Below, piece after piece: positions 1 through 64,000 of a stretch of DNA of 64,000 nt (positions within the stretch are counted from its first letter, which is position 1; every line of letters begins with the position of its first letter). The stretch is taken from IMG/VR virus record IMGVR_UViG_3300021958_000059, positions 850 to 64,849 of that record, one strand, 5' to 3'. A program made the position numbers and the translations under genes. The stretch comes from a virus. Lineage: Duplodnaviria; Caudoviricetes. Under the pieces are notes generated by a model. The model ran no database searches, was not told the DNA's origin, and saw only the letters and a program-made list of their open reading frames with translations.

Positions 1-19
1 GTAACAAAGGAAGCATAAC

Positions 20-232
20 ATGGCTATTCAATTTAATCGCGAAGCCTACAATCGTGTCTTTAATGATCTTGAAAGATTTAAAGACTTTTGTCGGTTCAAT
101 CAAGATAACCGCGGAAACTTTTATCCTTTTAATGAAAAGGATCTCTACAACAACAGCAGTTATGTGTGGAGAGCATTTGCGAAAACAAATCGCAAATATC
201 AAAATAATAATAAAAGGAACAAGCACCGATGA
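20..232 (+). CDS. Hypothetical protein (70 aa)
   Basis: ATG preceded by AAGGAAG; stop overlaps the next start (ATGA at 229-232). Confidence 0.75.
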   Translation: MAIQFNREAYNRVFNDLERFKDFCRFNQDNRGNFYPFNEKDLYNNSSYVWRAFAKTNRKYQNNNKRNKHR

Positions 233-1269
233 AAATATGGCTAGTTGATCTTGAAGCAGTAGAAACACGCTACACTAAACAGTGGAAGACTGAATTTCCC
301 AAACTGCTGAAGGCTCACGGCCATACTGTGCAAGTTCTAAATGGAGGAGATACGCCTCAGGCCACAACGCCCGGGGCGTTCCTCAACTTTGGTGGAACCA
401 ATGTTTATAAATCAAATCAATTAATGCAGATTGCGGAAGCGTTCTGTAAAGGAGAAGTAAAGGATGGAGATTATTTCCTATATACAGATGCGTGGAACCC
501 AACTGTTATCCAACTTAAATACATGGCTGAGCTACTGGGCATTAACATTAGAATCGGTGGCCTATGGCATGCTGGCAGTTATGATCCTGCTGATTTCCTT
601 GGCAGACTAATTGGTGATAAGCCTTGGGTAAGAAATGCTGAAAGAAGCATGTATGAATGCTTTGATCATAACTATTTCGCAAGTGAATTCCATATCGACA
701 TGTTCTTTGAAAGTTTTCCGGAACTGGATAGAAGCAAGGTAGTAAGAACGGGTTGGCCATTTGAATACATGGATGGACTGCTTACTATGTATAAGGGCAT
801 GAAGAAAACGGATACTGTGCTATTTCCGCACAGAATTGCTCCAGAAAAACAATTGCCTATATTCCAGGATTTAAAAGAAGCATTACCACAATACAACTTT
901 GTAGTTTGCCAGGAAAGGCAACTTTCAAAGAACGAATACCACAACCTGCTGGGAGAGGCGAAACTTGTGTTTAGTGCGAATCTACAAGAAACGCTGGGCA
1001 TCAGTTGGTATGAAGGCGCACTAGTAGGCGCACTTCCCATGGTTCCGGATAGATTGAGCTATTCAGAAATGGCCGTAGGAGATTTCCTATATCCAAGCGA
1101 ATGGACAGAGTCCATGGAATCATACAAGAAGCACAAGAAACAAGTGATGGACAAGATTGTTGATTATATGGAAAATTACGAGGACCATCTCGTAAGCCTA
1201 AATAAACAAGTAACAAAACTGAATGGAGAATATTTCGGTTGTGGAAATCTATTAAAGGCAATACAATAG
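229..1269 (+). CDS. GT-B fold glycosyltransferase (GT4-like)
   Basis: C-terminal EX7E motif ETLGISWYE in the context LVFSANLQETLGISWYEGALVGALPMVPD; VLFPHRIAPEK matches the start of the GT-B C-terminal domain. Confidence 0.8.
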   Translation: MKIWLVDLEAVETRYTKQWKTEFPKLLKAHGHTVQVLNGGDTPQATTPGAFLNFGGTNVYKSNQLMQIAEAFCKGEVKDGDYFLYTDAWNPTVIQLKYMAELLGINIRIGGLWHAGSYDPADFLGRLIGDKPWVRNAERSMYECFDHNYFASEFHIDMFFESFPELDRSKVVRTGWPFEYMDGLLTMYKGMKKTDTVLFPHRIAPEKQLPIFQDLKEALPQYNFVVCQERQLSKNEYHNLLGEAKLVFSANLQETLGISWYEGALVGALPMVPDRLSYSEMAVGDFLYPSEWTESMESYKKHKKQVMDKIVDYMENYEDHLVSLNKQVTKLNGEYFGCGNLLKAIQ

Positions 1270-1274
1270 CAACA

Positions 1275-1302
1275 TGGCAATCCACTGCCTTAACATCGGA
1301 GA
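1275..1302 (+). promoter_or_regulatory. Candidate cis-regulatory RNA (small H-type pseudoknot) over the folE Shine-Dalgarno
   Basis: Stem GGCA(1276-1279)/TGCC(1286-1289); loop ATCCAC; tail TTAACA; loop TCC is complementary to GGA(1298-1300) of the SD. Predicted by eye only. Confidence 0.4.
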
Positions 1303-1308
1303 AGTAAA

Positions 1309-1995
1309 TTGAAAAAATACGAAGAAGTAACACGCAGGTTGAAGGACGCAAACAAGCGTCATTGGGCAGGCGATAATATTAGCGAATTCATCTATGAGGG
1401 CGAAAAGCAAACACTAATTGACGAAGCCGCAGAAAAATTTGAGGGCGTTTTAGACGCACTATTAATTGATCGTGCAACTGATCCTAACAGCCAAGGCACT
1501 GCTAAACGCCTTGCTAAAATGTATTATAATGAATTAATGCAGGGACGTTATGACAAGATTCCTACTGCAACTGCTTTCCCCAATGACGGAGCAGATGCTT
1601 ATACAGGCATGCTTGTGGTTCGATCAGAACTAAAGAGTGTATGCTCGCATCATCATCAACCTGTTAGCGGAGTGGCATACATCGGTATTATTCCTAATGG
1701 CAAGGTAATTGGACTTAGCAAATATACACGTATTGCACAGTGGTGTGCAAGGCGTGGAACGCTACAGGAAGAACTGTGCAATGACATTGCACGTGAAATC
1801 AAGAAAGCAACGAACTCAAAGAACATTGGTGTGTATATCCAGGCAACGCATGGTTGTTGTGAGAATAGAGGCATCATGGCACACAGTTCATTGACACAGA
1901 CTACAGTGCTTGAAGGTTCGTTCAAGGATGATCCAGGCACTAAGAAAGAATTCATGGATAACATTAAACTGCAACAGGAGTTTGCACCACGATGA
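1309..1995 (+). CDS. folE: GTP cyclohydrolase I
   Basis: Zn ligands in SVCSHHHQP and HGCCENRG; GKVIGLSKYTRI and R.TLQEEL motifs; TTG start 7 nt after GGAG. Confidence 0.97.
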   Translation: MKKYEEVTRRLKDANKRHWAGDNISEFIYEGEKQTLIDEAAEKFEGVLDALLIDRATDPNSQGTAKRLAKMYYNELMQGRYDKIPTATAFPNDGADAYTGMLVVRSELKSVCSHHHQPVSGVAYIGIIPNGKVIGLSKYTRIAQWCARRGTLQEELCNDIAREIKKATNSKNIGVYIQATHGCCENRGIMAHSSLTQTTVLEGSFKDDPGTKKEFMDNIKLQQEFAPR

Positions 1996-2090
1996 TTTAT
2001 GATTATATCGCATGCAGAATGGCACAGGTATTCATTGTTATTGTTTTTGCAATAGGTGTCATTGGTTTCATACAGGACTTTATATTATGA
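1992..2090 (+). CDS. Small hydrophobic peptide (32 aa, MIYDYIACRMAQVFIVIVFAIGVIGFIQDFIL); below the ORF-track cutoff
   Basis: Translated by hand; ATGA overlap with the folE stop and with the next ORF; one TM-like segment. Confidence 0.55.
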   Translation: MIYDYIACRMAQVFIVIVFAIGVIGFIQDFIL

Positions 2091-2182
2091 TGAGTTCGAT
2101 AATGGGACCTATGATCGGAATAGTAATGATAATTTCTCTAGTGCTGTTTGCGCTGGAGATTTATAAAGGAGATAAAAAGTGA
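2087..2182 (+). CDS. Small hydrophobic peptide (31 aa, MMSSIMGPMIGIVMIISLVLFALEIYKGDKK)
   Basis: Translated by hand; ATGA/GTGA overlaps at both ends; one TM-like segment. Confidence 0.55.
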   Translation: MMSSIMGPMIGIVMIISLVLFALEIYKGDKK

Positions 2183-2319
2183 GCGGCAAGGGAAGTAAAC
2201 AGCGACCTACACAAATTCCTCGAAAACAATTTGAGGATAATTGGGATAAAATTTTTAACAAAAAAGAAAGGAAGGACAAGGATGCCAATACCAGAACACA
2301 TCATAATTCCAGCAGGTAA
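2179..2319 (+). CDS. Small basic phage protein (46 aa, MSGKGSKQRPTQIPRKQFEDNWDKIFNKK...)
   Basis: AAGGAG at 2166-2171 before GTG; the GKGSK.RP...F.DNWD.IF pattern is one I recognise from aquatic T4-like phages. Confidence 0.7.
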   Translation: MSGKGSKQRPTQIPRKQFEDNWDKIFNKKERKDKDANTRTHHNSSR

Positions 2320-2470
2320 GGATCCAGGCAGAGGACATTTTTATGTCAGCCTGGTAAAGAGTTTTGTTAGGATTGCAGGTTTTGCATTTCTAATGGCGGG
2401 TAATTTTTGGATTGCGGGTCTACTGCTTATTGGAGCAGAAGGACTAGGAGTAGTAGAGGAGTTGGTATAA
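2282..2470 (+). CDS. Small membrane protein (62 aa)
   Basis: Start moved to ATG 2282 (AAGGA upstream); HFYVSLVKSFVRIAGF...GAEGLGVVEE hydrophobic hairpin. Confidence 0.7.
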   Translation: MPIPEHIIIPAGKDPGRGHFYVSLVKSFVRIAGFAFLMAGNFWIAGLLLIGAEGLGVVEELV

Positions 2471-2703
2471 TGAATCTAAATGAACAGCGTGTGTATGCGG
2501 TCCAACCGCAAAAGACACAGAAGGACATTAAGATTCTTACGCCTAACGAAGCATTAATGTATAATCTTCGTGGTATTAAGTTAGTCGACATGACTGAACT
2601 GCACAATCTAACTCCACACAAGGTAAGGCTGAGCAGACAGCACTGTCCAATGAAAGGAATAGATTATGGGGCCATTTTCGGAAGAGCTACAGCAGAAGCG
2701 TAG
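2470..2703 (+). CDS. Hypothetical protein (77 aa)
   Basis: ATG overlaps the previous TAA (TAATG); part of track ORF 2407..2703. Confidence 0.6.
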   Translation: MNLNEQRVYAVQPQKTQKDIKILTPNEALMYNLRGIKLVDMTELHNLTPHKVRLSRQHCPMKGIDYGAIFGRATAEA

Positions 2704-2863
2704 CAATTACCTTAAATCATTAATTGCTGATCCAAAAATACCAGATGATATGAAAAGAATTTGGAAACAACATTATAATAACCTTGCAGTCAATGAAGAT
2801 GAATATAACAAGAGAGTGAAGGAAGTATATGCGAAAGTTCAACCCTGGAAAACCCTTGCGTGA
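2666..2863 (+). CDS. Hypothetical protein (65 aa)
   Basis: Fills the gap between co-oriented genes; plausible helical sequence. Confidence 0.6.
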   Translation: MGPFSEELQQKRSNYLKSLIADPKIPDDMKRIWKQHYNNLAVNEDEYNKRVKEVYAKVQPWKTLA

Positions 2864-3263
2864 TGATCTAATGGTGCAGGAACAGATTGACGGTTCCTGG
2901 CAACACATGGTAGGCGTGATAATGCTTAACCAAACTGATCGAATTCAGGTAAAGCGGGTGCTTCCAAACTTCCTCGCAAAATGGAATACACCCAAAAAAT
3001 TCCTAAGAAGCACGCCAGAACAGGTGATAGAAGTCATAAGAGAATTGGGCTTTTATAACAGGCGGGAAAATGCACTGCGTAAAATGTCAGAACAATACTT
3101 GACATGGGACGGAAATGATGCTACAATACTATATGGAATTGGAAAATATGGAAGTGATAGTTACGAAATATTTTTCAAACAAAACTATAGCGTTCAACCC
3201 ACAGACAAGGAATTGAAACGCTATCTAAGAGAAAGAGGTTTAGATGTTCTTGAAACTGCTTGA
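2856..3263 (+). CDS. HhH-GPD DNA glycosylase, MBD4-like (start uncertain: 2829 or 2856)
   Basis: W.HMVGVIMLNQT; LGFYNRR; HhH segment LYGIGKYGSDSYEIF parallels the MBD4 glycosylase motif LHGIGKYGNDSYRIF. Confidence 0.85.
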   Translation: MRDDLMVQEQIDGSWQHMVGVIMLNQTDRIQVKRVLPNFLAKWNTPKKFLRSTPEQVIEVIRELGFYNRRENALRKMSEQYLTWDGNDATILYGIGKYGSDSYEIFFKQNYSVQPTDKELKRYLRERGLDVLETA

Positions 3264-3744
3264 TAAACTAGGTCGCAAGCGAACTATATACGATAGAGCC
3301 GGTAAGATTCCCTATCTTGATCGTTACTATATTTTTTTAAAGGATAGAAAACGTTTTCCATTTAATATTACACTGCACAAGGTTATGATAGGTGATGAAC
3401 CTGTGCTACATGATCATCCCTGGGGTTATGCAACACTGATCCTAAAGGGAGGCTATTGGGAACACATTCCACTGCGAAACGAAACAACTGGTGGTGTGGT
3501 AGGTAGCACACGAGTATGGAGAGGTCCTGGACACTTCCGCATTAGGAGTGCAGATGATCTGCATTGGTTGGAACTACCCAAGGACAAGAATGGTAATGAA
3601 ATTCCATGCTGGAGTTTGTTCTTCATGGGCAAGAAGCAGAAGGAGTGGGGATTCCTTCCTTGGCATGGTGGAGACACAATTGAAGAACGTGGTTACAAGT
3701 GGATACACAATGAGGAGTATTTGAGTGACAGTAACATCTTTTAA
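3244..3744 (+). CDS. Cupin-like protein with HDHPW motif
   Basis: LHKVMIGDEPVLHDHPWGYATLILKGGYWEH...HFRIRSADDLHWLEL resembles cupin motifs 1 and 2. Confidence 0.65.
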   Translation: MFLKLLDKLGRKRTIYDRAGKIPYLDRYYIFLKDRKRFPFNITLHKVMIGDEPVLHDHPWGYATLILKGGYWEHIPLRNETTGGVVGSTRVWRGPGHFRIRSADDLHWLELPKDKNGNEIPCWSLFFMGKKQKEWGFLPWHGGDTIEERGYKWIHNEEYLSDSNIF

Positions 3745-4339
3745 TTTTCCTAATTTTGGATACCTAACCGATAGTATTCCTAGTGATATATTAAATATTT
3801 TAACAAACAGAGTAGGTTTATTAGATCAAAATTCTAAAAAAATGAATAATATTTTAGCAGGTAACCTAAAAAATGAATTCAATATATCAGATGTTGCTCC
3901 ATCGATAGAGCCGTATATATTAGATCTTTTAAATAGATACGATGAAGATTTTAATTATTTAAAAACTATTGGAAATTTAACATCCAATGTTCCCTTCGTA
4001 ATGGATGACCTGTGGGTTAACTTACAAGAAAAACACGAGTTTAATCCTAATCATCATCATGCTGGCATTATGAGCTTTGTTATCTGGTTAAAAGTTCCTT
4101 TCTCAAGGGAACAAGAAGATCTGTATTCGCCAGGTAATAAATCTAATAAAAATTGTTCAGGAAACTTTGAGTTGTTATATACATCTACGTTAGGAAATAT
4201 ATCATACATTACAATACCTGCAGAAGAAGGAAAAATATTAATGTTTCCTAATAAATTAGTGCATTGTGTATATCCTTTTTATAGTAGCGACGAACCTCGG
4301 ATATCTATATCCGGAAATGTTTATCTAAATGCAAACTAA
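3725..4339 (+). CDS. Putative 2OG-Fe(II) oxygenase
   Basis: EFNPNHHHAGIMSFVIWL (HxH), EGKILMFPNKLVHCVYP (distal His) and RISISGN (2OG-binding Arg). Confidence 0.8.
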   Translation: MTVTSFNFPNFGYLTDSIPSDILNILTNRVGLLDQNSKKMNNILAGNLKNEFNISDVAPSIEPYILDLLNRYDEDFNYLKTIGNLTSNVPFVMDDLWVNLQEKHEFNPNHHHAGIMSFVIWLKVPFSREQEDLYSPGNKSNKNCSGNFELLYTSTLGNISYITIPAEEGKILMFPNKLVHCVYPFYSSDEPRISISGNVYLNAN

Positions 4340-4353
4340 AATTGGAGGACAAA

Positions 4354-4683
4354 ATGGTTAAAAAAGATTATTACAGTTGGCAGGAGTTTGAAACTGATGA
4401 AGCCAAGAATTGGTTACGCACACTACTCAAGGAACGTGAGGTTGTGGTTACCTTTTCCAAGGTAAATGGCGATGAACGTGTGATGACATGCACACTCAAG
4501 GATGAATCCATTCCAGAGGAACACAGACCCAAACTCAAGGATACTCACCCACTGAAAGAAGTGGAAGAACAAAAAGAAGATAAGACCTGCACTGTTTATG
4601 ATATCAATGCCAAGGGTTGGAGAAGTTTCCGTTGGGCAAACATAAAGCAGATTGACTTTTCATTGGAGGCTCAAAATGGTTAA
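4354..4683 (+). CDS. WYL-like/SH3-fold small protein
   Basis: VVVTFSKVNGDERVMTCTL...VYDINAKGWRSFRW pattern; GGAGG at 4344-4348 supports ATG 4354. Confidence 0.7.
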   Translation: MVKKDYYSWQEFETDEAKNWLRTLLKEREVVVTFSKVNGDERVMTCTLKDESIPEEHRPKLKDTHPLKEVEEQKEDKTCTVYDINAKGWRSFRWANIKQIDFSLEAQNG

Positions 4684-5236
4684 AAAAGTTTACTACTCCT
4701 GGCAGGACGTGGAAAAAATGTGTGTAAATATTGTCACACAAATGTATAAGGATAACTGGAAACCGGATTACATAGTTGGAATTACACGTGGAGGTAATGT
4801 TCCTGCTACAATCATTTCAAACATGACTGGCATACGCTGTGAAGCACTAAAGGTAAGCCTGCGTGATGATAGCGGACACGGTATTGAGTCAAATGCTTGG
4901 ATGAGTGAGGACGCATACGGATACGATGAAAACGGAGAGTATGCTCCAGAGATGGGACAGTTTAAACACAATCCAGAAGGTAAGAATATTTTAATTGTTG
5001 ATGACATTAATGATACTGGGTCTACATTTAACTGGATTAAGGAAGATTGGAGAACTAGTTGTTTACCTAACTCACCCGTATGGGATCAGATTTGGGGTGA
5101 CAATGTTCGCTTTGCAGTATTAACAGAAAATTTATCAAGCGAGTTTGACGGTGTGTCATACTACTGTGATGAAGTTAACAAGGCTGAGGAAGACTGTTGG
5201 TTAGTTTATCCTTGGGAAAACGTGGGAGAATACTAA
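4676..5236 (+). CDS. Type I phosphoribosyltransferase (purine PRTase/Gpt-like)
   Basis: IVGITRGG, PRPP loop ILIVDDINDTGST and C-terminal WLVYPWE; GGAGG before ATG 4676. Confidence 0.9.
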   Translation: MVKKVYYSWQDVEKMCVNIVTQMYKDNWKPDYIVGITRGGNVPATIISNMTGIRCEALKVSLRDDSGHGIESNAWMSEDAYGYDENGEYAPEMGQFKHNPEGKNILIVDDINDTGSTFNWIKEDWRTSCLPNSPVWDQIWGDNVRFAVLTENLSSEFDGVSYYCDEVNKAEEDCWLVYPWENVGEY

Positions 5237-5466
5237 TGCCAACAGAATACGATAAGGTATGCACAGTTACATGCACAGACAATGACAAGGTAGCAGAAGC
5301 AGAAGTTGAAAGATTTCAAGAAAAGCAGTCCGTAGATATCTGGCTTGCAGGTAATAAAATACACATGCAATACAATGGAAAGGTATATGTCGGAAACAAG
5401 ATGGGGTTTGAATTTACAACACCCGGTCCAAGAGTATACCAAATAAACAGAGGTAGGGGATTTTAA
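5236..5466 (+). CDS. Hypothetical protein (76 aa)
   Basis: TAATG overlap with the PRTase stop; GGAG upstream. Confidence 0.7.
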   Translation: MPTEYDKVCTVTCTDNDKVAEAEVERFQEKQSVDIWLAGNKIHMQYNGKVYVGNKMGFEFTTPGPRVYQINRGRGF

Positions 5467-5624
5467 TGGCAGTAAAAGTAATCTATAAAAGAGAAGATTG
5501 GGAAAGTGTGGCAACCTGTATTAGAACAGAACAGGTTCCGGCAGAAGATATTGTTGCGATTTTCAATGATAATCCAGAATTTAAAACATGGTATGAACAG
5601 GAGTATATTAATGACAATGACTAA
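5466..5624 (+). CDS. Hypothetical protein (52 aa, MAVKVIYKREDWESVATCIRTEQVPAED...); not in the ORF track
   Basis: Translated by hand; TAATG coupling; fills the gap exactly. Confidence 0.65.
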   Translation: MAVKVIYKREDWESVATCIRTEQVPAEDIVAIFNDNPEFKTWYEQEYINDND

Positions 5625-5937
5625 GGATGAAGCGTATAGCATCATTAGTAATCTAAACGAAGAAGCACACTCAGCCGCGTGGGATAGTTGGGTGGCGGCT
5701 GATGAGATGGGTGAAAGCGATGACGAGGAAGATTGGGCTGCCTCTGAAGAAATGAGAGAAGAAGCCAGCGAAGAGCAGGCTAGATATTTCAGAACTGATT
5801 TTCAAAATCTACCGCAGGATCAACAGGACGCTATCTGGGCATGGGCTCAGAAGGATGACGACTTTGCTGAGGATTTAAAAGCATGGTATGGTCAAACTGA
5901 GTTTGATGATCACATTGACGAATTAGAGAATGAATGA
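5611..5937 (+). CDS. Acidic hypothetical protein
   Basis: CAGGAG 7 nt before ATG 5611; very D/E-rich. Confidence 0.7.
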   Translation: MTMTKDEAYSIISNLNEEAHSAAWDSWVAADEMGESDDEEDWAASEEMREEASEEQARYFRTDFQNLPQDQQDAIWAWAQKDDDFAEDLKAWYGQTEFDDHIDELENE

Positions 5938-6359
5938 TGACTGATACTTTAGAAACAGCACAGCAACAAGGTAGAGCTCCTTGGTCCGAGGTAGAAATTG
6001 ATACACGTGAATTTATTGTTTATCGTGATATCTATCCTGTGACTCCGGGGCACACACTTGTTGTTCCAAAAGAAAACACACAAGAAAATATTTTAAAGTG
6101 TTTTAAATTTGCTATGGAAATGGGAAGCATGAATATAGAAGCAGATAATGATATCACAGGTTACAATATTGGTATTAACATGGGTGCTAGTGCAGGACAG
6201 ACCTGTATGTATCCACATGTTCATTTAATTTTCCGTCGAGACGGAGATATGGAAGACCCCGCAGGTGGTGTTCGTGGAGTTATTCCAGAGAAACAAAAAT
6301 ACACCAAAAAAGAAATCAATCAGATAGAAATGTTTGATGAACCGACAGTTGGATGTTGA
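5934..6359 (+). CDS. HIT-family nucleotide hydrolase
   Basis: DIYPVTPGHTLVVPK; GYNIGINMGASAGQTCMYPHVHLIFR. Confidence 0.92.
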   Translation: MMTDTLETAQQQGRAPWSEVEIDTREFIVYRDIYPVTPGHTLVVPKENTQENILKCFKFAMEMGSMNIEADNDITGYNIGINMGASAGQTCMYPHVHLIFRRDGDMEDPAGGVRGVIPEKQKYTKKEINQIEMFDEPTVGC

Positions 6360-6372
6360 AAAGGAGAAAACA

Positions 6373-6591
6373 ATGGCACTAGGTAGAGAATACAATCGCG
6401 AAAACGCAATTGAAGCAATTAAGGAACACGCCAAAGGACACATTGCTAAACACGCAATGAACGTTGAAGTGTATCTTAAGAATGCTGCTGGCGTTGGCGA
6501 GCATCCTGATATTTTGGAAGCAATTGAAAAAGAACTTAAAATTATTGCAGAATATCATGATCAGTTAGAAGTCCTTGAAAAGTATTTCTAG
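6373..6591 (+). CDS. Conserved phage hypothetical protein (72 aa)
   Basis: AAGGAG at 6361-6366; HA.NVEVYL.N..GVGEHPDI.EAIEKEL pattern. Confidence 0.75.
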   Translation: MALGREYNRENAIEAIKEHAKGHIAKHAMNVEVYLKNAAGVGEHPDILEAIEKELKIIAEYHDQLEVLEKYF

Positions 6592-6600
6592 GAGGATATT

Positions 6601-6807
6601 TTGGCACACACCATAAAGTTAGAGGAAGATCCGGATACGGGTGATCTGGTTCTTCCATTACCCACCGAATTACTGAATCAAATGGGCTGGGATTTTGGAG
6701 ATACCTTAATTTGGGATGATAATTACGATGGCAGTTTTACACTGTCTAAAAAGGTTGACAAAGAGCAAGAGAAAGTGTATAATAAAGACAATGATAATAG
6801 CAACTGA
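6601..6807 (+). CDS. AbrB/MazE-like DNA-binding small protein
   Basis: GDLVLPLPTELLNQMGWDFGDTLIW swapped-hairpin pattern; GGAGG before TTG. Confidence 0.65.
   Translation: MAHTIKLEEDPDTGDLVLPLPTELLNQMGWDFGDTLIWDDNYDGSFTLSKKVDKEQEKVYNKDNDNSN
6755..6783 (+). promoter_or_regulatory. Consensus sigma70 promoter for queE
   Basis: TTGACA(6755-6760), 17-nt spacer, TATAAT(6778-6783): perfect consensus. Confidence 0.85.
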
Positions 6808-7711
6808 TAAGAAATACTACTACAGCGAAATCTTTCACAGCATACAAGGTGAAGGACACTACACAGGTGTGCCCACTGCGTGGATACGTTTCTTTCTGTG
6901 TAATCTACAATGTAATGGCTTTGGACAGATTGATCCTACTAATCCTGACACTTATGATTTGCCATTTGAACAGTTTGATACTACAACTGTAAAACGTGTA
7001 GAAGATTTGCCTGTATGGGATAAAGGCTGTGATAGTAGTTACACTTGGTCGAAGAAGTTTAAGCATTTAATGGGTCAAAAGACTGCTGTCGAACTAGCAC
7101 ATCAAATTATCGATACACTTAAAACAGATTCAAATCCTAAAGGGTTGTTCCTTCATCCTGTTACAGGACAGAGACAACACTTCTGTGTTACAGGCGGTGA
7201 GCCGTTAATGAAACACGGTCAAGAAGCATTCATCGGTATCATGACAGAATTTAAGCGTCTTAATAATATGCCTGCTAGTGTTACATTTGAAACAAATGGC
7301 ACACAGGAACTTACACAAGAGTTTAAGGAATTTTGGTATGTTGATAATGAAGTAACAAAAGATGTTGAACTATTTTTTAGTGTAAGTCCTAAACTATGGA
7401 GTGTGGCAGGTGAAACAGCAAAGAAAGCAATTAAACCTGAAACTGTGGCACAATACAGAAATTTGTCTGATAAAGGACAACTAAAGTTTGTTGTTGGCAG
7501 CGAGCAACAGCAGTGGGATGAGATGGAAGATGTTATCGCACAATTTAAGGCACAAGATGTGGATTATCCTGTTTGGGTAATGCCCGTTGGTGCTAGAGAA
7601 GAAGAACAAACAGCAACAGCAGGTGCGGTTGCTAAGATGGCGTTTGAACGTGGATACAATGTGGCTGCAAGGGTGCATGTATACTTGTTTGGTAATGCTA
7701 TCGGAACATAA
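6791..7711 (+). CDS. queE: 7-carboxy-7-deazaguanine synthase (radical SAM)
   Basis: SEIFHSIQGEG, TGGEPL, FETNGT, SVSPKL and RVHVYLFG; cluster motif CNLQC...GCDS; start set at ATG 6791. Confidence 0.88.
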   Translation: MIIATDKKYYYSEIFHSIQGEGHYTGVPTAWIRFFLCNLQCNGFGQIDPTNPDTYDLPFEQFDTTTVKRVEDLPVWDKGCDSSYTWSKKFKHLMGQKTAVELAHQIIDTLKTDSNPKGLFLHPVTGQRQHFCVTGGEPLMKHGQEAFIGIMTEFKRLNNMPASVTFETNGTQELTQEFKEFWYVDNEVTKDVELFFSVSPKLWSVAGETAKKAIKPETVAQYRNLSDKGQLKFVVGSEQQQWDEMEDVIAQFKAQDVDYPVWVMPVGAREEEQTATAGAVAKMAFERGYNVAARVHVYLFGNAIGT

Positions 7712-7720
7712 GGAAACACA

Positions 7721-8065
7721 ATGGACTTTATAAAGAAGATGTTTAAGAAAAAAGAGCCTGATACTAGTAAGCCTGGTCTTACTGAAAAGGAGAAGGCTAC
7801 TATGAAAAAGGAGCCATGGGTAGGTGTTTTGAATACACATGTTAACAAAGAAAATGTCCGAAACGGCTTTTTTGAGCTTGACTGGAACGAAAATTTTATT
7901 ATACAATTAAGAGAACAAGGATACGGAGTTGACGGTGACAAGGATGAAGATATTGTTGATCGTTGGTTTCGTGAACTTTGTGCAAACGTTGTAGTCGATG
8001 GTGACTACGGAGGCCCACTAGACACTGGTAGTATTGATCCAGATGTTGTTAAAAGGAATAAATGA
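7721..8065 (+). CDS. Conserved phage hypothetical protein
   Basis: AAGGA RBS; EPWVGVL...NGFFELDWNE pattern. Confidence 0.75.
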   Translation: MDFIKKMFKKKEPDTSKPGLTEKEKATMKKEPWVGVLNTHVNKENVRNGFFELDWNENFIIQLREQGYGVDGDKDEDIVDRWFRELCANVVVDGDYGGPLDTGSIDPDVVKRNK

Positions 8066-9081
8066 GTAAAATGTGTCATATAATAGTAGATACTGCGAAC
8101 ACGTTCTTTCGTGCGAGGCATGTAATTAACGGAGATGCTGATATTAAGTTAGGTATGGCTTTTCATATCACGCTAAACAGCATTAAGAAGGCTTGGCAAG
8201 ACTTTGGAGGCACACATGTTATCTTTTGCCTAGAAGGACGTTCGTGGCGAAAAGATCACTATGAACCTTATAAGCGCAATAGAAAAGAAGCACGAGATGC
8301 TCTTACTGAAAAACAACAGGAAGAAGAAACTGTATTCTGGGAAGCATTTGACACATTTAAACAATTTGTAACCGATAAGACTAATTGCACAGTATTACAA
8401 CACCCGCAACTTGAAGCAGATGATCTAATTGCAGGTTGGATACAAAATCATCCAGATGCAGAACACGTTGTTATATCAACAGACACTGACTTTCAACAAT
8501 TAATTGCACCTAATGTTAAACTATATAATGGTGTGCAAGAAGTTACTTCAACACACGAAGGATTCTTTGATAAGAAAGGACTTCCTGTAATTGATAAGAA
8601 AACTAAAGAACCTAAACCTGCACCAGATCCGCAGTGGTTATTGTTTGAAAAGTGTATGAGAGGTGATACAAGCGATAACGTATTCAGTGCATACCCAGGT
8701 GTTCGTAAGAAAGGAACTAAAAATAAAGTCGGTCTAATGGAGGCATTTGCTGATAGACAAACTAAAGGATTTAGTTGGAACAATCTTATGTTGCAACGTT
8801 GGGTTGACCATAACGGTGAAGAACATCGTGTGCTAGAAGATTATGAAAGAAATAAAACACTTATTGATCTTACAGCACAACCAGATGAAATAAGAGAAAT
8901 TATAAACGACACAATTAAAACTGCAACTACCGCTAATAAAAATATTAGCCAGGTTGGTATTAGACTTATGAAATTTTGTCACTTGTATGATTTGAAAAAG
9001 ATTTCAGATCAAGCACAAGCCTATGCAGAACCTTTAAATGCAAAATATGACAATGCAGTTGAAAATGTGGTAGGAGGATAA
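8062..9081 (+). CDS. rnh: RNase H / 5'-3' exonuclease (T4 RNase H, FEN family)
   Basis: IIVDTAN; LEADDLIA; ISTDTDFQQL; RGDTSDNV.SAYPGV (H3TH). Confidence 0.92.
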   Translation: MSKMCHIIVDTANTFFRARHVINGDADIKLGMAFHITLNSIKKAWQDFGGTHVIFCLEGRSWRKDHYEPYKRNRKEARDALTEKQQEEETVFWEAFDTFKQFVTDKTNCTVLQHPQLEADDLIAGWIQNHPDAEHVVISTDTDFQQLIAPNVKLYNGVQEVTSTHEGFFDKKGLPVIDKKTKEPKPAPDPQWLLFEKCMRGDTSDNVFSAYPGVRKKGTKNKVGLMEAFADRQTKGFSWNNLMLQRWVDHNGEEHRVLEDYERNKTLIDLTAQPDEIREIINDTIKTATTANKNISQVGIRLMKFCHLYDLKKISDQAQAYAEPLNAKYDNAVENVVGG

Positions 9082-9082
9082 C

Positions 9083-9559
9083 ATGACAGAAATACAGGCA
9101 AAACCAGTAATTGATAATAAATTTTGGATCGTTGAAAACAATGGTGTTCGTATTGCCACATTGAGAAAGAATGAAGAAAACAAATTTATTTTAAGCAATA
9201 AAGATGGTGTAAAAGTTTTTAATACTAAGAAAAGTATTACTGAACAATTTGGTAGTGAATTTTTTGTTGCAAAAATTATTAAGGAAGCAGATAATTCAAA
9301 TCCTAAAGAAGTTCATGGGTTTGGAACTAGCACCTGCCCGCATAATGCAATGTATGACATACAGAAGAAATTGCCGTTGTTTACAAAAAGCAAGGATTCA
9401 AAAAGTTTATATTGTGCAGGCTACTATGTAATTCGTTTTGAAAAGGGTTGGGTTAAGAGTTTTTGTCCTAAGTTAATCACACTTCAGCGTTATGATTACA
9501 AAGGGCCCTTTAAGACGGATTTAGAAATGAAACAGGTTTTATCAAGTGTCAACAAATAA
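9083..9559 (+). CDS. Hypothetical protein
   Basis: GGAGG RBS; co-oriented in the operon. Confidence 0.75.
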   Translation: MTEIQAKPVIDNKFWIVENNGVRIATLRKNEENKFILSNKDGVKVFNTKKSITEQFGSEFFVAKIIKEADNSNPKEVHGFGTSTCPHNAMYDIQKKLPLFTKSKDSKSLYCAGYYVIRFEKGWVKSFCPKLITLQRYDYKGPFKTDLEMKQVLSSVNK

Positions 9560-9794
9560 CTTACCGGCAAATCTAGCAACTGTAGAAAAACTACTACAAC
9601 GTATCACGGTTGCAGAAAGATCTCAACAAAAAGAAGTAAGAATTACAATACAGGAAGCACGTGATCTTACAACAGAACTATCATTGCTTACAACTAAACT
9701 AGGGTCTACTGTATCGGAAATACACAGCCTATTAAAAGAAATTAAACAGTCTACAACAGAAGTTGATGTAAAATTTGACGGTGGTGGATTCTGA
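9546..9794 (+). CDS. Hypothetical coiled-coil protein
   Basis: Heptad-like sequence; fits the gene run. Confidence 0.65.
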   Translation: MSTNNLPANLATVEKLLQRITVAERSQQKEVRITIQEARDLTTELSLLTTKLGSTVSEIHSLLKEIKQSTTEVDVKFDGGGF

Positions 9795-9801
9795 AAAAAG
9801 G

Positions 9802-9808
9802 ATAAATA
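9802..9808 (+). promoter_or_regulatory. T4-type late promoter core (ATAAATA)
   Basis: Intergenic, 30 nt upstream of ATG 9839; matches the gp55 motif TATAAATA at 7 of 8 positions. Confidence 0.6.
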
Positions 9809-9838
9809 TATACGTAGTTAACTAAGGATTACGTATAT

Positions 9839-10120
9839 ATGAGCAGACCAAAACCAACAATAATTCTCGAACATACAAACCGAGAAACATATAAAGTAGA
9901 ACAGATTCTTGAAAGCGAAGCCATTTGGGCAGTGTTTTATCAGGAAAAACCTTTTAATCTAAAAAGTGGTAGTGCTATTTCGAGTTATCCTGGTCCTAAA
10001 TATAAGAAGGTATCATTTTCTAATCCTGGTCATGCTAGAAATCTAGCAAAGAAACTAAACAAACTCTTTAACACAGATGATTTTTCAGTATACAAACTTA
10101 CTAGCGGAGAAAAAGAATAG
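9839..10120 (+). CDS. Conserved phage hypothetical protein
   Basis: MSRPKP...YPGPKYKKVSFSNPGHA pattern; AAGGA RBS. Confidence 0.8.
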   Translation: MSRPKPTIILEHTNRETYKVEQILESEAIWAVFYQEKPFNLKSGSAISSYPGPKYKKVSFSNPGHARNLAKKLNKLFNTDDFSVYKLTSGEKE

Positions 10121-10523
10121 TGAAATGGACGTTAAAGACGACTACACAAAAATTTTTCTAAAAGCCGCAGAAGAATCTATCACAGACGAAAAAGTTAAAA
10201 AACTAAAACTTGACTGGTGGTGGAATGTTAGAAGCAAAGACGATGGCGGGTTGCGTCTTACTGATTTTGCAATTAAGTATATAGAACAGAAAGCACAAAT
10301 TAAAACATACAAAATTAGTTTTCCAAAAAACTTTTCAATTACACCGCAAATTCTTTTGTGGCTTGACAACTATATAGAATCGCCATATTATATTACTAAG
10401 AGATCAATTACTGTTTTGAAAGAAAAGGCTGCATTTGAGCTCTATTTGTTTAGTGGTGATGTCCAAAAATTAGGATATAACAAGGCTCTATCAAAAAGAT
10501 TAAGCCAAGAATCATCAGAGTAA
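10077..10523 (+). CDS. Hypothetical protein (true start probably near 10120-10130)
   Basis: ORF fills the gap; GGAGA at 10107-10111. Confidence 0.7.
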   Translation: MIFQYTNLLAEKKNSEMDVKDDYTKIFLKAAEESITDEKVKKLKLDWWWNVRSKDDGGLRLTDFAIKYIEQKAQIKTYKISFPKNFSITPQILLWLDNYIESPYYITKRSITVLKEKAAFELYLFSGDVQKLGYNKALSKRLSQESSE

Positions 10524-10534
10524 TAGTAGCAGTT

Positions 10535-10542
10535 TATAAATA
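10535..10542 (+). promoter_or_regulatory. T4 late promoter TATAAATA
   Basis: Exact gp55 consensus in an intergenic position before 10548. Confidence 0.7.
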
Positions 10543-10547
10543 ATTAC

Positions 10548-10820
10548 ATGATAGAACTTAATCCACTTGATGTATTAAATTCAAGGCAATTGAAAACGAT
10601 GCCTCCGCATTTTTCCAAAACAAAAATTGGAAATTCGGAAAGAACTGATCAAAATATCGTTGATTGGATTAAATCTAAGTTAACAGGAAGATACTGTGTT
10701 GTCAGTTATCCGTCTGTTAATGACGAAAACAGATTTCACACATCAACATTTGTGGGATTTGAAGAACAAAAAGAGTTAACATATTTTATGTTGGCTTGTC
10801 CATACCTAAGGAGAAACTAA
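10548..10820 (+). CDS. Hypothetical protein
   Basis: ORF directly after the late promoter. Confidence 0.7.
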   Translation: MIELNPLDVLNSRQLKTMPPHFSKTKIGNSERTDQNIVDWIKSKLTGRYCVVSYPSVNDENRFHTSTFVGFEEQKELTYFMLACPYLRRN

Positions 10821-11111
10821 ATGGCGGAAGAAGTTAAAAACGAAAATACAGAACAGGCAGCATCTACTGAAGCTCAAGCGGCTCCAGCAAGTGGTCCAGT
10901 TCCAACACCAGGTGTAGATACAAATCAAGAAACATCACCTGATTTAAATATTAATGATCTAAATGCTGTAAGAAGCATTATTGATATTGCAACAACCAGA
11001 GGTGCATTTAAGGCCAATGAACTAGAAGCAGTTGGTAAAACTTATAATAAGTTAACAACATTTTTAGATCATGTTACAAAACAACAACAAACCCAACAAG
11101 GTGAAAAATAA
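10821..11111 (+). CDS. Hypothetical protein (disordered N-terminus, helical C-terminus)
   Basis: AAGGAG RBS; DL.I.DL..VRSIIDIA..RGAFKANE pattern. Confidence 0.8.
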   Translation: MAEEVKNENTEQAASTEAQAAPASGPVPTPGVDTNQETSPDLNINDLNAVRSIIDIATTRGAFKANELEAVGKTYNKLTTFLDHVTKQQQTQQGEK

Positions 11112-11743
11112 TGGCTAATAAAACAAAACACGTAGGTAAAATAGCAAACACCGGCGAGAAAGTTGCCGTTGTTTTTAGAACAGTTCCAGGAGAATCAAAT
11201 CTGGCACTTGTATTGCCAACATCAACACTAAAAGATGATCAGCATAATAGTTTAATGGAAGTTATTGATTCTGAACAAGGACAACAGGCTAACGAACTTG
11301 GCGAGATTATGTTTACTAGATCATTTGCTAATGGCGTAAACATGCTTAGATCAGTTCAAGGTGAAGGTAGATTAAAGAAAGTTGCTACTGATACAATTAT
11401 AATGACACCGACACCTAATAGTGAAATTAAACTTTCAGAATTGAATGTTTTAATTGCAGAACAAAGAGGTGTTCAAGTTGATGAACTTTATACGTTTGTA
11501 AGCGGTGCACCTAAAGCAGGCGAGCCAGTAGTAAATGCTCCAACTGATTCTGTTCCTAGTGAAGAACCAGTAGCAGCACCAGCAACAGACGGAGTTCTTT
11601 CGGATACCGATCTTGCTAAATCATTACGCAGTCAGGCTGATGCAATGTATAAAGAAGCAGCCCGCATGCGCAGAGAAGCAGATGATTTAGATCCACCAAA
11701 GAAGAAAACTACTTCTAAGGTAAAGGCCGAAGCAGAAGTATAA
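11111..11743 (+). CDS. Hypothetical protein
   Basis: TAATG coupling; 210-aa ORF. Confidence 0.8.
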   Translation: MANKTKHVGKIANTGEKVAVVFRTVPGESNLALVLPTSTLKDDQHNSLMEVIDSEQGQQANELGEIMFTRSFANGVNMLRSVQGEGRLKKVATDTIIMTPTPNSEIKLSELNVLIAEQRGVQVDELYTFVSGAPKAGEPVVNAPTDSVPSEEPVAAPATDGVLSDTDLAKSLRSQADAMYKEAARMRREADDLDPPKKKTTSKVKAEAEV

Positions 11744-11746
11744 GCA

Positions 11747-12052
11747 GTGCATCGGCAATACTTTAAACCGCCAAAAGATTTAGTTAAAGAGTGGCCGGAG
11801 GTGTTCGAAGACCTTTACATGGACACCATGCCGGTCGCTTATGTTGACGTAATGATTTTGGAATTTAATGACGGGCGTATCTGGGAGATTGATATTAAAG
11901 ATCAGTTAAAAGGAAGCGATTCAAATACTGTTGCCAAAAAATTATTAGATACTCTTTCTGAGTATAAAGATACAATCAAAAAATTAGATTTTAAAATTAA
12001 TATTGAGCAACTAAAAGCAGATATTAAGAAAAGAACTAATAAAATTCTTTAA
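11747..12052 (+). CDS. Hypothetical protein
   Basis: GTG start; stop overlaps the convergent ugd stop. Confidence 0.7.
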   Translation: MHRQYFKPPKDLVKEWPEVFEDLYMDTMPVAYVDVMILEFNDGRIWEIDIKDQLKGSDSNTVAKKLLDTLSEYKDTIKKLDFKINIEQLKADIKKRTNKIL

Positions 12053-13230
12053 CTATTTCTAGTATTTCCATAATGTATAACTAAATGTTTATCCGAAGAA
12101 TATTGTCTCCACGGATCTACCACAACACTATCATCACTTAACTTAATATAAAGAGTAGGATGAGCAAGAAGAACCACTGCTCGAAATTCCATTCCGCCGC
12201 CCAAATCAATTGCTGGATCAATTGTCATAGGACCCCGTCCTAGTTCGTGGCAATAGTGCCCAACTAATAGACTATAACTACCGTCCTGATAAGGAACTCC
12301 TGGCTTGTATGCAACGCCATTCAGTAGTATAGGCATGTCATGTTCTTTTGCTAGTTCCACAAGTTTTTCAGCCATGTTCTTGGCTTGCTTTTCTCTAGCA
12401 TTCATTACGGCATCAAATAAGTCATAACCTAATTCTAACTTATCTGCCATAAAGCGTAGTGCAATATTATCCCTTGGATGGCAACCACCTCCGTCTCCCA
12501 TTCCTGCTTTCATGTATGCTGAACTAGTAATTCTCTTTTCACAATTAGACAATGCACGGGTTACAACATCAACATTGATGTTTCCTTGCTTTTCAGCAAC
12601 ATCCTGCATCATGTTAACCAATCCTATTTTGGTTGATATGAAGGTATTGTAGAAAACTTTTATACACTCGCATTCATCCCAAGTTCCAATTTCATAGTTG
12701 GGATCGTTTTCCATTATGGTTTTGTAAAAGTCTACGAGTTGTTTTGCATCACCCGTTGTGCTACCATCTTCAGTTCCAATCATGACAATGTCTGGGTTTA
12801 CCATATCCCAAGCCACAGTTCCCATTGCAATTAGATATGGATTATAAACGAATCTTGTATTTGTGATGTGCTGTATAAATTCTCTTCTTACGGTGCCCGG
12901 CAATACTGTAGAAATTAGAACAAGCAACTGATCCTTATTCATATATTGGGTTGCTTCCTTGAGAACACTATGAACTATGTCGTAGGAAAAATCCTTTGGT
13001 TCTAAGTGTGCCGTAGGTGCTCTACCATCATAAGCAGGATCATGTGGAGTAGGAACAGCAACAAATACTATTTCTCTATCCTTCACGCATTCTTGGATTG
13101 TGGTTTTAAATTGAACCTTTTCAGTTTGGACATCCATAATATCATATCCTGTTACATCATGTCCTTTTTGGGCAACTACTTCTGCACAGGGCAGACCCAA
13201 TTTACCCAGTCCAATAAAACCAATCTTCAT
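12049..13230 (-). CDS. ugd: UDP-glucose/GDP-mannose 6-dehydrogenase
   Basis: Rossmann motif IGFIGLGKLG; VAVPTP; ISTVLPGT; IKVFYNTF; catalytic GDGGGCHPRD; GVAYKPG; start moved to ATG 13230. Confidence 0.95.
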   Translation of the reverse strand: MKIGFIGLGKLGLPCAEVVAQKGHDVTGYDIMDVQTEKVQFKTTIQECVKDREIVFVAVPTPHDPAYDGRAPTAHLEPKDFSYDIVHSVLKEATQYMNKDQLLVLISTVLPGTVRREFIQHITNTRFVYNPYLIAMGTVAWDMVNPDIVMIGTEDGSTTGDAKQLVDFYKTIMENDPNYEIGTWDECECIKVFYNTFISTKIGLVNMMQDVAEKQGNINVDVVTRALSNCEKRITSSAYMKAGMGDGGGCHPRDNIALRFMADKLELGYDLFDAVMNAREKQAKNMAEKLVELAKEHDMPILLNGVAYKPGVPYQDGSYSLLVGHYCHELGRGPMTIDPAIDLGGGMEFRAVVLLAHPTLYIKLSDDSVVVDPWRQYSSDKHLVIHYGNTRNS

Positions 13231-13268
13231 TTCTTTTTCCTTTACTGTTATACCAAAAGTATTTACAA

Positions 13269-13366
13269 AAACGCATTTAAGCACCTTTTAAACCTGATTA
13301 TTGTGCTAGGGTTCAACTATAGCACTGCACCTAATAACACCGCTGTATGACGCTTAAAATGCGTTT
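13269..13366. repeat. Nested imperfect inverted repeat in the ugd upstream intergenic region
   Basis: AAACGCATTTAAGC(13269-13282) vs GCTTAAAATGCGTTT(13352-13366); inner GTGCTA/TAGCAC (13303-13325). Confidence 0.65.
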
Positions 13367-13385
13367 AAAACACCTTAAAACGGTG

Positions 13386-14537
13386 CTAATAGTTCATAGT
13401 CCTTATTAATTTTTTATAATCCTTGCCTACCAAAATGCTTCTATTGTGCCTTGCTATTTTTCTTACATTTGGCAACCATGACTTACGCAATTCCTTTGGA
13501 CTGATTTTGCAGAGTCTGTCAATTTCATCTAAAATAGCCAATATTCTATCACCATCATCTTCTATAGTATCGTAGGATTCATCTATGAAAGGTGCATATG
13601 TCCTGTATCCGAGTTCCTTTAAATATTGTAGACTATTTGCCGATGTTACCATTATGAATGGATGTCCCATTGCTATGGTTTTAAAGATCTTTTCACTTAG
13701 GAAAGGAACTCCTTCATAATATGTGGTTTCATTCACTATGCTGAAATAGGTTTCCATGTAAAATTCATTTATGGAATTTTCATGTATTGCTCTGTTGGTA
13801 ACGAGATCCTTTGTATCAAGATACATCGGTTCCATGCTTACAATGTCCTTATTCTTTTCTAATATCGCGGATATTTTTTTATTGTTGCGATGTAGGTTTT
13901 GCAATTGAGGATATACATGTTCCCATCCTCTCTTGTCATCGCTAGGTGCAAAACTTATGTATCCTTCATCTAATAAATTTTTTGATTTAAGAAGAGTCAA
14001 AAGTAATGGACGGTGCAGCCTCCAGCGTCTGTTAAGATTTAGAAACTTCTTAGTATATTCTTTTTTCTTTGGTAAGGACATCGGACTAGTTCTTGCTGCA
14101 TCCTTGCCTGTGGCTTCAAATAGACTAAACCAATCTACTTTTATTTCAGGTTGCTGTAATTGACGTGCAACCTTAGCAACGTGTTCATTCATATTAGGAA
14201 CCGCAGAAAGAAATATTATCTGCTCTGCTGGTATATTGTGCTTAATGACGATGTCTTGATAAATTGCATCTGCACATTCATAAAAGTGTTCTAGTCCGTT
14301 ATCAAGCATTAGAAAAACTTCTCTGTTCCTAATTTTCTGCAGAACATCTTCAGGCACCATATTTTCTATGCTAAACATTTTAAAACTATTAGCGTTTGAA
14401 AATTGTATGTAGAAAAAATCATAAGGAACATTTTCTTTAGCACGAACTCCGACATTGGAATTAATTTTTATTATCTCCTTGTCGTGCAGGCTGTATGTTA
14501 ACACGTATAGTAGGTTATCTTTGTTTATGCAGGGCAT
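13386..14537 (-). CDS. Putative glycosyltransferase (GT10/fucosyltransferase-like C-terminus)
   Basis: FLNLNRR...YFSIVNET...FLSEKIFK.IAMGHPFI...L.ELGYRTY; the family assignment is an inference. Confidence 0.55.
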   Translation of the reverse strand: MPCINKDNLLYVLTYSLHDKEIIKINSNVGVRAKENVPYDFFYIQFSNANSFKMFSIENMVPEDVLQKIRNREVFLMLDNGLEHFYECADAIYQDIVIKHNIPAEQIIFLSAVPNMNEHVAKVARQLQQPEIKVDWFSLFEATGKDAARTSPMSLPKKKEYTKKFLNLNRRWRLHRPLLLTLLKSKNLLDEGYISFAPSDDKRGWEHVYPQLQNLHRNNKKISAILEKNKDIVSMEPMYLDTKDLVTNRAIHENSINEFYMETYFSIVNETTYYEGVPFLSEKIFKTIAMGHPFIMVTSANSLQYLKELGYRTYAPFIDESYDTIEDDGDRILAILDEIDRLCKISPKELRKSWLPNVRKIARHNRSILVGKDYKKLIRTMNY

Positions 14538-15298
14538 TATAATCTACTAACTCCGCTTGATGTCCAGAATTTAAGTGTGTCATCTAATGTTTTACAGTTT
14601 AACACTTTTAGTTCGTATTCGGCAGCATAATTTTTCATCTTATCAGTTACTATATAGAATTGTTCAAGATATTTTAAGTAACCAAGTGGAGTTGGATGAT
14701 AGTCTGCTGTCTGGCCCTTTCCTCCCCAACCCTTGATTGGTGTCTGGGGCCATACGCCATCATACACCACATCAACCACTGCGGGTTTAATATGTTCAAG
14801 TGTTGCGGAATATAGTTTTAATATGTCCTCGAGGTGATTGCCTTTTATATTATCTAACATTTTAGTTTCCTCAAAGTCTACCATCTTTAGCATGTCCGAG
14901 TCACATGGTAGATGTTCAAGATAAACTCTAGTCTGTTCAATCAACCCTAGATCTCTCATAAGATAGAACCTATCATCGCTCCACTTATGAACAAACTCCA
15001 TATCTATCACACTCTGGGTATATATGTTGCCTGGTGTTTCCCATCGTTTATTCTTGTATCTATCTTCCCTGCTGACGCTGCTCCACATTACAATAACCAA
15101 ATCATCTTCAGTAAATTTGTGCGTAAGGTTTGCTTCAACTAGGCTGTTGGCTATGAATAGGTTGCCGCCGCCGCTCTGTCCGTAATTGTAATACTCAGAA
15201 ACTTCAGTTGCTATTATGTCAGCCCAAGTAGGCCAGTTGTAGTTCGTTAGGCTGCAACCAAATGCAAAGAATCTACTGTATTGATTAAATGGTTTCAT
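14537..15298 (-). CDS. SGNH/GDSL hydrolase-like protein (possible sugar O-acyl esterase or transferase)
   Basis: Block I FAFGCSLT; block II NYGQSGGGN; block V DYHPT; start moved to ATG 15298. Confidence 0.65.
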   Translation of the reverse strand: MKPFNQYSRFFAFGCSLTNYNWPTWADIIATEVSEYYNYGQSGGGNLFIANSLVEANLTHKFTEDDLVIVMWSSVSREDRYKNKRWETPGNIYTQSVIDMEFVHKWSDDRFYLMRDLGLIEQTRVYLEHLPCDSDMLKMVDFEETKMLDNIKGNHLEDILKLYSATLEHIKPAVVDVVYDGVWPQTPIKGWGGKGQTADYHPTPLGYLKYLEQFYIVTDKMKNYAAEYELKVLNCKTLDDTLKFWTSSGVSRL

Positions 15299-16511
15299 AA
15301 TACTTCTCCGTTCTAGCAACTGCTTCTCTAATGGCATCACTATAGAAGTCACTGCGTCTAATTAAATCAAAATTGTGCTGTATCGTGTCCATGCTCTTTT
15401 CTAATCTTGCTATCTTTTCTTCCTGTGGCAGTTCTATCCAATCATTTAGAACCTGCTGCGTGGCATTGAAGCGTTCCACGTTGTCTTCTATATCATTGTA
15501 TGAGGGATCTATTCCACACCAGTCCGTTCTAAAGCCCATGTCCTCTAGGCATCTTAGAGTGCCTTGGCTGGCAAACAGTATCAGTGGATGTCCCATCGTA
15601 ATGGGTTTGAATATTTTTTCAGTAATGAATGCAACATCGTGTAGGAAGATAGTTTCCGTGATTACAGTAAGCAAACTGTTTTTATATATTTCAACGTTAT
15701 ACTGATTAGCAGCATTGGTTTTGCTCCAATCTCCATCTATGAACTTAGGAAACTCACTGACTATGTCTGCATAATTACCGACAAGGCTTTCAGTGTCACC
15801 ATCTCTTAGTCTTATTTCATTGCCGCTCACTACACCTTTATCTAGCACACCATCCTTCATTAACCTATACAAGTGTGCGCCACGCTGAGGACGATAAACT
15901 CTGTTAAGGCTATTGTAATCCTTGCTGGCAGGGTTTGCCATAGCGTATTTTATAACAGGAGCAGTTGGTAATTTATCATCTCCGAATATGTTTCCAAAGT
16001 GATTGCTATACATTACATCATACAATCTATCAACACCCTTGGCTTTTAGCCATCTGCGATACTGATGCTCTATTTTTTTGTTGCCCTGTAGTATTAGAAC
16101 GCTGTCCTTGGGCAATCCAAGTTCAATCATTGCGGTATGTGTTGATAGAAAGCAATCCCAGTGTTTAGTAACCATAGGGCCGCCTTCTCTATCAGCATTG
16201 ATAACAATTCTAATCTTTCTATTCTTGGCTAGTTTCCTTACTTCCTTGGTTAGGTTGGATAGTATGTGCTTTTGTGGCACTCCTACATTCTTTAAAACGC
16301 CTGCCCACCACTGCGGATCTCCTCTTACATCCACAAAATATATTCCTTTTTCGTTAACATCTGTTGACTCTGAAACATCCAGTTTCATGTTAATGCACTT
16401 CTGTTTGATGGGTGCGCCTGGGGCCACTAACCAATAATCATTTTTTCCCTTAGTTGCTAAATGGTTATGATTTGAATCATTATTTTTCAATGTGTCAAAA
16501 TAAATTTTCAT
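15285..16511 (-). CDS. Putative glycosyltransferase, paralog of 13386..14537
   Basis: YNSLNRVYRP.R; LLTVITET...FITEKIFKPITMGHP.I...L.DMGFRT. Confidence 0.55.
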   Translation of the reverse strand: MKIYFDTLKNNDSNHNHLATKGKNDYWLVAPGAPIKQKCINMKLDVSESTDVNEKGIYFVDVRGDPQWWAGVLKNVGVPQKHILSNLTKEVRKLAKNRKIRIVINADREGGPMVTKHWDCFLSTHTAMIELGLPKDSVLILQGNKKIEHQYRRWLKAKGVDRLYDVMYSNHFGNIFGDDKLPTAPVIKYAMANPASKDYNSLNRVYRPQRGAHLYRLMKDGVLDKGVVSGNEIRLRDGDTESLVGNYADIVSEFPKFIDGDWSKTNAANQYNVEIYKNSLLTVITETIFLHDVAFITEKIFKPITMGHPLILFASQGTLRCLEDMGFRTDWCGIDPSYNDIEDNVERFNATQQVLNDWIELPQEEKIARLEKSMDTIQHNFDLIRRSDFYSDAIREAVARTEKYYETI

Positions 16512-17695
16512 TAGAACAATCTCGAAAGTTCAGGAAATGTAGCAGCAACATTTTCATTTCTCATCATATCATAGTATGTAATTTCTTTCTTAAATTTTGG
16601 TATTAGACTTTTATTGTGAGTAGTTGTTTCTAATCCGTTTATTACTGTTTGCAAGGAACGTTTTATGTTTCCGCCTTTCTTCTTAGCATATTCGTTAAGA
16701 TTATTAACTATTTTCTTATTTTCATCATCAGTCAGTAATTCAAGACTTAAAAAATCCGGATTTAATACGTTATAAAAATGAGGATCATATTTTTTTGCAT
16801 CAACTAACCCACTGTCCAACATATAATCTATGAACTTAGTTAATGTCTTAATGTTTAATATGGAAACCACTGTATTTGTCTGCAGATGTATATGCGGTGC
16901 TTCCTTTCTTATCTTCCTTAAATTGATTTCAATAATATTCCAATTAGTTCCATGGCGTATATATTCAGCACGGTTACTCCAACTGTCAAGACTAGCACCT
17001 ATATAAACATTTGAAAATTGTTTCCACAGATCCAATACATTTTTATCTTTGTATCGTAGCACACTCATGTTGGTATTGTATCTTAACTTCACTTCAGTCC
17101 TGTTATTTTTTATTAGGTATTCTAATATGTCATAGTGCTTATCCGTTAATAGGGGTTCGCCGCCCGCAAAATAAAATTCTTCTATGGTATCAAAGTGTGG
17201 TTCGAACTGCTTGTATAAATCATCATTTGATTTTCCACCTGCAAAGATATAGGTATTTTTCTTACCATCTTCATGCGCCCAACTTGACGAATATGTTGAA
17301 CTACAAGAACGGCATTTAAAATTACAGATATTACTCCATCTTACGTCAAGATATCTTAGTTTAAAATCGTCAATGCTACCATCTGTATTTGTATCCTTTA
17401 CCGCACTATCAATATATTTAGAAAACTGATTGTTTGAATGCTCACGGAAACTGCTGTTGCCTGCATCCTCATCTCTATAACAGGCCGTGCATTCTCCGCA
17501 CTGCTTTCCCTGCAACATGTTCTGTCGCATGGTTTTAAATTTATCGTTATTAAAGACGTTTTCTAGAGTGTTATTTTGAACACTGCCCATTGGCTTTTGC
17601 CAATCTCCCACACAACAGGGAAGGACACTGCCATCGGGGTTTGCATATAGATGTATCCAAGGTAGTATGCAAAATGTTTTACTGGGCACAGTCAA
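16511..17695 (-). CDS. Radical SAM protein with N-terminal twitch/SPASM-like domain
   Basis: FCILPW..PCC..CTAC at the N-terminus; CNFKCRSC; FAGGEPLL. Confidence 0.9.
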   Translation of the reverse strand: MTVPSKTFCILPWIHLYANPDGSVLPCCVGDWQKPMGSVQNNTLENVFNNDKFKTMRQNMLQGKQCGECTACYRDEDAGNSSFREHSNNQFSKYIDSAVKDTNTDGSIDDFKLRYLDVRWSNICNFKCRSCSSTYSSSWAHEDGKKNTYIFAGGKSNDDLYKQFEPHFDTIEEFYFAGGEPLLTDKHYDILEYLIKNNRTEVKLRYNTNMSVLRYKDKNVLDLWKQFSNVYIGASLDSWSNRAEYIRHGTNWNIIEINLRKIRKEAPHIHLQTNTVVSILNIKTLTKFIDYMLDSGLVDAKKYDPHFYNVLNPDFLSLELLTDDENKKIVNNLNEYAKKKGGNIKRSLQTVINGLETTTHNKSLIPKFKKEITYYDMMRNENVAATFPELSRLF

Positions 17696-19043
17696 AGTAA
17701 AACTCCTCTAGTTCAGGGAATGTTTTTATAAAATCTAAATTTCTTCTACGATCATATTCCGTAAACCAATTAAAAAAGTCTCTGCGACCTTCTGATAATT
17801 TTTCCGCAGGGTAATCCGTTGTTCGCATGTAATCGACCACACGGCGAAACTTTTCGTATTCAAGTTCGGAAAACTTGTGTTTATCCATATCGTCCAAGTT
17901 GTCCTTTATAAACTGTAGATGCTGTTCCATGTATGGAACGAACTTGTCCTTGGGCAGTATGTTCATGTCATACTGTAGTGGTTCCTTTAGATATGGAGTA
18001 TCAAATCTTATTCTCTGCCACTTGGTCTGATCGTTGCTGTTATATTTTACACGCCATTCGAGAATCTTTTCAAGCAGTTTGCTAAAATTAGTTACTGTTA
18101 GTATGTTAAATGTAATCATGAACGTTAAAGGCATTCGAGTCTTGGTCATGTATGTGTCTAGATTCTTTTCCCACAGTTCTAAATCTAATCCTGTTCTAAT
18201 GTATTCTGCCTGTGGTCCCCAAGTATCCATGCTGGTAAAAACTTTAAAGTCCTTGATGCAGCCCTTTTCAACTAGGCTATTGACCTTGTCAGCAAATCGT
18301 TCTATAAGTATGGGCTTCACACCAAAGTTTGAATTGATGTTCAGTTCAAGATCAGGACAGGGATTCTTTTCCAACTCATCAAACATTCGCCACGTGCTTT
18401 GCTGTAGCAGAGGCTCGCCTCCGGTAATGCGCAGGATTGTAAGTGTCTTTCTCAGTTCCGGCCACCACTTCCAGAAAGCCTTCACGTATGGATTGTTTTC
18501 TTCCTCATAGACCTTGAACCAATCAATGTCGTTTCGATGATTACGAACCATTGTGTATGGTCCGTGGTCACGTATTTCCTTGTGGTATGCTGAACTGTGC
18601 TTGGGATGGCAGTAGCCGCATTTGAAGTTACACTCGTTACCAAATGAAACTTCTACATACTGCGGATTAACATCAGCCATAGGGTCTGACTTAATTGCAG
18701 CAAATCTTTCCTCAGTGTGGATACTAGCATTGCGTTCCTTCCTATCACTTATGTAGTCCTTACCCATGCACTCAATGTTCCAACAGTATTGGCAACCGCT
18801 TGGCTTCTTGCCATCGATCATTTCCTGTCGTTCCGCCTTTTTCTGCGGAGTGTTGTGCAGTTGGCTTGGATTTTCCTCAAGTCCTGGTATTGGTATTGCG
18901 TGCGGTGCTGGATGATAACAACTATGCGTTTCGCCAGTCTGCAGATATATTGTGGTATGATGCCATTTCGCCATGCAGAAGGTAGGCGATATCTCGTCCA
19001 TTATGGGTATGAACTTTTCTATTCTATCCTTGTCCTGCATCAA
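17679..19043 (-). CDS. Radical SAM protein with N-terminal twitch/SPASM-like domain
   Basis: FCMAKW..SCYH..CQYC; CNFKCGYC; ITGGEPLL. Confidence 0.9.
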   Translation of the reverse strand: MMQDKDRIEKFIPIMDEISPTFCMAKWHHTTIYLQTGETHSCYHPAPHAIPIPGLEENPSQLHNTPQKKAERQEMIDGKKPSGCQYCWNIECMGKDYISDRKERNASIHTEERFAAIKSDPMADVNPQYVEVSFGNECNFKCGYCHPKHSSAYHKEIRDHGPYTMVRNHRNDIDWFKVYEEENNPYVKAFWKWWPELRKTLTILRITGGEPLLQQSTWRMFDELEKNPCPDLELNINSNFGVKPILIERFADKVNSLVEKGCIKDFKVFTSMDTWGPQAEYIRTGLDLELWEKNLDTYMTKTRMPLTFMITFNILTVTNFSKLLEKILEWRVKYNSNDQTKWQRIRFDTPYLKEPLQYDMNILPKDKFVPYMEQHLQFIKDNLDDMDKHKFSELEYEKFRRVVDYMRTTDYPAEKLSEGRRDFFNWFTEYDRRRNLDFIKTFPELEEFYFDCAQ

Positions 19044-20079
19044 ACTGTTCCTTTAACCATTCAAAATCATTTATCAATCTAAGAGCATCAGTATCAGCAG
19101 CGTTAGCCACACCATACTTCCTGCCAGCACGGGCTCCCTGAATGGCATAGTCGCCAAATACACGATCCCGTCCATAGTCCGAACACCACTTAGATAGTCT
19201 CTGATCCGTTTCTTCATCATTCTGTCCCTTAATGGTTCTGCTTGCCAATTTACAACATTCTCTAAATGCGCTCTTCCAGGTGGAGAATGCATCCGTATTG
19301 AATGCTGTTATGTTACTTACTTGTTCCATTGCACGGAAACTGTCAGAAAGGCTAGTGGTCATGTCTGCTGTATCCGTGTCCATGTTGAGTGTTGCTTCTC
19401 TGGGAAACAGTTTTACACCGCCATAGCCGTATTCCAAATCCGTGATTGGATTCCTGCTGCGCCAAACATACACGCTCTTTCTAGCATTAAAATCATAGTA
19501 GGGTATCTGCATGTTAAATTCAAAATCTTCCAACACTTCAGCATCCGCATCAACTATGTAGAACATGTCCGTGGTTGCCTTGCGTGCGGCTTCGATGTGT
19601 GCTTGATGTATGCCCTTGACATCACGTGTCCATGCTGCATGCGGAGCCTTTTCCAATAGTTTGTTGTAGTTGCTTTCAGCGTTTTCCTCATGATAGGATA
19701 TAAACGCAACATCATATGGAACTGGTTGGCTTGCCACAATGTCCATTTCCTTCTTGTTGGTAAAGAAACGATAGTCCCATTCTCGTTGCAGTATCCTTGC
19801 ACGCTTAGGAAATATGCAGATACCATCATGGTATGCACCGTTCTGGAACACGTGAATGTATTGTTCGTCCCACTCCGGTATGCGATAGTCAAATTCAAAA
19901 TTATCTTCCAGTGTAATGTTATCCCACACTGCCCAGAAATGTTTTGTGAGTGATTTGTTTGCTATCTTTTCAAATGTATCGCAGTGTTCTGCCTTTTGCG
20001 CATTAGGAACACGCTGCTTGAACTTGATCCAAGCCGCTTCTTCTATCGCTCCTCTACTGATATAGAATACATCATACAT
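19024..20079 (-). CDS. GT-A fold glycosyltransferase-like protein with internal duplication
   Basis: YDVAFISY...GIHQAH...FYIVDADA (DxD); the N-terminal ~90 aa are a degenerate copy (YDVFYIS...FWAVWD). Confidence 0.7.
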   Translation of the reverse strand: MYDVFYISRGAIEEAAWIKFKQRVPNAQKAEHCDTFEKIANKSLTKHFWAVWDNITLEDNFEFDYRIPEWDEQYIHVFQNGAYHDGICIFPKRARILQREWDYRFFTNKKEMDIVASQPVPYDVAFISYHEENAESNYNKLLEKAPHAAWTRDVKGIHQAHIEAARKATTDMFYIVDADAEVLEDFEFNMQIPYYDFNARKSVYVWRSRNPITDLEYGYGGVKLFPREATLNMDTDTADMTTSLSDSFRAMEQVSNITAFNTDAFSTWKSAFRECCKLASRTIKGQNDEETDQRLSKWCSDYGRDRVFGDYAIQGARAGRKYGVANAADTDALRLINDFEWLKEQFDAGQG

Positions 20080-20980
20080 AAGTTTGACTGTAGTAGGTTG
20101 TTCCCATGTTTATGGATTCGTTGTATAGATCCACGGTGTATTTGCTCATGGCAGGATCAAGATATGGATAGTTGAATCCGAGACTGTGTTTTAGTTTATC
20201 ACCCAGACTCTTGATTTCCTCTATCATTGCATCCTCATTCGTTTCGAATTGTTTCGCATGCTGCTCGTATTCTTCCTTAAGCATTTCAAAATCTCTAACA
20301 CGCACATGATCCCAGTCAGTGCAGTTGGTAAGATAGTTTCCTTGCCTTGCACCCAGTATCGCAAACAGTCCGTTCTCAACGTGGCTGCCCACCGTGCTCC
20401 ACTGCCTTAGCCTGTGTATGTTGTGCCACCACACACGCTTTTCAATTTCCTGTGCCGGAACCTTTAGTCCGCCATCCAGCGTCATCTTGACACCTTCACG
20501 GAAACCTGCACGCCACGCCATGTATGGTGTTGCATTAATTACTGTATCACTGAATGTCCTTGGAAAGTTTCTGTATCCATCTTCCCAACAAAAATCAACC
20601 TGTGCCCTTTCACTGTCAGCATTCTCATGGGTCTTCATGTTAAGCACGTGATCTCTGTTCCACAGTTTCAACCCACCGTTTCCATAGTGCAGGCCATTAA
20701 CGTTGTTGCGGCCGCACCAACTGTATGCACGTATGTCTGGGTTGTCCATGTCTATTTCTATATCAAAGAATTCCGGATACACGATATTATCCGCATCAAC
20801 TGTCAGCACCCATTCAGTTTCACTCTGTTCTGCTGCTGCTTTGTGTGCGTGATCGCTTCCCTTTACTCCGTGTATGCGCTGTGCCCATGGCACCTTGTTG
20901 CATAGATCAGCATAGTGTAGATCAGCATTGGGCTCATCATAACTAAGAAAGAATACATCAAACTCTACTACTTTCTTCAT
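20072..20980 (-). CDS. GT-A fold glycosyltransferase-like protein, paralog of 19024..20079
   Basis: FDVFFLSYDEPNAD..GVKGSDHAH..LTVDADN; YGNGGLKLW; AWRAGFREGVK. Confidence 0.7.
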   Translation of the reverse strand: MKKVVEFDVFFLSYDEPNADLHYADLCNKVPWAQRIHGVKGSDHAHKAAAEQSETEWVLTVDADNIVYPEFFDIEIDMDNPDIRAYSWCGRNNVNGLHYGNGGLKLWNRDHVLNMKTHENADSERAQVDFCWEDGYRNFPRTFSDTVINATPYMAWRAGFREGVKMTLDGGLKVPAQEIEKRVWWHNIHRLRQWSTVGSHVENGLFAILGARQGNYLTNCTDWDHVRVRDFEMLKEEYEQHAKQFETNEDAMIEEIKSLGDKLKHSLGFNYPYLDPAMSKYTVDLYNESINMGTTYYSQTYV

Positions 20981-21612
20981 TTTTCCTCTATCATATAATT
21001 CTTAAACAAGCGTCTTGTATATACACTAAAATACTTAGGAAAAGATAAATTTGCTAGTTCAACTGATTTTCCAATTAACTCGTTTATCTTAACGCTGAAA
21101 TTATCTGTAATTACATTAGGATCATTGTAATCTGTAATTATAAAGTCCATTATAGTTTCACCGTCCCAAAACATTTTTCTCTTTACTACTTCTTCGTTCT
21201 GCTTAAATGTTCCGCCATACTCTTCAGATAATTCTACTATTAGTTTATTATCTTTACTATAGTGTGTCAAGTGTATATCAGGTTTTTTAATTTCCGACCA
21301 TTCCTTAACTATAATACGGTGAAGCATGTCATCAATTTTGAATAAATCTTTTACTTCAATAATTTCTAATCGGCCTTCGTGAGGATCAATAAAACACTTA
21401 TTCATCCTGATTTCACCAGTTATTATTTTTTCAGCAATATCAGATTCTATTTCAATTACAGTTTTATATTTTTTTTCATTAACTGTATGATTCGGTCCAA
21501 CTGCTAATATTGATCCTGTTTCAGCATCAAAGGCAGCACAATAAACTATCGGTTCCGGTTTATAGTTTTTAATCCACTCGTCAAAGTCGGGAAGTTTTAA
21601 CTCTTCTTCCAT
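20977..21612 (-). CDS. Hypothetical protein
   Basis: Overlap-coupled ORF in the operon. Confidence 0.75.
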   Translation of the reverse strand: MEEELKLPDFDEWIKNYKPEPIVYCAAFDAETGSILAVGPNHTVNEKKYKTVIEIESDIAEKIITGEIRMNKCFIDPHEGRLEIIEVKDLFKIDDMLHRIIVKEWSEIKKPDIHLTHYSKDNKLIVELSEEYGGTFKQNEEVVKRKMFWDGETIMDFIITDYNDPNVITDNFSVKINELIGKSVELANLSFPKYFSVYTRRLFKNYMIEEK

Positions 21613-22439
21613 GCTATTTCCTCCAATATGTTTATTGTTTCAAGTGTAATTTTTTCCTTATCTACATAATGAACAATATCAGTTTGTTCAAAATTTCCTA
21701 ATTTTAATTTTCCTTGTTTATTAAAGTAAAATCCAATATGATCAAAACAGTCATCGGCTGGATATGGCCAATTTTGTATCATACCTTTCATATGAACTAC
21801 TCTAGGAAAATCTAGAGGATAAGAAATTTCATTTTGTATATCTAATAATTTTGCAGCCAGAGCAAATGCTTCATCGGTTCCAACTATCTTCGGCTTGTAT
21901 TTTGTTAAAAAATTATTAGAAAATTCATTCGGGTTCTTAATAATTGCTCTTTGCAAATTAAAAAAATCTTTTACTAATGGACTATTTTTAACAAAAAATG
22001 TATAAAAGGAATATAAATTAGGCAATTCATTGGCTGTAAAACATTTCCTGTAATAATTACCTGTTATTTCCTCTCCCCTGTAGGTGTATGACTTGTTGGC
22101 AACATATAGTTCACTGTTCTTAATAAAATATTCAACCCAGTGACTGTAATCTCTAAGAAATATCATATCAGCATCCAGGCAAACGGTATGCTCCCAAGGT
22201 GTAAGTTCATCCATGTAAGATCTACCATCCCAAAAGTCTGCACCATCCCACTCTATTATTTCATCAAACACCCATGTAGAAGTAAACCCTTCAATGCGTT
22301 TTTTATCATTAATTACTAATGCTACCTTATCATATCCTTCTCTTTGTGTATTCTTAATGCTTAGAGCAAGTGCATATGCTAGTCTGGCATAATTTGTATT
22401 ATCCTTTTCAGAAACAATTAACAGATATCCAAAGTTCAT
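21597..22439 (-). CDS. GT8-like glycosyltransferase
   Basis: YARLAYALALSIK; LTPWEHTVCLDADMIFL (DxD); GTDEAFALA; VHMK. Confidence 0.7.
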   Translation of the reverse strand: MNFGYLLIVSEKDNTNYARLAYALALSIKNTQREGYDKVALVINDKKRIEGFTSTWVFDEIIEWDGADFWDGRSYMDELTPWEHTVCLDADMIFLRDYSHWVEYFIKNSELYVANKSYTYRGEEITGNYYRKCFTANELPNLYSFYTFFVKNSPLVKDFFNLQRAIIKNPNEFSNNFLTKYKPKIVGTDEAFALAAKLLDIQNEISYPLDFPRVVHMKGMIQNWPYPADDCFDHIGFYFNKQGKLKLGNFEQTDIVHYVDKEKITLETINILEEIAWKKS

Positions 22440-23293
22440 TCTGCTAACTCCATTAATTTTTCATAATTACGATCAATACTAAATTTATTCATAATGTGTA
22501 TGTCTCTATCTTTTACTGATGCAGAAACATACCCTTCAGTTTTTGCAACTAAAAATTTTAAACTACCGTTGGATACATCACAAAGAATGTCTTTATCTGC
22601 AACTGAAAATACGTCTGGAAGATTATATTCATCAACCTTTTGATATCCGTTCATAATATGCTTGGCAATACTAAATGCAATGTCATTTCTAAATGTTCGT
22701 GTATCAAATCTAAATACGTCAGCAAACATCTTGTATTGTTCCTTAATATATTCAACTAAATCAAAAAACATTTTAGTGTTTTCATTTTTAGTGAACATTA
22801 CTGTCGTCGCCCAATACATTTCAACACCTGTCTCAGATATATGACTGTCTAAATAGCCAACTCTTTCTTTTCCAATAATATCATTATACCCAGGAGATAT
22901 CAGTAAATCACTTTCAACATTCCAGTATTGATTAAGTGAATCTGATAGGACAAGATAATCAGTATCTATCAACAGTGTTCTATCATAAGGAGAAAGGTCG
23001 TATGCTGAAAATCTATTACCGTTACTAAATGGAGCAGGAGTTGTGTTCTTTCCATCGCTATAATTTTTCATATTATTATCTTCAGGTCGCTGAGTAATAA
23101 TTATTTGATCAAAAATTTCAGTCGAAATCTTTAATATATTTGATTCTCTCATCCAATCCATTGTAGAAGGATCAGTAATTAAACTTACAGGAACACCTAA
23201 ATTTTTCTTGGCTAATTTTCCGGCAAGTATGCTCATCTTGGCATAATCAATCTGCCTGTTATTATGTGCAAATAAGATCACGCCCTTATTCAT
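22436..23293 (-). CDS. GT8-like glycosyltransferase
   Basis: LSPYDRTLLIDTDYLV (DxD); YWATTVMF; FRNDIAFSIA; HIMNK. Confidence 0.7.
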   Translation of the reverse strand: MNKGVILFAHNNRQIDYAKMSILAGKLAKKNLGVPVSLITDPSTMDWMRESNILKISTEIFDQIIITQRPEDNNMKNYSDGKNTTPAPFSNGNRFSAYDLSPYDRTLLIDTDYLVLSDSLNQYWNVESDLLISPGYNDIIGKERVGYLDSHISETGVEMYWATTVMFTKNENTKMFFDLVEYIKEQYKMFADVFRFDTRTFRNDIAFSIAKHIMNGYQKVDEYNLPDVFSVADKDILCDVSNGSLKFLVAKTEGYVSASVKDRDIHIMNKFSIDRNYEKLMELAE

Positions 23294-23294
23294 A

Positions 23295-23645
23295 TTACAC
23301 TTCCAATAGAGATTCTACCGATCTCGCTTTCTTAATTTTTTGATATTCTTCAAAATATTCATTTGTAGCCGTAAAGTATCTGTCAAATATTTCTTCTCTA
23401 AATTCAACTAGATTTTTAATTAAGATTGGATTTTCGTTTACATCTAAAATTACCACGTCCTCGGATCTATCCTTATAGATTAACATTTCAACAAAATTTA
23501 ATAATGTTCTGTCAATCTTAAAAATACCTCCATTATGGCCGTAGGTAAGTTTCGCTTCGATCTTTTCCTTTAGAGTTTTTCTCTGTATGGCAAAAGTTTG
23601 CCTATAATTAGAAAAATCGAGTGCTTTTTGGAACTCCTCCTGCAT
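23295..23645 (-). CDS. Hypothetical late protein (possible tail assembly chaperone)
   Basis: GGAGG RBS; late promoter motif upstream; function is an inference from position. Confidence 0.7.
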   Translation of the reverse strand: MQEEFQKALDFSNYRQTFAIQRKTLKEKIEAKLTYGHNGGIFKIDRTLLNFVEMLIYKDRSEDVVILDVNENPILIKNLVEFREEIFDRYFTATNEYFEEYQKIKKARSVESLLEV

Positions 23646-23673
23646 AATACCTCCTATTATAATAGTAGCATAT

Positions 23674-23680
23674 TATTTAT
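23674..23680 (-). promoter_or_regulatory. Late promoter core ATAAATA
   Basis: TATTTAT on the + strand, intergenic, upstream of 23645. Confidence 0.6.
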
Positions 23681-23707
23681 CGAGGGTTAGTTGGGTGGTA
23701 AAAATTA

Positions 23708-24718
23708 TTAGTTAATTATGTTTGATACCGTAACTGTTGGAGATTGAACTTCAAAGTTACCAGATCCGACAGGTTCTAAAACACCAGACGCTTCGACAGT
23801 TTGGACAGTCAGTGTTACTGTTCCGTCAACAGTATCAGGGCCGTATCCACCCGATTGGACTGGACTTCCACTATCAGAGTTTCCGCCCAATGGAAAGTGA
23901 TTATCAAGCCAATATATGTCAAAGTGTATTATCCTAGACGTTCCTGAACTATTACTTGTAACCCCATCGTCGGTCCTACAGAATATGCTCCATTCGTTTA
24001 AAGCATAAGGGGAAGAAGCAGTTACTTGGCTCCAACGCTGTGCAACGTTAGTTAATCTAAAAAAGTTATTACCGTTTGCCGGTGATGTTCCTGTTCCTGG
24101 TAATGCTCCTCCGAAACTTCTTGTTCCGGCTGTGCTTAAAAGAGTGGTCCAGGTCGTGTTTTGATTGGTGGAAGATCCTCCGGTCCTAGAACTATTAAAT
24201 GTTACCGTGCTTCCTGAATTAAAAAAATGTCTTGCTAATTCGCTTGATGGCCACTCACATCTAACTGTTGCGTATAACTGAGGATTCGGACTTCCTAACG
24301 GTGCTGATACTCCCCATGACCCTGTAAATTGTTTTGTGGGTATTGTATGATTTACCGAAACACTCTGTCCTGTAGGAGCCAATGTAAATCTACTTGCACT
24401 TAATGAGTTTACTACACTTAACCAATAATTTACTGGTGCTGCATCGGGAGGAATTGCATCATATCTTATCTTTGCTCCGATGGTCTGGGTATCAACATCG
24501 CTAGGTGCAGCATTAGTTTGGTGCTTGTTAATATTGATAATATCATATCTAAGAGCAGCATATTCATTTACAGTGACTGAATCACTTTCCGTAACTTGAG
24601 AACTAAGAACTGATTGTCCGTAGCCGGTATTACCAGAACCTGTGCCCAGCACATTTTCAACGACTTGTTGTATATCGTTATAGTCTGCTTTATTAATTAT
24701 TTGATTTATGCCTGCCAT
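23708..24718 (-). CDS. Virion structural protein (tail/fibre-associated), paralog A
   Basis: G/S/T-rich; LRYDIIN..HQT and ARHFFNSG shared with the neighbouring gene. Confidence 0.7.
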   Translation of the reverse strand: MAGINQIINKADYNDIQQVVENVLGTGSGNTGYGQSVLSSQVTESDSVTVNEYAALRYDIININKHQTNAAPSDVDTQTIGAKIRYDAIPPDAAPVNYWLSVVNSLSASRFTLAPTGQSVSVNHTIPTKQFTGSWGVSAPLGSPNPQLYATVRCEWPSSELARHFFNSGSTVTFNSSRTGGSSTNQNTTWTTLLSTAGTRSFGGALPGTGTSPANGNNFFRLTNVAQRWSQVTASSPYALNEWSIFCRTDDGVTSNSSGTSRIIHFDIYWLDNHFPLGGNSDSGSPVQSGGYGPDTVDGTVTLTVQTVEASGVLEPVGSGNFEVQSPTVTVSNIIN

Positions 24719-24733
24719 ACTCTACCTCACTAG

Positions 24734-24740
24734 TATTTAT
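24734..24740 (-). promoter_or_regulatory. Late promoter core ATAAATA
   Basis: Intergenic, 16 nt upstream of ATG 24718. Confidence 0.6.
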
Positions 24741-24749
24741 CGAAGCAAA

Positions 24750-25661
24750 TTATGAAAGAGAAATTGCTGACATGCTATAAGAAATTGGTGAATTTACCGT
24801 AAATGGATCGCCTGTAGGCTGTAATACTCCGGTTGCTTTAAGTTCTGTAGCGGTTATGGTTAGTGTTCCGTCAACTAAATCAACAGGTGGAGTTTGTGGG
24901 TTTGCGGCCGGAAAAGCATCGTCAGGATCAACATAAGAATCAACCAATTCAACCTTAAAATCAATCACTGTTGCAGTTCCTGCAGAATTATCTACAACAT
25001 CGCATTTGGCTCTTAGTCTATATGTGTTAGCACTGTATGGTGTGCTTGATGCACGTGAATAATAAGTTTGATATGTATTTGTTAAAGAATAAAATCCATT
25101 TGCTGCAATTAAATCACCAACAAAGTCTTGATCGCCTGCTGCCAATAACAAATTCGACCATGCATTTGTTTGTTGTGTTGTTCCGCCTGTCATTGAACTG
25201 TTCATTCTAATTGCGCCGCCTGAATTAAAAAAATATCTTGCTTCGGTTGCTGAATCAAAAGTTACGGTTAGTTCTGCTGAAGCGGTTGTATTCCAAGAAG
25301 AGGATGTAGACTTAGAATCAATTGCTGCAAGAACATACTGTCCTGTTGCTATATCAAATCTATTATTTCTTAATACGTCTGCATAGTAATCATAGTTTTG
25401 ATAAGCGCCACTAGCATCATCATTGATTGTGTCCAGTGTGCTAACTACAATTGTGCTAGGATCGTTGCCGGTTTGGTGTATGTAAGTATTTATAATGTCG
25501 TATCTTACAGCATCCCAATCAATTTTACGAATTAACTGTCCTGCGTTGACTGACGCACTATATACTGTCTGACCATAACCAAAGGTTTGACTACCTGGCC
25601 CTAGAACATCTATAATTTTTGTTCTAATGGTATTAAGGTCACTCGCGAATATATCTGTCAT
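24750..25661 (-). CDS. Virion structural protein, paralog B
   Basis: VRYDIIN..HQT; ARYFFNSGG; W.NLL..AG. Confidence 0.7.
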   Translation of the reverse strand: MTDIFASDLNTIRTKIIDVLGPGSQTFGYGQTVYSASVNAGQLIRKIDWDAVRYDIINTYIHQTGNDPSTIVVSTLDTINDDASGAYQNYDYYADVLRNNRFDIATGQYVLAAIDSKSTSSSWNTTASAELTVTFDSATEARYFFNSGGAIRMNSSMTGGTTQQTNAWSNLLLAAGDQDFVGDLIAANGFYSLTNTYQTYYSRASSTPYSANTYRLRAKCDVVDNSAGTATVIDFKVELVDSYVDPDDAFPAANPQTPPVDLVDGTLTITATELKATGVLQPTGDPFTVNSPISYSMSAISLS

Positions 25662-27403
25662 TATAGAACTACCGCTTCAATCATTTTTTCAGTTTCTAAA
25701 TTACTGTCTTGAAGGGCAATTCCGAATACATCAGGCGATGCTGTTGATACTTTAGCACATCCGTTATCAGTTGCAACAAGTCTGTCGCCCTTTCTAACTG
25801 CTCCGACTACTTTAACCTGTAGTCTTCCTTTTAGTGCTACAAATTGTCCGCCTGCTAAGTGTGCATTCATCATATATGCAGGTTGTGCTGAAATAACACC
25901 TAATGCTCTATCGCCTTCTTTAGACTGTGTAACTTCTTGGGCGCCACCGACCGAAACTACTGTTCCTGCTTCATAATTGTTATCTGTTAAATATTTTTCA
26001 GCAAGGTCGGCATATCTAGCCGCAGTTGCAGTTCCTTCAAAAAGAACTGCTTCTAAGTTTCCAGAACTATCTCTTGCTGCTACTGTATTACCTACAGGAT
26101 CAGTATCTGCTACCCTATATGTTCCATCAACATTTACCTGATCTGCTTTATCAGCAATTCCTTTAAATTGATTGGCTGTAATATCACCGTTTGAATCTCT
26201 TACCGGAATAGAAGTTGTTAATGGACTAGGAACTCCAATGGACGGAGTAATATTATTTAATTGAGTTGCATTTGATGCCGTTCCAGTAACATTACCACTA
26301 ACATTACCTAATAATGTTCCTTTTAAGGTTGCACTTGCGTAACCAATTTCCTTGGTCGATGCATTTATCATTATCTGTGTATCATTTGCTAATAAATTTC
26401 CTGTATGTTCACCGTTTGAATTACCAGTAACATTACCAGTAACATCAGCATAAACATTACCAGCAAAAACATCTTTCCATTTTAAACTGCTAGTTCCAAT
26501 ATCAAATGCACCATTTGTTCCTGGTTGAATACCAGCAATAGTAATTTGTAACGACTTGTAATTAACACCACCGTCAGTAACTATGAAATTTAATGGGTTT
26601 CCTAATAAACTGTTTACAGTTGGATCGTCGCCTGCTGGAATCCAAATTCTTAAATCTCGTTGATCGCCAAATATTGCTCCATCGTCATCAAAGAAAACAG
26701 TATTCTCAAAGTTTACAGAAGATTTTAATACATAATCTTCTGCTAGTTGTCCACCTAGTCTCAGAGAATTAGATGAAGTTCCCCAATAGATATAATCGTT
26801 TGCACTAATACCATTAGTATCTGTATTGGCTAGAGTAATACCTTTTTTGATTGCTGTAAAATCATCGATAGGGTTAACTGAACTGTTTAAAGAAAACGCA
26901 GTCTGTGACGCTATTGCTATCGTCTTTCCTGCTGCTAGTATTTTTAATATCGAATGGTTTGTATTTCCTGTGTCTTTGACTACCTGCGCTACAACTCCAC
27001 TGGTTCCTAAATCCGGAGATGCTTCAGGTCCGATGAGAACAAATGCTGCACCATCATAGGCATATAATTGTTTTGCAGAGGTATCCCACCAAAAGTCACC
27101 AATTCCTAACCCGCCTGGCGCAGTTGCACTGGTTTCTGAACCAGATGCTGCTTTAAACTTAGAACCATCATAAAATTTTAATTTTTTATTTCCGCTGTCA
27201 TACCAGATTTGACCTTCTACTGCTTTTGGTGGAGAAGTGGTATTAGCAAAATTTTCTAATAGATGTAGGAAATTTTCATTTTGAACTTCGCCATACCCAG
27301 CATAGTTCTTGCCCACAAATCTTATATCTGTGGTTGTATCTATGGTTCCGTCTTCTACAGACGTTAAAAAAGTTCCATTAAATTTATCTACTTGGTATGC
27401 CAT
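25661..27403 (-). CDS. Tail fibre/spike protein with C-terminal chaperone-like (peptidase G2-type) domain
   Basis: N-terminal GKNY.GYGE..NENFL.LLENFA and GQIWYD modules; C-terminal YADLAEKY..YEAGTVV..GVIS..PAY.MN..VALKGR. Confidence 0.75.
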   Translation of the reverse strand: MAYQVDKFNGTFLTSVEDGTIDTTTDIRFVGKNYAGYGEVQNENFLHLLENFANTTSPPKAVEGQIWYDSGNKKLKFYDGSKFKAASGSETSATAPGGLGIGDFWWDTSAKQLYAYDGAAFVLIGPEASPDLGTSGVVAQVVKDTGNTNHSILKILAAGKTIAIASQTAFSLNSSVNPIDDFTAIKKGITLANTDTNGISANDYIYWGTSSNSLRLGGQLAEDYVLKSSVNFENTVFFDDDGAIFGDQRDLRIWIPAGDDPTVNSLLGNPLNFIVTDGGVNYKSLQITIAGIQPGTNGAFDIGTSSLKWKDVFAGNVYADVTGNVTGNSNGEHTGNLLANDTQIMINASTKEIGYASATLKGTLLGNVSGNVTGTASNATQLNNITPSIGVPSPLTTSIPVRDSNGDITANQFKGIADKADQVNVDGTYRVADTDPVGNTVAARDSSGNLEAVLFEGTATAARYADLAEKYLTDNNYEAGTVVSVGGAQEVTQSKEGDRALGVISAQPAYMMNAHLAGGQFVALKGRLQVKVVGAVRKGDRLVATDNGCAKVSTASPDVFGIALQDSNLETEKMIEAVVL

Positions 27404-27427
27404 TTTATTTTTTTCCTAGTTCAGTTG

Positions 27428-27434
27428 TATTTAT
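27428..27434 (-). promoter_or_regulatory. Late promoter core ATAAATA
   Basis: Intergenic, upstream of 27403. Confidence 0.55.
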
Positions 27435-27440
27435 TCGTTT

Positions 27441-27905
27441 TTACTTCATAAGCATCAAGCATGCCCAGTTCTTTTCCGCAGATGAAGTGCTTACAGAGTG
27501 CCTATTAGTAAGTGAAAACTCCACTCCTTGCCCTCTTGACACCGAAACTACTTGGTTATCTATGGTAATATTATTGTTGTCTGTTAGACTGTATGCAACA
27601 ATTGTTCCTGCTGCACTTACACCTTCCCATGCATCCATTGTATCTAAACGTCCTGTGTTTGCAGGAAATTTTAAAAAGTATCCAATTACTGCTTTATTAA
27701 TATCGGCTTCTTCAAAATATGACTTAAAATTAGCTCTTTGGGTTCTATTCCAAGATTTCCATTTTGAAACTTCATACTTGCTTAAACTATCATAGCCGTT
27801 GGCACCTAGTCTAGTATTATTTGATGAAAAATCTATACTAGATTTTAATGTATCTAGTCCTGTTAAACTGTCTAAACTTAATGCTGTTTTTAAAATATGT
27901 GCCAT
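27441..27905 (-). CDS. Divergent 2OG-oxygenase-fold paralog
   Basis: Aligns by eye with 27912..28385 (SL.D..I.I.D..GQG...HSV); lacks the proximal His. Confidence 0.55.
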   Translation of the reverse strand: MAHILKTALSLDSLTGLDTLKSSIDFSSNNTRLGANGYDSLSKYEVSKWKSWNRTQRANFKSYFEEADINKAVIGYFLKFPANTGRLDTMDAWEGVSAAGTIVAYSLTDNNNITIDNQVVSVSRGQGVEFSLTNRHSVSTSSAEKNWACLMLMK

Positions 27906-27911
27906 AATTTC

Positions 27912-28385
27912 CTACTCGTAAAGATACACCAAAGAATATCTTTTATTGTTTACAGGTGCAACACTATGCACCGGCCCTATTCCATCAATACAAATTCCTT
28001 GTCCAACAGAATCCTGTATAAATTTATCATCATCATTGATCATCACACCGTCATCACTGTCTTGTAATGAAATAACTAGATTTTTTCTGTAGTAGTCAAA
28101 ATCTCTGTGCTTACCGAGATGATCACCGATGTTGTATCTATTTATTGCTATCTCTGCAAGTCGATGTTCCTCGAAATAAGGAGCAATAGATTTTAAAAAT
28201 TCAACTATGTGCTGTGGCATTTGAGAATGTCCACAAAAATCGTATGCACATGACGAATTTTCAACCTGTCTAGGTGGGGTAAGTTGTGATCTTCTAACCC
28301 ATCTTGCTTCATCGAGAGATTCTGCATGCTGCTTTGCTCTTAGTGCAGTAACTTTATCAAGATATTTAGATATCACGTATGTCAT
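27912..28385 (-). CDS. 2OG-Fe(II) oxygenase (prolyl-hydroxylase/AlkB-like)
   Basis: INRYNIGDHLGKHRD (HxD); PVHSV (distal His); KRYSLV (Arg); start moved to ATG 28385 by the GGAG spacing. Confidence 0.8.
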   Translation of the reverse strand: MTYVISKYLDKVTALRAKQHAESLDEARWVRRSQLTPPRQVENSSCAYDFCGHSQMPQHIVEFLKSIAPYFEEHRLAEIAINRYNIGDHLGKHRDFDYYRKNLVISLQDSDDGVMINDDDKFIQDSVGQGICIDGIGPVHSVAPVNNKRYSLVYLYE

Positions 28386-28878
28386 CACCATACTCCTGAA
28401 TAGCACCTTCATATTTTTCTGCAACTTCTGCTGCAACATCTTCGGTGCTTTTATATGTAATCTGACTGTTATTTCTAAAGTATTCTTTTCTAATGCCGTT
28501 GGCACGTCTAACTTCAGCAATAAAGTCATTCATTTCTTTTAAATCGTCTGCTTCAATTCCAGCATTGTCTGCTAATCTTTCTATGGCACCACCTAAAATG
28601 CTTAATTGATCTTCTAATGGATACTTGTCCGTGATTCTTGTTCTTGCTAGAGTGTTTAATGCGTCCTCTGTCATTAGAGGAGCAGCATTTACATCATAAA
28701 TCTCATAGTTGTCATAGTCGCCTCTGACATTTTCATTGTCGAGATCTATTTCAATTTCTCTATAAAGATATAAATCGTGATTGAGCAAAGATTGATCATC
28801 TACCATTCCGATAACAGTTGTAAACTTATTGTTTAATTTATTAAACTGTGCTAGTGCCGTTTGCCTATTCATATCCAT
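28366..28878 (-). CDS. Hypothetical protein, possible tail-fibre assembly chaperone
   Basis: Follows a fibre gene; RITDKYPLEDQLSIL resembles fibre-chaperone C-termini. Confidence 0.6.
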   Translation of the reverse strand: MDMNRQTALAQFNKLNNKFTTVIGMVDDQSLLNHDLYLYREIEIDLDNENVRGDYDNYEIYDVNAAPLMTEDALNTLARTRITDKYPLEDQLSILGGAIERLADNAGIEADDLKEMNDFIAEVRRANGIRKEYFRNNSQITYKSTEDVAAEVAEKYEGAIQEYGDDIRDI

Positions 28879-28880
28879 AT

Positions 28881-30893
28881 TTATCCTATATTAATCCATG
28901 AGCCGTTTGGCTGTTTTTCTACTTTTCTTCTATATCTATCAACAATGCTAACACTACCACCATTTGAATTAGCAGGTCTAGAATAGGCTCTTTCGTCCCA
29001 GAATGAAACAATAGTTCCTGCCGGGAATGCAGAATAAGTTGCCTGGACATTTGCCAATGTTGTTGCTCCAGCCCAATAAGGGTTTGGTATTGCTGCTACC
29101 GCAGCACTTATTTCGCTATCAACATACTGTTTAGTTGTGGCATGCATATTTGCTGTTGGTGTAGCATGAAGAGTAAGGAACCCTGTCATTGTATCGCCAG
29201 CCAGTGCTACTCTTGTATTATCAGTTATTGTAATATTTGCAGTTCCATCAAAACTAACACCGTTAATTGTCCTTGCGGTTTTTAGTTTAACTGTTTGTGC
29301 TGATTCAAATACATTGTCTACCCACACAGGTGGTGCAGCAGTTCCTCTTGATGCTAATACTTGATCAGCGGCTCCTGCAGGGAGAAGCGCGGTAGTTCCA
29401 GACGCAGTCTGGTAAGCGATAGAGCCCGCGGCTCCGCCCGCGATATTTGTAGCGGTGGTAGCAAGTGTGGCTGTATCAGCGTTACCTTGTAGATCGCCTA
29501 TGAATAAATTTGCATGAACGTTATCCCATTTGTTTGTGCTCTTGCCTAGATCAACATCCTGATCTACGCTAGGAATTAATCCGCCTTGGACACCAGTTCC
29601 GTTTAGACTGGATACGTCTGGTGATATCAAATCAACTATTGAAGAATCAAGGCCGCCATTATCTATTACCTTTAAACTTAGTATTCTTTCAGACGTTAAC
29701 TGTGTTTGTGAACCAGAAGCAACTACTCCAAATGAGTTTGATACTGTAACAGGCCCGTTAACATCTAAATTATTAAGTGTGCCCACGCTTTCTAATTGAG
29801 AACTAACAACGGTTGCTGCTAGAGCCGTGTCAGTAAGTGTTCTAGCACTTGCTGTTACCGTAATATCAGCAAGACCGTTAAACGGAACACCGTTTATGTT
29901 GCGTGAAGTTCTTAATTTTGTTGCACTGTTTGCATTACCTGTTAGTGTTGCCCCAATAAATGTATTCGCTTCAATAATATCAAATCTTGAAGTTCCTGAG
30001 TTTGCAGTTACATTACCCGTTACATCACCTGCTAGATCAGCAGTAATTAATCCTGCACTAAATCCGCCGGCACTGTTCCTAACAACTACCTTTCCAATTG
30101 AATTAGATGATGTTGCATCAACATTCCATGTTACGTTTGCACTCCCGTCAAAATCATTTCCGGTTAAATGATCGCCGGCTTCTAATCTTTGTGGTGTTGC
30201 TGCCTTAATGGTAATGTCTCTAGTTCCATTAAACCCTATTCCGTTAATTAATCTTGTGTTCTTAAACTGTGTTGCGGATGCTGCATTTCCATTTACATCT
30301 CCTTTAAGAGTAAATGCTGTGCTTAGTGTTAGGCCATCATCTAAATCACTAAATCCTGAAATTGCATTTGAACTGTCTATAGTAAATGCATTCGATGAGA
30401 GTATACCAATAACAATATCATTAACGGTTAACAAAATTACTGCATATGTTACTGCATTGTCTGCTAGTAATGTTGTGCTTCTTGCCCTTGTTATTCCATA
30501 CCCTTCTGCTGATTCCGGACCAATGAATACCCAAGTATTGCCGTCCCATGTGTGAAGCGTATTACTTCCTGTCTTAAACCAAAATGATCCCGTTAAAGGA
30601 TCAACTGGTGGGGTTGAAGAAATTGCTGTAAACCCAACTTCCGCCCATTTGTCACCGTCGTATATTTTTAGGACATTAATGCTTGTATCAAACCACAATT
30701 GCCCACTAATAGGTCTAGATGGGGCAGATATGTTAGCAAAATTTTCTAGTAGGAATAGAAAGTTTTCATTTTGTGCTTCACCATAACCTATGTAATTTCT
30801 GCCTACTAGTGTTAGGCTTGAATCTGTGTTGATGGTTGCATCTTGTAGGGTTGTAAATGCTGTCCCATCCGTTTTATTAATTACATATGCCAT
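28881..30893 (-). CDS. Tail fibre protein
   Basis: Same N-terminal module as its neighbours; three (T/A)R.INGV.F.G..DITI fibre repeats. Confidence 0.8.
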   Translation of the reverse strand: MAYVINKTDGTAFTTLQDATINTDSSLTLVGRNYIGYGEAQNENFLFLLENFANISAPSRPISGQLWFDTSINVLKIYDGDKWAEVGFTAISSTPPVDPLTGSFWFKTGSNTLHTWDGNTWVFIGPESAEGYGITRARSTTLLADNAVTYAVILLTVNDIVIGILSSNAFTIDSSNAISGFSDLDDGLTLSTAFTLKGDVNGNAASATQFKNTRLINGIGFNGTRDITIKAATPQRLEAGDHLTGNDFDGSANVTWNVDATSSNSIGKVVVRNSAGGFSAGLITADLAGDVTGNVTANSGTSRFDIIEANTFIGATLTGNANSATKLRTSRNINGVPFNGLADITVTASARTLTDTALAATVVSSQLESVGTLNNLDVNGPVTVSNSFGVVASGSQTQLTSERILSLKVIDNGGLDSSIVDLISPDVSSLNGTGVQGGLIPSVDQDVDLGKSTNKWDNVHANLFIGDLQGNADTATLATTATNIAGGAAGSIAYQTASGTTALLPAGAADQVLASRGTAAPPVWVDNVFESAQTVKLKTARTINGVSFDGTANITITDNTRVALAGDTMTGFLTLHATPTANMHATTKQYVDSEISAAVAAIPNPYWAGATTLANVQATYSAFPAGTIVSFWDERAYSRPANSNGGSVSIVDRYRRKVEKQPNGSWINIG

Positions 30894-30911
30894 TTAACGC
30901 TCCTAGTTCCA

Positions 30912-32807
30912 TTATGGTAGTGACACTTCAGAAACAAAACTCCATGTTCCTGCCAAAAGTTGGAAAGTCTTAATAACTCTCGTAGTTGTAATAGTTGATG
31001 CCGATATTGTTGCCGCCGACGCCGCAACGTTTGTAATCGCAAAAGCCTGACCCGTTGGTGTATTGAATTCTGCTGTTGTTTCATTTAACAGTGGATTAAT
31101 ATCCAAACTGGTTGTTGAATTACTTAATGTTGTGCAAAGAATTCTTGCTATTGTTCCGTTTCTGTATTCTGATACTGGTGCAAGTTGAGACAGTATTGTT
31201 CCACCGATATAACTGTTTGGCTTACCGTCAGTTAGGTCCATGGAAAACGCTAGGCTTCTAGATTCTGTTATGTTGTCAACGTATTCCTTGGTTGCTCCGT
31301 CCTGTGCATCAGTAGGGTCAGCCAATCCTGTAATCTGTGGCGAGCCTATTAGTGCAACATTACCCGTTCCGTTCGGGGCTAGTTCTAAATCACTGTCAGC
31401 AAGTATAGTTGTAATTCTTGGTTTACCACTTCCACTGTCAACTTCAAATTTAGCATCGGCAGTAGGAGGCGTTGCACCAATGTTAACTACATTCTGTGTT
31501 CCAAAAGCAGTAACACCAGGAATACTGGTAATACCTGCTCCTAGACTGTTACCATCCAAAACTGTTACGCCATTAATTTTAAATGCCTTGCCCGTTGCAA
31601 GGTTGATGTGTTCTGATGAAGTCCAGGCCTGTGCAGCAAGTGTTGGAGTTTTCGAAGTTGATGGCAGACCTAGATTTGACCACAATAACACATGATCAAT
31701 ATTTCCTGCTGGACCTTTAAGGACCAGTCCGCCGCCATCAGCCACCGTATCAGAGTTTGTTGCGTCATCTCCGGTTTGTGCTAATTCGATCTGCTTATTT
31801 TCAACAACTAGATTCTGTGTATTAAGACTTAGGATGTCCCCATCCTCAATCGTTAACTGACCTCTAATTGTGGTGTTTCCCTTGATTTCAACATCGCCTC
31901 CCATTATAATTTCACTGTCAGTGAATCCGTCATACAGGCTAATTTTTCTATCTGTTGCTTCAACTACAACTGCATTTTCTTGAACGATACCTTTTCTCAC
32001 ACTAATTGTTAGTGTTTTGTCCTGTGCAGAGTTTAAGAAGAAAACATTACCGTTTGCGTCAACTGTGAGGTTACCTTGGTCACCAGCGCCAAATACCATA
32101 CCTAAATCCGAATTAACTCTTATTTGGCCAGCAAACTGATTTGATGTGTCTCTTCTTGCATATGTTGTTGCAGCAACAGCACCTAGTTGTTCGGCATTGG
32201 TCGCTGTAACATTAAACTTCATTCCTGATAAGGTTCCCTGGTTGAACCCTGGCGAAATGCTTCCGTTAAAACCTTCTATTGCATTCTTAGGTGTAAATGA
32301 ATCTTTTGAAAATATTCCTAATAAGATTCCATTATTATATAAACTAGTAATAACACGGGTCTGGTTAAGAGAGTCTAGTATGCTCGATACTCTAAAACCG
32401 CTCAGTCCTTGCGTTTGTGAATAGTCCGGACCAAGCAAAATAGTTGTTGTTCCATCAAAGAAATATAATTGCTTCTGTGTATCATTAAACCAAAGATCAC
32501 CAACTCCTAGTGTTGTGGGTTGTGTATTAGAAATTGTTGCAGAACTAACAGGAACAAACGCAGTTCCACTATAAACTTTAAGTTTGTTTTCAGTTCCGTC
32601 AAACCAAATTTGGCCTTTAATTGGGTTAGTTGGTTGGGTCGTGCTTGAAAAATTCTCAAGCAACTTAATAAAGTTTTCGTTTAATGCTTCGCCAAACCCA
32701 CTGTAGTTTTTACCAATGAGTGTAATATCAGTTGAAATACTATCAACCTGGCCATCTGCTACGGTTGCTACAATTGTTCCATCTGTTTTATTAATCTGAT
32801 AAGCCAT
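30912..32807 (-). CDS. Tail fibre protein
   Basis: N-terminal GKNYSGFGE..NENFIKLLENF; GQIWFD and GDLWFN repeats; DAQDGATKEYVD. Confidence 0.8.
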   Translation of the reverse strand: MAYQINKTDGTIVATVADGQVDSISTDITLIGKNYSGFGEALNENFIKLLENFSSTTQPTNPIKGQIWFDGTENKLKVYSGTAFVPVSSATISNTQPTTLGVGDLWFNDTQKQLYFFDGTTTILLGPDYSQTQGLSGFRVSSILDSLNQTRVITSLYNNGILLGIFSKDSFTPKNAIEGFNGSISPGFNQGTLSGMKFNVTATNAEQLGAVAATTYARRDTSNQFAGQIRVNSDLGMVFGAGDQGNLTVDANGNVFFLNSAQDKTLTISVRKGIVQENAVVVEATDRKISLYDGFTDSEIIMGGDVEIKGNTTIRGQLTIEDGDILSLNTQNLVVENKQIELAQTGDDATNSDTVADGGGLVLKGPAGNIDHVLLWSNLGLPSTSKTPTLAAQAWTSSEHINLATGKAFKINGVTVLDGNSLGAGITSIPGVTAFGTQNVVNIGATPPTADAKFEVDSGSGKPRITTILADSDLELAPNGTGNVALIGSPQITGLADPTDAQDGATKEYVDNITESRSLAFSMDLTDGKPNSYIGGTILSQLAPVSEYRNGTIARILCTTLSNSTTSLDINPLLNETTAEFNTPTGQAFAITNVAASAATISASTITTTRVIKTFQLLAGTWSFVSEVSLP

Positions 32808-32810
32808 TTA

Positions 32811-34958
32811 TTACGTTCCTATTGTTTCAAAAGCAGGTGGTCCTGATCTAATAATATAATTTAATGTTAAGTAAGGATTCATAATACCAACTGCGGATCC
32901 TAGTGTAGTTCCTGATGGTTTCTTGACTCCTCCTGTGTCAGGAAGATACTGTGCTTCTCCCGGATTGTTAGGTCCATTACCTGATACTGAACTAATAGTT
33001 GGTGCAGTATCAACCCTAACAGCGTAAAATTGTTCGCTGTCTCCCTGTAGTGTATGGCTATGTTCTGGTAGGTTGGAAAGGGTTAAACTAACCGAACTCG
33101 AACCGCTTGATGCTGCTAGTGTTTCTGGTTCAGTTCCGTCAATTCTTGCTGGAACTGGAGAGCCGCCGCCATTATCAACTGTTCCACCGACATCATTAGG
33201 AACATTAATGTTGTTATCCATGTTGTGTTTACCTAGTGCAAATCTACCTCTTAGATCTGGAACTCTAAATGTTTTACCGACTGCACCGTTGAGTGCTGCG
33301 GATCCATTATACGTAGTTCCTATGATATCGTATAGTTCTCTAAATTTTGCAATTTCAACTTCACCTCCATCACATAATAGATAACCGTATGGTGCAGTTG
33401 CACCTGAATAAGGAAGAATTGCCCCCAAAGGAACACCCAAGTCTCCTACAAATGTATTTCTGTTCTGTTTTAATAAACCTACCGAACTACCTGTTCTTAA
33501 TGGATTTGCTCTATAAACAAGTATTTGATCCTCGGATCCTGATACATTAGGTAGTGGTGTATTCTTACTGGTAATAATGTTTGCTGTCAACTGTGTGTTA
33601 AACACTTTAGGATCACCAATACCGTCAAATGTAAATCCTGAGGAAACTACATCACCAGCAATTGAAAAACTAGTTGTATTTTTTAAGTTAGTTGCTGTGT
33701 TAGCGTTACCAGTAATGTTACCGCTGATGGTCCCTTGAATTTCATCGGCAATAATTAGTTTTGCTCTAACTTCGTTATATCTAAATGCTACAGATCCTAT
33801 ATCATATGTTTCAGTTGCTTCTGGCAATACATCTTTTGTAATTGTATTGCCTTCTACTAATAAGTTTCTTCCAACTCTTAAACTTTTCTTAATAGAAGCG
33901 CCGCCTTCTGTTCTGATACTACCGGTATCTAGATTAATTGTATCATTAACGTTTGTCACTAGTAGTGATCCGGTCAACCCAATATCACCGTCAACATCTA
34001 ATTCAGCATCTGGTGCAGCAACATTAATACCTACTTTATCATCTAAAATTCTTAAAATTGTATCAGGTATGCCATTTCTGTTTACTTGTAAGTCTAGTGA
34101 ACTACCAGCAGCACTATTGTATATTTTTGCTGAGGTTGATGATGTTGTTAACTGGAAGTTTCCATCAAGACCAATTGTTAAACCTTGGTTATTTCTTATG
34201 TTGAAGCCAAATTCTGTTGTGTTTGTTGCGTCACTTCTTAAAAATTTTGCTGCTGCTACTTCAACTCCACCTACATTTAATGCATCGGCATTTGCAGCGG
34301 TTCCGATTAACTTAGGAAGTTCTCCTCCTAAGAAGATGCTTTCAAATTCAGTTGCTTCACTTGCATTAGCAGGGGTTGCAATATTTAAACCGGACTTGAT
34401 TTGATCAAAGCCTTTAATTTCAATTTTAGGTGTAAATGAATCTCTTGATAATATTACAACAGGAGTATCAGCAATATAAAATATTAATACGTTTCTATCA
34501 AAGTTATCCTGATCAACAATCTTTTCAACTGCTGGGCCATATCTCTTACCGTCAATAGCACTTTCACTCGGTCCGACCAACAGCCATCTACTACCTGTAT
34601 AAATTCTCAGTTGTTGATTTGTTGTATCAACCCAAAGTTCGCCAACTTTAGAATTTTCAACGCTCGGCTCAGTTGGACCTTTTTGTATATTTGATGCTGC
34701 TTTCCAATTTGTATTATCATATAATTGCAATACACCATTTGTTGTGTCATACCACAATTGTCCTTCAATAGGATTAATTGGTTGACTAGATGATGCAAAA
34801 TTTTCTAGTAGTGAAAGAAAGTTTTCTGCAATAATCTGTCCGTATCCAACTACATTTCTTCCAGGAAAAGTTAAACTTGTATCTTGGCTCGATGTATTAT
34901 CGAAAACGGTAATTGGGGATTTGTTATCTTTGTCTGTAAAATTTACAATATATGGCAT
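32811..34958 (-). CDS. Tail fibre protein with tail-collar domain
   Basis: Collar PLGAILPYSG..APYGYLLCDG...FRVPDLRGRF; C-terminal NPYLTLNYIIR. Confidence 0.85.
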   Translation of the reverse strand: MPYIVNFTDKDNKSPITVFDNTSSQDTSLTFPGRNVVGYGQIIAENFLSLLENFASSSQPINPIEGQLWYDTTNGVLQLYDNTNWKAASNIQKGPTEPSVENSKVGELWVDTTNQQLRIYTGSRWLLVGPSESAIDGKRYGPAVEKIVDQDNFDRNVLIFYIADTPVVILSRDSFTPKIEIKGFDQIKSGLNIATPANASEATEFESIFLGGELPKLIGTAANADALNVGGVEVAAAKFLRSDATNTTEFGFNIRNNQGLTIGLDGNFQLTTSSTSAKIYNSAAGSSLDLQVNRNGIPDTILRILDDKVGINVAAPDAELDVDGDIGLTGSLLVTNVNDTINLDTGSIRTEGGASIKKSLRVGRNLLVEGNTITKDVLPEATETYDIGSVAFRYNEVRAKLIIADEIQGTISGNITGNANTATNLKNTTSFSIAGDVVSSGFTFDGIGDPKVFNTQLTANIITSKNTPLPNVSGSEDQILVYRANPLRTGSSVGLLKQNRNTFVGDLGVPLGAILPYSGATAPYGYLLCDGGEVEIAKFRELYDIIGTTYNGSAALNGAVGKTFRVPDLRGRFALGKHNMDNNINVPNDVGGTVDNGGGSPVPARIDGTEPETLAASSGSSSVSLTLSNLPEHSHTLQGDSEQFYAVRVDTAPTISSVSGNGPNNPGEAQYLPDTGGVKKPSGTTLGSAVGIMNPYLTLNYIIRSGPPAFETIGT

Positions 34959-34961
34959 TTA

Positions 34962-35630
34962 TTATCCCTCGTTAAACCCTGTTAAACTTTGGATCCTAAT
35001 TGTATAATCCACTTGTAATAATCTATTCAATGATTTTTGAACAGGATGGAAGATAACATGTGTTAATAGTTTTCCGCCGCCATTAGGATCGTATGATTTT
35101 AATCCTAGTTCATCAAATACAAAATTTCCGTCCATGTTAACACTATTATCAAATGCTTCTTGATCCTCTGGTTCGCCATAGTCTAACAAACAGCTCACAA
35201 CAATATCACTATAAGTTGCTCCACTAATGTGTCTAATTTCCATCTTGTTTCTTGTAGGATCAGCATTTGTAGTTGCATTTTGATCAATTACTTTAGTATA
35301 TGTTTCATTATAAAGACTTGAATTTATGCCCACAGTGTTTGGTGTAAGATATGTAATAAGTCCTGTTGGATCAACAGTTGTTCCGCCTGATCCAAACGCC
35401 ATTTCATAAATTGTTCCTAGACCTTGATTTGACAGCGATTGAACCATTGCAACACTCATGTTTTCGTAGTGGATGGCGTTGCGTTTATCCTGGAAAACTT
35501 CACCAGTTTCAGGGTCAAAAATCTTTATATGTCCTTCAAAATGGAACCCTCCGGTCTCATTTACTGTAGGTTTAGGAGATTGTTTATTTTGCATATTATC
35601 CTTTGGCATATCTTTCTCTTCACGTTTCAT
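34962..35630 (-). CDS. Baseplate/tail structural protein (hypothetical)
   Basis: Late motif at 35635-35641 supports ATG 35630 (or 35609); FVFDELGL..LLTHVIFHPVQKS pattern. Confidence 0.7.
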   Translation of the reverse strand: MKREEKDMPKDNMQNKQSPKPTVNETGGFHFEGHIKIFDPETGEVFQDKRNAIHYENMSVAMVQSLSNQGLGTIYEMAFGSGGTTVDPTGLITYLTPNTVGINSSLYNETYTKVIDQNATTNADPTRNKMEIRHISGATYSDIVVSCLLDYGEPEDQEAFDNSVNMDGNFVFDELGLKSYDPNGGGKLLTHVIFHPVQKSLNRLLQVDYTIRIQSLTGFNEG

Positions 35631-35634
35631 AGTG

Positions 35635-35641
35635 TATTTAT
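35635..35641 (-). promoter_or_regulatory. Late promoter core ATAAATA
   Basis: Overlaps the stop of the giant gene, directly before ATG 35630. Confidence 0.5.
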
Positions 35642-38600
35642 TCAGGTAACTTGGTTGACTTAGCAGCAATGAACTTACTAATTGGTGTATTATTGGATAA
35701 AAGTGTAATTCCAGCACTTGCTGTGGTTGCACCCTTGTCATACCATGTTTGACCCGTCCTTTTAATTATTGTTATTCTAGTTCCAGCACCTGCAGGAACG
35801 GTTAATCTAATGTATGGAGTCACTCCATCCACAGAAAACTCTGCTTCTACTTCCTTATCCGCCTGAGGACTAACTGGACCCAGCGTTTCATCAAATATTG
35901 TTAGTGGTGTTTTTCTAAGACGTTTTCCGCCAACAAATACTTCAACTGTGTCACACCTTCCATAATCATTCGGAATAGTTGTTACACTCCAAGATCCTAC
36001 ACTAGACTTACTAGGAACAAAATCAAGTGGGCCAACTAGCAAACTACTGCCGTCGCCTACAAAATCAATTCTATCCTGGCTTTCTGTATACGGTAATGCT
36101 TCTCTTGGTCCTAGATCAACTACATTATCATTTAATTGGTGTAACTCTTTAATTGCTGTTCCTTGCACTCCTCTTCTTAATTGGCCAAGAGTATTTCCTT
36201 CAACTGTCATATATTCAATCTTTTCATTATCAATTTCAATTATTCCTGGAATATTTCTGTTTCTAATTGGTTGATATAAGTTGGTTGCATCTGAAACTTC
36301 TATTGTATCATCATAGTAATTTAATTCTTTTGCTAATACAATTGTTGATTTAGAATATCTATTATATCTATAAACATTAAGCATATCTTTGTTTATTTCA
36401 TATGCACTAGGTAATCTATAAATTTCTGTTCCGAATGTAGTAATTGTTATCGTATCAGAAAAAGTATTTTCTACTTCAAGATATATAACTCCTCTCGGTA
36501 ATGAAATATAATAATCAATATCCTGTATTAATTTAACACCGTTCTTGTAAACCCAAACGTAGTCAACACCCAACGGAGTAAATGGTAATTCGTAGTTTAC
36601 CTTTCCTCCTACAATAACATCACTATCAATTTTCATACTAGGATATTCATTAAACCATGTAATTTCTATTTCGTCTCCTGTTGTTAAAGATACAGAACTA
36701 TCCACAACAATATCACCATTTTCTATGCTGTATTCACTTCTTAAATTATTTTCAATCTTAACAACATCTCCAGTTTGTAGAAGGCCTGTCGTAAATGTTA
36801 ATACTCTTGTTGTTCCGTCATATACATAATCCTGAATAAAAGTTTTTCTCTCTCCATTTACAAACACTGATATGTTTGCTGAAAGTATAGTTCCTGCTCC
36901 CTCTTCAGGATCTTGTCCTAGTGTGTAAGAGTTTGTGGTGCCATCATAGATGTCATAAACAGTGTCCGGCCCTTTTAATTTTACATCATTAACTTCTACT
37001 ACTATCGACGATAAAGAACTTTCTCTTGTAAGTTGAACAAAATTATCTAAATTATAATTTCTATCAGTCCCATTATAGATTACAGTCTGTCGATTCACTC
37101 TAACAATTGACAGGTTAGATGAATCAGTATCAGTTGAAGTGCCCAATACTATAATTTTAATAACTGAATTTTCGGAAGGAACTGTTCCAAACTGAATTAG
37201 TGTTCTACCTACTGTATCAACTAAGTCTGTGCTGTTGGTAAATTGTGCATCTGTTTCGACTCCATTAATTGTTGTAAACACGTTTGTTGTTAACTCATAA
37301 GGGGCATTGGTTAGGTATAGGCTCGTTTCCCCGTCGGCATTGAACTCTTGATAGTCTAGAAGACTAACTCCGCCAATTCCTATTGAAATAAGCTCGATCT
37401 TTTTATTTGAATCAGGAACTGATGTAAACACTACTGTCCTGTCGCCTACTATTTCATAATCAGTATCTAAATCTTTTTTAATTCCGTCGACAAAAACTAA
37501 AACTGATTTGTTTTCAAATACTTGTTGTCCTATATCATAACTGTTTGTAGACCCATCCGAAATAATAACCTTAGATTGTATAGGAGCAACACCGTTGTTT
37601 GTAGTTTGATAGACTTTAATACTAAGACTATCAAGTATTTGTCCGGGAACATTTTCTTCTGTTGCAGGAACTTGCTCTGGTCCTATAAATCTTCCGCCTT
37701 CGATTTTTATTTCTTGTGAAGTTATTCCCGAAGCAGTTGCATAGGCACCTTCCATCACACTTAAACTTCCGCCACTTATATTGGAATCAACAATGTTGGG
37801 ATCAGTAATAGTTACTGCGCCGTCGCTTTCGATTGGACGGAATATTAAAATATCTCCATCGTTAGTTCTGATATACTGACCTACTTCTACCTGTGTAGTA
37901 GATCCGTCCCCTACAAATGTTGGCATTAATGCATTTTCATTTGTAACTAAAGATGAATCGTTATCACCTCCAAAGTATGGATCATCAATTCTTACAACAG
38001 GAGGATTTTTCACACTTTCACTATACTGTAAATCATCAACAGTAGGTAATGAACCTTCGCCTTCTCGTTTTAGATAGATATTAATTTGCTGTCCATCTGT
38101 CGGAACAAAGGGCAATACAACATATTCAGTGCTTCCGTCACATACATGATAATAATCAGAGGCTGCTTCAACACTATCCCAACTGTCTGTAAACCATGGT
38201 AAGGCATCCCATCCGCCTGTTACATCAAACGTTGTTCCTTGAACTTGAACTCCGCCATAATCGATACCTGTCATTAATTGGTCGAGGTCTGTGCCTTTCA
38301 TTCCTGTAACAGGACTATAATATTTTTCAATCCTGTTAACGCTATCTAATAACTCATCGTTCTTTTCATAAATTATTTTTATAACATCACCAGATAACGG
38401 TGGAACTATAAATGTAATCTTACCTTTTAAGATATTAAAATCTTCAGTATTAGTTTTATATAAAGTAATTAAATATTCACTACTTAAAACTATCTGATCA
38501 TTTTTAGTAATTGTTATCTTGGATTTATCTCTAGTTGGTGCATATTTTAAATCAAAAACAGAAGTTGTTCCTGATGCTGTAAATATTTCAGTATCACTAA

Positions 38601-41600
38601 ACTGAGAATAAAATCCGTTCTTAGTTATTCTATCAAATTTTATGGCTATATCAAAATTTCTAACCTTTGTTTCGCCTAACTTTGCTACTGCTTTTGCAAT
38701 ATCTGTTGAACTACCATTTCCGCCTACTAGCGATACAGTTGGTGTTTTAGTATACCCTGTGCCCTCGTCTAATATTTTAATTCCAACAACCTTACCACTA
38801 GATATAAATGCCTGAGCAGATGCTCCTGATCCGTTTCCTTCAATAACTACCTTAGGCGGACTAACATATCCACTTCCTGCTGAGGAAATAACAATATTAA
38901 TAATGTTATATCCGTTATTATCAGCCCAATGCTTCCAAGGATATCTGTTTATTTCATCACTTAGATTATTAACAGTTGTAAAGGATCCTGCCGCATCGGA
39001 ATATACCGCAGGTAAATCAAAGTCTGTTGTTGAAAGAGGCGTTTGTTCTGTAGAATCATACTTACTGATGTATTCTCTTATTGTAGTTCTATATGGTTTT
39101 ACTTCATCTATGTATTGTGCAAAACTATCTAAATTATCGTTCTTATAATTGCTTATAGTTTTAAACTCACCAACATTGTGTATTGCATTTAGGAAACTGG
39201 TTTTAAATGTCCAATCAACATATGTTTGTTCGTGTAATACATATCTTACAGAATTAAAAAATATCTTATTCCATTCTACAGCGTAATCGCCAACAAAGAT
39301 ATTTTCTTTAACTGCCTTAAATATATTTCTTAACTCGTCCGATGGTTCTAAATCATACAATCCAGTATCAAAACTTGTAATATTATCAAAACCAATACCG
39401 CTGGTATCAACATCATATAATGAGACTGATAACTGTATAGTTCCATTAAATCGACCAACTAACGAATAATTTCCTAAAGGTAGATTACTAGTTTCTACAT
39501 TCTTTTCAAACACTGCCCACCCACCTGAGCCGTATTCCTTAATTCTTATAAGGTCTCCAATTTCAACGTTAATTGTAGGTTCTCTTGACACATCTGAAAT
39601 TTCTTTAATAATTCGAGAGGTAGGACCATAACCTTCCTTCCACCAGTCAACATAATTCCAGTATTTTCTTGTATCGAAACCTTGGGAGGCACTTCTAAAG
39701 AAACTTTTTCTTTCATCGTCCCATGCATAAATTGCCCAAAAATTGTTTACCGTATTATCATTTTCTACCAACACTGAGAATCGTCTAACAGAAACTTCAG
39801 CATATGTATAATTTTTTCCTCTCTTCGTTACTACTACTGCAACTATTCTTCCCTGCCCATCAATATGAGATACTGCTTCTGCTCCTTCGCCATCTCCCTC
39901 TATGGTCACAGCAGGTCCTTGATAAACTCCAGCAATTTCTTGATCAAAAAGTTCTTGTGGCTTATAACCAAACCCAGGATCAATAATATTGATCGAACTA
40001 ATTTCATTATCAATAATATTTGGAGTTAGAATTGCTCTAGTAACTCTTGTGGTTCCTACTGTTTCTAAATCTATTAAATTAGAAACACTTAAATCATAAA
40101 GATATAAACTCTTGTCGGGTTGTTCATCAAATAAATTTAGATTTTCAAAATTAATTGTATTAGCAAAAGCCTCTTTTTGTAATACTGCATTAATTGTTTG
40201 TATTGTTTGTTTTAAAATTTGTTTTCTATTAACAAACATTCCTTGTCTAGGTCTAACCCCTATACCAAACTGTTGCTTAATAGGTAAGTTAGGATCAGGA
40301 ACTCTATTACCTTGTTTATCGTATCCAACTAAACTATCAATCCATTTTCTTTCAAGTTTATCTGCAGGAATGCTGTCTGCTACACCTTCAGTTAACAATT
40401 GATATTCATTATGAATTGAATTTTTAGCACTAGTATCGTTAAACTTTTCAATGTTTAGTATAGTTGTATCACTGGAAACTATATTTCTGTAATTGTAAAA
40501 GAAAACTTTATCAGATGCAGCAAGTGCAATATATGTGTTTCCTAATGTCGAAGGATCAGTTATTGATGACGCAACAGACGCGGCTGAAATTGTTCTACCT
40601 AAAGTATTATCAGGAACTGTCACTTTATTCTTGACCCAGAAATAATATTTTGTTTCTGTTGTTTGTCCAGTATCAACATTTAAAAATTCTTTGAATGTAT
40701 AAACTGTATCATCAGTATATAGAGGCTGGCCACTTATTCCTAGTTGTAATCCTTCTGTTGTATCTGCAACTGCTGACCATTCGCTAGGAAGTAATCTTGA
40801 TTCTACCCATTCGTAAACATCTACGCTTGATCCTACTGCCTGCTTACCCCAATTGGCAAGTCTATAAGCAGTATCGCCTTGCTCATAATCTATCCATTTT
40901 ACGGTAGAAAGATTCCACCACAATTTACCAACATTTTTTTCATACCAAGAAATATTTGCATCGACCACAACGTCATCAGTGCCTACATTATAAATTGCAG
41001 GATCATAAGGTGTTTTAAATGACAGTTCTTTTTCTGCTTCAGCAAGTAATTTAAGTTTTCCAGGATCATATATTTCAAGGTTCTGTATTTTAGTGTCAGT
41101 TACTTCATCATACAACGAAATTCTTTTGATAGATTCTAAATCTACCTTAGGAGTTTGTTGGCCAACGATTTCTAAAGATTTAATGTTTTGATCTTTTCTA
41201 AATAATCTTACCATTCCCGTTACAGGTCCTGTAAAATCTAATGTAGCACCATGGCTGGCTGGGGAGATATAATACGGGGATCCTACAATAACCACATCTG
41301 TTGTTAGTGCTACCGTATGACCAAAGGATTCATTTAGTGAAAGATCATCTTCTAATTTTTCTGCTAGATAATATTTAGACCCTTTCTTTTCAAAAACATA
41401 CACAGCACCAGAATACCCTCCATAGGTTTTAAATGTTGTGTTACTTTCATCAAAGAAAGTTTGACTTTCGTCGAATCTTATTGGGAAATTGTATCCAGTA
41501 TTGTTTGCTCCAATTACAATTCTGTCAGTATTAGCAGAAATAGCAACGCTCTGTCCAAAATATTCGTTAGGATATCTTCCAAAACTTTCTATCTTTTGTT

Positions 41601-44600
41601 TTATTCTAAATCTTTCCTGCGTTGAATCTGTTTCATACTTAAGAATGTATGCACTTCCTTGATTCTGGAAATTCTTATCTGCTCTTGGACTAGTTATAAC
41701 CAGGTTGTTACCACTATAATCTATAGATACAGCGTAGCCTAATTGGTCTCCGCTACTAATATTTTCCACAGTATCAAGATCACTTATATCCTGAAGAGAA
41801 TCAGCAGTTATCGTTTGTTGTAACTTATAATAACCGTTGGTGTTTTTCTTATAAACAAAAACCTTACCAACTGCTTCAGACGAGCTATCACCAACATTTA
41901 CCCAAGGATAGCCTTCGTCGGGTGATTGATTGAAACTTCTTATTGTGCTGTCAGGGCCAACTGATGTTATTCCTATATTATCTAGTCTATGATATTGGCT
42001 TTCGTGCCTAACAACGTCACCTTCTGTATATTCAAAATTAGGTTGCCAGTTTCCTCTATAATTAGGAAAATATTGGCCGTCTGCATCTACAGCACCAATT
42101 ACTAGTGTGTTACCAGTGTAGTCCATTGCTAGTGAACTACCAAATTTATCACCTACTTTTATCAGTTCAGCCAGTTGATCTGCGTTCAGTATTCCTGTTG
42201 CCAATGTAGAGCCATCATCTTCTATTCCTACACTCTGTGGAAGAGACGTTAGTGTGTTAACATTGTCAAGTTTTATCCAATCAGAAGATTCAATTGTTAT
42301 TGTGCTACCGTCGCCTTCGTTATCTGCTATGGCTTGCCATAAATTTCCTGCATAATAAACAATACTACCTTCTGGATAGAATGTTTGCTGAATTACTGTT
42401 CCTGTTCCTTCTGTAGGACCTGTTGATGCAAACACTGTGCCTGGGGCATTGCTAGATGCGCCGACTAATAAGAAGTTTGAAGTTCCGCTAGAACTAATTG
42501 TATAAGTTCTACCGGATTTCATTTCTTCAGAAGTAAATGTTCCGCCTGGCTCATACGTTCCTTTATAGTTAGAATTTTGATCGAGTATCCACCCTTCTGT
42601 TTCATTATATACGTAAAGGTAAACTCTTCCCTTGTTGCCCGCAGCACCGGGTGCAGAAACTGCCATTGAATAAGTATTTCCATTCTTGGCTAATGCTATT
42701 TTACTTCCAAAATATCTGTCGCCATCGGCTCTAGGACTTACAAAACTATCAACTAAGTTCCATTGGTTAGCAGAATATCTATAGACAGATATCATTCCTT
42801 GTTCTTGATATCCTTCAGAGGAACCCGATTCTAATGCTTGTATATTTTTGACAACTTCCCAATCATCTGTGTAGACATTAATTGTGCTACCGTCGGCAAC
42901 AACCGATCTTACTGCCTTCCATAATTGCGCACCATATTGAACAATATCTCCAGCAGCATAAGAATCAAAAGAATTAAAAACTCCTCTGAAGTTACTTCTT
43001 ATTCCGCTTGCCTTCGGTGACCCTATAACTAACCACTGATTATCAGGGCTAGTTGCGATTTCATCGCCAAAGGTGCCTGTTACCGCTGCGGTAAATCCTT
43101 CAATTGGTTGCAATAACTGTTTTACATCTAACCCAGTAGGTGTCTCTAAATAACAAACAACCAGTGCCGAACCTGTTATTGATGCTATTATTTGTTTTTG
43201 CTGCTCGGCATATATTACTTTTTTACCTGCATGAATGGGTGTGCTTGAACCAAAATTTAAAATTTTCTTAGAACTGTATTGTTTATTTTTTTCTAATACT
43301 TCCCACTTACCATCGGAATTTTTATCTATGAATAAGTTTGATCCTCTTCCCATCAATGCAACCTGTTCGGGATCCATATCATCGTAAGTCGAGTATCTTG
43401 CTTCGGTAAGCAGCACAGGGTAAGCAAATGAACTAGGTTCAAAATTGGTATCTGCTGGAGGTGTATCTGTTTCAAATGTAACTGTGAAAGTTTGAACTGA
43501 TGTTATCTTATGAAACCCAGTTATGTCTCCTAGATCAGTTAATCCTATAATATCATCTATTGATAAATTATGTCTTTTATCAAATTTAATTGTTACAATA
43601 TTTTTGTCTGTGGTTATATTAGTTATGGCTAACTCATTTACAAAATTAACCCTTAATACTGACCAAGACTGTTTATCAAATGTAATCCATATATGATCAT
43701 TTTCATCAATAAAGTCTATATCTAAATCAAGTATATCATCTCTAGTCTTTAAGATATATTCCACTTGATTAGTTTTTACATATCCTGCAGATCTCTTGGT
43801 GATATCATTAAGTGTTGTTGTATTAATTGCTGTAGTATAAGGTATCGGAGCATATAGAAAATCAGACTTGTCAACCCTATAATATCTATCTATAAAATCA
43901 CCTTGCGAAGTTTCAGTAATTAAAACAGGTTGCGGGTTAATTTCAAACTGGTCCGTTTGTAACTTTAATTCAATATTATCAGATTGTTCATTACCGCCAA
44001 ACTCAGCAAGTTTGAAAGCCCATTCTTCTTTTAGAGTAACACCTTCTTCTATAGTTCTTCCTAGTTTGTCAAATATCTTTGTTAATGCATTATTGGTGCC
44101 TTTTTCTCTGATGAAACCTTGATACAACCTAAACTGTGTAACTTCATCTTCTGCAAGATTTTGTAGATACTGCCTAGTTTGATATCCTATTGTGTGCCTT
44201 GCAAGATCTCTCTGGCTGGCTGCTAACCCTTCACTATCAACATCAAAGTAATCTTCTATTTGATTAATTCTATAATCATAGTTAGGAATTAAACTTTTTG
44301 TAGGAGTTGAATCTAGTCTGGTCCAATTTTGTGCATTAAAAAATTCACCACTAGTATGATTATCTTTACTGGTATAGTTTACGCCTTGATAATTTATAAT
44401 ATCGCCTAATCTATAATCATTGTAAGGTTCCCAAGATTCAATATTAACATTATCAAATATGAATCCAGGCGAAGTATAATCGCCGTCCCAATCAACAGTT
44501 CTAAATCCTTGAACCTTTATTCTTTCCTGTCTATATCCCGTTGGCTTATCAAATATTACATCGTTAAAAACTGTTCTATCAGAGAAAATTGTTACATGCT

Positions 44601-47600
44601 CTTTTAAAACATAGTTAACTTTAAGATAATATATTCCTTTAGTTGTGTTTGTTGTTGATATTTCAAAAGATTGAAAATCTCTGATTACATCAACGTTAGC
44701 CGGCTGAATTGGTTCACCTGTATCTGTTAAAATATTATATTCATAAAAACTATCAAACAAATTATCTGCAACACCAACTGGAATAGTAATTTTTAATTTT
44801 TCTGCTCCGGGGCTTAGTGTAATCAAACTTCCGATTGACCAATTGTGTCTTGACCAGAACATAAACTCTTTACACGCTGTAGTAAAGTCCTGCGTTACCT
44901 GATTGTCATTGTTGTAGTTTTCAAAAATCAATCCTTGGCTCTTTAGGTATTCTTCATACCCTAAAAGAAAATCTACAACGTCTTGGACTAATTTTAGTGT
45001 AGTTCCATAACTTAATTGTTGCAATCTAAACTTATTGAAATTTCTTCTGCGTTGTGCCGTGACACTTCCTATTGTTGGTAGTTCTGGAAGTTTAGTCCAT
45101 CGAGACTCTTCAAATTCATCAATGCTAGTATGCGTTTCCTTAGCTCTGTAATACATATTTCTGTATTCAACAATTGCGCCATTATTATATTTTTGTCCTG
45201 TTGACCAAACAACAAAAGTTGCACTAACGCCGCCGACTGAAAGAACTGGATCCTTTTGATTGGCTACCGAAGCATAATAATTAAAATACGGATTTATATC
45301 GTCATATCCGTTAACAATCCAGCCGCCTTGTGTCTTTTCTAAAATTACTCCGCTGTAGGTTACACTATCAATAGGTGAACTTACATTAAAAACAATATTG
45401 TAGTTTTCTGGCGGAACAAATATGCTTGATGACGCAGACTGTGGACTCTTGCTATCTAGCAAATATTTTTGCTGTGACTTATCAACAAACCCGCTAAGTC
45501 TTGAAGATAATCTTACGTTTAGATTGGAGAGTATGTCCTGCCCAACCGTTATAGGATTTCCTTGACTCTTCAAATAACTTGTAACATATGCGCTCAGCCC
45601 TGAAGACTGTGTTTCGCCTGGGTTAGGAATTGTAATTTCATTCACTGTAAGGAACGTATTTGTTGCTGAACTTACAATTTGGTTAACTGCATTTCTTTTG
45701 GTCTTTGATCTATCAAAATTAGTAATAATAAATTCATAAGGTCTTAATAACGATAACCCTATCATAATAACAAATGGAAATTCGCTACTAGATCTGTAAG
45801 CATATTCAGTCGGTGAAACATCTCCTAAAACAAAACTACCTTTATTATTAACTAAAGTAAAGTTTGTTGCAACACCGCTATCGAGAGGACTTAATAGTTC
45901 GCCATCGGCATTCACAGGAATATGAGAAATAATCGATGTTCTTGCATACCTTGGATATGTTCCTGCTCTATCGCCCTGTCTAATAATACCATCTCTAATA
46001 TCTTCCCAAAGGATTAAGTTACCACTAGTATACGGTGCTGGGCCGTATTCGTCGTCCCACCATGTTGGTTTTTCTGAGAACCCTAAACACTCCCACGGAC
46101 AACGATGCGGTCTATCTGTGTCGTAGAAATATTTGTATACACCTCTCCACCATCCGGGAATATTCTGGGTCTTGGTGGGGTCCGTCATGTTAGAATAGGT
46201 ATAGGTAAACGTTTCGTTTTCTTTAAAGAAATCGTTTGTGGTATAAGATAAATTAGTATTTGACACCCATTTTAAAAATTCTTGATTTGCTACTCTATCA
46301 AAATCATTTTTAGAAAATAATGCATTTCCGTAATAACCGCCAAGATTATTATCAATATCAAAAACTTTAGGATCATATTCTTGTTTAATATTATTATAAA
46401 TTCTATATTCTAGTTCTAATAATAAATCGTCTCTAAAATCGTCATAGGATAATGTAATACTTCCGTCGTGTCCTTGAATAACATTTTGAGATTCTCTGTA
46501 AGTATCATCAAGGAATTTCATCGGAGTATATTTTTTGTATAATCCAATCGAAGTTGGTGTTGGTGCTATATGACTGTATGCTGTGGATATATATTCTCGT
46601 ATTTCAATTTTATCACCTACCGATAGTTCTGTTAGCAAGGTCATAAATCCAAATGCAGAATTAAACTCGTAGTCTTTTTTATGTAATAACTGTAAATTAT
46701 TCAAGTAAACATAAACTGCTTTTCTGCTGAGTGTGTCTAGATCAAACTTTTCATTAAGACTAAAAGTTTTAATTCCTGCATCTTCAACTACATATTCAGT
46801 AGAGTTATAAGCACCTGTTCCGATCATATCGGAATCAGCAAAAGGACTATTAATAGTTTTTGTTTTTGTTAGGCTTTCAATAATTTGATCTACTTGATCT
46901 GCAATAACATCTGAAGTAAACTCTAGTTCTGTCGACTTTTTAATAAAGTTTTCTTTAAAGGTCGAATATTGTTTTTTAGCAAACTGTAGAGATTTAATTA
47001 AGTTTATGTCCTTATCACAAAGTAAAGAAATTGCAGAAGCAGCAATTCCACTGTGCTTTAAAAATCTTTTTGCATTTTGCTGGAAATCCGAAATGTCTCT
47101 AAGATTATTTGACCCGGGTAATATTCCATTAAACCTTTCATCAAATTCTAAAGAAGTTCTAATGTGATCAGTTGCTTGTCCAAGTGTAAAAGTTTGTATT
47201 TGCTGGTTTAAAGGATTTTTTTCTATACCGACTGGTATTTCGTAATATCCCGATTCTGGTTCAATATCATCAACTATTTTAATTGTTATAATATCTTTTT
47301 CAGCAAACGTTCGACTAAAGGTAAATGTTCCTTCGCTTCTAGTGTATGGATCTTTTAAGAGATTACCGTTTAAATATAAAATAATTTTTGCATTAGGAGT
47401 AAGATTGTTCCAAATAACTGTATCAAGAATAAAGGCATTTGTTTCTTCTTCTATAGTAGTAGTATCAATAATCGGTTGTAGATAATCTTTTTTTGTTATG
47501 GTCCAACCGTTATCAAGAGATCCATTTATTTTAAAATAACAAGTATTAAGATTTTTTGTATATCTTACTTGGGTTTCTGTGTAATTAAAATTATCAGCAT

Positions 47601-49581
47601 CAAAATTATAATCAAAGAGTATATCACCAACATTATCAATATTTAGATATGATAAAGGAAATCCTAGTTCAGTATCAGTTAATCCTGATCCGTGCTTATA
47701 ACTGATTATTTTAGTTCCATCAAAGGTGCTTACCGGATACGAATCTTGATCTGAAAGACTTATTCCTTCATCATCGAATAGATCAAACAACGGTGCTTGA
47801 TTTATTGAATTCTTATCCTGACTCTTCTTCCACTCTGTTCCGTTAAAGAAAAACATCTTACCAGCATTTACTGTTCCTCTTCTAATAAGAACACATTCAT
47901 TTATATTGGAGTTGGTATCACTAGTTTCTTTTAGATTAATTTGCCTACTTCCATTATGGGTAATAAAATTAACTTCATAGATTTTATTATTAGCAAGACT
48001 ATCTGTATCTGCCGTAACTAATATTCTAGCACCCTGGAATAAAGACTGTCCATCAATGCTGTATCCTGCGCTTCCTTCAATTGTAGAAAACACATCAGTA
48101 GTATAATCGTCGATATAATCTACTGTCTCTTTTGCTATGGACCCATGTTCATAAAGTTGTATTCCTGGATGAAATTCGATAATAGGTCTTTTTGCTCTAG
48201 AAACTTCCGGAGCGTCAAAATCACTATTTCTAAATTTGTAAGAATATTCCAAGACAGATTTATGGAACCATCTGTTGTATCTACTCCACGGGTTTGAATC
48301 TGCACTTATCCTATTAATTGTAATGTAATCCTTGCTTGACGGATATTGACTTGCATCGTCAAACGGTAGTGTGTCAAACCCTTGGTTATCAAATAAAATT
48401 TCGGGTGTATCCGAAGATATTACAGGAGGAACAAGATCAGTGAATCTCTTTAAAGAAATTTCTTTTCCAACGCCTTCAACTAACCATGTGTCAGAAGCAT
48501 ATTTTTCTGGTTGCACCTGCCCTCTAAATTCAACGACTAATCCGTTTGATAATTCTACATTGTTTGCACTTGTATAATACTTCTTACCTATAATTTCTTT
48601 TTCTATATCTATAAAAGTATTACTATCAATATCAGCAATTATAAATCTTCCTAGCCTATTAGGATCGGTTCCGCTTTGATAATAAATTACATCAGGAGCG
48701 TTTCTTGGAACTTCAAAAGTAAGTGTTCCTGTTTCTATAGCATTGTTGTCTACTCCAGTATTATAAACTAAAGATTCTAGAGAAGCAGAGCTGTCTAATA
48801 ATTCCCAGTCTTGACTATCAATATCAATACTGCTGCCATCTCCTGGTGATATTTCAACTTTTGCTCTCCAAAGTTTTCCGTCTGTAACTGCAAGGTCGCC
48901 TGGAAAATAAGTTTTTAAGGGATCGTAATTTAAAGATCCAGTATCATAGTTAGTTCTTAGAGTGAATGATTCACCCGGAGAATTAATATCAAACTTATAA
49001 GTTTGTCCTCTATACAAAGTTATTGTAGGATTGTTTGTTTGTCCATCCGGAGTAAACACCCAAGACGACCCAATTCCTTGATTGACCTTATAAGTTGATC
49101 GAATTGTTTGTGCTTGCCCTTGGATTGAAATTGGCGGTGGTCCAGCAGGAGCCCAGTAGTATTCGCTATAATTTATAAACTTGTCCCAATCAATAGGAGG
49201 ATTCCAACTATAGTGTTCTTGGTATGTAATATTGTCATCTCTATCAATATCGTTACCAAAAAACTTAAGGATATTTTTAAAATCTAGATAGTCATAAAAT
49301 TTTTCTAATTTTTGATCTTTTTCTACAGTTACACCCGGCTCTAACTGATATCGACTTCTTAGTGTTTGATCAGTATCAAGATAAACATCGGTGCCTTTAA
49401 AAGTCTTACCAAATCGTCTACCAATAAATCCAGATAATTTATCAAGTGCTCCTGGTTGTATTAAGGGATCAAGCGCACCTGAAAGAAACTTATCGTTAAC
49501 TTCTGTTCTAAATGTATTAGGTAAAAGATCTATCGACTTTCTAATAGGAAGTTCGCTTTTGGGATATTTCTTATCTGCCAT
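35638..49581 (-). CDS. Giant (4647 aa) baseplate/virion protein with FG-GAP-like propeller and CBM-like repeats
   Basis: Uninterrupted ORF following the gp6-like gene; repeats FG..(V/I)A.S...LVIG(A/S)P; Y..GD.V.Y.G.LW.A; DGST motifs. Confidence 0.85.
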   Translation of the reverse strand: MADKKYPKSELPIRKSIDLLPNTFRTEVNDKFLSGALDPLIQPGALDKLSGFIGRRFGKTFKGTDVYLDTDQTLRSRYQLEPGVTVEKDQKLEKFYDYLDFKNILKFFGNDIDRDDNITYQEHYSWNPPIDWDKFINYSEYYWAPAGPPPISIQGQAQTIRSTYKVNQGIGSSWVFTPDGQTNNPTITLYRGQTYKFDINSPGESFTLRTNYDTGSLNYDPLKTYFPGDLAVTDGKLWRAKVEISPGDGSSIDIDSQDWELLDSSASLESLVYNTGVDNNAIETGTLTFEVPRNAPDVIYYQSGTDPNRLGRFIIADIDSNTFIDIEKEIIGKKYYTSANNVELSNGLVVEFRGQVQPEKYASDTWLVEGVGKEISLKRFTDLVPPVISSDTPEILFDNQGFDTLPFDDASQYPSSKDYITINRISADSNPWSRYNRWFHKSVLEYSYKFRNSDFDAPEVSRAKRPIIEFHPGIQLYEHGSIAKETVDYIDDYTTDVFSTIEGSAGYSIDGQSLFQGARILVTADTDSLANNKIYEVNFITHNGSRQINLKETSDTNSNINECVLIRRGTVNAGKMFFFNGTEWKKSQDKNSINQAPLFDLFDDEGISLSDQDSYPVSTFDGTKIISYKHGSGLTDTELGFPLSYLNIDNVGDILFDYNFDADNFNYTETQVRYTKNLNTCYFKINGSLDNGWTITKKDYLQPIIDTTTIEEETNAFILDTVIWNNLTPNAKIILYLNGNLLKDPYTRSEGTFTFSRTFAEKDIITIKIVDDIEPESGYYEIPVGIEKNPLNQQIQTFTLGQATDHIRTSLEFDERFNGILPGSNNLRDISDFQQNAKRFLKHSGIAASAISLLCDKDINLIKSLQFAKKQYSTFKENFIKKSTELEFTSDVIADQVDQIIESLTKTKTINSPFADSDMIGTGAYNSTEYVVEDAGIKTFSLNEKFDLDTLSRKAVYVYLNNLQLLHKKDYEFNSAFGFMTLLTELSVGDKIEIREYISTAYSHIAPTPTSIGLYKKYTPMKFLDDTYRESQNVIQGHDGSITLSYDDFRDDLLLELEYRIYNNIKQEYDPKVFDIDNNLGGYYGNALFSKNDFDRVANQEFLKWVSNTNLSYTTNDFFKENETFTYTYSNMTDPTKTQNIPGWWRGVYKYFYDTDRPHRCPWECLGFSEKPTWWDDEYGPAPYTSGNLILWEDIRDGIIRQGDRAGTYPRYARTSIISHIPVNADGELLSPLDSGVATNFTLVNNKGSFVLGDVSPTEYAYRSSSEFPFVIMIGLSLLRPYEFIITNFDRSKTKRNAVNQIVSSATNTFLTVNEITIPNPGETQSSGLSAYVTSYLKSQGNPITVGQDILSNLNVRLSSRLSGFVDKSQQKYLLDSKSPQSASSSIFVPPENYNIVFNVSSPIDSVTYSGVILEKTQGGWIVNGYDDINPYFNYYASVANQKDPVLSVGGVSATFVVWSTGQKYNNGAIVEYRNMYYRAKETHTSIDEFEESRWTKLPELPTIGSVTAQRRRNFNKFRLQQLSYGTTLKLVQDVVDFLLGYEEYLKSQGLIFENYNNDNQVTQDFTTACKEFMFWSRHNWSIGSLITLSPGAEKLKITIPVGVADNLFDSFYEYNILTDTGEPIQPANVDVIRDFQSFEISTTNTTKGIYYLKVNYVLKEHVTIFSDRTVFNDVIFDKPTGYRQERIKVQGFRTVDWDGDYTSPGFIFDNVNIESWEPYNDYRLGDIINYQGVNYTSKDNHTSGEFFNAQNWTRLDSTPTKSLIPNYDYRINQIEDYFDVDSEGLAASQRDLARHTIGYQTRQYLQNLAEDEVTQFRLYQGFIREKGTNNALTKIFDKLGRTIEEGVTLKEEWAFKLAEFGGNEQSDNIELKLQTDQFEINPQPVLITETSQGDFIDRYYRVDKSDFLYAPIPYTTAINTTTLNDITKRSAGYVKTNQVEYILKTRDDILDLDIDFIDENDHIWITFDKQSWSVLRVNFVNELAITNITTDKNIVTIKFDKRHNLSIDDIIGLTDLGDITGFHKITSVQTFTVTFETDTPPADTNFEPSSFAYPVLLTEARYSTYDDMDPEQVALMGRGSNLFIDKNSDGKWEVLEKNKQYSSKKILNFGSSTPIHAGKKVIYAEQQKQIIASITGSALVVCYLETPTGLDVKQLLQPIEGFTAAVTGTFGDEIATSPDNQWLVIGSPKASGIRSNFRGVFNSFDSYAAGDIVQYGAQLWKAVRSVVADGSTINVYTDDWEVVKNIQALESGSSEGYQEQGMISVYRYSANQWNLVDSFVSPRADGDRYFGSKIALAKNGNTYSMAVSAPGAAGNKGRVYLYVYNETEGWILDQNSNYKGTYEPGGTFTSEEMKSGRTYTISSSGTSNFLLVGASSNAPGTVFASTGPTEGTGTVIQQTFYPEGSIVYYAGNLWQAIADNEGDGSTITIESSDWIKLDNVNTLTSLPQSVGIEDDGSTLATGILNADQLAELIKVGDKFGSSLAMDYTGNTLVIGAVDADGQYFPNYRGNWQPNFEYTEGDVVRHESQYHRLDNIGITSVGPDSTIRSFNQSPDEGYPWVNVGDSSSEAVGKVFVYKKNTNGYYKLQQTITADSLQDISDLDTVENISSGDQLGYAVSIDYSGNNLVITSPRADKNFQNQGSAYILKYETDSTQERFRIKQKIESFGRYPNEYFGQSVAISANTDRIVIGANNTGYNFPIRFDESQTFFDESNTTFKTYGGYSGAVYVFEKKGSKYYLAEKLEDDLSLNESFGHTVALTTDVVIVGSPYYISPASHGATLDFTGPVTGMVRLFRKDQNIKSLEIVGQQTPKVDLESIKRISLYDEVTDTKIQNLEIYDPGKLKLLAEAEKELSFKTPYDPAIYNVGTDDVVVDANISWYEKNVGKLWWNLSTVKWIDYEQGDTAYRLANWGKQAVGSSVDVYEWVESRLLPSEWSAVADTTEGLQLGISGQPLYTDDTVYTFKEFLNVDTGQTTETKYYFWVKNKVTVPDNTLGRTISAASVASSITDPSTLGNTYIALAASDKVFFYNYRNIVSSDTTILNIEKFNDTSAKNSIHNEYQLLTEGVADSIPADKLERKWIDSLVGYDKQGNRVPDPNLPIKQQFGIGVRPRQGMFVNRKQILKQTIQTINAVLQKEAFANTINFENLNLFDEQPDKSLYLYDLSVSNLIDLETVGTTRVTRAILTPNIIDNEISSINIIDPGFGYKPQELFDQEIAGVYQGPAVTIEGDGEGAEAVSHIDGQGRIVAVVVTKRGKNYTYAEVSVRRFSVLVENDNTVNNFWAIYAWDDERKSFFRSASQGFDTRKYWNYVDWWKEGYGPTSRIIKEISDVSREPTINVEIGDLIRIKEYGSGGWAVFEKNVETSNLPLGNYSLVGRFNGTIQLSVSLYDVDTSGIGFDNITSFDTGLYDLEPSDELRNIFKAVKENIFVGDYAVEWNKIFFNSVRYVLHEQTYVDWTFKTSFLNAIHNVGEFKTISNYKNDNLDSFAQYIDEVKPYRTTIREYISKYDSTEQTPLSTTDFDLPAVYSDAAGSFTTVNNLSDEINRYPWKHWADNNGYNIINIVISSAGSGYVSPPKVVIEGNGSGASAQAFISSGKVVGIKILDEGTGYTKTPTVSLVGGNGSSTDIAKAVAKLGETKVRNFDIAIKFDRITKNGFYSQFSDTEIFTASGTTSVFDLKYAPTRDKSKITITKNDQIVLSSEYLITLYKTNTEDFNILKGKITFIVPPLSGDVIKIIYEKNDELLDSVNRIEKYYSPVTGMKGTDLDQLMTGIDYGGVQVQGTTFDVTGGWDALPWFTDSWDSVEAASDYYHVCDGSTEYVVLPFVPTDGQQINIYLKREGEGSLPTVDDLQYSESVKNPPVVRIDDPYFGGDNDSSLVTNENALMPTFVGDGSTTQVEVGQYIRTNDGDILIFRPIESDGAVTITDPNIVDSNISGGSLSVMEGAYATASGITSQEIKIEGGRFIGPEQVPATEENVPGQILDSLSIKVYQTTNNGVAPIQSKVIISDGSTNSYDIGQQVFENKSVLVFVDGIKKDLDTDYEIVGDRTVVFTSVPDSNKKIELISIGIGGVSLLDYQEFNADGETSLYLTNAPYELTTNVFTTINGVETDAQFTNSTDLVDTVGRTLIQFGTVPSENSVIKIIVLGTSTDTDSSNLSIVRVNRQTVIYNGTDRNYNLDNFVQLTRESSLSSIVVEVNDVKLKGPDTVYDIYDGTTNSYTLGQDPEEGAGTILSANISVFVNGERKTFIQDYVYDGTTRVLTFTTGLLQTGDVVKIENNLRSEYSIENGDIVVDSSVSLTTGDEIEITWFNEYPSMKIDSDVIVGGKVNYELPFTPLGVDYVWVYKNGVKLIQDIDYYISLPRGVIYLEVENTFSDTITITTFGTEIYRLPSAYEINKDMLNVYRYNRYSKSTIVLAKELNYYDDTIEVSDATNLYQPIRNRNIPGIIEIDNEKIEYMTVEGNTLGQLRRGVQGTAIKELHQLNDNVVDLGPREALPYTESQDRIDFVGDGSSLLVGPLDFVPSKSSVGSWSVTTIPNDYGRCDTVEVFVGGKRLRKTPLTIFDETLGPVSPQADKEVEAEFSVDGVTPYIRLTVPAGAGTRITIIKRTGQTWYDKGATTASAGITLLSNNTPISKFIAAKSTKLPE

Positions 49582-52500
49582 TATGTATTACTCGCCACTG
49601 AATTTGAACTAGATCTAATTTCGGCAGAGGTAATACTTGACACTATTTCAATATCATCAACCGTTGCTCCGCTTACAAAAATTTCATCTGGTTTACTTTG
49701 TATTTCAAACAGGCTTCCAAACGCCTGGCTTTGTTGTCTCGGTAGTATAACAAAGTTTGAAACATCTGGAGACACAGAATTAATAACATATGTTGTTAAT
49801 TCACTTAGGTAAAATCTATCTCCAAAGTCCCAATTGTTGATATTAAAAAATTCATTAATTGCTGTTACAATTCTAACTTTTAAATTATTATCGTTAATTG
49901 ATTTATTAGGATTTTTAACCACCTTAAATTGTGCTTGAACATTATCTGCTGCTGTGCTGCCAAATAATACTTTATATTTTACAGGATGATATACAATTTC
50001 GTCACTAATTGATTTAATAGTATTCAATGTAGATCCATAATCAATTCTTAGACTATCAGTAGTTGGGGCTTCTGGCTGACTTATTGCACCTACCAGGTAG
50101 TTCCTAAATTGGGTATCATAATTTTTTGTTAGCAAATATAGATCAATAATATTGGTAACACTTGGATCAATTCTTCTATCTTCACTAGCAGCATGTGTAT
50201 ACTGAAATTTAATATTTCGTCTACCTATATTCGCCTTATACTTACTTTCTAGTATTAGTGTATTGGTTGTTTTATCAACTCTTTTTACTCTATCTTCATT
50301 AATATCACTAAAATAAATTAATTGGCCGTCATCAAAATCATTTACATTTACTAGCGTTTCTTTTTCTCTTAGTATGATGGTATCATTAGAATTATCAAAA
50401 AGATTATAAATTGTAGACCCATAGGCATCTGTTGTTTTTTCAAAGAACAAATAATTTTTTTCTATATCAGCGCCTACTACTTTAATAAATGAGTCAGGAT
50501 CATCAATTACTCCGTCGTCGTCTGAATCACTAAACGATAATTTTATTTCTTTAGTGCTTTCATACCCATCGTCAAATTGTATTGTGTCTGAAATTTCAAA
50601 TGCGTAATCTCTTTTTAGACTTTCAGCACCAGTTGTTGACGGGTTAATGTTTAAAACTTTAACCTTGTCCTTAACTAATTGTCCGGTAATATTATTAAAT
50701 GCCTTTTCATTTTTATCGAAATAAAATCTATTTTGCGAAACACTACCGAATATGTAATTCATAACTCTAATTCTTACATTATATTGGTCGTTGTCTTTTA
50801 CAAAACTAAGAAGCCAAGAACTGTCAAGATTTTCGTTTGATGTATCGCCTGCCTTACCAAGGCTAAAACTATTTGTTATATCAAGATTTTGTGTTTGTAT
50901 TATTTTCCACTCACCTGCATTTGTATCATAACGCAAACCAAAATTCACTCCAGCAAACAACAAATTAACCATTTCTGTTTCTAGTGCAGTGCTTAAATCA
51001 TTTACAAATCTTGGAACAATACTAGTTGCAATGGCTCCGTTAGGAATATTATCATTAAAAGTAATTGGTCCTAAACCTGTGTCTAAAACACCTCTTCCAG
51101 CATTAGTTCCGTCGCCTACTACACTAACTACCCTTGTCCAGATATAATCTGTTTGTTCAATATCCGCACTATCGGTTAAAACTAATTCACCTTTCTTAAA
51201 TGAGTATCCTTGTGGGGCAGTAAATTTAATATTTGCACCTACTGTTAGATATTTTAATGTATTTGTAGCATACGAACCAACTTTTAACAACGCACTATCA
51301 ACAGTATTTTTAAAATATCCAGTTCCTATATTCACATCATTAGTAATCGCTTCCCATACTGTTGTAGTTTCACTAAACAGAACTCTTTCAAATTTAGTAA
51401 TATAAAAATTATATAAATCAGAATTAGAAAATATTCCTTCAATGCTGCTTCTAATAAAATTAATAATATCTGTCTTGTCTGTAAATTTAAAACTTAAAAT
51501 TCTTTCGTCTTCTTGTTTGTAAATATATCCGTCATCTCCAAATACATTTACTGCACTGTATTTTCCGCTGGCATCTATAATATCAAAATTCCTACTAATA
51601 CCACTTGAAGTTCTATTGACTGCTTTTACTTTAAGAATATTTTGTGAACTTGCTAACGGTGCAAGATTATAATCTTCACCAGTAATCATTCTGTTTTGTG
51701 TATAATAAAGTGCAGGTGCATTTTGTCTAATGTTATCAGAACTTTCCGTTGTAGCAGCATTATTAACTGTATACTGTAAACCTAAATTAATTGTCAATGT
51801 ATGTGCTATGCCGGCACTATTAAGATAATTTACATCGATAGCGATACCTCTCATCTCCGTTGGAGCGATTGAATACTCTAATCCATTGCTAACCCTGTAG
51901 TAGGTTCTAAAACTTCCCTGTGGAAGATTTCCATATATTCCGTCTGCAAATAATAAATTAACCTTATCATTTTGTTGTGTGGAAACTGAATATATGTCTT
52001 TGACATTTCCAACAATAGAATTATATGCAATATTATTTCCTACAAGATTGCTTACCTTGGTCCATTCAGTAGTTTGACCTCCTGAACTGTTTAATGAAAA
52101 CAACCAGATGTCGTTATTATTGATGTTACTACTTTCTACTGAAACTGATTCATTGGTTGTTGGAGTGTTAATTGTAAAGTCAGCAAGTTCTAAACTACCC
52201 TGTTTGAACATTAGGTAAAACCCAGTATTTGCACTACCTGGTCCTTTTCCATCCTGCCTATAAACAAATCCTAGTTGATTACCAGGAACAGGTGCTTCTT
52301 CATAAATTTCTTCGGCATCTTTAAAACTTGTGCTAACCAACTCAAATGCCATGTTTCGGCCAGCAACTGATTTTGTAAAGGTAAACAGAGGAACATCTGT
52401 AGATGTTGTTCTAAATCTATACTGTTCAGTTGGAATGCTTTGTATCGTATCAGTGCCTTGGCTTCTTCCAAATTCTGTATTATCTGCCATTGCTGCATTT

Positions 52501-52979
52501 AGAATTAGGATAAACTGTTCTGCCCAATTAGTATTTGTAGGATCATTCCATCTTACTGTTTGTTGTGAAAGATCTCTACCATTACTATCAACAATACTTT
52601 CTGTAGTTGATATTGAATTGAATTTTAAGAGCCCGCTTGAACTTATATTTCTTTTAGCGTTATACCCAAGCATTCTAGCAATTCTAAGAATACTTTCTTT
52701 TCTTTCTGCTAATTCAATAAAGTTTTCTCTCGAAGCGAGATCAAGTCGGAAACTTAAACTCTGTCCCAAAAATGATATTGCATCAATCAAGGCAAGATAT
52801 TCTGAACTTTCAATATAGTCGTTAAAATCTTCTGGATAATTTTCTCTCAGATACGTTATAATTACTCTGCGAATGTTTTCAAAGTCGTAGGACTTAAAAT
52901 CTGCATTCTTAAACGTCTGATAGATGCGTTTCCAGTCTTCGTTCAGTATTAAATTATTCTGTCTTGATGTAGTGCTCAT
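49581..52979 (-). CDS. gp6: Baseplate wedge subunit (T4 gp6-like)
   Basis: DFENIR..I..YLR..DFNDYIESSE..ALIDAISFLGQ; AERKESILRIARMLGY; NR.IT.EDY. Confidence 0.85.
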   Translation of the reverse strand: MSTTSRQNNLILNEDWKRIYQTFKNADFKSYDFENIRRVIITYLRENYPEDFNDYIESSEYLALIDAISFLGQSLSFRLDLASRENFIELAERKESILRIARMLGYNAKRNISSSGLLKFNSISTTESIVDSNGRDLSQQTVRWNDPTNTNWAEQFILILNAAMADNTEFGRSQGTDTIQSIPTEQYRFRTTSTDVPLFTFTKSVAGRNMAFELVSTSFKDAEEIYEEAPVPGNQLGFVYRQDGKGPGSANTGFYLMFKQGSLELADFTINTPTTNESVSVESSNINNNDIWLFSLNSSGGQTTEWTKVSNLVGNNIAYNSIVGNVKDIYSVSTQQNDKVNLLFADGIYGNLPQGSFRTYYRVSNGLEYSIAPTEMRGIAIDVNYLNSAGIAHTLTINLGLQYTVNNAATTESSDNIRQNAPALYYTQNRMITGEDYNLAPLASSQNILKVKAVNRTSSGISRNFDIIDASGKYSAVNVFGDDGYIYKQEDERILSFKFTDKTDIINFIRSSIEGIFSNSDLYNFYITKFERVLFSETTTVWEAITNDVNIGTGYFKNTVDSALLKVGSYATNTLKYLTVGANIKFTAPQGYSFKKGELVLTDSADIEQTDYIWTRVVSVVGDGTNAGRGVLDTGLGPITFNDNIPNGAIATSIVPRFVNDLSTALETEMVNLLFAGVNFGLRYDTNAGEWKIIQTQNLDITNSFSLGKAGDTSNENLDSSWLLSFVKDNDQYNVRIRVMNYIFGSVSQNRFYFDKNEKAFNNITGQLVKDKVKVLNINPSTTGAESLKRDYAFEISDTIQFDDGYESTKEIKLSFSDSDDDGVIDDPDSFIKVVGADIEKNYLFFEKTTDAYGSTIYNLFDNSNDTIILREKETLVNVNDFDDGQLIYFSDINEDRVKRVDKTTNTLILESKYKANIGRRNIKFQYTHAASEDRRIDPSVTNIIDLYLLTKNYDTQFRNYLVGAISQPEAPTTDSLRIDYGSTLNTIKSISDEIVYHPVKYKVLFGSTAADNVQAQFKVVKNPNKSINDNNLKVRIVTAINEFFNINNWDFGDRFYLSELTTYVINSVSPDVSNFVILPRQQSQAFGSLFEIQSKPDEIFVSGATVDDIEIVSSITSAEIRSSSNSVASNT

Positions 52980-53023
52980 TTATGCGTTTCCTATTGTAAT
53001 ATTTAGCACAACTAATAAACTGC

Positions 53024-53461
53024 TCAGTTTATTACCGAATTGTTTCTATCAAAATTAAAGGTCATTCTCTCGGTAATATTGAACGGGATATAAACAACCT
53101 CTGCTTCAATTCTCATTCCTTGTTCAGTGCTATCTACCGATACTGCTTGGACAGCAATTCTAGGATCATAATTAATGACTGTTTCAACATCCTTTGCTAT
53201 CATGGTCTTTGTTTCTTCAGTAAACTGTTCAAAAATCATATCCCATATTATTGTTCCAAATTGAGGATTTTCTAACTTTTCGCCCTTTCTGATATAAAAA
53301 TGATTGATAATGTCCTGCTTGACTAGATCAATATCATATAATTTAAACCCATTCTGCTTATTCTTAGAGTTAAATCCTTTGTATGTGAATGCACCATTGC
53401 CGCTGTCGCCAACAGATGCTTTGTTAACTGCCACAGATTTTTGATTGTATATCTTTTTCAT
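53024..53461 (-). CDS. gp25: Baseplate wedge subunit (gp25-like)
   Basis: LVKQDIINHFYIRKGEKLENPQFGTIIWD..FE..I.YDPRI. Confidence 0.9.
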   Translation of the reverse strand: MKKIYNQKSVAVNKASVGDSGNGAFTYKGFNSKNKQNGFKLYDIDLVKQDIINHFYIRKGEKLENPQFGTIIWDMIFEQFTEETKTMIAKDVETVINYDPRIAVQAVSVDSTEQGMRIEAEVVYIPFNITERMTFNFDRNNSVIN

Positions 53462-53462
53462 A

Positions 53463-55181
53463 TTATTTGTCTCCTAGTTCCCTGTCGGTAAATTCTGGGG
53501 TTTGTAGTGCAGGAGAAGTATTCTCATGCAATGCCCACGGTTCGTGCATAGGAACTCTCCGCATGATGGATTGAATTTCCCCATCGGCATATTTTGTTGA
53601 CGCCCATTCCTTACTATAGTCATTATATAGATTAACATGAGTAATTAGATTAGCAATACTCTTAGCAGAGTCTGCTGTTCTGGCTTGTGGACCGTTCATG
53701 TGTATTTGTTCTGCTGTTTCGATGTGTTGACCTGTGCTTAATATTTCTGTATTTGCTCCAGCAGTTAAACTAGTTCGCTGTCCTGTTTTAATATCAAGAT
53801 TAATTGCCTGTTCTATTCTCGTGTTTCCAATAATATCTATATCGAGATCACCAGGAACTTGGACTCCTTCGGCGTTTTCATATGTTCTAGTTTCTATCTT
53901 ACCGTTGGCTCCTATTAGTAAATTAAAATTAAATGCGCTTTCAATTTGTATTCTGCCTGCTTCGTATTCTAGCTCATCCTGTATTTTAGGAATAGGATTA
54001 CCGTCAGCATCTCTTCGATGCAACACAGACTTAGATTGATACTCAGCAGTTGCCTTCATGTTTATATTTCGACCTGCTTCCATGTTGATATCTCTATCAG
54101 CCTTAATGTTTAAATCTGTTTCAGTATGAATACTAATGCTGTCAGCGGCATAGATATCTATCTTACCATTAGAAGTTAATTCAACCCATGCCGTTCCTTT
54201 GGCATTGCCTATGTAAATTAAATCCTCGGAATTGTGCATCAGTATTTGATGCCCTGTTCTGGTTCGTATTCTTGTGTGTTCGTTGTAAGGAACATCCGGC
54301 TGGCCTTTTGAATTAGTTTGTTCTCCCGTTGCAGCATCTCTGCCTTCAATGACATCAATATACTTTACTGGTCCGGTAGATGCACTGGTGTCTCGAACAT
54401 ATCGATCATCGCCGTCATCGATAACAAATTGTGTTCCGCCTAATCTGCTAACTGGAACGGCCGTTTCTGATTGGTTTTGTGTGGGACCTAAAGTCATTCT
54501 CTTAGATCCATCTCTCCAATCAAGAGGTCCTGGTGTTGAAATTCCAAACACCGAATTAGGTGTTTGTCTACGCGATGTAGATGTTATTACACCTCTCACA
54601 TCGTCCTCTAGCGTTCCTTGTTCTAAAAATTTATCTGCTATTGGGTGAACTGGTTTTTTAATTTTTTCTGCGTCCTTTTCAGAATCATCAGAATTTCTTC
54701 TTTTGTTTATTTCTCCAGTAGGAAGAGGAGATTTGGTATTAAATTTTTTCTTATCTTCATCGGTTAAATCTACCTGCGTGGTTCCAGCAATACCAGGAAC
54801 CATTTGGTTGGAAAAAGATGGTGGTAAACAAGCAAACCAATAACCCTCTCCAGGGTCGCCGTCAACAAACACACACATAACTGTAACACCAACGTCTGGT
54901 GGGACAAACCACATACCATAAGACTTTTGGGTATCGTTAAAATCAGTATTATTTTTCCCCATTGCTTCAAATGGAGTGTATCCAAAGAACGGCGAAGCGT
55001 AGTTTACAACATAAGTTTGATTGTCTGCACCAACGTCATTACCTTGATCTTTTAATAGTGTAACTCTGAGCCTACCATTAAAGGTAGAATCCATTACACT
55101 TACAACGCTCGCAAGATAGACTCCGGATCCTAAATCTATTCCGATTGATTCTTTTCTAGGTGTTCTTCTTTGTATGGCCAT
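53463..55181 (-). CDS. Baseplate hub/spike protein (gp5/VgrG-like OB-fold plus beta-helix)
   Basis: GRLRV...YASPF; SYGMWFVPPDVG..V.CVFVDGDP; RTRTGHQILM; short beta-helix repeats. Confidence 0.8.
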   Translation of the reverse strand: MAIQRRTPRKESIGIDLGSGVYLASVVSVMDSTFNGRLRVTLLKDQGNDVGADNQTYVVNYASPFFGYTPFEAMGKNNTDFNDTQKSYGMWFVPPDVGVTVMCVFVDGDPGEGYWFACLPPSFSNQMVPGIAGTTQVDLTDEDKKKFNTKSPLPTGEINKRRNSDDSEKDAEKIKKPVHPIADKFLEQGTLEDDVRGVITSTSRRQTPNSVFGISTPGPLDWRDGSKRMTLGPTQNQSETAVPVSRLGGTQFVIDDGDDRYVRDTSASTGPVKYIDVIEGRDAATGEQTNSKGQPDVPYNEHTRIRTRTGHQILMHNSEDLIYIGNAKGTAWVELTSNGKIDIYAADSISIHTETDLNIKADRDINMEAGRNINMKATAEYQSKSVLHRRDADGNPIPKIQDELEYEAGRIQIESAFNFNLLIGANGKIETRTYENAEGVQVPGDLDIDIIGNTRIEQAINLDIKTGQRTSLTAGANTEILSTGQHIETAEQIHMNGPQARTADSAKSIANLITHVNLYNDYSKEWASTKYADGEIQSIMRRVPMHEPWALHENTSPALQTPEFTDRELGDK

Positions 55182-55184
55182 TTA

Positions 55185-57749
55185 TTAAGGTCCTCCTACT
55201 TCGTCAAAGGCATTGGGAGTAGCAAGAGATTCACTAGGATTACTCTTTGGCTTTCCTTGGCCAACAATTTCAACTGTCTTATTAGTTTTCTTATCAGTAT
55301 TAACCTTTTCACCATCGAAGTCTCCGGGCTGTGATTGTATTCTAATACACGATAGTGTCTGCTTAAATGTTCCGCTTTCGAACTTGCTGGCACACTTCCA
55401 AACTCTATAAATTCCGCTAAAGGGACTTATTTTATCCTTGTTAGAAAATTCAAAGTTACCTGTTCTTTCATTTATATCTGCAGGTGTTCTAAATGTTATA
55501 AAAACGTAAACATCCTGTCCTTCATAGTTTGCAGTTCCGTCTTCCGTAAGTAACGGACTCTGATCGGATGATGAGGCAAAATAATTCGATAACCCGCTAT
55601 CAACCAACCAATAAGTATCTCCCATTATTTCTAAATCTAGTTTAATTAGATCCGAAGATGATGTATTAACAAATGCATCTTGAAAACTTTCTGCAACTTT
55701 CTGTGCAACATTAGTTGAACCCGGCCCACCCTTCATAAGGCTAAACTGATTTGGGTTTTTCTTAATTTTAGATTTACCAAGATTAGCCGTTTGTGCTTTT
55801 TTCTCGTTACCCTGGCCTGTTTTTACAACATCTGCTGGTTTTTCCTTGGTTCCTTTATTATTTTGATTTTGTTCGTTTTTTGTCTTGCTTTCTGTAGTTG
55901 GGGCTGATCCTGTATAAAACAAATAATCAATTTTAATTTCAAAATTTAAAACATCAACATTTTGTCCTGTATAGATATAATCATATCTCTTGACAATAGT
56001 TTTTTCTAGTTCTGTTATTCCTACCGGGATAGAACTAGGATTTCCAAAAATACTCGAATGCACTTTAAACGGAACTACTCTATAAATGTATTTTTTTGCA
56101 AAGTCACCTACAACATCATCGTAATCTAAAAATTCAACTTGGACATCTATCTTAAACCAATCAATCATACCGTCTGATTTTGTTGCTTTCTGGGTTGCTT
56201 CCTTAGCAAATGTCGAACTTAAAATTACCTGCGTTATTATATCCGTTAGTTTTTGCTTTTGTGTAAAATGAAAAGTTCTTGTCTTTTCATCTATTTGCAT
56301 TTTTCCTCTTATAACACGACCTGTTTTTTTATCCTGAACATCCTTGTCATCCTTAAAAGGAAAGTTGCCGCCTTCACCTACATCGAAACCAAAATCTGAT
56401 CTTGCAATAGAATTGTTTCCTATGTTCTTATTTGTTGTAGACTCCACATCGGTGCCGCCAACACTCTTTTTACCGCTGCCGTCAGGCGATGCTGTTGCTC
56501 CAGCATCCTCTTGTGTATTGGAAGTTTGATTAGTAATTCTAGTGTTAGCAGTTGGAGGAAAATGTATTTCATAAACATCCTTAATCTTATATTTTCCTTC
56601 CTTAACCAACTGTGCTTCGTTTTGATTAAGAAGTGCTACTAAACTTTTTCTACCTGTTGCTAAAACATCTCTAACTGATCCTTTTTCGTCAGGTCCTAGT
56701 GTAGGATCTGCTATTGTATCAGTAGTTGCTTGAATATTAATATCAGTCCATAAAGTGTCTACTGTATCAGCATATCCTTGATGGTTAAATGGGTATGCTT
56801 CAACACTATACGTGCTTCCTGATTCGTCAACATTAAAGGTAACTTTTTTTAATTTAATTACAAAATACTTTGGCTTAATTGATTTTCTAGAAGTGCCATC
56901 CTCATCAAACCCAGCAATATCTAGTTTAAGAAGAAAAGGTGAATCTAAATAATTTACGTAACCTGCCTTAATTGCTGCAACCTGCATGCTCTGTAAGAAT
57001 AGCCCCATCGAAAACGGTTCTCTAATTTCAAAATTAAAACTAAAAGCATTTTGGTTACCGGTCTTTGGATTAGCAGCAATCATTGATACCATCTCAAAAT
57101 TATCAATAAAATATTCTGGGGTTCCGAATGCTGTTCCTACCCTTGATGATTTTCCATCCTTAATAAAATCTCTGCCAGCGGAAGAAAAAATAATGCTCGA
57201 AGATAGGTTTGTGGATTTAGTTCCTTCGAATCCGCCATCGTCGTCAACAAAGGAAGTTTTAATATCATAACTTTGTTGTGCAAAGCTCAGACCATCTGCA
57301 TTTCTATATTCGTTAGGGTTATTAAACTGCTTAGGAGTTAGCACAGCCATTGTCCACAGCGGCGAATAAGAAGCAAAATTTTCTAAAGGATTTCTTACAA
57401 TATTTGTAAGATTATATCCTGTCGTGCCGGACATAGATTCTTGACTATCTGGAACAATTTCACTTTTGCCTTCTTTGTCTATCTTAGTAACGGCACCTTC
57501 TTTCTTTCCGGTGCTAACTGCTATATTTTTCTGAACAGATGTATCTGTTGCAACAGTCTGCTTCTGCGTTCCGTCAGGTTTTTTATTTTGGTATCTATCT
57601 AACTGTTCCTGTGTTCCATATACTCTTACAGTCTTGCCGTTTTTTTGAATGTCAACATAAGGCTGCGTCTTGTCGATATTTCGTCTTCTTGTATCCAGGC
57701 GGCCGGATGCGGTTTCTATTAGTCTGCGTTCTGTAAATTCAGCAGCCAC
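55185..57749 (-). CDS. Baseplate hub protein (gp27-like by position)
   Basis: GGAG before GTG; NPLENFASY; C-terminal FSGIYRV...FESGTFKQTL..IR typical of hub proteins. Confidence 0.65.
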   Translation of the reverse strand: MAAEFTERRLIETASGRLDTRRRNIDKTQPYVDIQKNGKTVRVYGTQEQLDRYQNKKPDGTQKQTVATDTSVQKNIAVSTGKKEGAVTKIDKEGKSEIVPDSQESMSGTTGYNLTNIVRNPLENFASYSPLWTMAVLTPKQFNNPNEYRNADGLSFAQQSYDIKTSFVDDDGGFEGTKSTNLSSSIIFSSAGRDFIKDGKSSRVGTAFGTPEYFIDNFEMVSMIAANPKTGNQNAFSFNFEIREPFSMGLFLQSMQVAAIKAGYVNYLDSPFLLKLDIAGFDEDGTSRKSIKPKYFVIKLKKVTFNVDESGSTYSVEAYPFNHQGYADTVDTLWTDINIQATTDTIADPTLGPDEKGSVRDVLATGRKSLVALLNQNEAQLVKEGKYKIKDVYEIHFPPTANTRITNQTSNTQEDAGATASPDGSGKKSVGGTDVESTTNKNIGNNSIARSDFGFDVGEGGNFPFKDDKDVQDKKTGRVIRGKMQIDEKTRTFHFTQKQKLTDIITQVILSSTFAKEATQKATKSDGMIDWFKIDVQVEFLDYDDVVGDFAKKYIYRVVPFKVHSSIFGNPSSIPVGITELEKTIVKRYDYIYTGQNVDVLNFEIKIDYLFYTGSAPTTESKTKNEQNQNNKGTKEKPADVVKTGQGNEKKAQTANLGKSKIKKNPNQFSLMKGGPGSTNVAQKVAESFQDAFVNTSSSDLIKLDLEIMGDTYWLVDSGLSNYFASSSDQSPLLTEDGTANYEGQDVYVFITFRTPADINERTGNFEFSNKDKISPFSGIYRVWKCASKFESGTFKQTLSCIRIQSQPGDFDGEKVNTDKKTNKTVEIVGQGKPKSNPSESLATPNAFDEVGGP

Positions 57750-57750
57750 C

Positions 57751-58050
57751 TTATACTCCTAAGAATTTTCTAAGATTTGTTTCCTTAGGAATATAAATTT
57801 TTATTCCTGGTTCGAAATCATATATTGGATCTTTAATTATTTCCATATTTCTCTGAACAAATACCCACCATAATTTAGGATCACCGTATAAATCGTATGC
57901 AAGTAGATCTGGTCTGTTTCTATACTGATTTTCAATAGTATAAAGATAATCATCATCTTCAGCCGGAACAGGACGTATGGTCAGTGTTTCCAGATAAAGA
58001 TTATTCTGTTTTGTATTAACGTATGGTGACGATTGACTGTAAACTGCCAT
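57751..58050 (-). CDS. LysM-like baseplate wedge protein (gp53/tail X-like)
   Basis: YRNRPDLLAYDLYGDPKLWWVF..RN..IKDPI. Confidence 0.85.
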   Translation of the reverse strand: MAVYSQSSPYVNTKQNNLYLETLTIRPVPAEDDDYLYTIENQYRNRPDLLAYDLYGDPKLWWVFVQRNMEIIKDPIYDFEPGIKIYIPKETNLRKFLGV

Positions 58051-58051
58051 A

Positions 58052-59197
58052 TTATAAGTATCCTCTGCCCGAAGGTGTTCTTAATGTTCCTTTAGCATAT
58101 TCTGTTAAACTAAACGATCTTAGGTTTCTTCTATTGTAAACTGGTTGAACATTTATAGTAATTGAACTTGTAATTGGAACCCAAGTTTTTGTTCCGTAAG
58201 CATTACATCTTATATAGTTGACATCATTGGGTAAATCTAGACTAAATGACTTTACAACTACAGGAACATTGTCAAATACACTCGCTCCATATCCATTAAG
58301 TTGACACACCGGCGGTGGTGCTCCTGCGTTTGCACCCTGTCCGAAAAACATTTTTGTCATTGTTTTAAAAAATGTAACTGCGCTAATCCAATAGGCTGCT
58401 TGCAATTCATTTTCAGCAATAAACGTTCCCTGTATATTAATTTCATCAACCTGTGAATTCTTGTAGGCTTGGAAAGGATAGTTATTATGAACTGGATCAA
58501 TCTGTGTATAGTTTGCCTTGGTGCTATATGTAATGCTAGGAAGTATAGGAAATACAACTCCCTTTGTTCCGTCGTCATCAAGCGGTGCAAACAAGGGGTT
58601 GTCTTTAAACTGACTCCAGTCGCAACTAATCCTAACACGCCAATCATCGTTGAGCTGCGGGATGACCTGCAAGCCTTCTCCCGACTGCTGAAATAATTCT
58701 CCGTTCTTGGGTAAATTTTCTGCTCGCCTTAAACTTAATAAATCATTAAGTGCTCCTGCACCCTTTGATATCCCACCTGCTAAATTTTGTAGACCACCTG
58801 CAAGGTCGCCGCCGGCAACTTTGCTTAGTAGTCCTCCAATTTCATTTCCGGCGCCTGTTATTGCTCCTCCGATAGTGTCTCCTAGTTTACCAAAACTACC
58901 TACATTTTCGCTGAGTGAGCCTAAATTGCTTGATCCTACAGGACTGTCAACCACCTTGGTAAAGTTTCCCATTCCTGTTTGAATTTGATCATTAAAGGTT
59001 GATGCCAATGACGATGCTTGGTTTAATCCGCTTCCTAAATCTCCGCTTAGTTGTGCAGACTTTAAATCTAGTTTAGCCTTGGCAAGTGCATTTCCTATCT
59101 TTGGCTGTGCCTGTTCAGCAGCGGCAATTGCCTCGCTGATTCCTGCATTGACTTTCTGCACCAGTTGTGACTGCGGATTAATCGATAGTTTTGACAT
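58052..59197 (-). CDS. Baseplate-tail tube junction protein (gp48/gp54-like)
   Basis: GVVFPILPSI..S.KANY..IDPVHNNYPF; GAPPPV..L.GYG..VF..VPVVVKSFS.DLP.DV. Confidence 0.7.
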   Translation of the reverse strand: MSKLSINPQSQLVQKVNAGISEAIAAAEQAQPKIGNALAKAKLDLKSAQLSGDLGSGLNQASSLASTFNDQIQTGMGNFTKVVDSPVGSSNLGSLSENVGSFGKLGDTIGGAITGAGNEIGGLLSKVAGGDLAGGLQNLAGGISKGAGALNDLLSLRRAENLPKNGELFQQSGEGLQVIPQLNDDWRVRISCDWSQFKDNPLFAPLDDDGTKGVVFPILPSITYSTKANYTQIDPVHNNYPFQAYKNSQVDEINIQGTFIAENELQAAYWISAVTFFKTMTKMFFGQGANAGAPPPVCQLNGYGASVFDNVPVVVKSFSLDLPNDVNYIRCNAYGTKTWVPITSSITINVQPVYNRRNLRSFSLTEYAKGTLRTPSGRGYL

Positions 59198-59224
59198 TTT
59201 GGTAATATTTCCTTATCTTTACTC

Positions 59225-59261
59225 TATTTATTTCTATCATTATGTGCTATTATAATAAATA
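59225..59261. promoter_or_regulatory. Divergent promoter region: ATAAATA on the - strand (59225-59231) and on the + strand (59255-59261)
   Basis: Both motifs lie in the 84-nt gap between the structural block and gp55; a TGnTATTAT extended -10-like element is also present on +. Confidence 0.55.
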
Positions 59262-59281
59262 TTAGGAGAACTATCATAACT

Positions 59282-60115
59282 ATGCAAAAAATCAAATATC
59301 TTACAAATAAAGACCTATTGGCAGAAATACATCGCAGTAAAAATACATTTTGCTCCTATGTAGACGCTGATCATCACCAATATGATGTAATACTGCCAAG
59401 TCTTGAAAAAATTAACATAAGAACCATTGCAGAAGCAAAAAGAAATCGTGCTGCTAGGCTATCTAAAGAAGCACATGCTGCTGCTGTTGAAGCGGCTGGC
59501 AAAAAGATTCCGGCAAAACAATTTGACATAGATTACAGAAAGATGGAAAAACAGGATTTAATCTTTCGTATCATGACATTTGAACACATTCCAGAAGACC
59601 TAACAAGAAAGAAAACTAAAAAGACAGTTGCAGATCACCATACTAAGGTTAACTTTCCTCCATTCCAACATTGGAAGTTTGATGAAAAGGACAATTTAAT
59701 TTGTGTTGGTAAAAGTCATTGGGTAGGCGGAATGGAAAACGGTTACTTTGACGGTAAATGCGGAAAGGCTACTAACGATCTTGCTCGTATGTGGATGAAA
59801 TTGTGTGATCGATATGCAACACGTGGTAACGTTAGAGGATATACCTATAATGATGAAATGAAAGGGCAAGCCATACTGCAATTAGCACAAATTGGTTTGC
59901 AGTTTGATGAATCCAAATCAAACAATCCGTTTGCTTACTACACAGCGGCAGTAACCAATTCATTTGTTAGAATCATTAACATCGAAAAACGCAACCAAAA
60001 CATTAGAGATGATATACTCGAAATGAATGGAATGAATCCAAGTTGGACACGTCAAGAACAAGGCCGAAACAATGGAGCCCAAGTTCCGCGCGATAATAAG
60101 AAAAAAGACTCTTGA
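59282..60115 (+). CDS. gp55: Late-transcription sigma factor (T4 gp55-like)
   Basis: YLTNKDLLAEI; NVRGYTYNDEMKGQAILQL..FDESKSNNPFAYYT....NSF.R.I..EK. Confidence 0.9.
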   Translation: MQKIKYLTNKDLLAEIHRSKNTFCSYVDADHHQYDVILPSLEKINIRTIAEAKRNRAARLSKEAHAAAVEAAGKKIPAKQFDIDYRKMEKQDLIFRIMTFEHIPEDLTRKKTKKTVADHHTKVNFPPFQHWKFDEKDNLICVGKSHWVGGMENGYFDGKCGKATNDLARMWMKLCDRYATRGNVRGYTYNDEMKGQAILQLAQIGLQFDESKSNNPFAYYTAAVTNSFVRIINIEKRNQNIRDDILEMNGMNPSWTRQEQGRNNGAQVPRDNKKKDS

Positions 60116-60140
60116 CTTTTAGACAATTTTCCGTTACAAT
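60112..60140 (+). promoter_or_regulatory. sigma70-type promoter for gp47-gp46
   Basis: TTGACT(60112-60117), 17-nt spacer, TACAAT(60135-60140); AAGGAG RBS follows. Confidence 0.75.
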
Positions 60141-60157
60141 ATAGTAAGGAGTAAAGA

Positions 60158-61168
60158 ATGCCGTTATTTAAGAAAGCAGCCTGCTTCACAGATATCCACT
60201 TTGGAATGAAGAGTGGAAGTAGGACACACAACGTTGATTGTGAAGATTTTGTTAAATGGTTTTGCGAAGAAGCAAAAGCCGCTGGTGCTGAGACCTGTAT
60301 CTTTTTAGGAGACTGGCACCACAACCGTGCGACCACAGACGTCAGCACGATGAACTACACAGTTTCTAATCTAGAAAGACTTAACGAAACATTTGAGAAA
60401 ACCTACTTCATGGTTGGTAACCATGATTTGTTCTACAAGGACAAGCGTGAGATTAACTCAATTGAATTTATGCGATTGTTTCCTAACATCGTTCCCATTA
60501 CTGAATTGTTTACGGAAGGTGAAGTAACACTGCTTCCGTGGTTAGTAGGCGAGGAGTGGAAGACCGTTAAGGATATTAAAAGCAGATATGTATTTGGTCA
60601 CTTTGAACTGCCATACTTTAAAATGAATGCAATGGTAGAAATGCCCGATCACGGAGAACTACAACCGGATCACTTTGTCAATCAGGAGTATGTGTTCAGT
60701 GGACACTTCCACAAGCGGCAGACCAAAGGCAATGTAACCTATATTGGTAATGCATTTCCACACAACTATGCAGACGCATGGGATGACGAACGTGGGATGA
60801 TGTTTTTAGATTGGGGTGGCAAGCCTGAATATAAGACTTGGCCTAATCAACCTGTGTTTAGAACATTTAAATTAAGTCAACTACTTGATAAACCTGAAGA
60901 ACATCTAAAGGAAAACATGCATGCCCGAGTAACAATTGATGTGCAGATTACGTTTGAAGAAGCAAACTTCATCAAGGAACAGTTTATTCCTCAATTTAAG
61001 TTGCGTGAACTAATGTTGATTCCGGAAAAAGTAGAAGTGGAAAGCAACATTGATCCTATTGACCTTTCATTTGAAAGTGTTGATACAATTGTAATGAATC
61101 AGATTGAACAACTGGACAGTGAAACATATGACAAGCGTATGTTATCGGAGATTTATTCGGACCTATGA
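60158..61168 (+). CDS. gp47: Recombination endonuclease subunit (Mre11/SbcD-like)
   Basis: Metallophosphoesterase motifs FTDIHFG, FLGDWHH, VGNHD, GHFE, SGHFH. Confidence 0.95.
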   Translation: MPLFKKAACFTDIHFGMKSGSRTHNVDCEDFVKWFCEEAKAAGAETCIFLGDWHHNRATTDVSTMNYTVSNLERLNETFEKTYFMVGNHDLFYKDKREINSIEFMRLFPNIVPITELFTEGEVTLLPWLVGEEWKTVKDIKSRYVFGHFELPYFKMNAMVEMPDHGELQPDHFVNQEYVFSGHFHKRQTKGNVTYIGNAFPHNYADAWDDERGMMFLDWGGKPEYKTWPNQPVFRTFKLSQLLDKPEEHLKENMHARVTIDVQITFEEANFIKEQFIPQFKLRELMLIPEKVEVESNIDPIDLSFESVDTIVMNQIEQLDSETYDKRMLSEIYSDL

Positions 61169-62943
61169 TAAAAATTAAAAACATCACGGTTAAAAACTTT
61201 ATGAGTGTGGGCAATCAGACCCAAGCAATTGACTTTGACAAGGGCGAACTAACTCTTGTCTTAGGTGAAAACCTTGACTTGGGCGGTGATGATAGTGGTT
61301 CCAGAAACGGCACTGGTAAAACAACTATCGTCAACGCACTCAGTTACGCAATTTACGGTAATGCCCTTACAAATATCAAGAGAGATAATCTTATTAACAA
61401 GATTAACGGCAAGGGCATGCTGGTTACCATTGACTTTGAAAAGGATGGAGTGCAATACAGCATTCATAGAGGTAGAAAGCCCAACATTCTTAAGTTTACA
61501 GTGAATGGAACCGAACAGGAACCAACTGATACTGACGAAGCACAGGGCGATAGCAGAGAAACGCAGAAAGATATTGAAGCACTGTTTGGTATGAGCCATG
61601 ACATGTTCAAACACATTCTTGCATTGAACACTTATACTGAACCCTTCCTATCAATGAAAAACAATGATCAGAGAATGATTATTGAGCAGTTGCTAGGAAT
61701 AACTCTACTTTCTGAAAAAGCAGACAATCTTAAGGAAAAGATGCGACAGAATAGAGATGACATCACAACAGAAAATACAAAAATTGAAACCATCAAGGCA
61801 AGTAACGAAAGAATCGAACAGAACATCGAAAGCCTAGAACGCAAACAGCGAATGTGGGAGGATAGCAAACAGCAATCCGTTAAGGAATTAGAACAGAGCA
61901 TTGCTGTATTAGAAAAGATTGACATTGAAGCAGAAATTGAAGCACACAAGTGTTGGGAAACTTTCAACGACAAGAAAAGAAAACTGGAAGAAGCACAGCG
62001 TTGGATGGCAAGTATCACTGCTGATAACGAAAGACAGGAAAAAACAATTGCCAAGTTGGACAAGGAACTGACTGATCTTAAGGAACACAAGTGCTATGCC
62101 TGCGGACAGGAAATTCACGATGGAACACAAGAACAAATTCTAAAGGACAAGGAAGAACAAAAGAAGGAAGCGGCACTACAACTGCTAACCAACGAAACAC
62201 AATATGCGGAACACGCAAAAGTTGTAAGTGACGTTGGAGAACTAGAGCAATGCCCAGTAACGCAGTATGATAGTGTGGAAGAAGCATACAACCACAGGAA
62301 TACCGTTGAGAGTTTGCAGAAGGAATTAGATAACAAACGTGCAGAGGAAAATCCGTATCTTGAACAGATACAGGACCTTAAGGAAACTGCACTACAGGAA
62401 GTTAGTTTTGATACATTGAATGAACTTACAAAGGTCAAGGATCATCAGGATTTCCTATACAAACTGCTTACAAACAAGGATTCATTCGTCCGCAAGAAGA
62501 TCATTGAACAGAATCTAGCATATCTAAATCAACGACTGACATACTATCTTGCCAAGGTAGGATTACCACACATTGTTGAATTTCAGAACGATTTAACGGT
62601 GGTCATTACACAACTAGGACAGGACTTAGACTTTGACAACCTCAGTAGAGGAGAACGAAATAGGCTCATTTTAAGTTTAAGTTGGGCATTCCGTGATGTA
62701 TGGGAATCGTTATATCACAGCATTAATTTGCTATTCATTGATGAACTTGTAGACAGCGGTATGGACAGTGCGGGTGTTGAAAGTTCTATTGGTATTCTTA
62801 AGAAAATGACACGTGAACGTAACAAGAATGTGTTCCTTATTTCACACAGAGATGATCTTGCAGGGCGTGTTAATCACGTGCTAAAAGTAATTAAGGAGAA
62901 CGGATTTACTTCATATTCAAACGATGTTGAAATAGTCCAATAG
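61165..62943 (+). CDS. gp46: Recombination ATPase subunit (Rad50/SbcC-like)
   Basis: KNFMSVGN; Walker A ...NGTGKTT; zinc hook CYAC; signature LSRGE; Walker B LLFIDE; ISH. Confidence 0.95.
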   Translation: MIKIKNITVKNFMSVGNQTQAIDFDKGELTLVLGENLDLGGDDSGSRNGTGKTTIVNALSYAIYGNALTNIKRDNLINKINGKGMLVTIDFEKDGVQYSIHRGRKPNILKFTVNGTEQEPTDTDEAQGDSRETQKDIEALFGMSHDMFKHILALNTYTEPFLSMKNNDQRMIIEQLLGITLLSEKADNLKEKMRQNRDDITTENTKIETIKASNERIEQNIESLERKQRMWEDSKQQSVKELEQSIAVLEKIDIEAEIEAHKCWETFNDKKRKLEEAQRWMASITADNERQEKTIAKLDKELTDLKEHKCYACGQEIHDGTQEQILKDKEEQKKEAALQLLTNETQYAEHAKVVSDVGELEQCPVTQYDSVEEAYNHRNTVESLQKELDNKRAEENPYLEQIQDLKETALQEVSFDTLNELTKVKDHQDFLYKLLTNKDSFVRKKIIEQNLAYLNQRLTYYLAKVGLPHIVEFQNDLTVVITQLGQDLDFDNLSRGERNRLILSLSWAFRDVWESLYHSINLLFIDELVDSGMDSAGVESSIGILKKMTRERNKNVFLISHRDDLAGRVNHVLKVIKENGFTSYSNDVEIVQ

Positions 62944-62947
62944 GTAT

Positions 62948-63205
62948 ATGGCCACTGATGCTCACGACAAGATGATTGAAGCATTCCAAAACTATTTTAA
63001 GTGGCAGGAACGTTTTGAGTATCACGGAAGTGACGAAGCCGGGATTAAGAGTCGCTTTTGGCTATCAGAGATACGTAATTTTGCAAGTGTAAGGCGCAAA
63101 GAAATACAGGATAAGAGGCAGGATAGGAAAGAATCCAGAAAAGGCAAGATTGGTCGACCATCGAAAGTAAGTAAGAGCGATGGAGAATCCGAGTTGGACA
63201 CATGA
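62948..63205 (+). CDS. Hypothetical basic protein
   Basis: Fits the operon; R.WLSEIR...RRKEIQ pattern. Confidence 0.7.
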   Translation: MATDAHDKMIEAFQNYFKWQERFEYHGSDEAGIKSRFWLSEIRNFASVRRKEIQDKRQDRKESRKGKIGRPSKVSKSDGESELDT

Positions 63206-63629
63206 AGGCAAAATAATTGACAGTATTCCTGACGAATATGAAGGCTTCATTTATCTAATCACAAACACAACAAATAACAAAAAATACATAGGCAAGAAAT
63301 TAGCCAAATTTAAAACCACAAAGCCACCTCTCAAAGGCAGAAAAAACAAGCGACGCGGATACAAGGAATCAGACTGGAAGGAATATTGGGGTTCATCCGA
63401 TAGACTACAGGCTGATGTTGAAGCACTAGGTCCAGAAAATTTCACAAGAGAAATACTTTACTTTTGCACGAACAGGGCAGAAATGAGTTACATAGAGGCA
63501 AGAGAACAGTTTGATCGTAGGGTTCTTGAATCAGACGATTACTACAATGGCATTATCAATGTTAGGGTAGGCGGTTCAGACAAATTGCGCAAGGCACTTC
63601 TCGAAAGACAAATTAAAAACAAGGCTTAA
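63180..63629 (+). CDS. Minimal GIY-YIG nuclease (catalytic domain only)
   Basis: GFIYLITNTTNNKKYIGKK (GIY-YIG); YWGSS; IEAREQF (catalytic Glu); YYNG (Asn). Confidence 0.85.
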   Translation: MENPSWTHEGKIIDSIPDEYEGFIYLITNTTNNKKYIGKKLAKFKTTKPPLKGRKNKRRGYKESDWKEYWGSSDRLQADVEALGPENFTREILYFCTNRAEMSYIEAREQFDRRVLESDDYYNGIINVRVGGSDKLRKALLERQIKNKA

Positions 63630-63639
63630 AACATAGCAA

Positions 63640-64000: not shown

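Follow-up and report, generated by a model that had tools for sequence, protein, structure and literature searches.

Class I preQ1 (preQ1-I) riboswitches, whose aptamer of 30-34 nt is held to be the smallest natural aptamer (PMC10622847), are unified by an H-type fold, an A-rich L3 lying in the minor groove of P1, and a cytosine immediately before the 3' strand of P1 (PMC11625349). This specificity cytosine is preceded by A in types II and III and by U in type I (PMC11625349). The remaining contacts to the ligand come from an L1 uridine, the adenine ending L3, and a closing G-C pair, the O6 of which binds the 7-aminomethyl group (PMC11625349, PMC10622847). In the type III representative of E. 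coli, P2 comprises the pairs C9-G30, C10-G29 and U11-A28, and mutations at the L1 U, the closing G-C or the L3 A cost 645- to 39,000-fold in affinity (PMC10622847).

Translation of folE is governed in Alphaproteobacteria by THF-II (the folE motif RNA), a small leader RNA that contains the Shine-Dalgarno sequence and whose ligand presents a guanine-like pterin face. THF-II is a rod-like hairpin of ~55 nt with an internal-loop pocket and no pseudoknot. Among the H-type pseudoknots of viruses, the luteovirus frameshift elements, typified by that of BWYV, have an S2 of 3 bp, an L1 and an L2 of 1-2 nt each, and an AAC-containing or A-rich L3 of ~7 nt; such compact knots with an AAC-rich L3 are stable without a ligand. 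To our knowledge, riboswitches have rarely been reported in phages.

Organization of the folE leader and its promoter-like elements

The window analyzed here is a stretch of 64,000 nucleotides of a tailed phage (IMG/VR record IMGVR_UViG_3300021958_000059, positions 850 to 64,849), the record being an 18%-complete fragment of a T4-like phage of ~350 kb with genes for baseplate wedge, hub-lysozyme and gp46-like proteins. On its plus strand an upstream ORF (229-1269) ends with the TAG at 1267-1269, leaving a gap of 39 nt (1270-1308) before folE (1309-1995, plus strand). The latter encodes a GTP cyclohydrolase I of 228 aa, which is recovered by PF01227 at E 2e-40 and by the NCBIfam FolE families at E 3e-40, under the cut-offs of those families. 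Its start codon, the TTG at 1309-1311, is backed by relatives which have ATG or TTG at the equivalent aligned codon, and TTG is the start in roughly half of the motif-bearing folE genes (85/165). The upstream ORF encodes a protein of 346 aa without a match in Pfam, PHROG or NCBIfam; it shows 62% identity and synteny with the gene 5' of the motif in one relative (G002; L045 1297-2388).

The elements of the leader, all on the plus strand, follow each other closely. The 5' strand of P1, GGCA (1276-1279), pairs with its 3' strand, UGCC (1286-1289), as assigned from sequence and covariation, and the two enclose the loop AUCCAC (1280-1285). The L3 tail UUAACAUC (1290-1297), with its conserved AAC and UC, then leads to the invariant Shine-Dalgarno sequence GGAG (1298-1301), which lies 7 nt 5' of the start codon. 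Within the loop, A1280 corresponds to L1, U1281-C1283 to the proposed 5' strand of P2, and A1284 is variable, while C1285, invariant in 84 aligned sequences, occupies the position of the specificity cytosine of preQ1-I. In the window sequence U1281-C1283 is complementary to G1298-A1300, and the proposed 3' strand of P2 (plus strand) accordingly consists of G1298, G1299 and A1300. The original prediction, made from this sequence, had described a GGCA/UGCC stem with an AUCCAC loop, a tail, a Shine-Dalgarno sequence and a weak TTG start, and the window matches this layout letter for letter.

A putative -10 hexamer of the folE promoter, TACAAT (1262-1267, plus strand), falls within the last bases of the upstream ORF. 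Among the distinct upstream regions of motif-bearing relatives, a TATAAT-like hexamer (at least 5/6 positions) ends 3-19 nt before P1 in 94/99, and TAAATA is found ~19-23 nt upstream in 71/99; TTGACA is also often present. A generic sigma-70 scan returned nothing over the shuffle level and did not list the site at 1262-1267. The position of the hexamer suggests that the transcript starts a few bases 5' of the hairpin, and that the leader is therefore probably composed of approximately the motif alone. TAAATA is similar to the core of the T4 late promoter. In several relatives (L065, L071, L237, L262, L318 and others) a block consisting of TTGACA, CCTAAATAA and TATAAT lies ~60 nt before folE, and this block is shared by motif-bearing and motif-less relatives. 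Four metatranscriptome runs gave contigs which cover parts of the window and in some cases extend from the upstream ORF through the leader into folE; these were rejected as evidence of expression or of the transcript start, as they belong to relatives and the RNA libraries possibly contain DNA.

Phyletic distribution and covariation of the motif

Retrieval from IMG/VR by FolE similarity gave 80 loci with FolE identities of 74-98%, in the upstream regions of which the loop and tail are constant and the stems differ yet stay complementary. A covariance model (termed R1), trained on 40 distinct examples of the motif, recovers exactly one copy each in 63 of these 80 loci and in the window, always on the same strand and directly 5' of the folE start, with no further copy away from the folE leader in the 550 kb of loci sequence. 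Similarly, in five relatives represented by 197-317 kb of sequence the folE copy alone scores, and the other genes of the window have no tail-type sequence before their Shine-Dalgarno sequences. Weak R1 matches 5' of PTPS genes in two relatives (L091 and L092, from G005 and G001) were rejected as second copies, the hairpin of the motif being absent. Upstream of these QueD-like genes lie a terminator-like hairpin rich in GC, an extended -10 promoter (TGnTATAAT) and a ribosome-binding site, AACAUAGGAG, which resembles the tail of the motif.

A gene-blind pattern scan of IMG/VR, in which one common stem, the loop and the tail were fixed and no gene was required, matched at least 120 viral stretches. 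Eighty loci were fetched among the pattern matches listed, and folE lies immediately 3' of the motif in 75 of them; the remaining five stop 2-165 nt past the motif, so that all 75 informative loci carry folE. The FolE proteins linked to the motif among these matches range down to 41% identity. The identical pattern had 23 matches in 596 Gb of bacterial and archaeal genomes, 22 of which were dismissed as chance occurrences in high-GC coding DNA without folE. The single exception is a 5.5-kb contig of 39% GC in which folE is present; it was binned with a Crocinitomicaceae MAG and is most likely a phage contig. The presence of folE at the viral matches, as against the chance nature of the cellular ones, indicates that the motif is phage-borne and tied to folE.

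In FolE versions with an N-terminal extension the motif shifts along with the true start codon, and it always precedes either folE itself or a short ORF to which folE is coupled. The intervening ORF is confined to one lineage (L045, L049), where it encodes 132 aa of no known family (L045 2426-2824), lies between the motif and folE, and has a stop codon overlapping the folE start; in this lineage the motif would govern a two-gene unit. Loss of the motif has occurred repeatedly among close relatives, with at least five changes forced on the FolE tree, and some motif-less relatives retain the UCGGAG remnant alone behind the same promoter. These repeated losses, in which folE is retained, imply that the motif is dispensable.

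In searches of cultured phages with blastn, the region and a 50-nt motif query gave a short match to folE coding sequence in a Rhizobium phage and chance matches in Nodularia phages. The closest cultured FolE relatives, namely those of Sinorhizobium phage Phosso, Rhizobium phage RHph_I1_18 and Vibrio phage 2.275.O, lack the motif and have different leaders. Phosso (PV764938.1; L381 5860-5945) has the nearest cultured FolE, at 65% identity, and the same neighborhood of glycosyltransferase, folE and queE-like genes. Its folE leader is longer and contains a stem GUGG/CCAC, the 3' side of which has a CUCC complementary to the GGAG Shine-Dalgarno sequence ~35 nt downstream.

When folded as a single sequence, the hairpin has a minimum free energy of -5.1 kcal/mol with a z-score of -0.19, and 75/200 shuffles fold equally well. 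As this is at the level of shuffled sequence, the energy provides no evidence, and the case for the structure rests on comparative data. Covariation was assessed on 83 distinct sequences, which were found by a sequence-only HMM and anchored on the loop, and pairing thus could not bias the choice of copies. P1 is paired in 96.7% of its cells in this set, and each of its four pairs shows changes in both strands: the outermost pair occurs as G-C, A-U, U-A and C-G, the second as G-C and C-G, the third as A-U, U-A and C-G, and the closing pair as C-G and A-U. The covariation score of P1 is 0.48, as against 0.085 in shuffles (0/500 as high) and at most 0.053 in slid controls. Across a wider set of 167 distinct motifs the three inner pairs are essentially always formed and the fourth in ~80%, the length of P1 ranging from 3 to 5 bp across copies.

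The unpaired segments are far more uniform than P1 (167 distinct motifs): the loop is AUCCAC in 95, AUCCUC in 64 and AUCCCC in 4, with G never found at position 5, and its A, U, C, C and final C are invariant in the leader alignment. The tail, AAC(A)UC followed by GGAG, is nearly invariant. These patterns bear out the expectation, voiced from the window alone, that related folE leaders would preserve the loop and the Shine-Dalgarno segment around a covarying stem: the loop AUCC(A/U/C)C is near-invariant, UCGGAG is invariant, and the stem covaries. Of the same 167, 144 motifs close P1 with C-G and 23 with A-U, the window having the latter form (A1279-U1286). L261 is the one G-C case, outside these counts. 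The form of the closing pair is coupled without exception to that of the tail, C-G occurring with AACUC and A-U with AACAUC or AACAUA, such that the extra A of the tail is present solely where the closing pair is A-U. On the FolE tree the C-G and A-U forms intermingle, and supported branches force at least four switches between them. The coupling, together with this intermingling, is what a tertiary contact of L3 with the top of P1 would produce, and recombination of the whole leader would look alike. On the whole, the comparative data suggest that the folE leader is very probably a real, strongly conserved, phage-specific cis-regulatory RNA positioned over the folE ribosome-binding site.

Relationship to preQ1-I and other compact RNAs

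The UCC of the loop and the GGA of the Shine-Dalgarno segment are complementary in 100% of the sequences, with three pairs and zero variation. Covariation in the proposed P2 is uninformative, because UCC:GGA never varies and the GG would be conserved as part of the Shine-Dalgarno sequence anyway. The rare loops without UCC, namely AUACCUC, AUACCUAC and ACACCCUC, are all paired with tails ending in UAGGAA or UAAGGAA, and these combinations permit CCU:AGG, which is the P2 register of type III preQ1-I. A pseudoknot between the loop and the Shine-Dalgarno sequence is therefore plausible, and both the joint change of variant loops and tails and the coupling of the closing pair to the tail lean towards it. 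An occluding pseudoknot of this kind formed the core of the original prediction: the leader fits an H-type fold over the Shine-Dalgarno sequence, with a likeness to preQ1-I and to type III above all, and the proposed loop-Shine-Dalgarno helix is the part without covariation.

The leader was also initially likened to preQ1-I itself. RF00522, the gathering score of which is 39 bits, matched neither an 8-kb nor a 121-nt segment containing the motif, even at E<=10, and had no match at E<=0.001 in the whole record, with a positive control in B. subtilis; the Rfam scan of the whole record likewise yielded no riboswitch family. The 8-kb and 121-nt segments were also scanned with all 4227 Rfam families, none of which matches the motif; no riboswitch family was found, THF-II included. 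The base before C1285 is A, U or rarely C, consistent with the specificity-cytosine feature. At the other three ligand-contact positions the motif differs. The L1 uridine (U6, or U7 in E. coli), which reads N9, is replaced by the invariant A1280, with the next U being assigned to P2. The adenine at the end of L3 (A29/A30, or A27 in type III), which reads N3 and N2, is replaced by an invariant UC (U1296, C1297), with conserved As of the tail 2-4 nt upstream. The closing G-C with a 5' G is here C-G or A-U. Given the lack of an Rfam match and the retention of only the specificity cytosine among the four contacts, the motif falls outside preQ1-I, and membership in that class has to be abandoned; yet it is built like the smallest subtype of the class, and may work alike.

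The closest resemblance is to type III, as represented by the E. coli yhhQ leader, in which a short pyrimidine-rich loop pairs with the Shine-Dalgarno sequence, as is proposed for the phage motif, and control is translational (PMC10622847, PMC11625349). The two further share a cytosine abutting the 3' strand of P1 and an A-containing L3 after P1, and the CCU:AGG register reappears in the rare phage variants. In contrast to type III, the phage loop is 6 nt rather than ~8, P1 has 3-4 conserved pairs instead of 5, L1 is an A in place of UU, UC rather than A precedes P2, the proposed P2 is UCC:GGA, and the gene controlled is folE as opposed to a transporter gene or queCDEF. Type II, typified by the T. 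tengcongensis and B. subtilis aptamers, shares with the phage motif an AC before the 3' strand of P1 and an L3 that would lie in the P1 minor groove. The segment UUAACA follows P1 both in the window and in the T. tengcongensis aptamer, as had been correctly stated at the outset (PMC7641330). Unlike the phage motif, type II has a loop of 10-12 nt and a purine-rich P2 strand, and its Shine-Dalgarno sequence is only partly buried; it also requires G5-C, U6 and A29 for preQ1, all three of which are missing here.

The parallel with THF-II lies in a short leader that takes in the Shine-Dalgarno sequence and would set the translation of folE; the phage leader does not match the THF-II family and is just 39 nt long. 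The BWYV-type knots have dimensions near-identical to those proposed for the phage motif, but they lie inside coding sequence and act on elongating ribosomes, whereas the phage motif covers a Shine-Dalgarno sequence. A separate case is provided by the cultured Vibrio phage 2.275.O (MG592671.1; L383 4744-4774), with a genome of 349 kb, the folE leader of which has a hairpin and an A-rich tail aligning to the Rfam PreQ1 model at 12.5 bits, below the gathering score. This leader has a U after P1, a UC before the 3' strand of P1, and a run of As followed by CUA, and the genes neighboring its folE are annotated as queF, a yhhQ-like transporter and queC.

Pathway context, candidate mechanism and rival explanations

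The region 229-9081 of the window contains a gene set of the 7-deazaguanine type, with QueC, QueD and TGT not in view. Beyond folE it includes an HhH-GPD glycosylase-like protein (2829-3263), a cupin (3244-3744), a 2OG-Fe(II) oxygenase (3725-4339), a WYL_2 protein (4342-4683), an XGPRT-like phosphoribosyltransferase (4652-5236), a HIT protein (5934-6359) and a QueE-like radical SAM protein (6716-7711). Elsewhere in the window a single ORF of 4647 aa (35638-49581, minus strand) lies amid tail-fiber and baseplate genes. The pathway search took in QueC, TGT/DpdA, QueD and QueE. QueE-like radical SAM proteins, with best matches that all belong to QueE families at scores below cut-off, are encoded 2-11 kb from folE in the window and five relatives. 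A QueD-like PTPS is present in four of the five relatives and absent from the window's fragment. The deazaguanine pathway invoked in the initial interpretation is thus not seen in complete form: QueD-like and QueE-like proteins are present, and neither QueC nor TGT/DpdA was found in the record or in the five large relatives. Weak 'QueC' matches in two relatives proved to be NAD synthase.

The phosphoribosyltransferase and the HIT protein hint that synthesis takes place on nucleotides and not through the exchange of bases in DNA. The predicted product of the pathway is 7-carboxy-7-deazaguanine (CDG) or a derivative, or else a pterin, and nothing found in the search for these four functions points to synthesis of preQ1 by the phage. 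In one relative (G005; L216 13319-14931) the QueE-like gene overlaps the start of a gene of the NAD-synthase family of PP-loop amidating enzymes, a gene that neither the window's record nor any of the other four relatives has; this enzyme might amidate a carboxylate such as that of CDG.

We consider the chances about even that the leader is a metabolite-gated pseudoknot controlling the initiation of folE translation. Under this model the UCC of the loop would pair with the GGA of the Shine-Dalgarno sequence to form an H-type pseudoknot of 26 nt, with an L1 of 1 nt, an L2 of 2 nt and an L3 of 7-8 nt in the minor groove of P1, and would thereby hide the ribosome-binding site of folE, a gene that often has a weak TTG start. 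Less surely, as a P2 of 3 bp on a P1 of 3-4 bp should be only marginally stable by itself, the knot would probably be locked by a small metabolite resembling guanine, which would stack between the two helices and be recognized by the invariant C1285; the outcome would be feedback repression of the first enzyme in the FolE/QueD-like/QueE-like route of the phage. The pocket differs from that of preQ1-I at the positions reading the aminomethyl group and N9, and for this reason CDG, preQ0 or a pterin would be a more likely ligand than preQ1.

In a more specific version of this model, which we regard as less likely than not, the motif would found a riboswitch class of its own and, at ~26 nt, be the smallest aptamer in nature, with the preQ1-I fold plan and a re-tooled pocket. 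Such a pocket would sense a 7-deazaguanine with an acceptor substituent at the 7-position. The lead candidate would be 7-carboxy-7-deazaguanine, the predicted end product of the FolE/QueD-like/QueE-like gene set, with preQ0 or a pterin as alternatives. Speculatively, the base at the pocket floor on the 5' strand, which is C or A with an amino group (barring the one G-C exception) as against the keto-bearing G of preQ1-I, would suit a ligand with an acceptor at this position.

Two other explanations accept the leader as a regulatory RNA and dispense with a metabolite, and we judge each to be unlikely. One is a translational operator bound by protein, in which a phage repressor or FolE itself binds the hairpin and the Shine-Dalgarno sequence, or an endoribonuclease cuts at GGAG. 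Precedents exist in T4, where gp32, gp43 and RegA exert autogenous translational control and the endoribonuclease RegB cuts at GGAG, and the phage studied here is T4-like by its baseplate wedge, hub-lysozyme and gp46-like genes. A stem of free sequence with a fixed loop and fixed flanking single-stranded bases is typical for hairpin operators, and the restriction of the motif to one gene per genome is as predicted by autogenous control. On the other hand, no candidate RNA-binding protein was found, and FolE has no RNA-binding domain beyond its variable N-terminal extension. Further, an operator needs neither complementarity between the loop and the Shine-Dalgarno sequence, nor an A-rich tail, nor a cytosine before the 3' strand of P1, and yet all of these are present, with variant loops changing jointly with the Shine-Dalgarno segment.

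The other is a structure independent of any ligand, either a self-sufficient pseudoknot or a 5'-terminal hairpin, which would constitutively damp folE translation and maybe guard the 5' end of a very short leader against decay. It has a comparably low standing. The probable transcript start lies only a few bases from P1, where 5' hairpins stabilize mRNAs; the frequent TTG start (85/165) fits permanently low expression, the motif has been lost repeatedly with folE kept, and pseudoknots of this size at frameshift sites do without a ligand. Nevertheless, the conservation of 13-14 invariant unpaired bases across ~170 distinct variants, with FolE identities down to 41%, would be unneeded for such a role, and a stem of 3-4 bp with a P2 of 3 bp is weak for a constitutive block.

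A true preQ1-I riboswitch, that is, a miniature type III with canonical binding of preQ1, appears very unlikely. The shared fold plan, the (A/U)C before the 3' strand of P1, the short pyrimidine-rich loop and the pairing with the Shine-Dalgarno sequence (PMC10622847, PMC11625349) speak for it, as do the variants with loop AUACCUAC and a tail ending in AAGGAA, which come near the type III pattern, and the sub-threshold RF00522 alignment (12.5 bits) in the cultured Vibrio phage, whose folE has queF, queC and a yhhQ-like gene as neighbors. These points are set against the absence of an RF00522 match for the motif, a closing pair that is not G-C with a 5' G (L261 being the one exception), an A at L1 and no A before P2, as well as a lineage in which neither QueC nor TGT was found and in which the search for QueC, TGT/DpdA, QueD and QueE gave no sign of phage-made preQ1. 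Lastly, a chance hairpin, or an inverted repeat serving as a DNA-level operator for a transcription factor, would accord with the unremarkable single-sequence energy and the site just 3' of a promoter-like element, but is scarcely credible given that the half-sites vary with complementarity kept around a fixed asymmetric loop, a signature of RNA pairing rather than of a palindrome, and that the motif tracks the Shine-Dalgarno sequence rather than the promoter.

Returning to the metabolite-gated pseudoknot, the motif is, judged from sequence comparisons, a good candidate for an unusually small riboswitch. No phage folE riboswitch or preQ1-type riboswitch matching it is described in the literature searched, which covered subscription journals thinly. 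It is several bases shorter than the preQ1-I aptamer, and an RNA of this length can be made directly by chemical synthesis, so that the question of its ligand is immediately testable. Its carriers are giant, T4-like and uncultivated phages, hundreds of them, sampled from estuaries, fresh water, the sea and soil. Should a metabolite bind to it, the motif would define how far the preQ1-I fold can shrink, probably with a new specificity, and these phages would use feedback to regulate how GTP enters the 7-deazaguanine or pterin route that they encode. If it indeed represents a new class, it would reveal metabolite feedback by giant phages on a DNA- or nucleotide-modification pathway that operates without QueC and DpdA.
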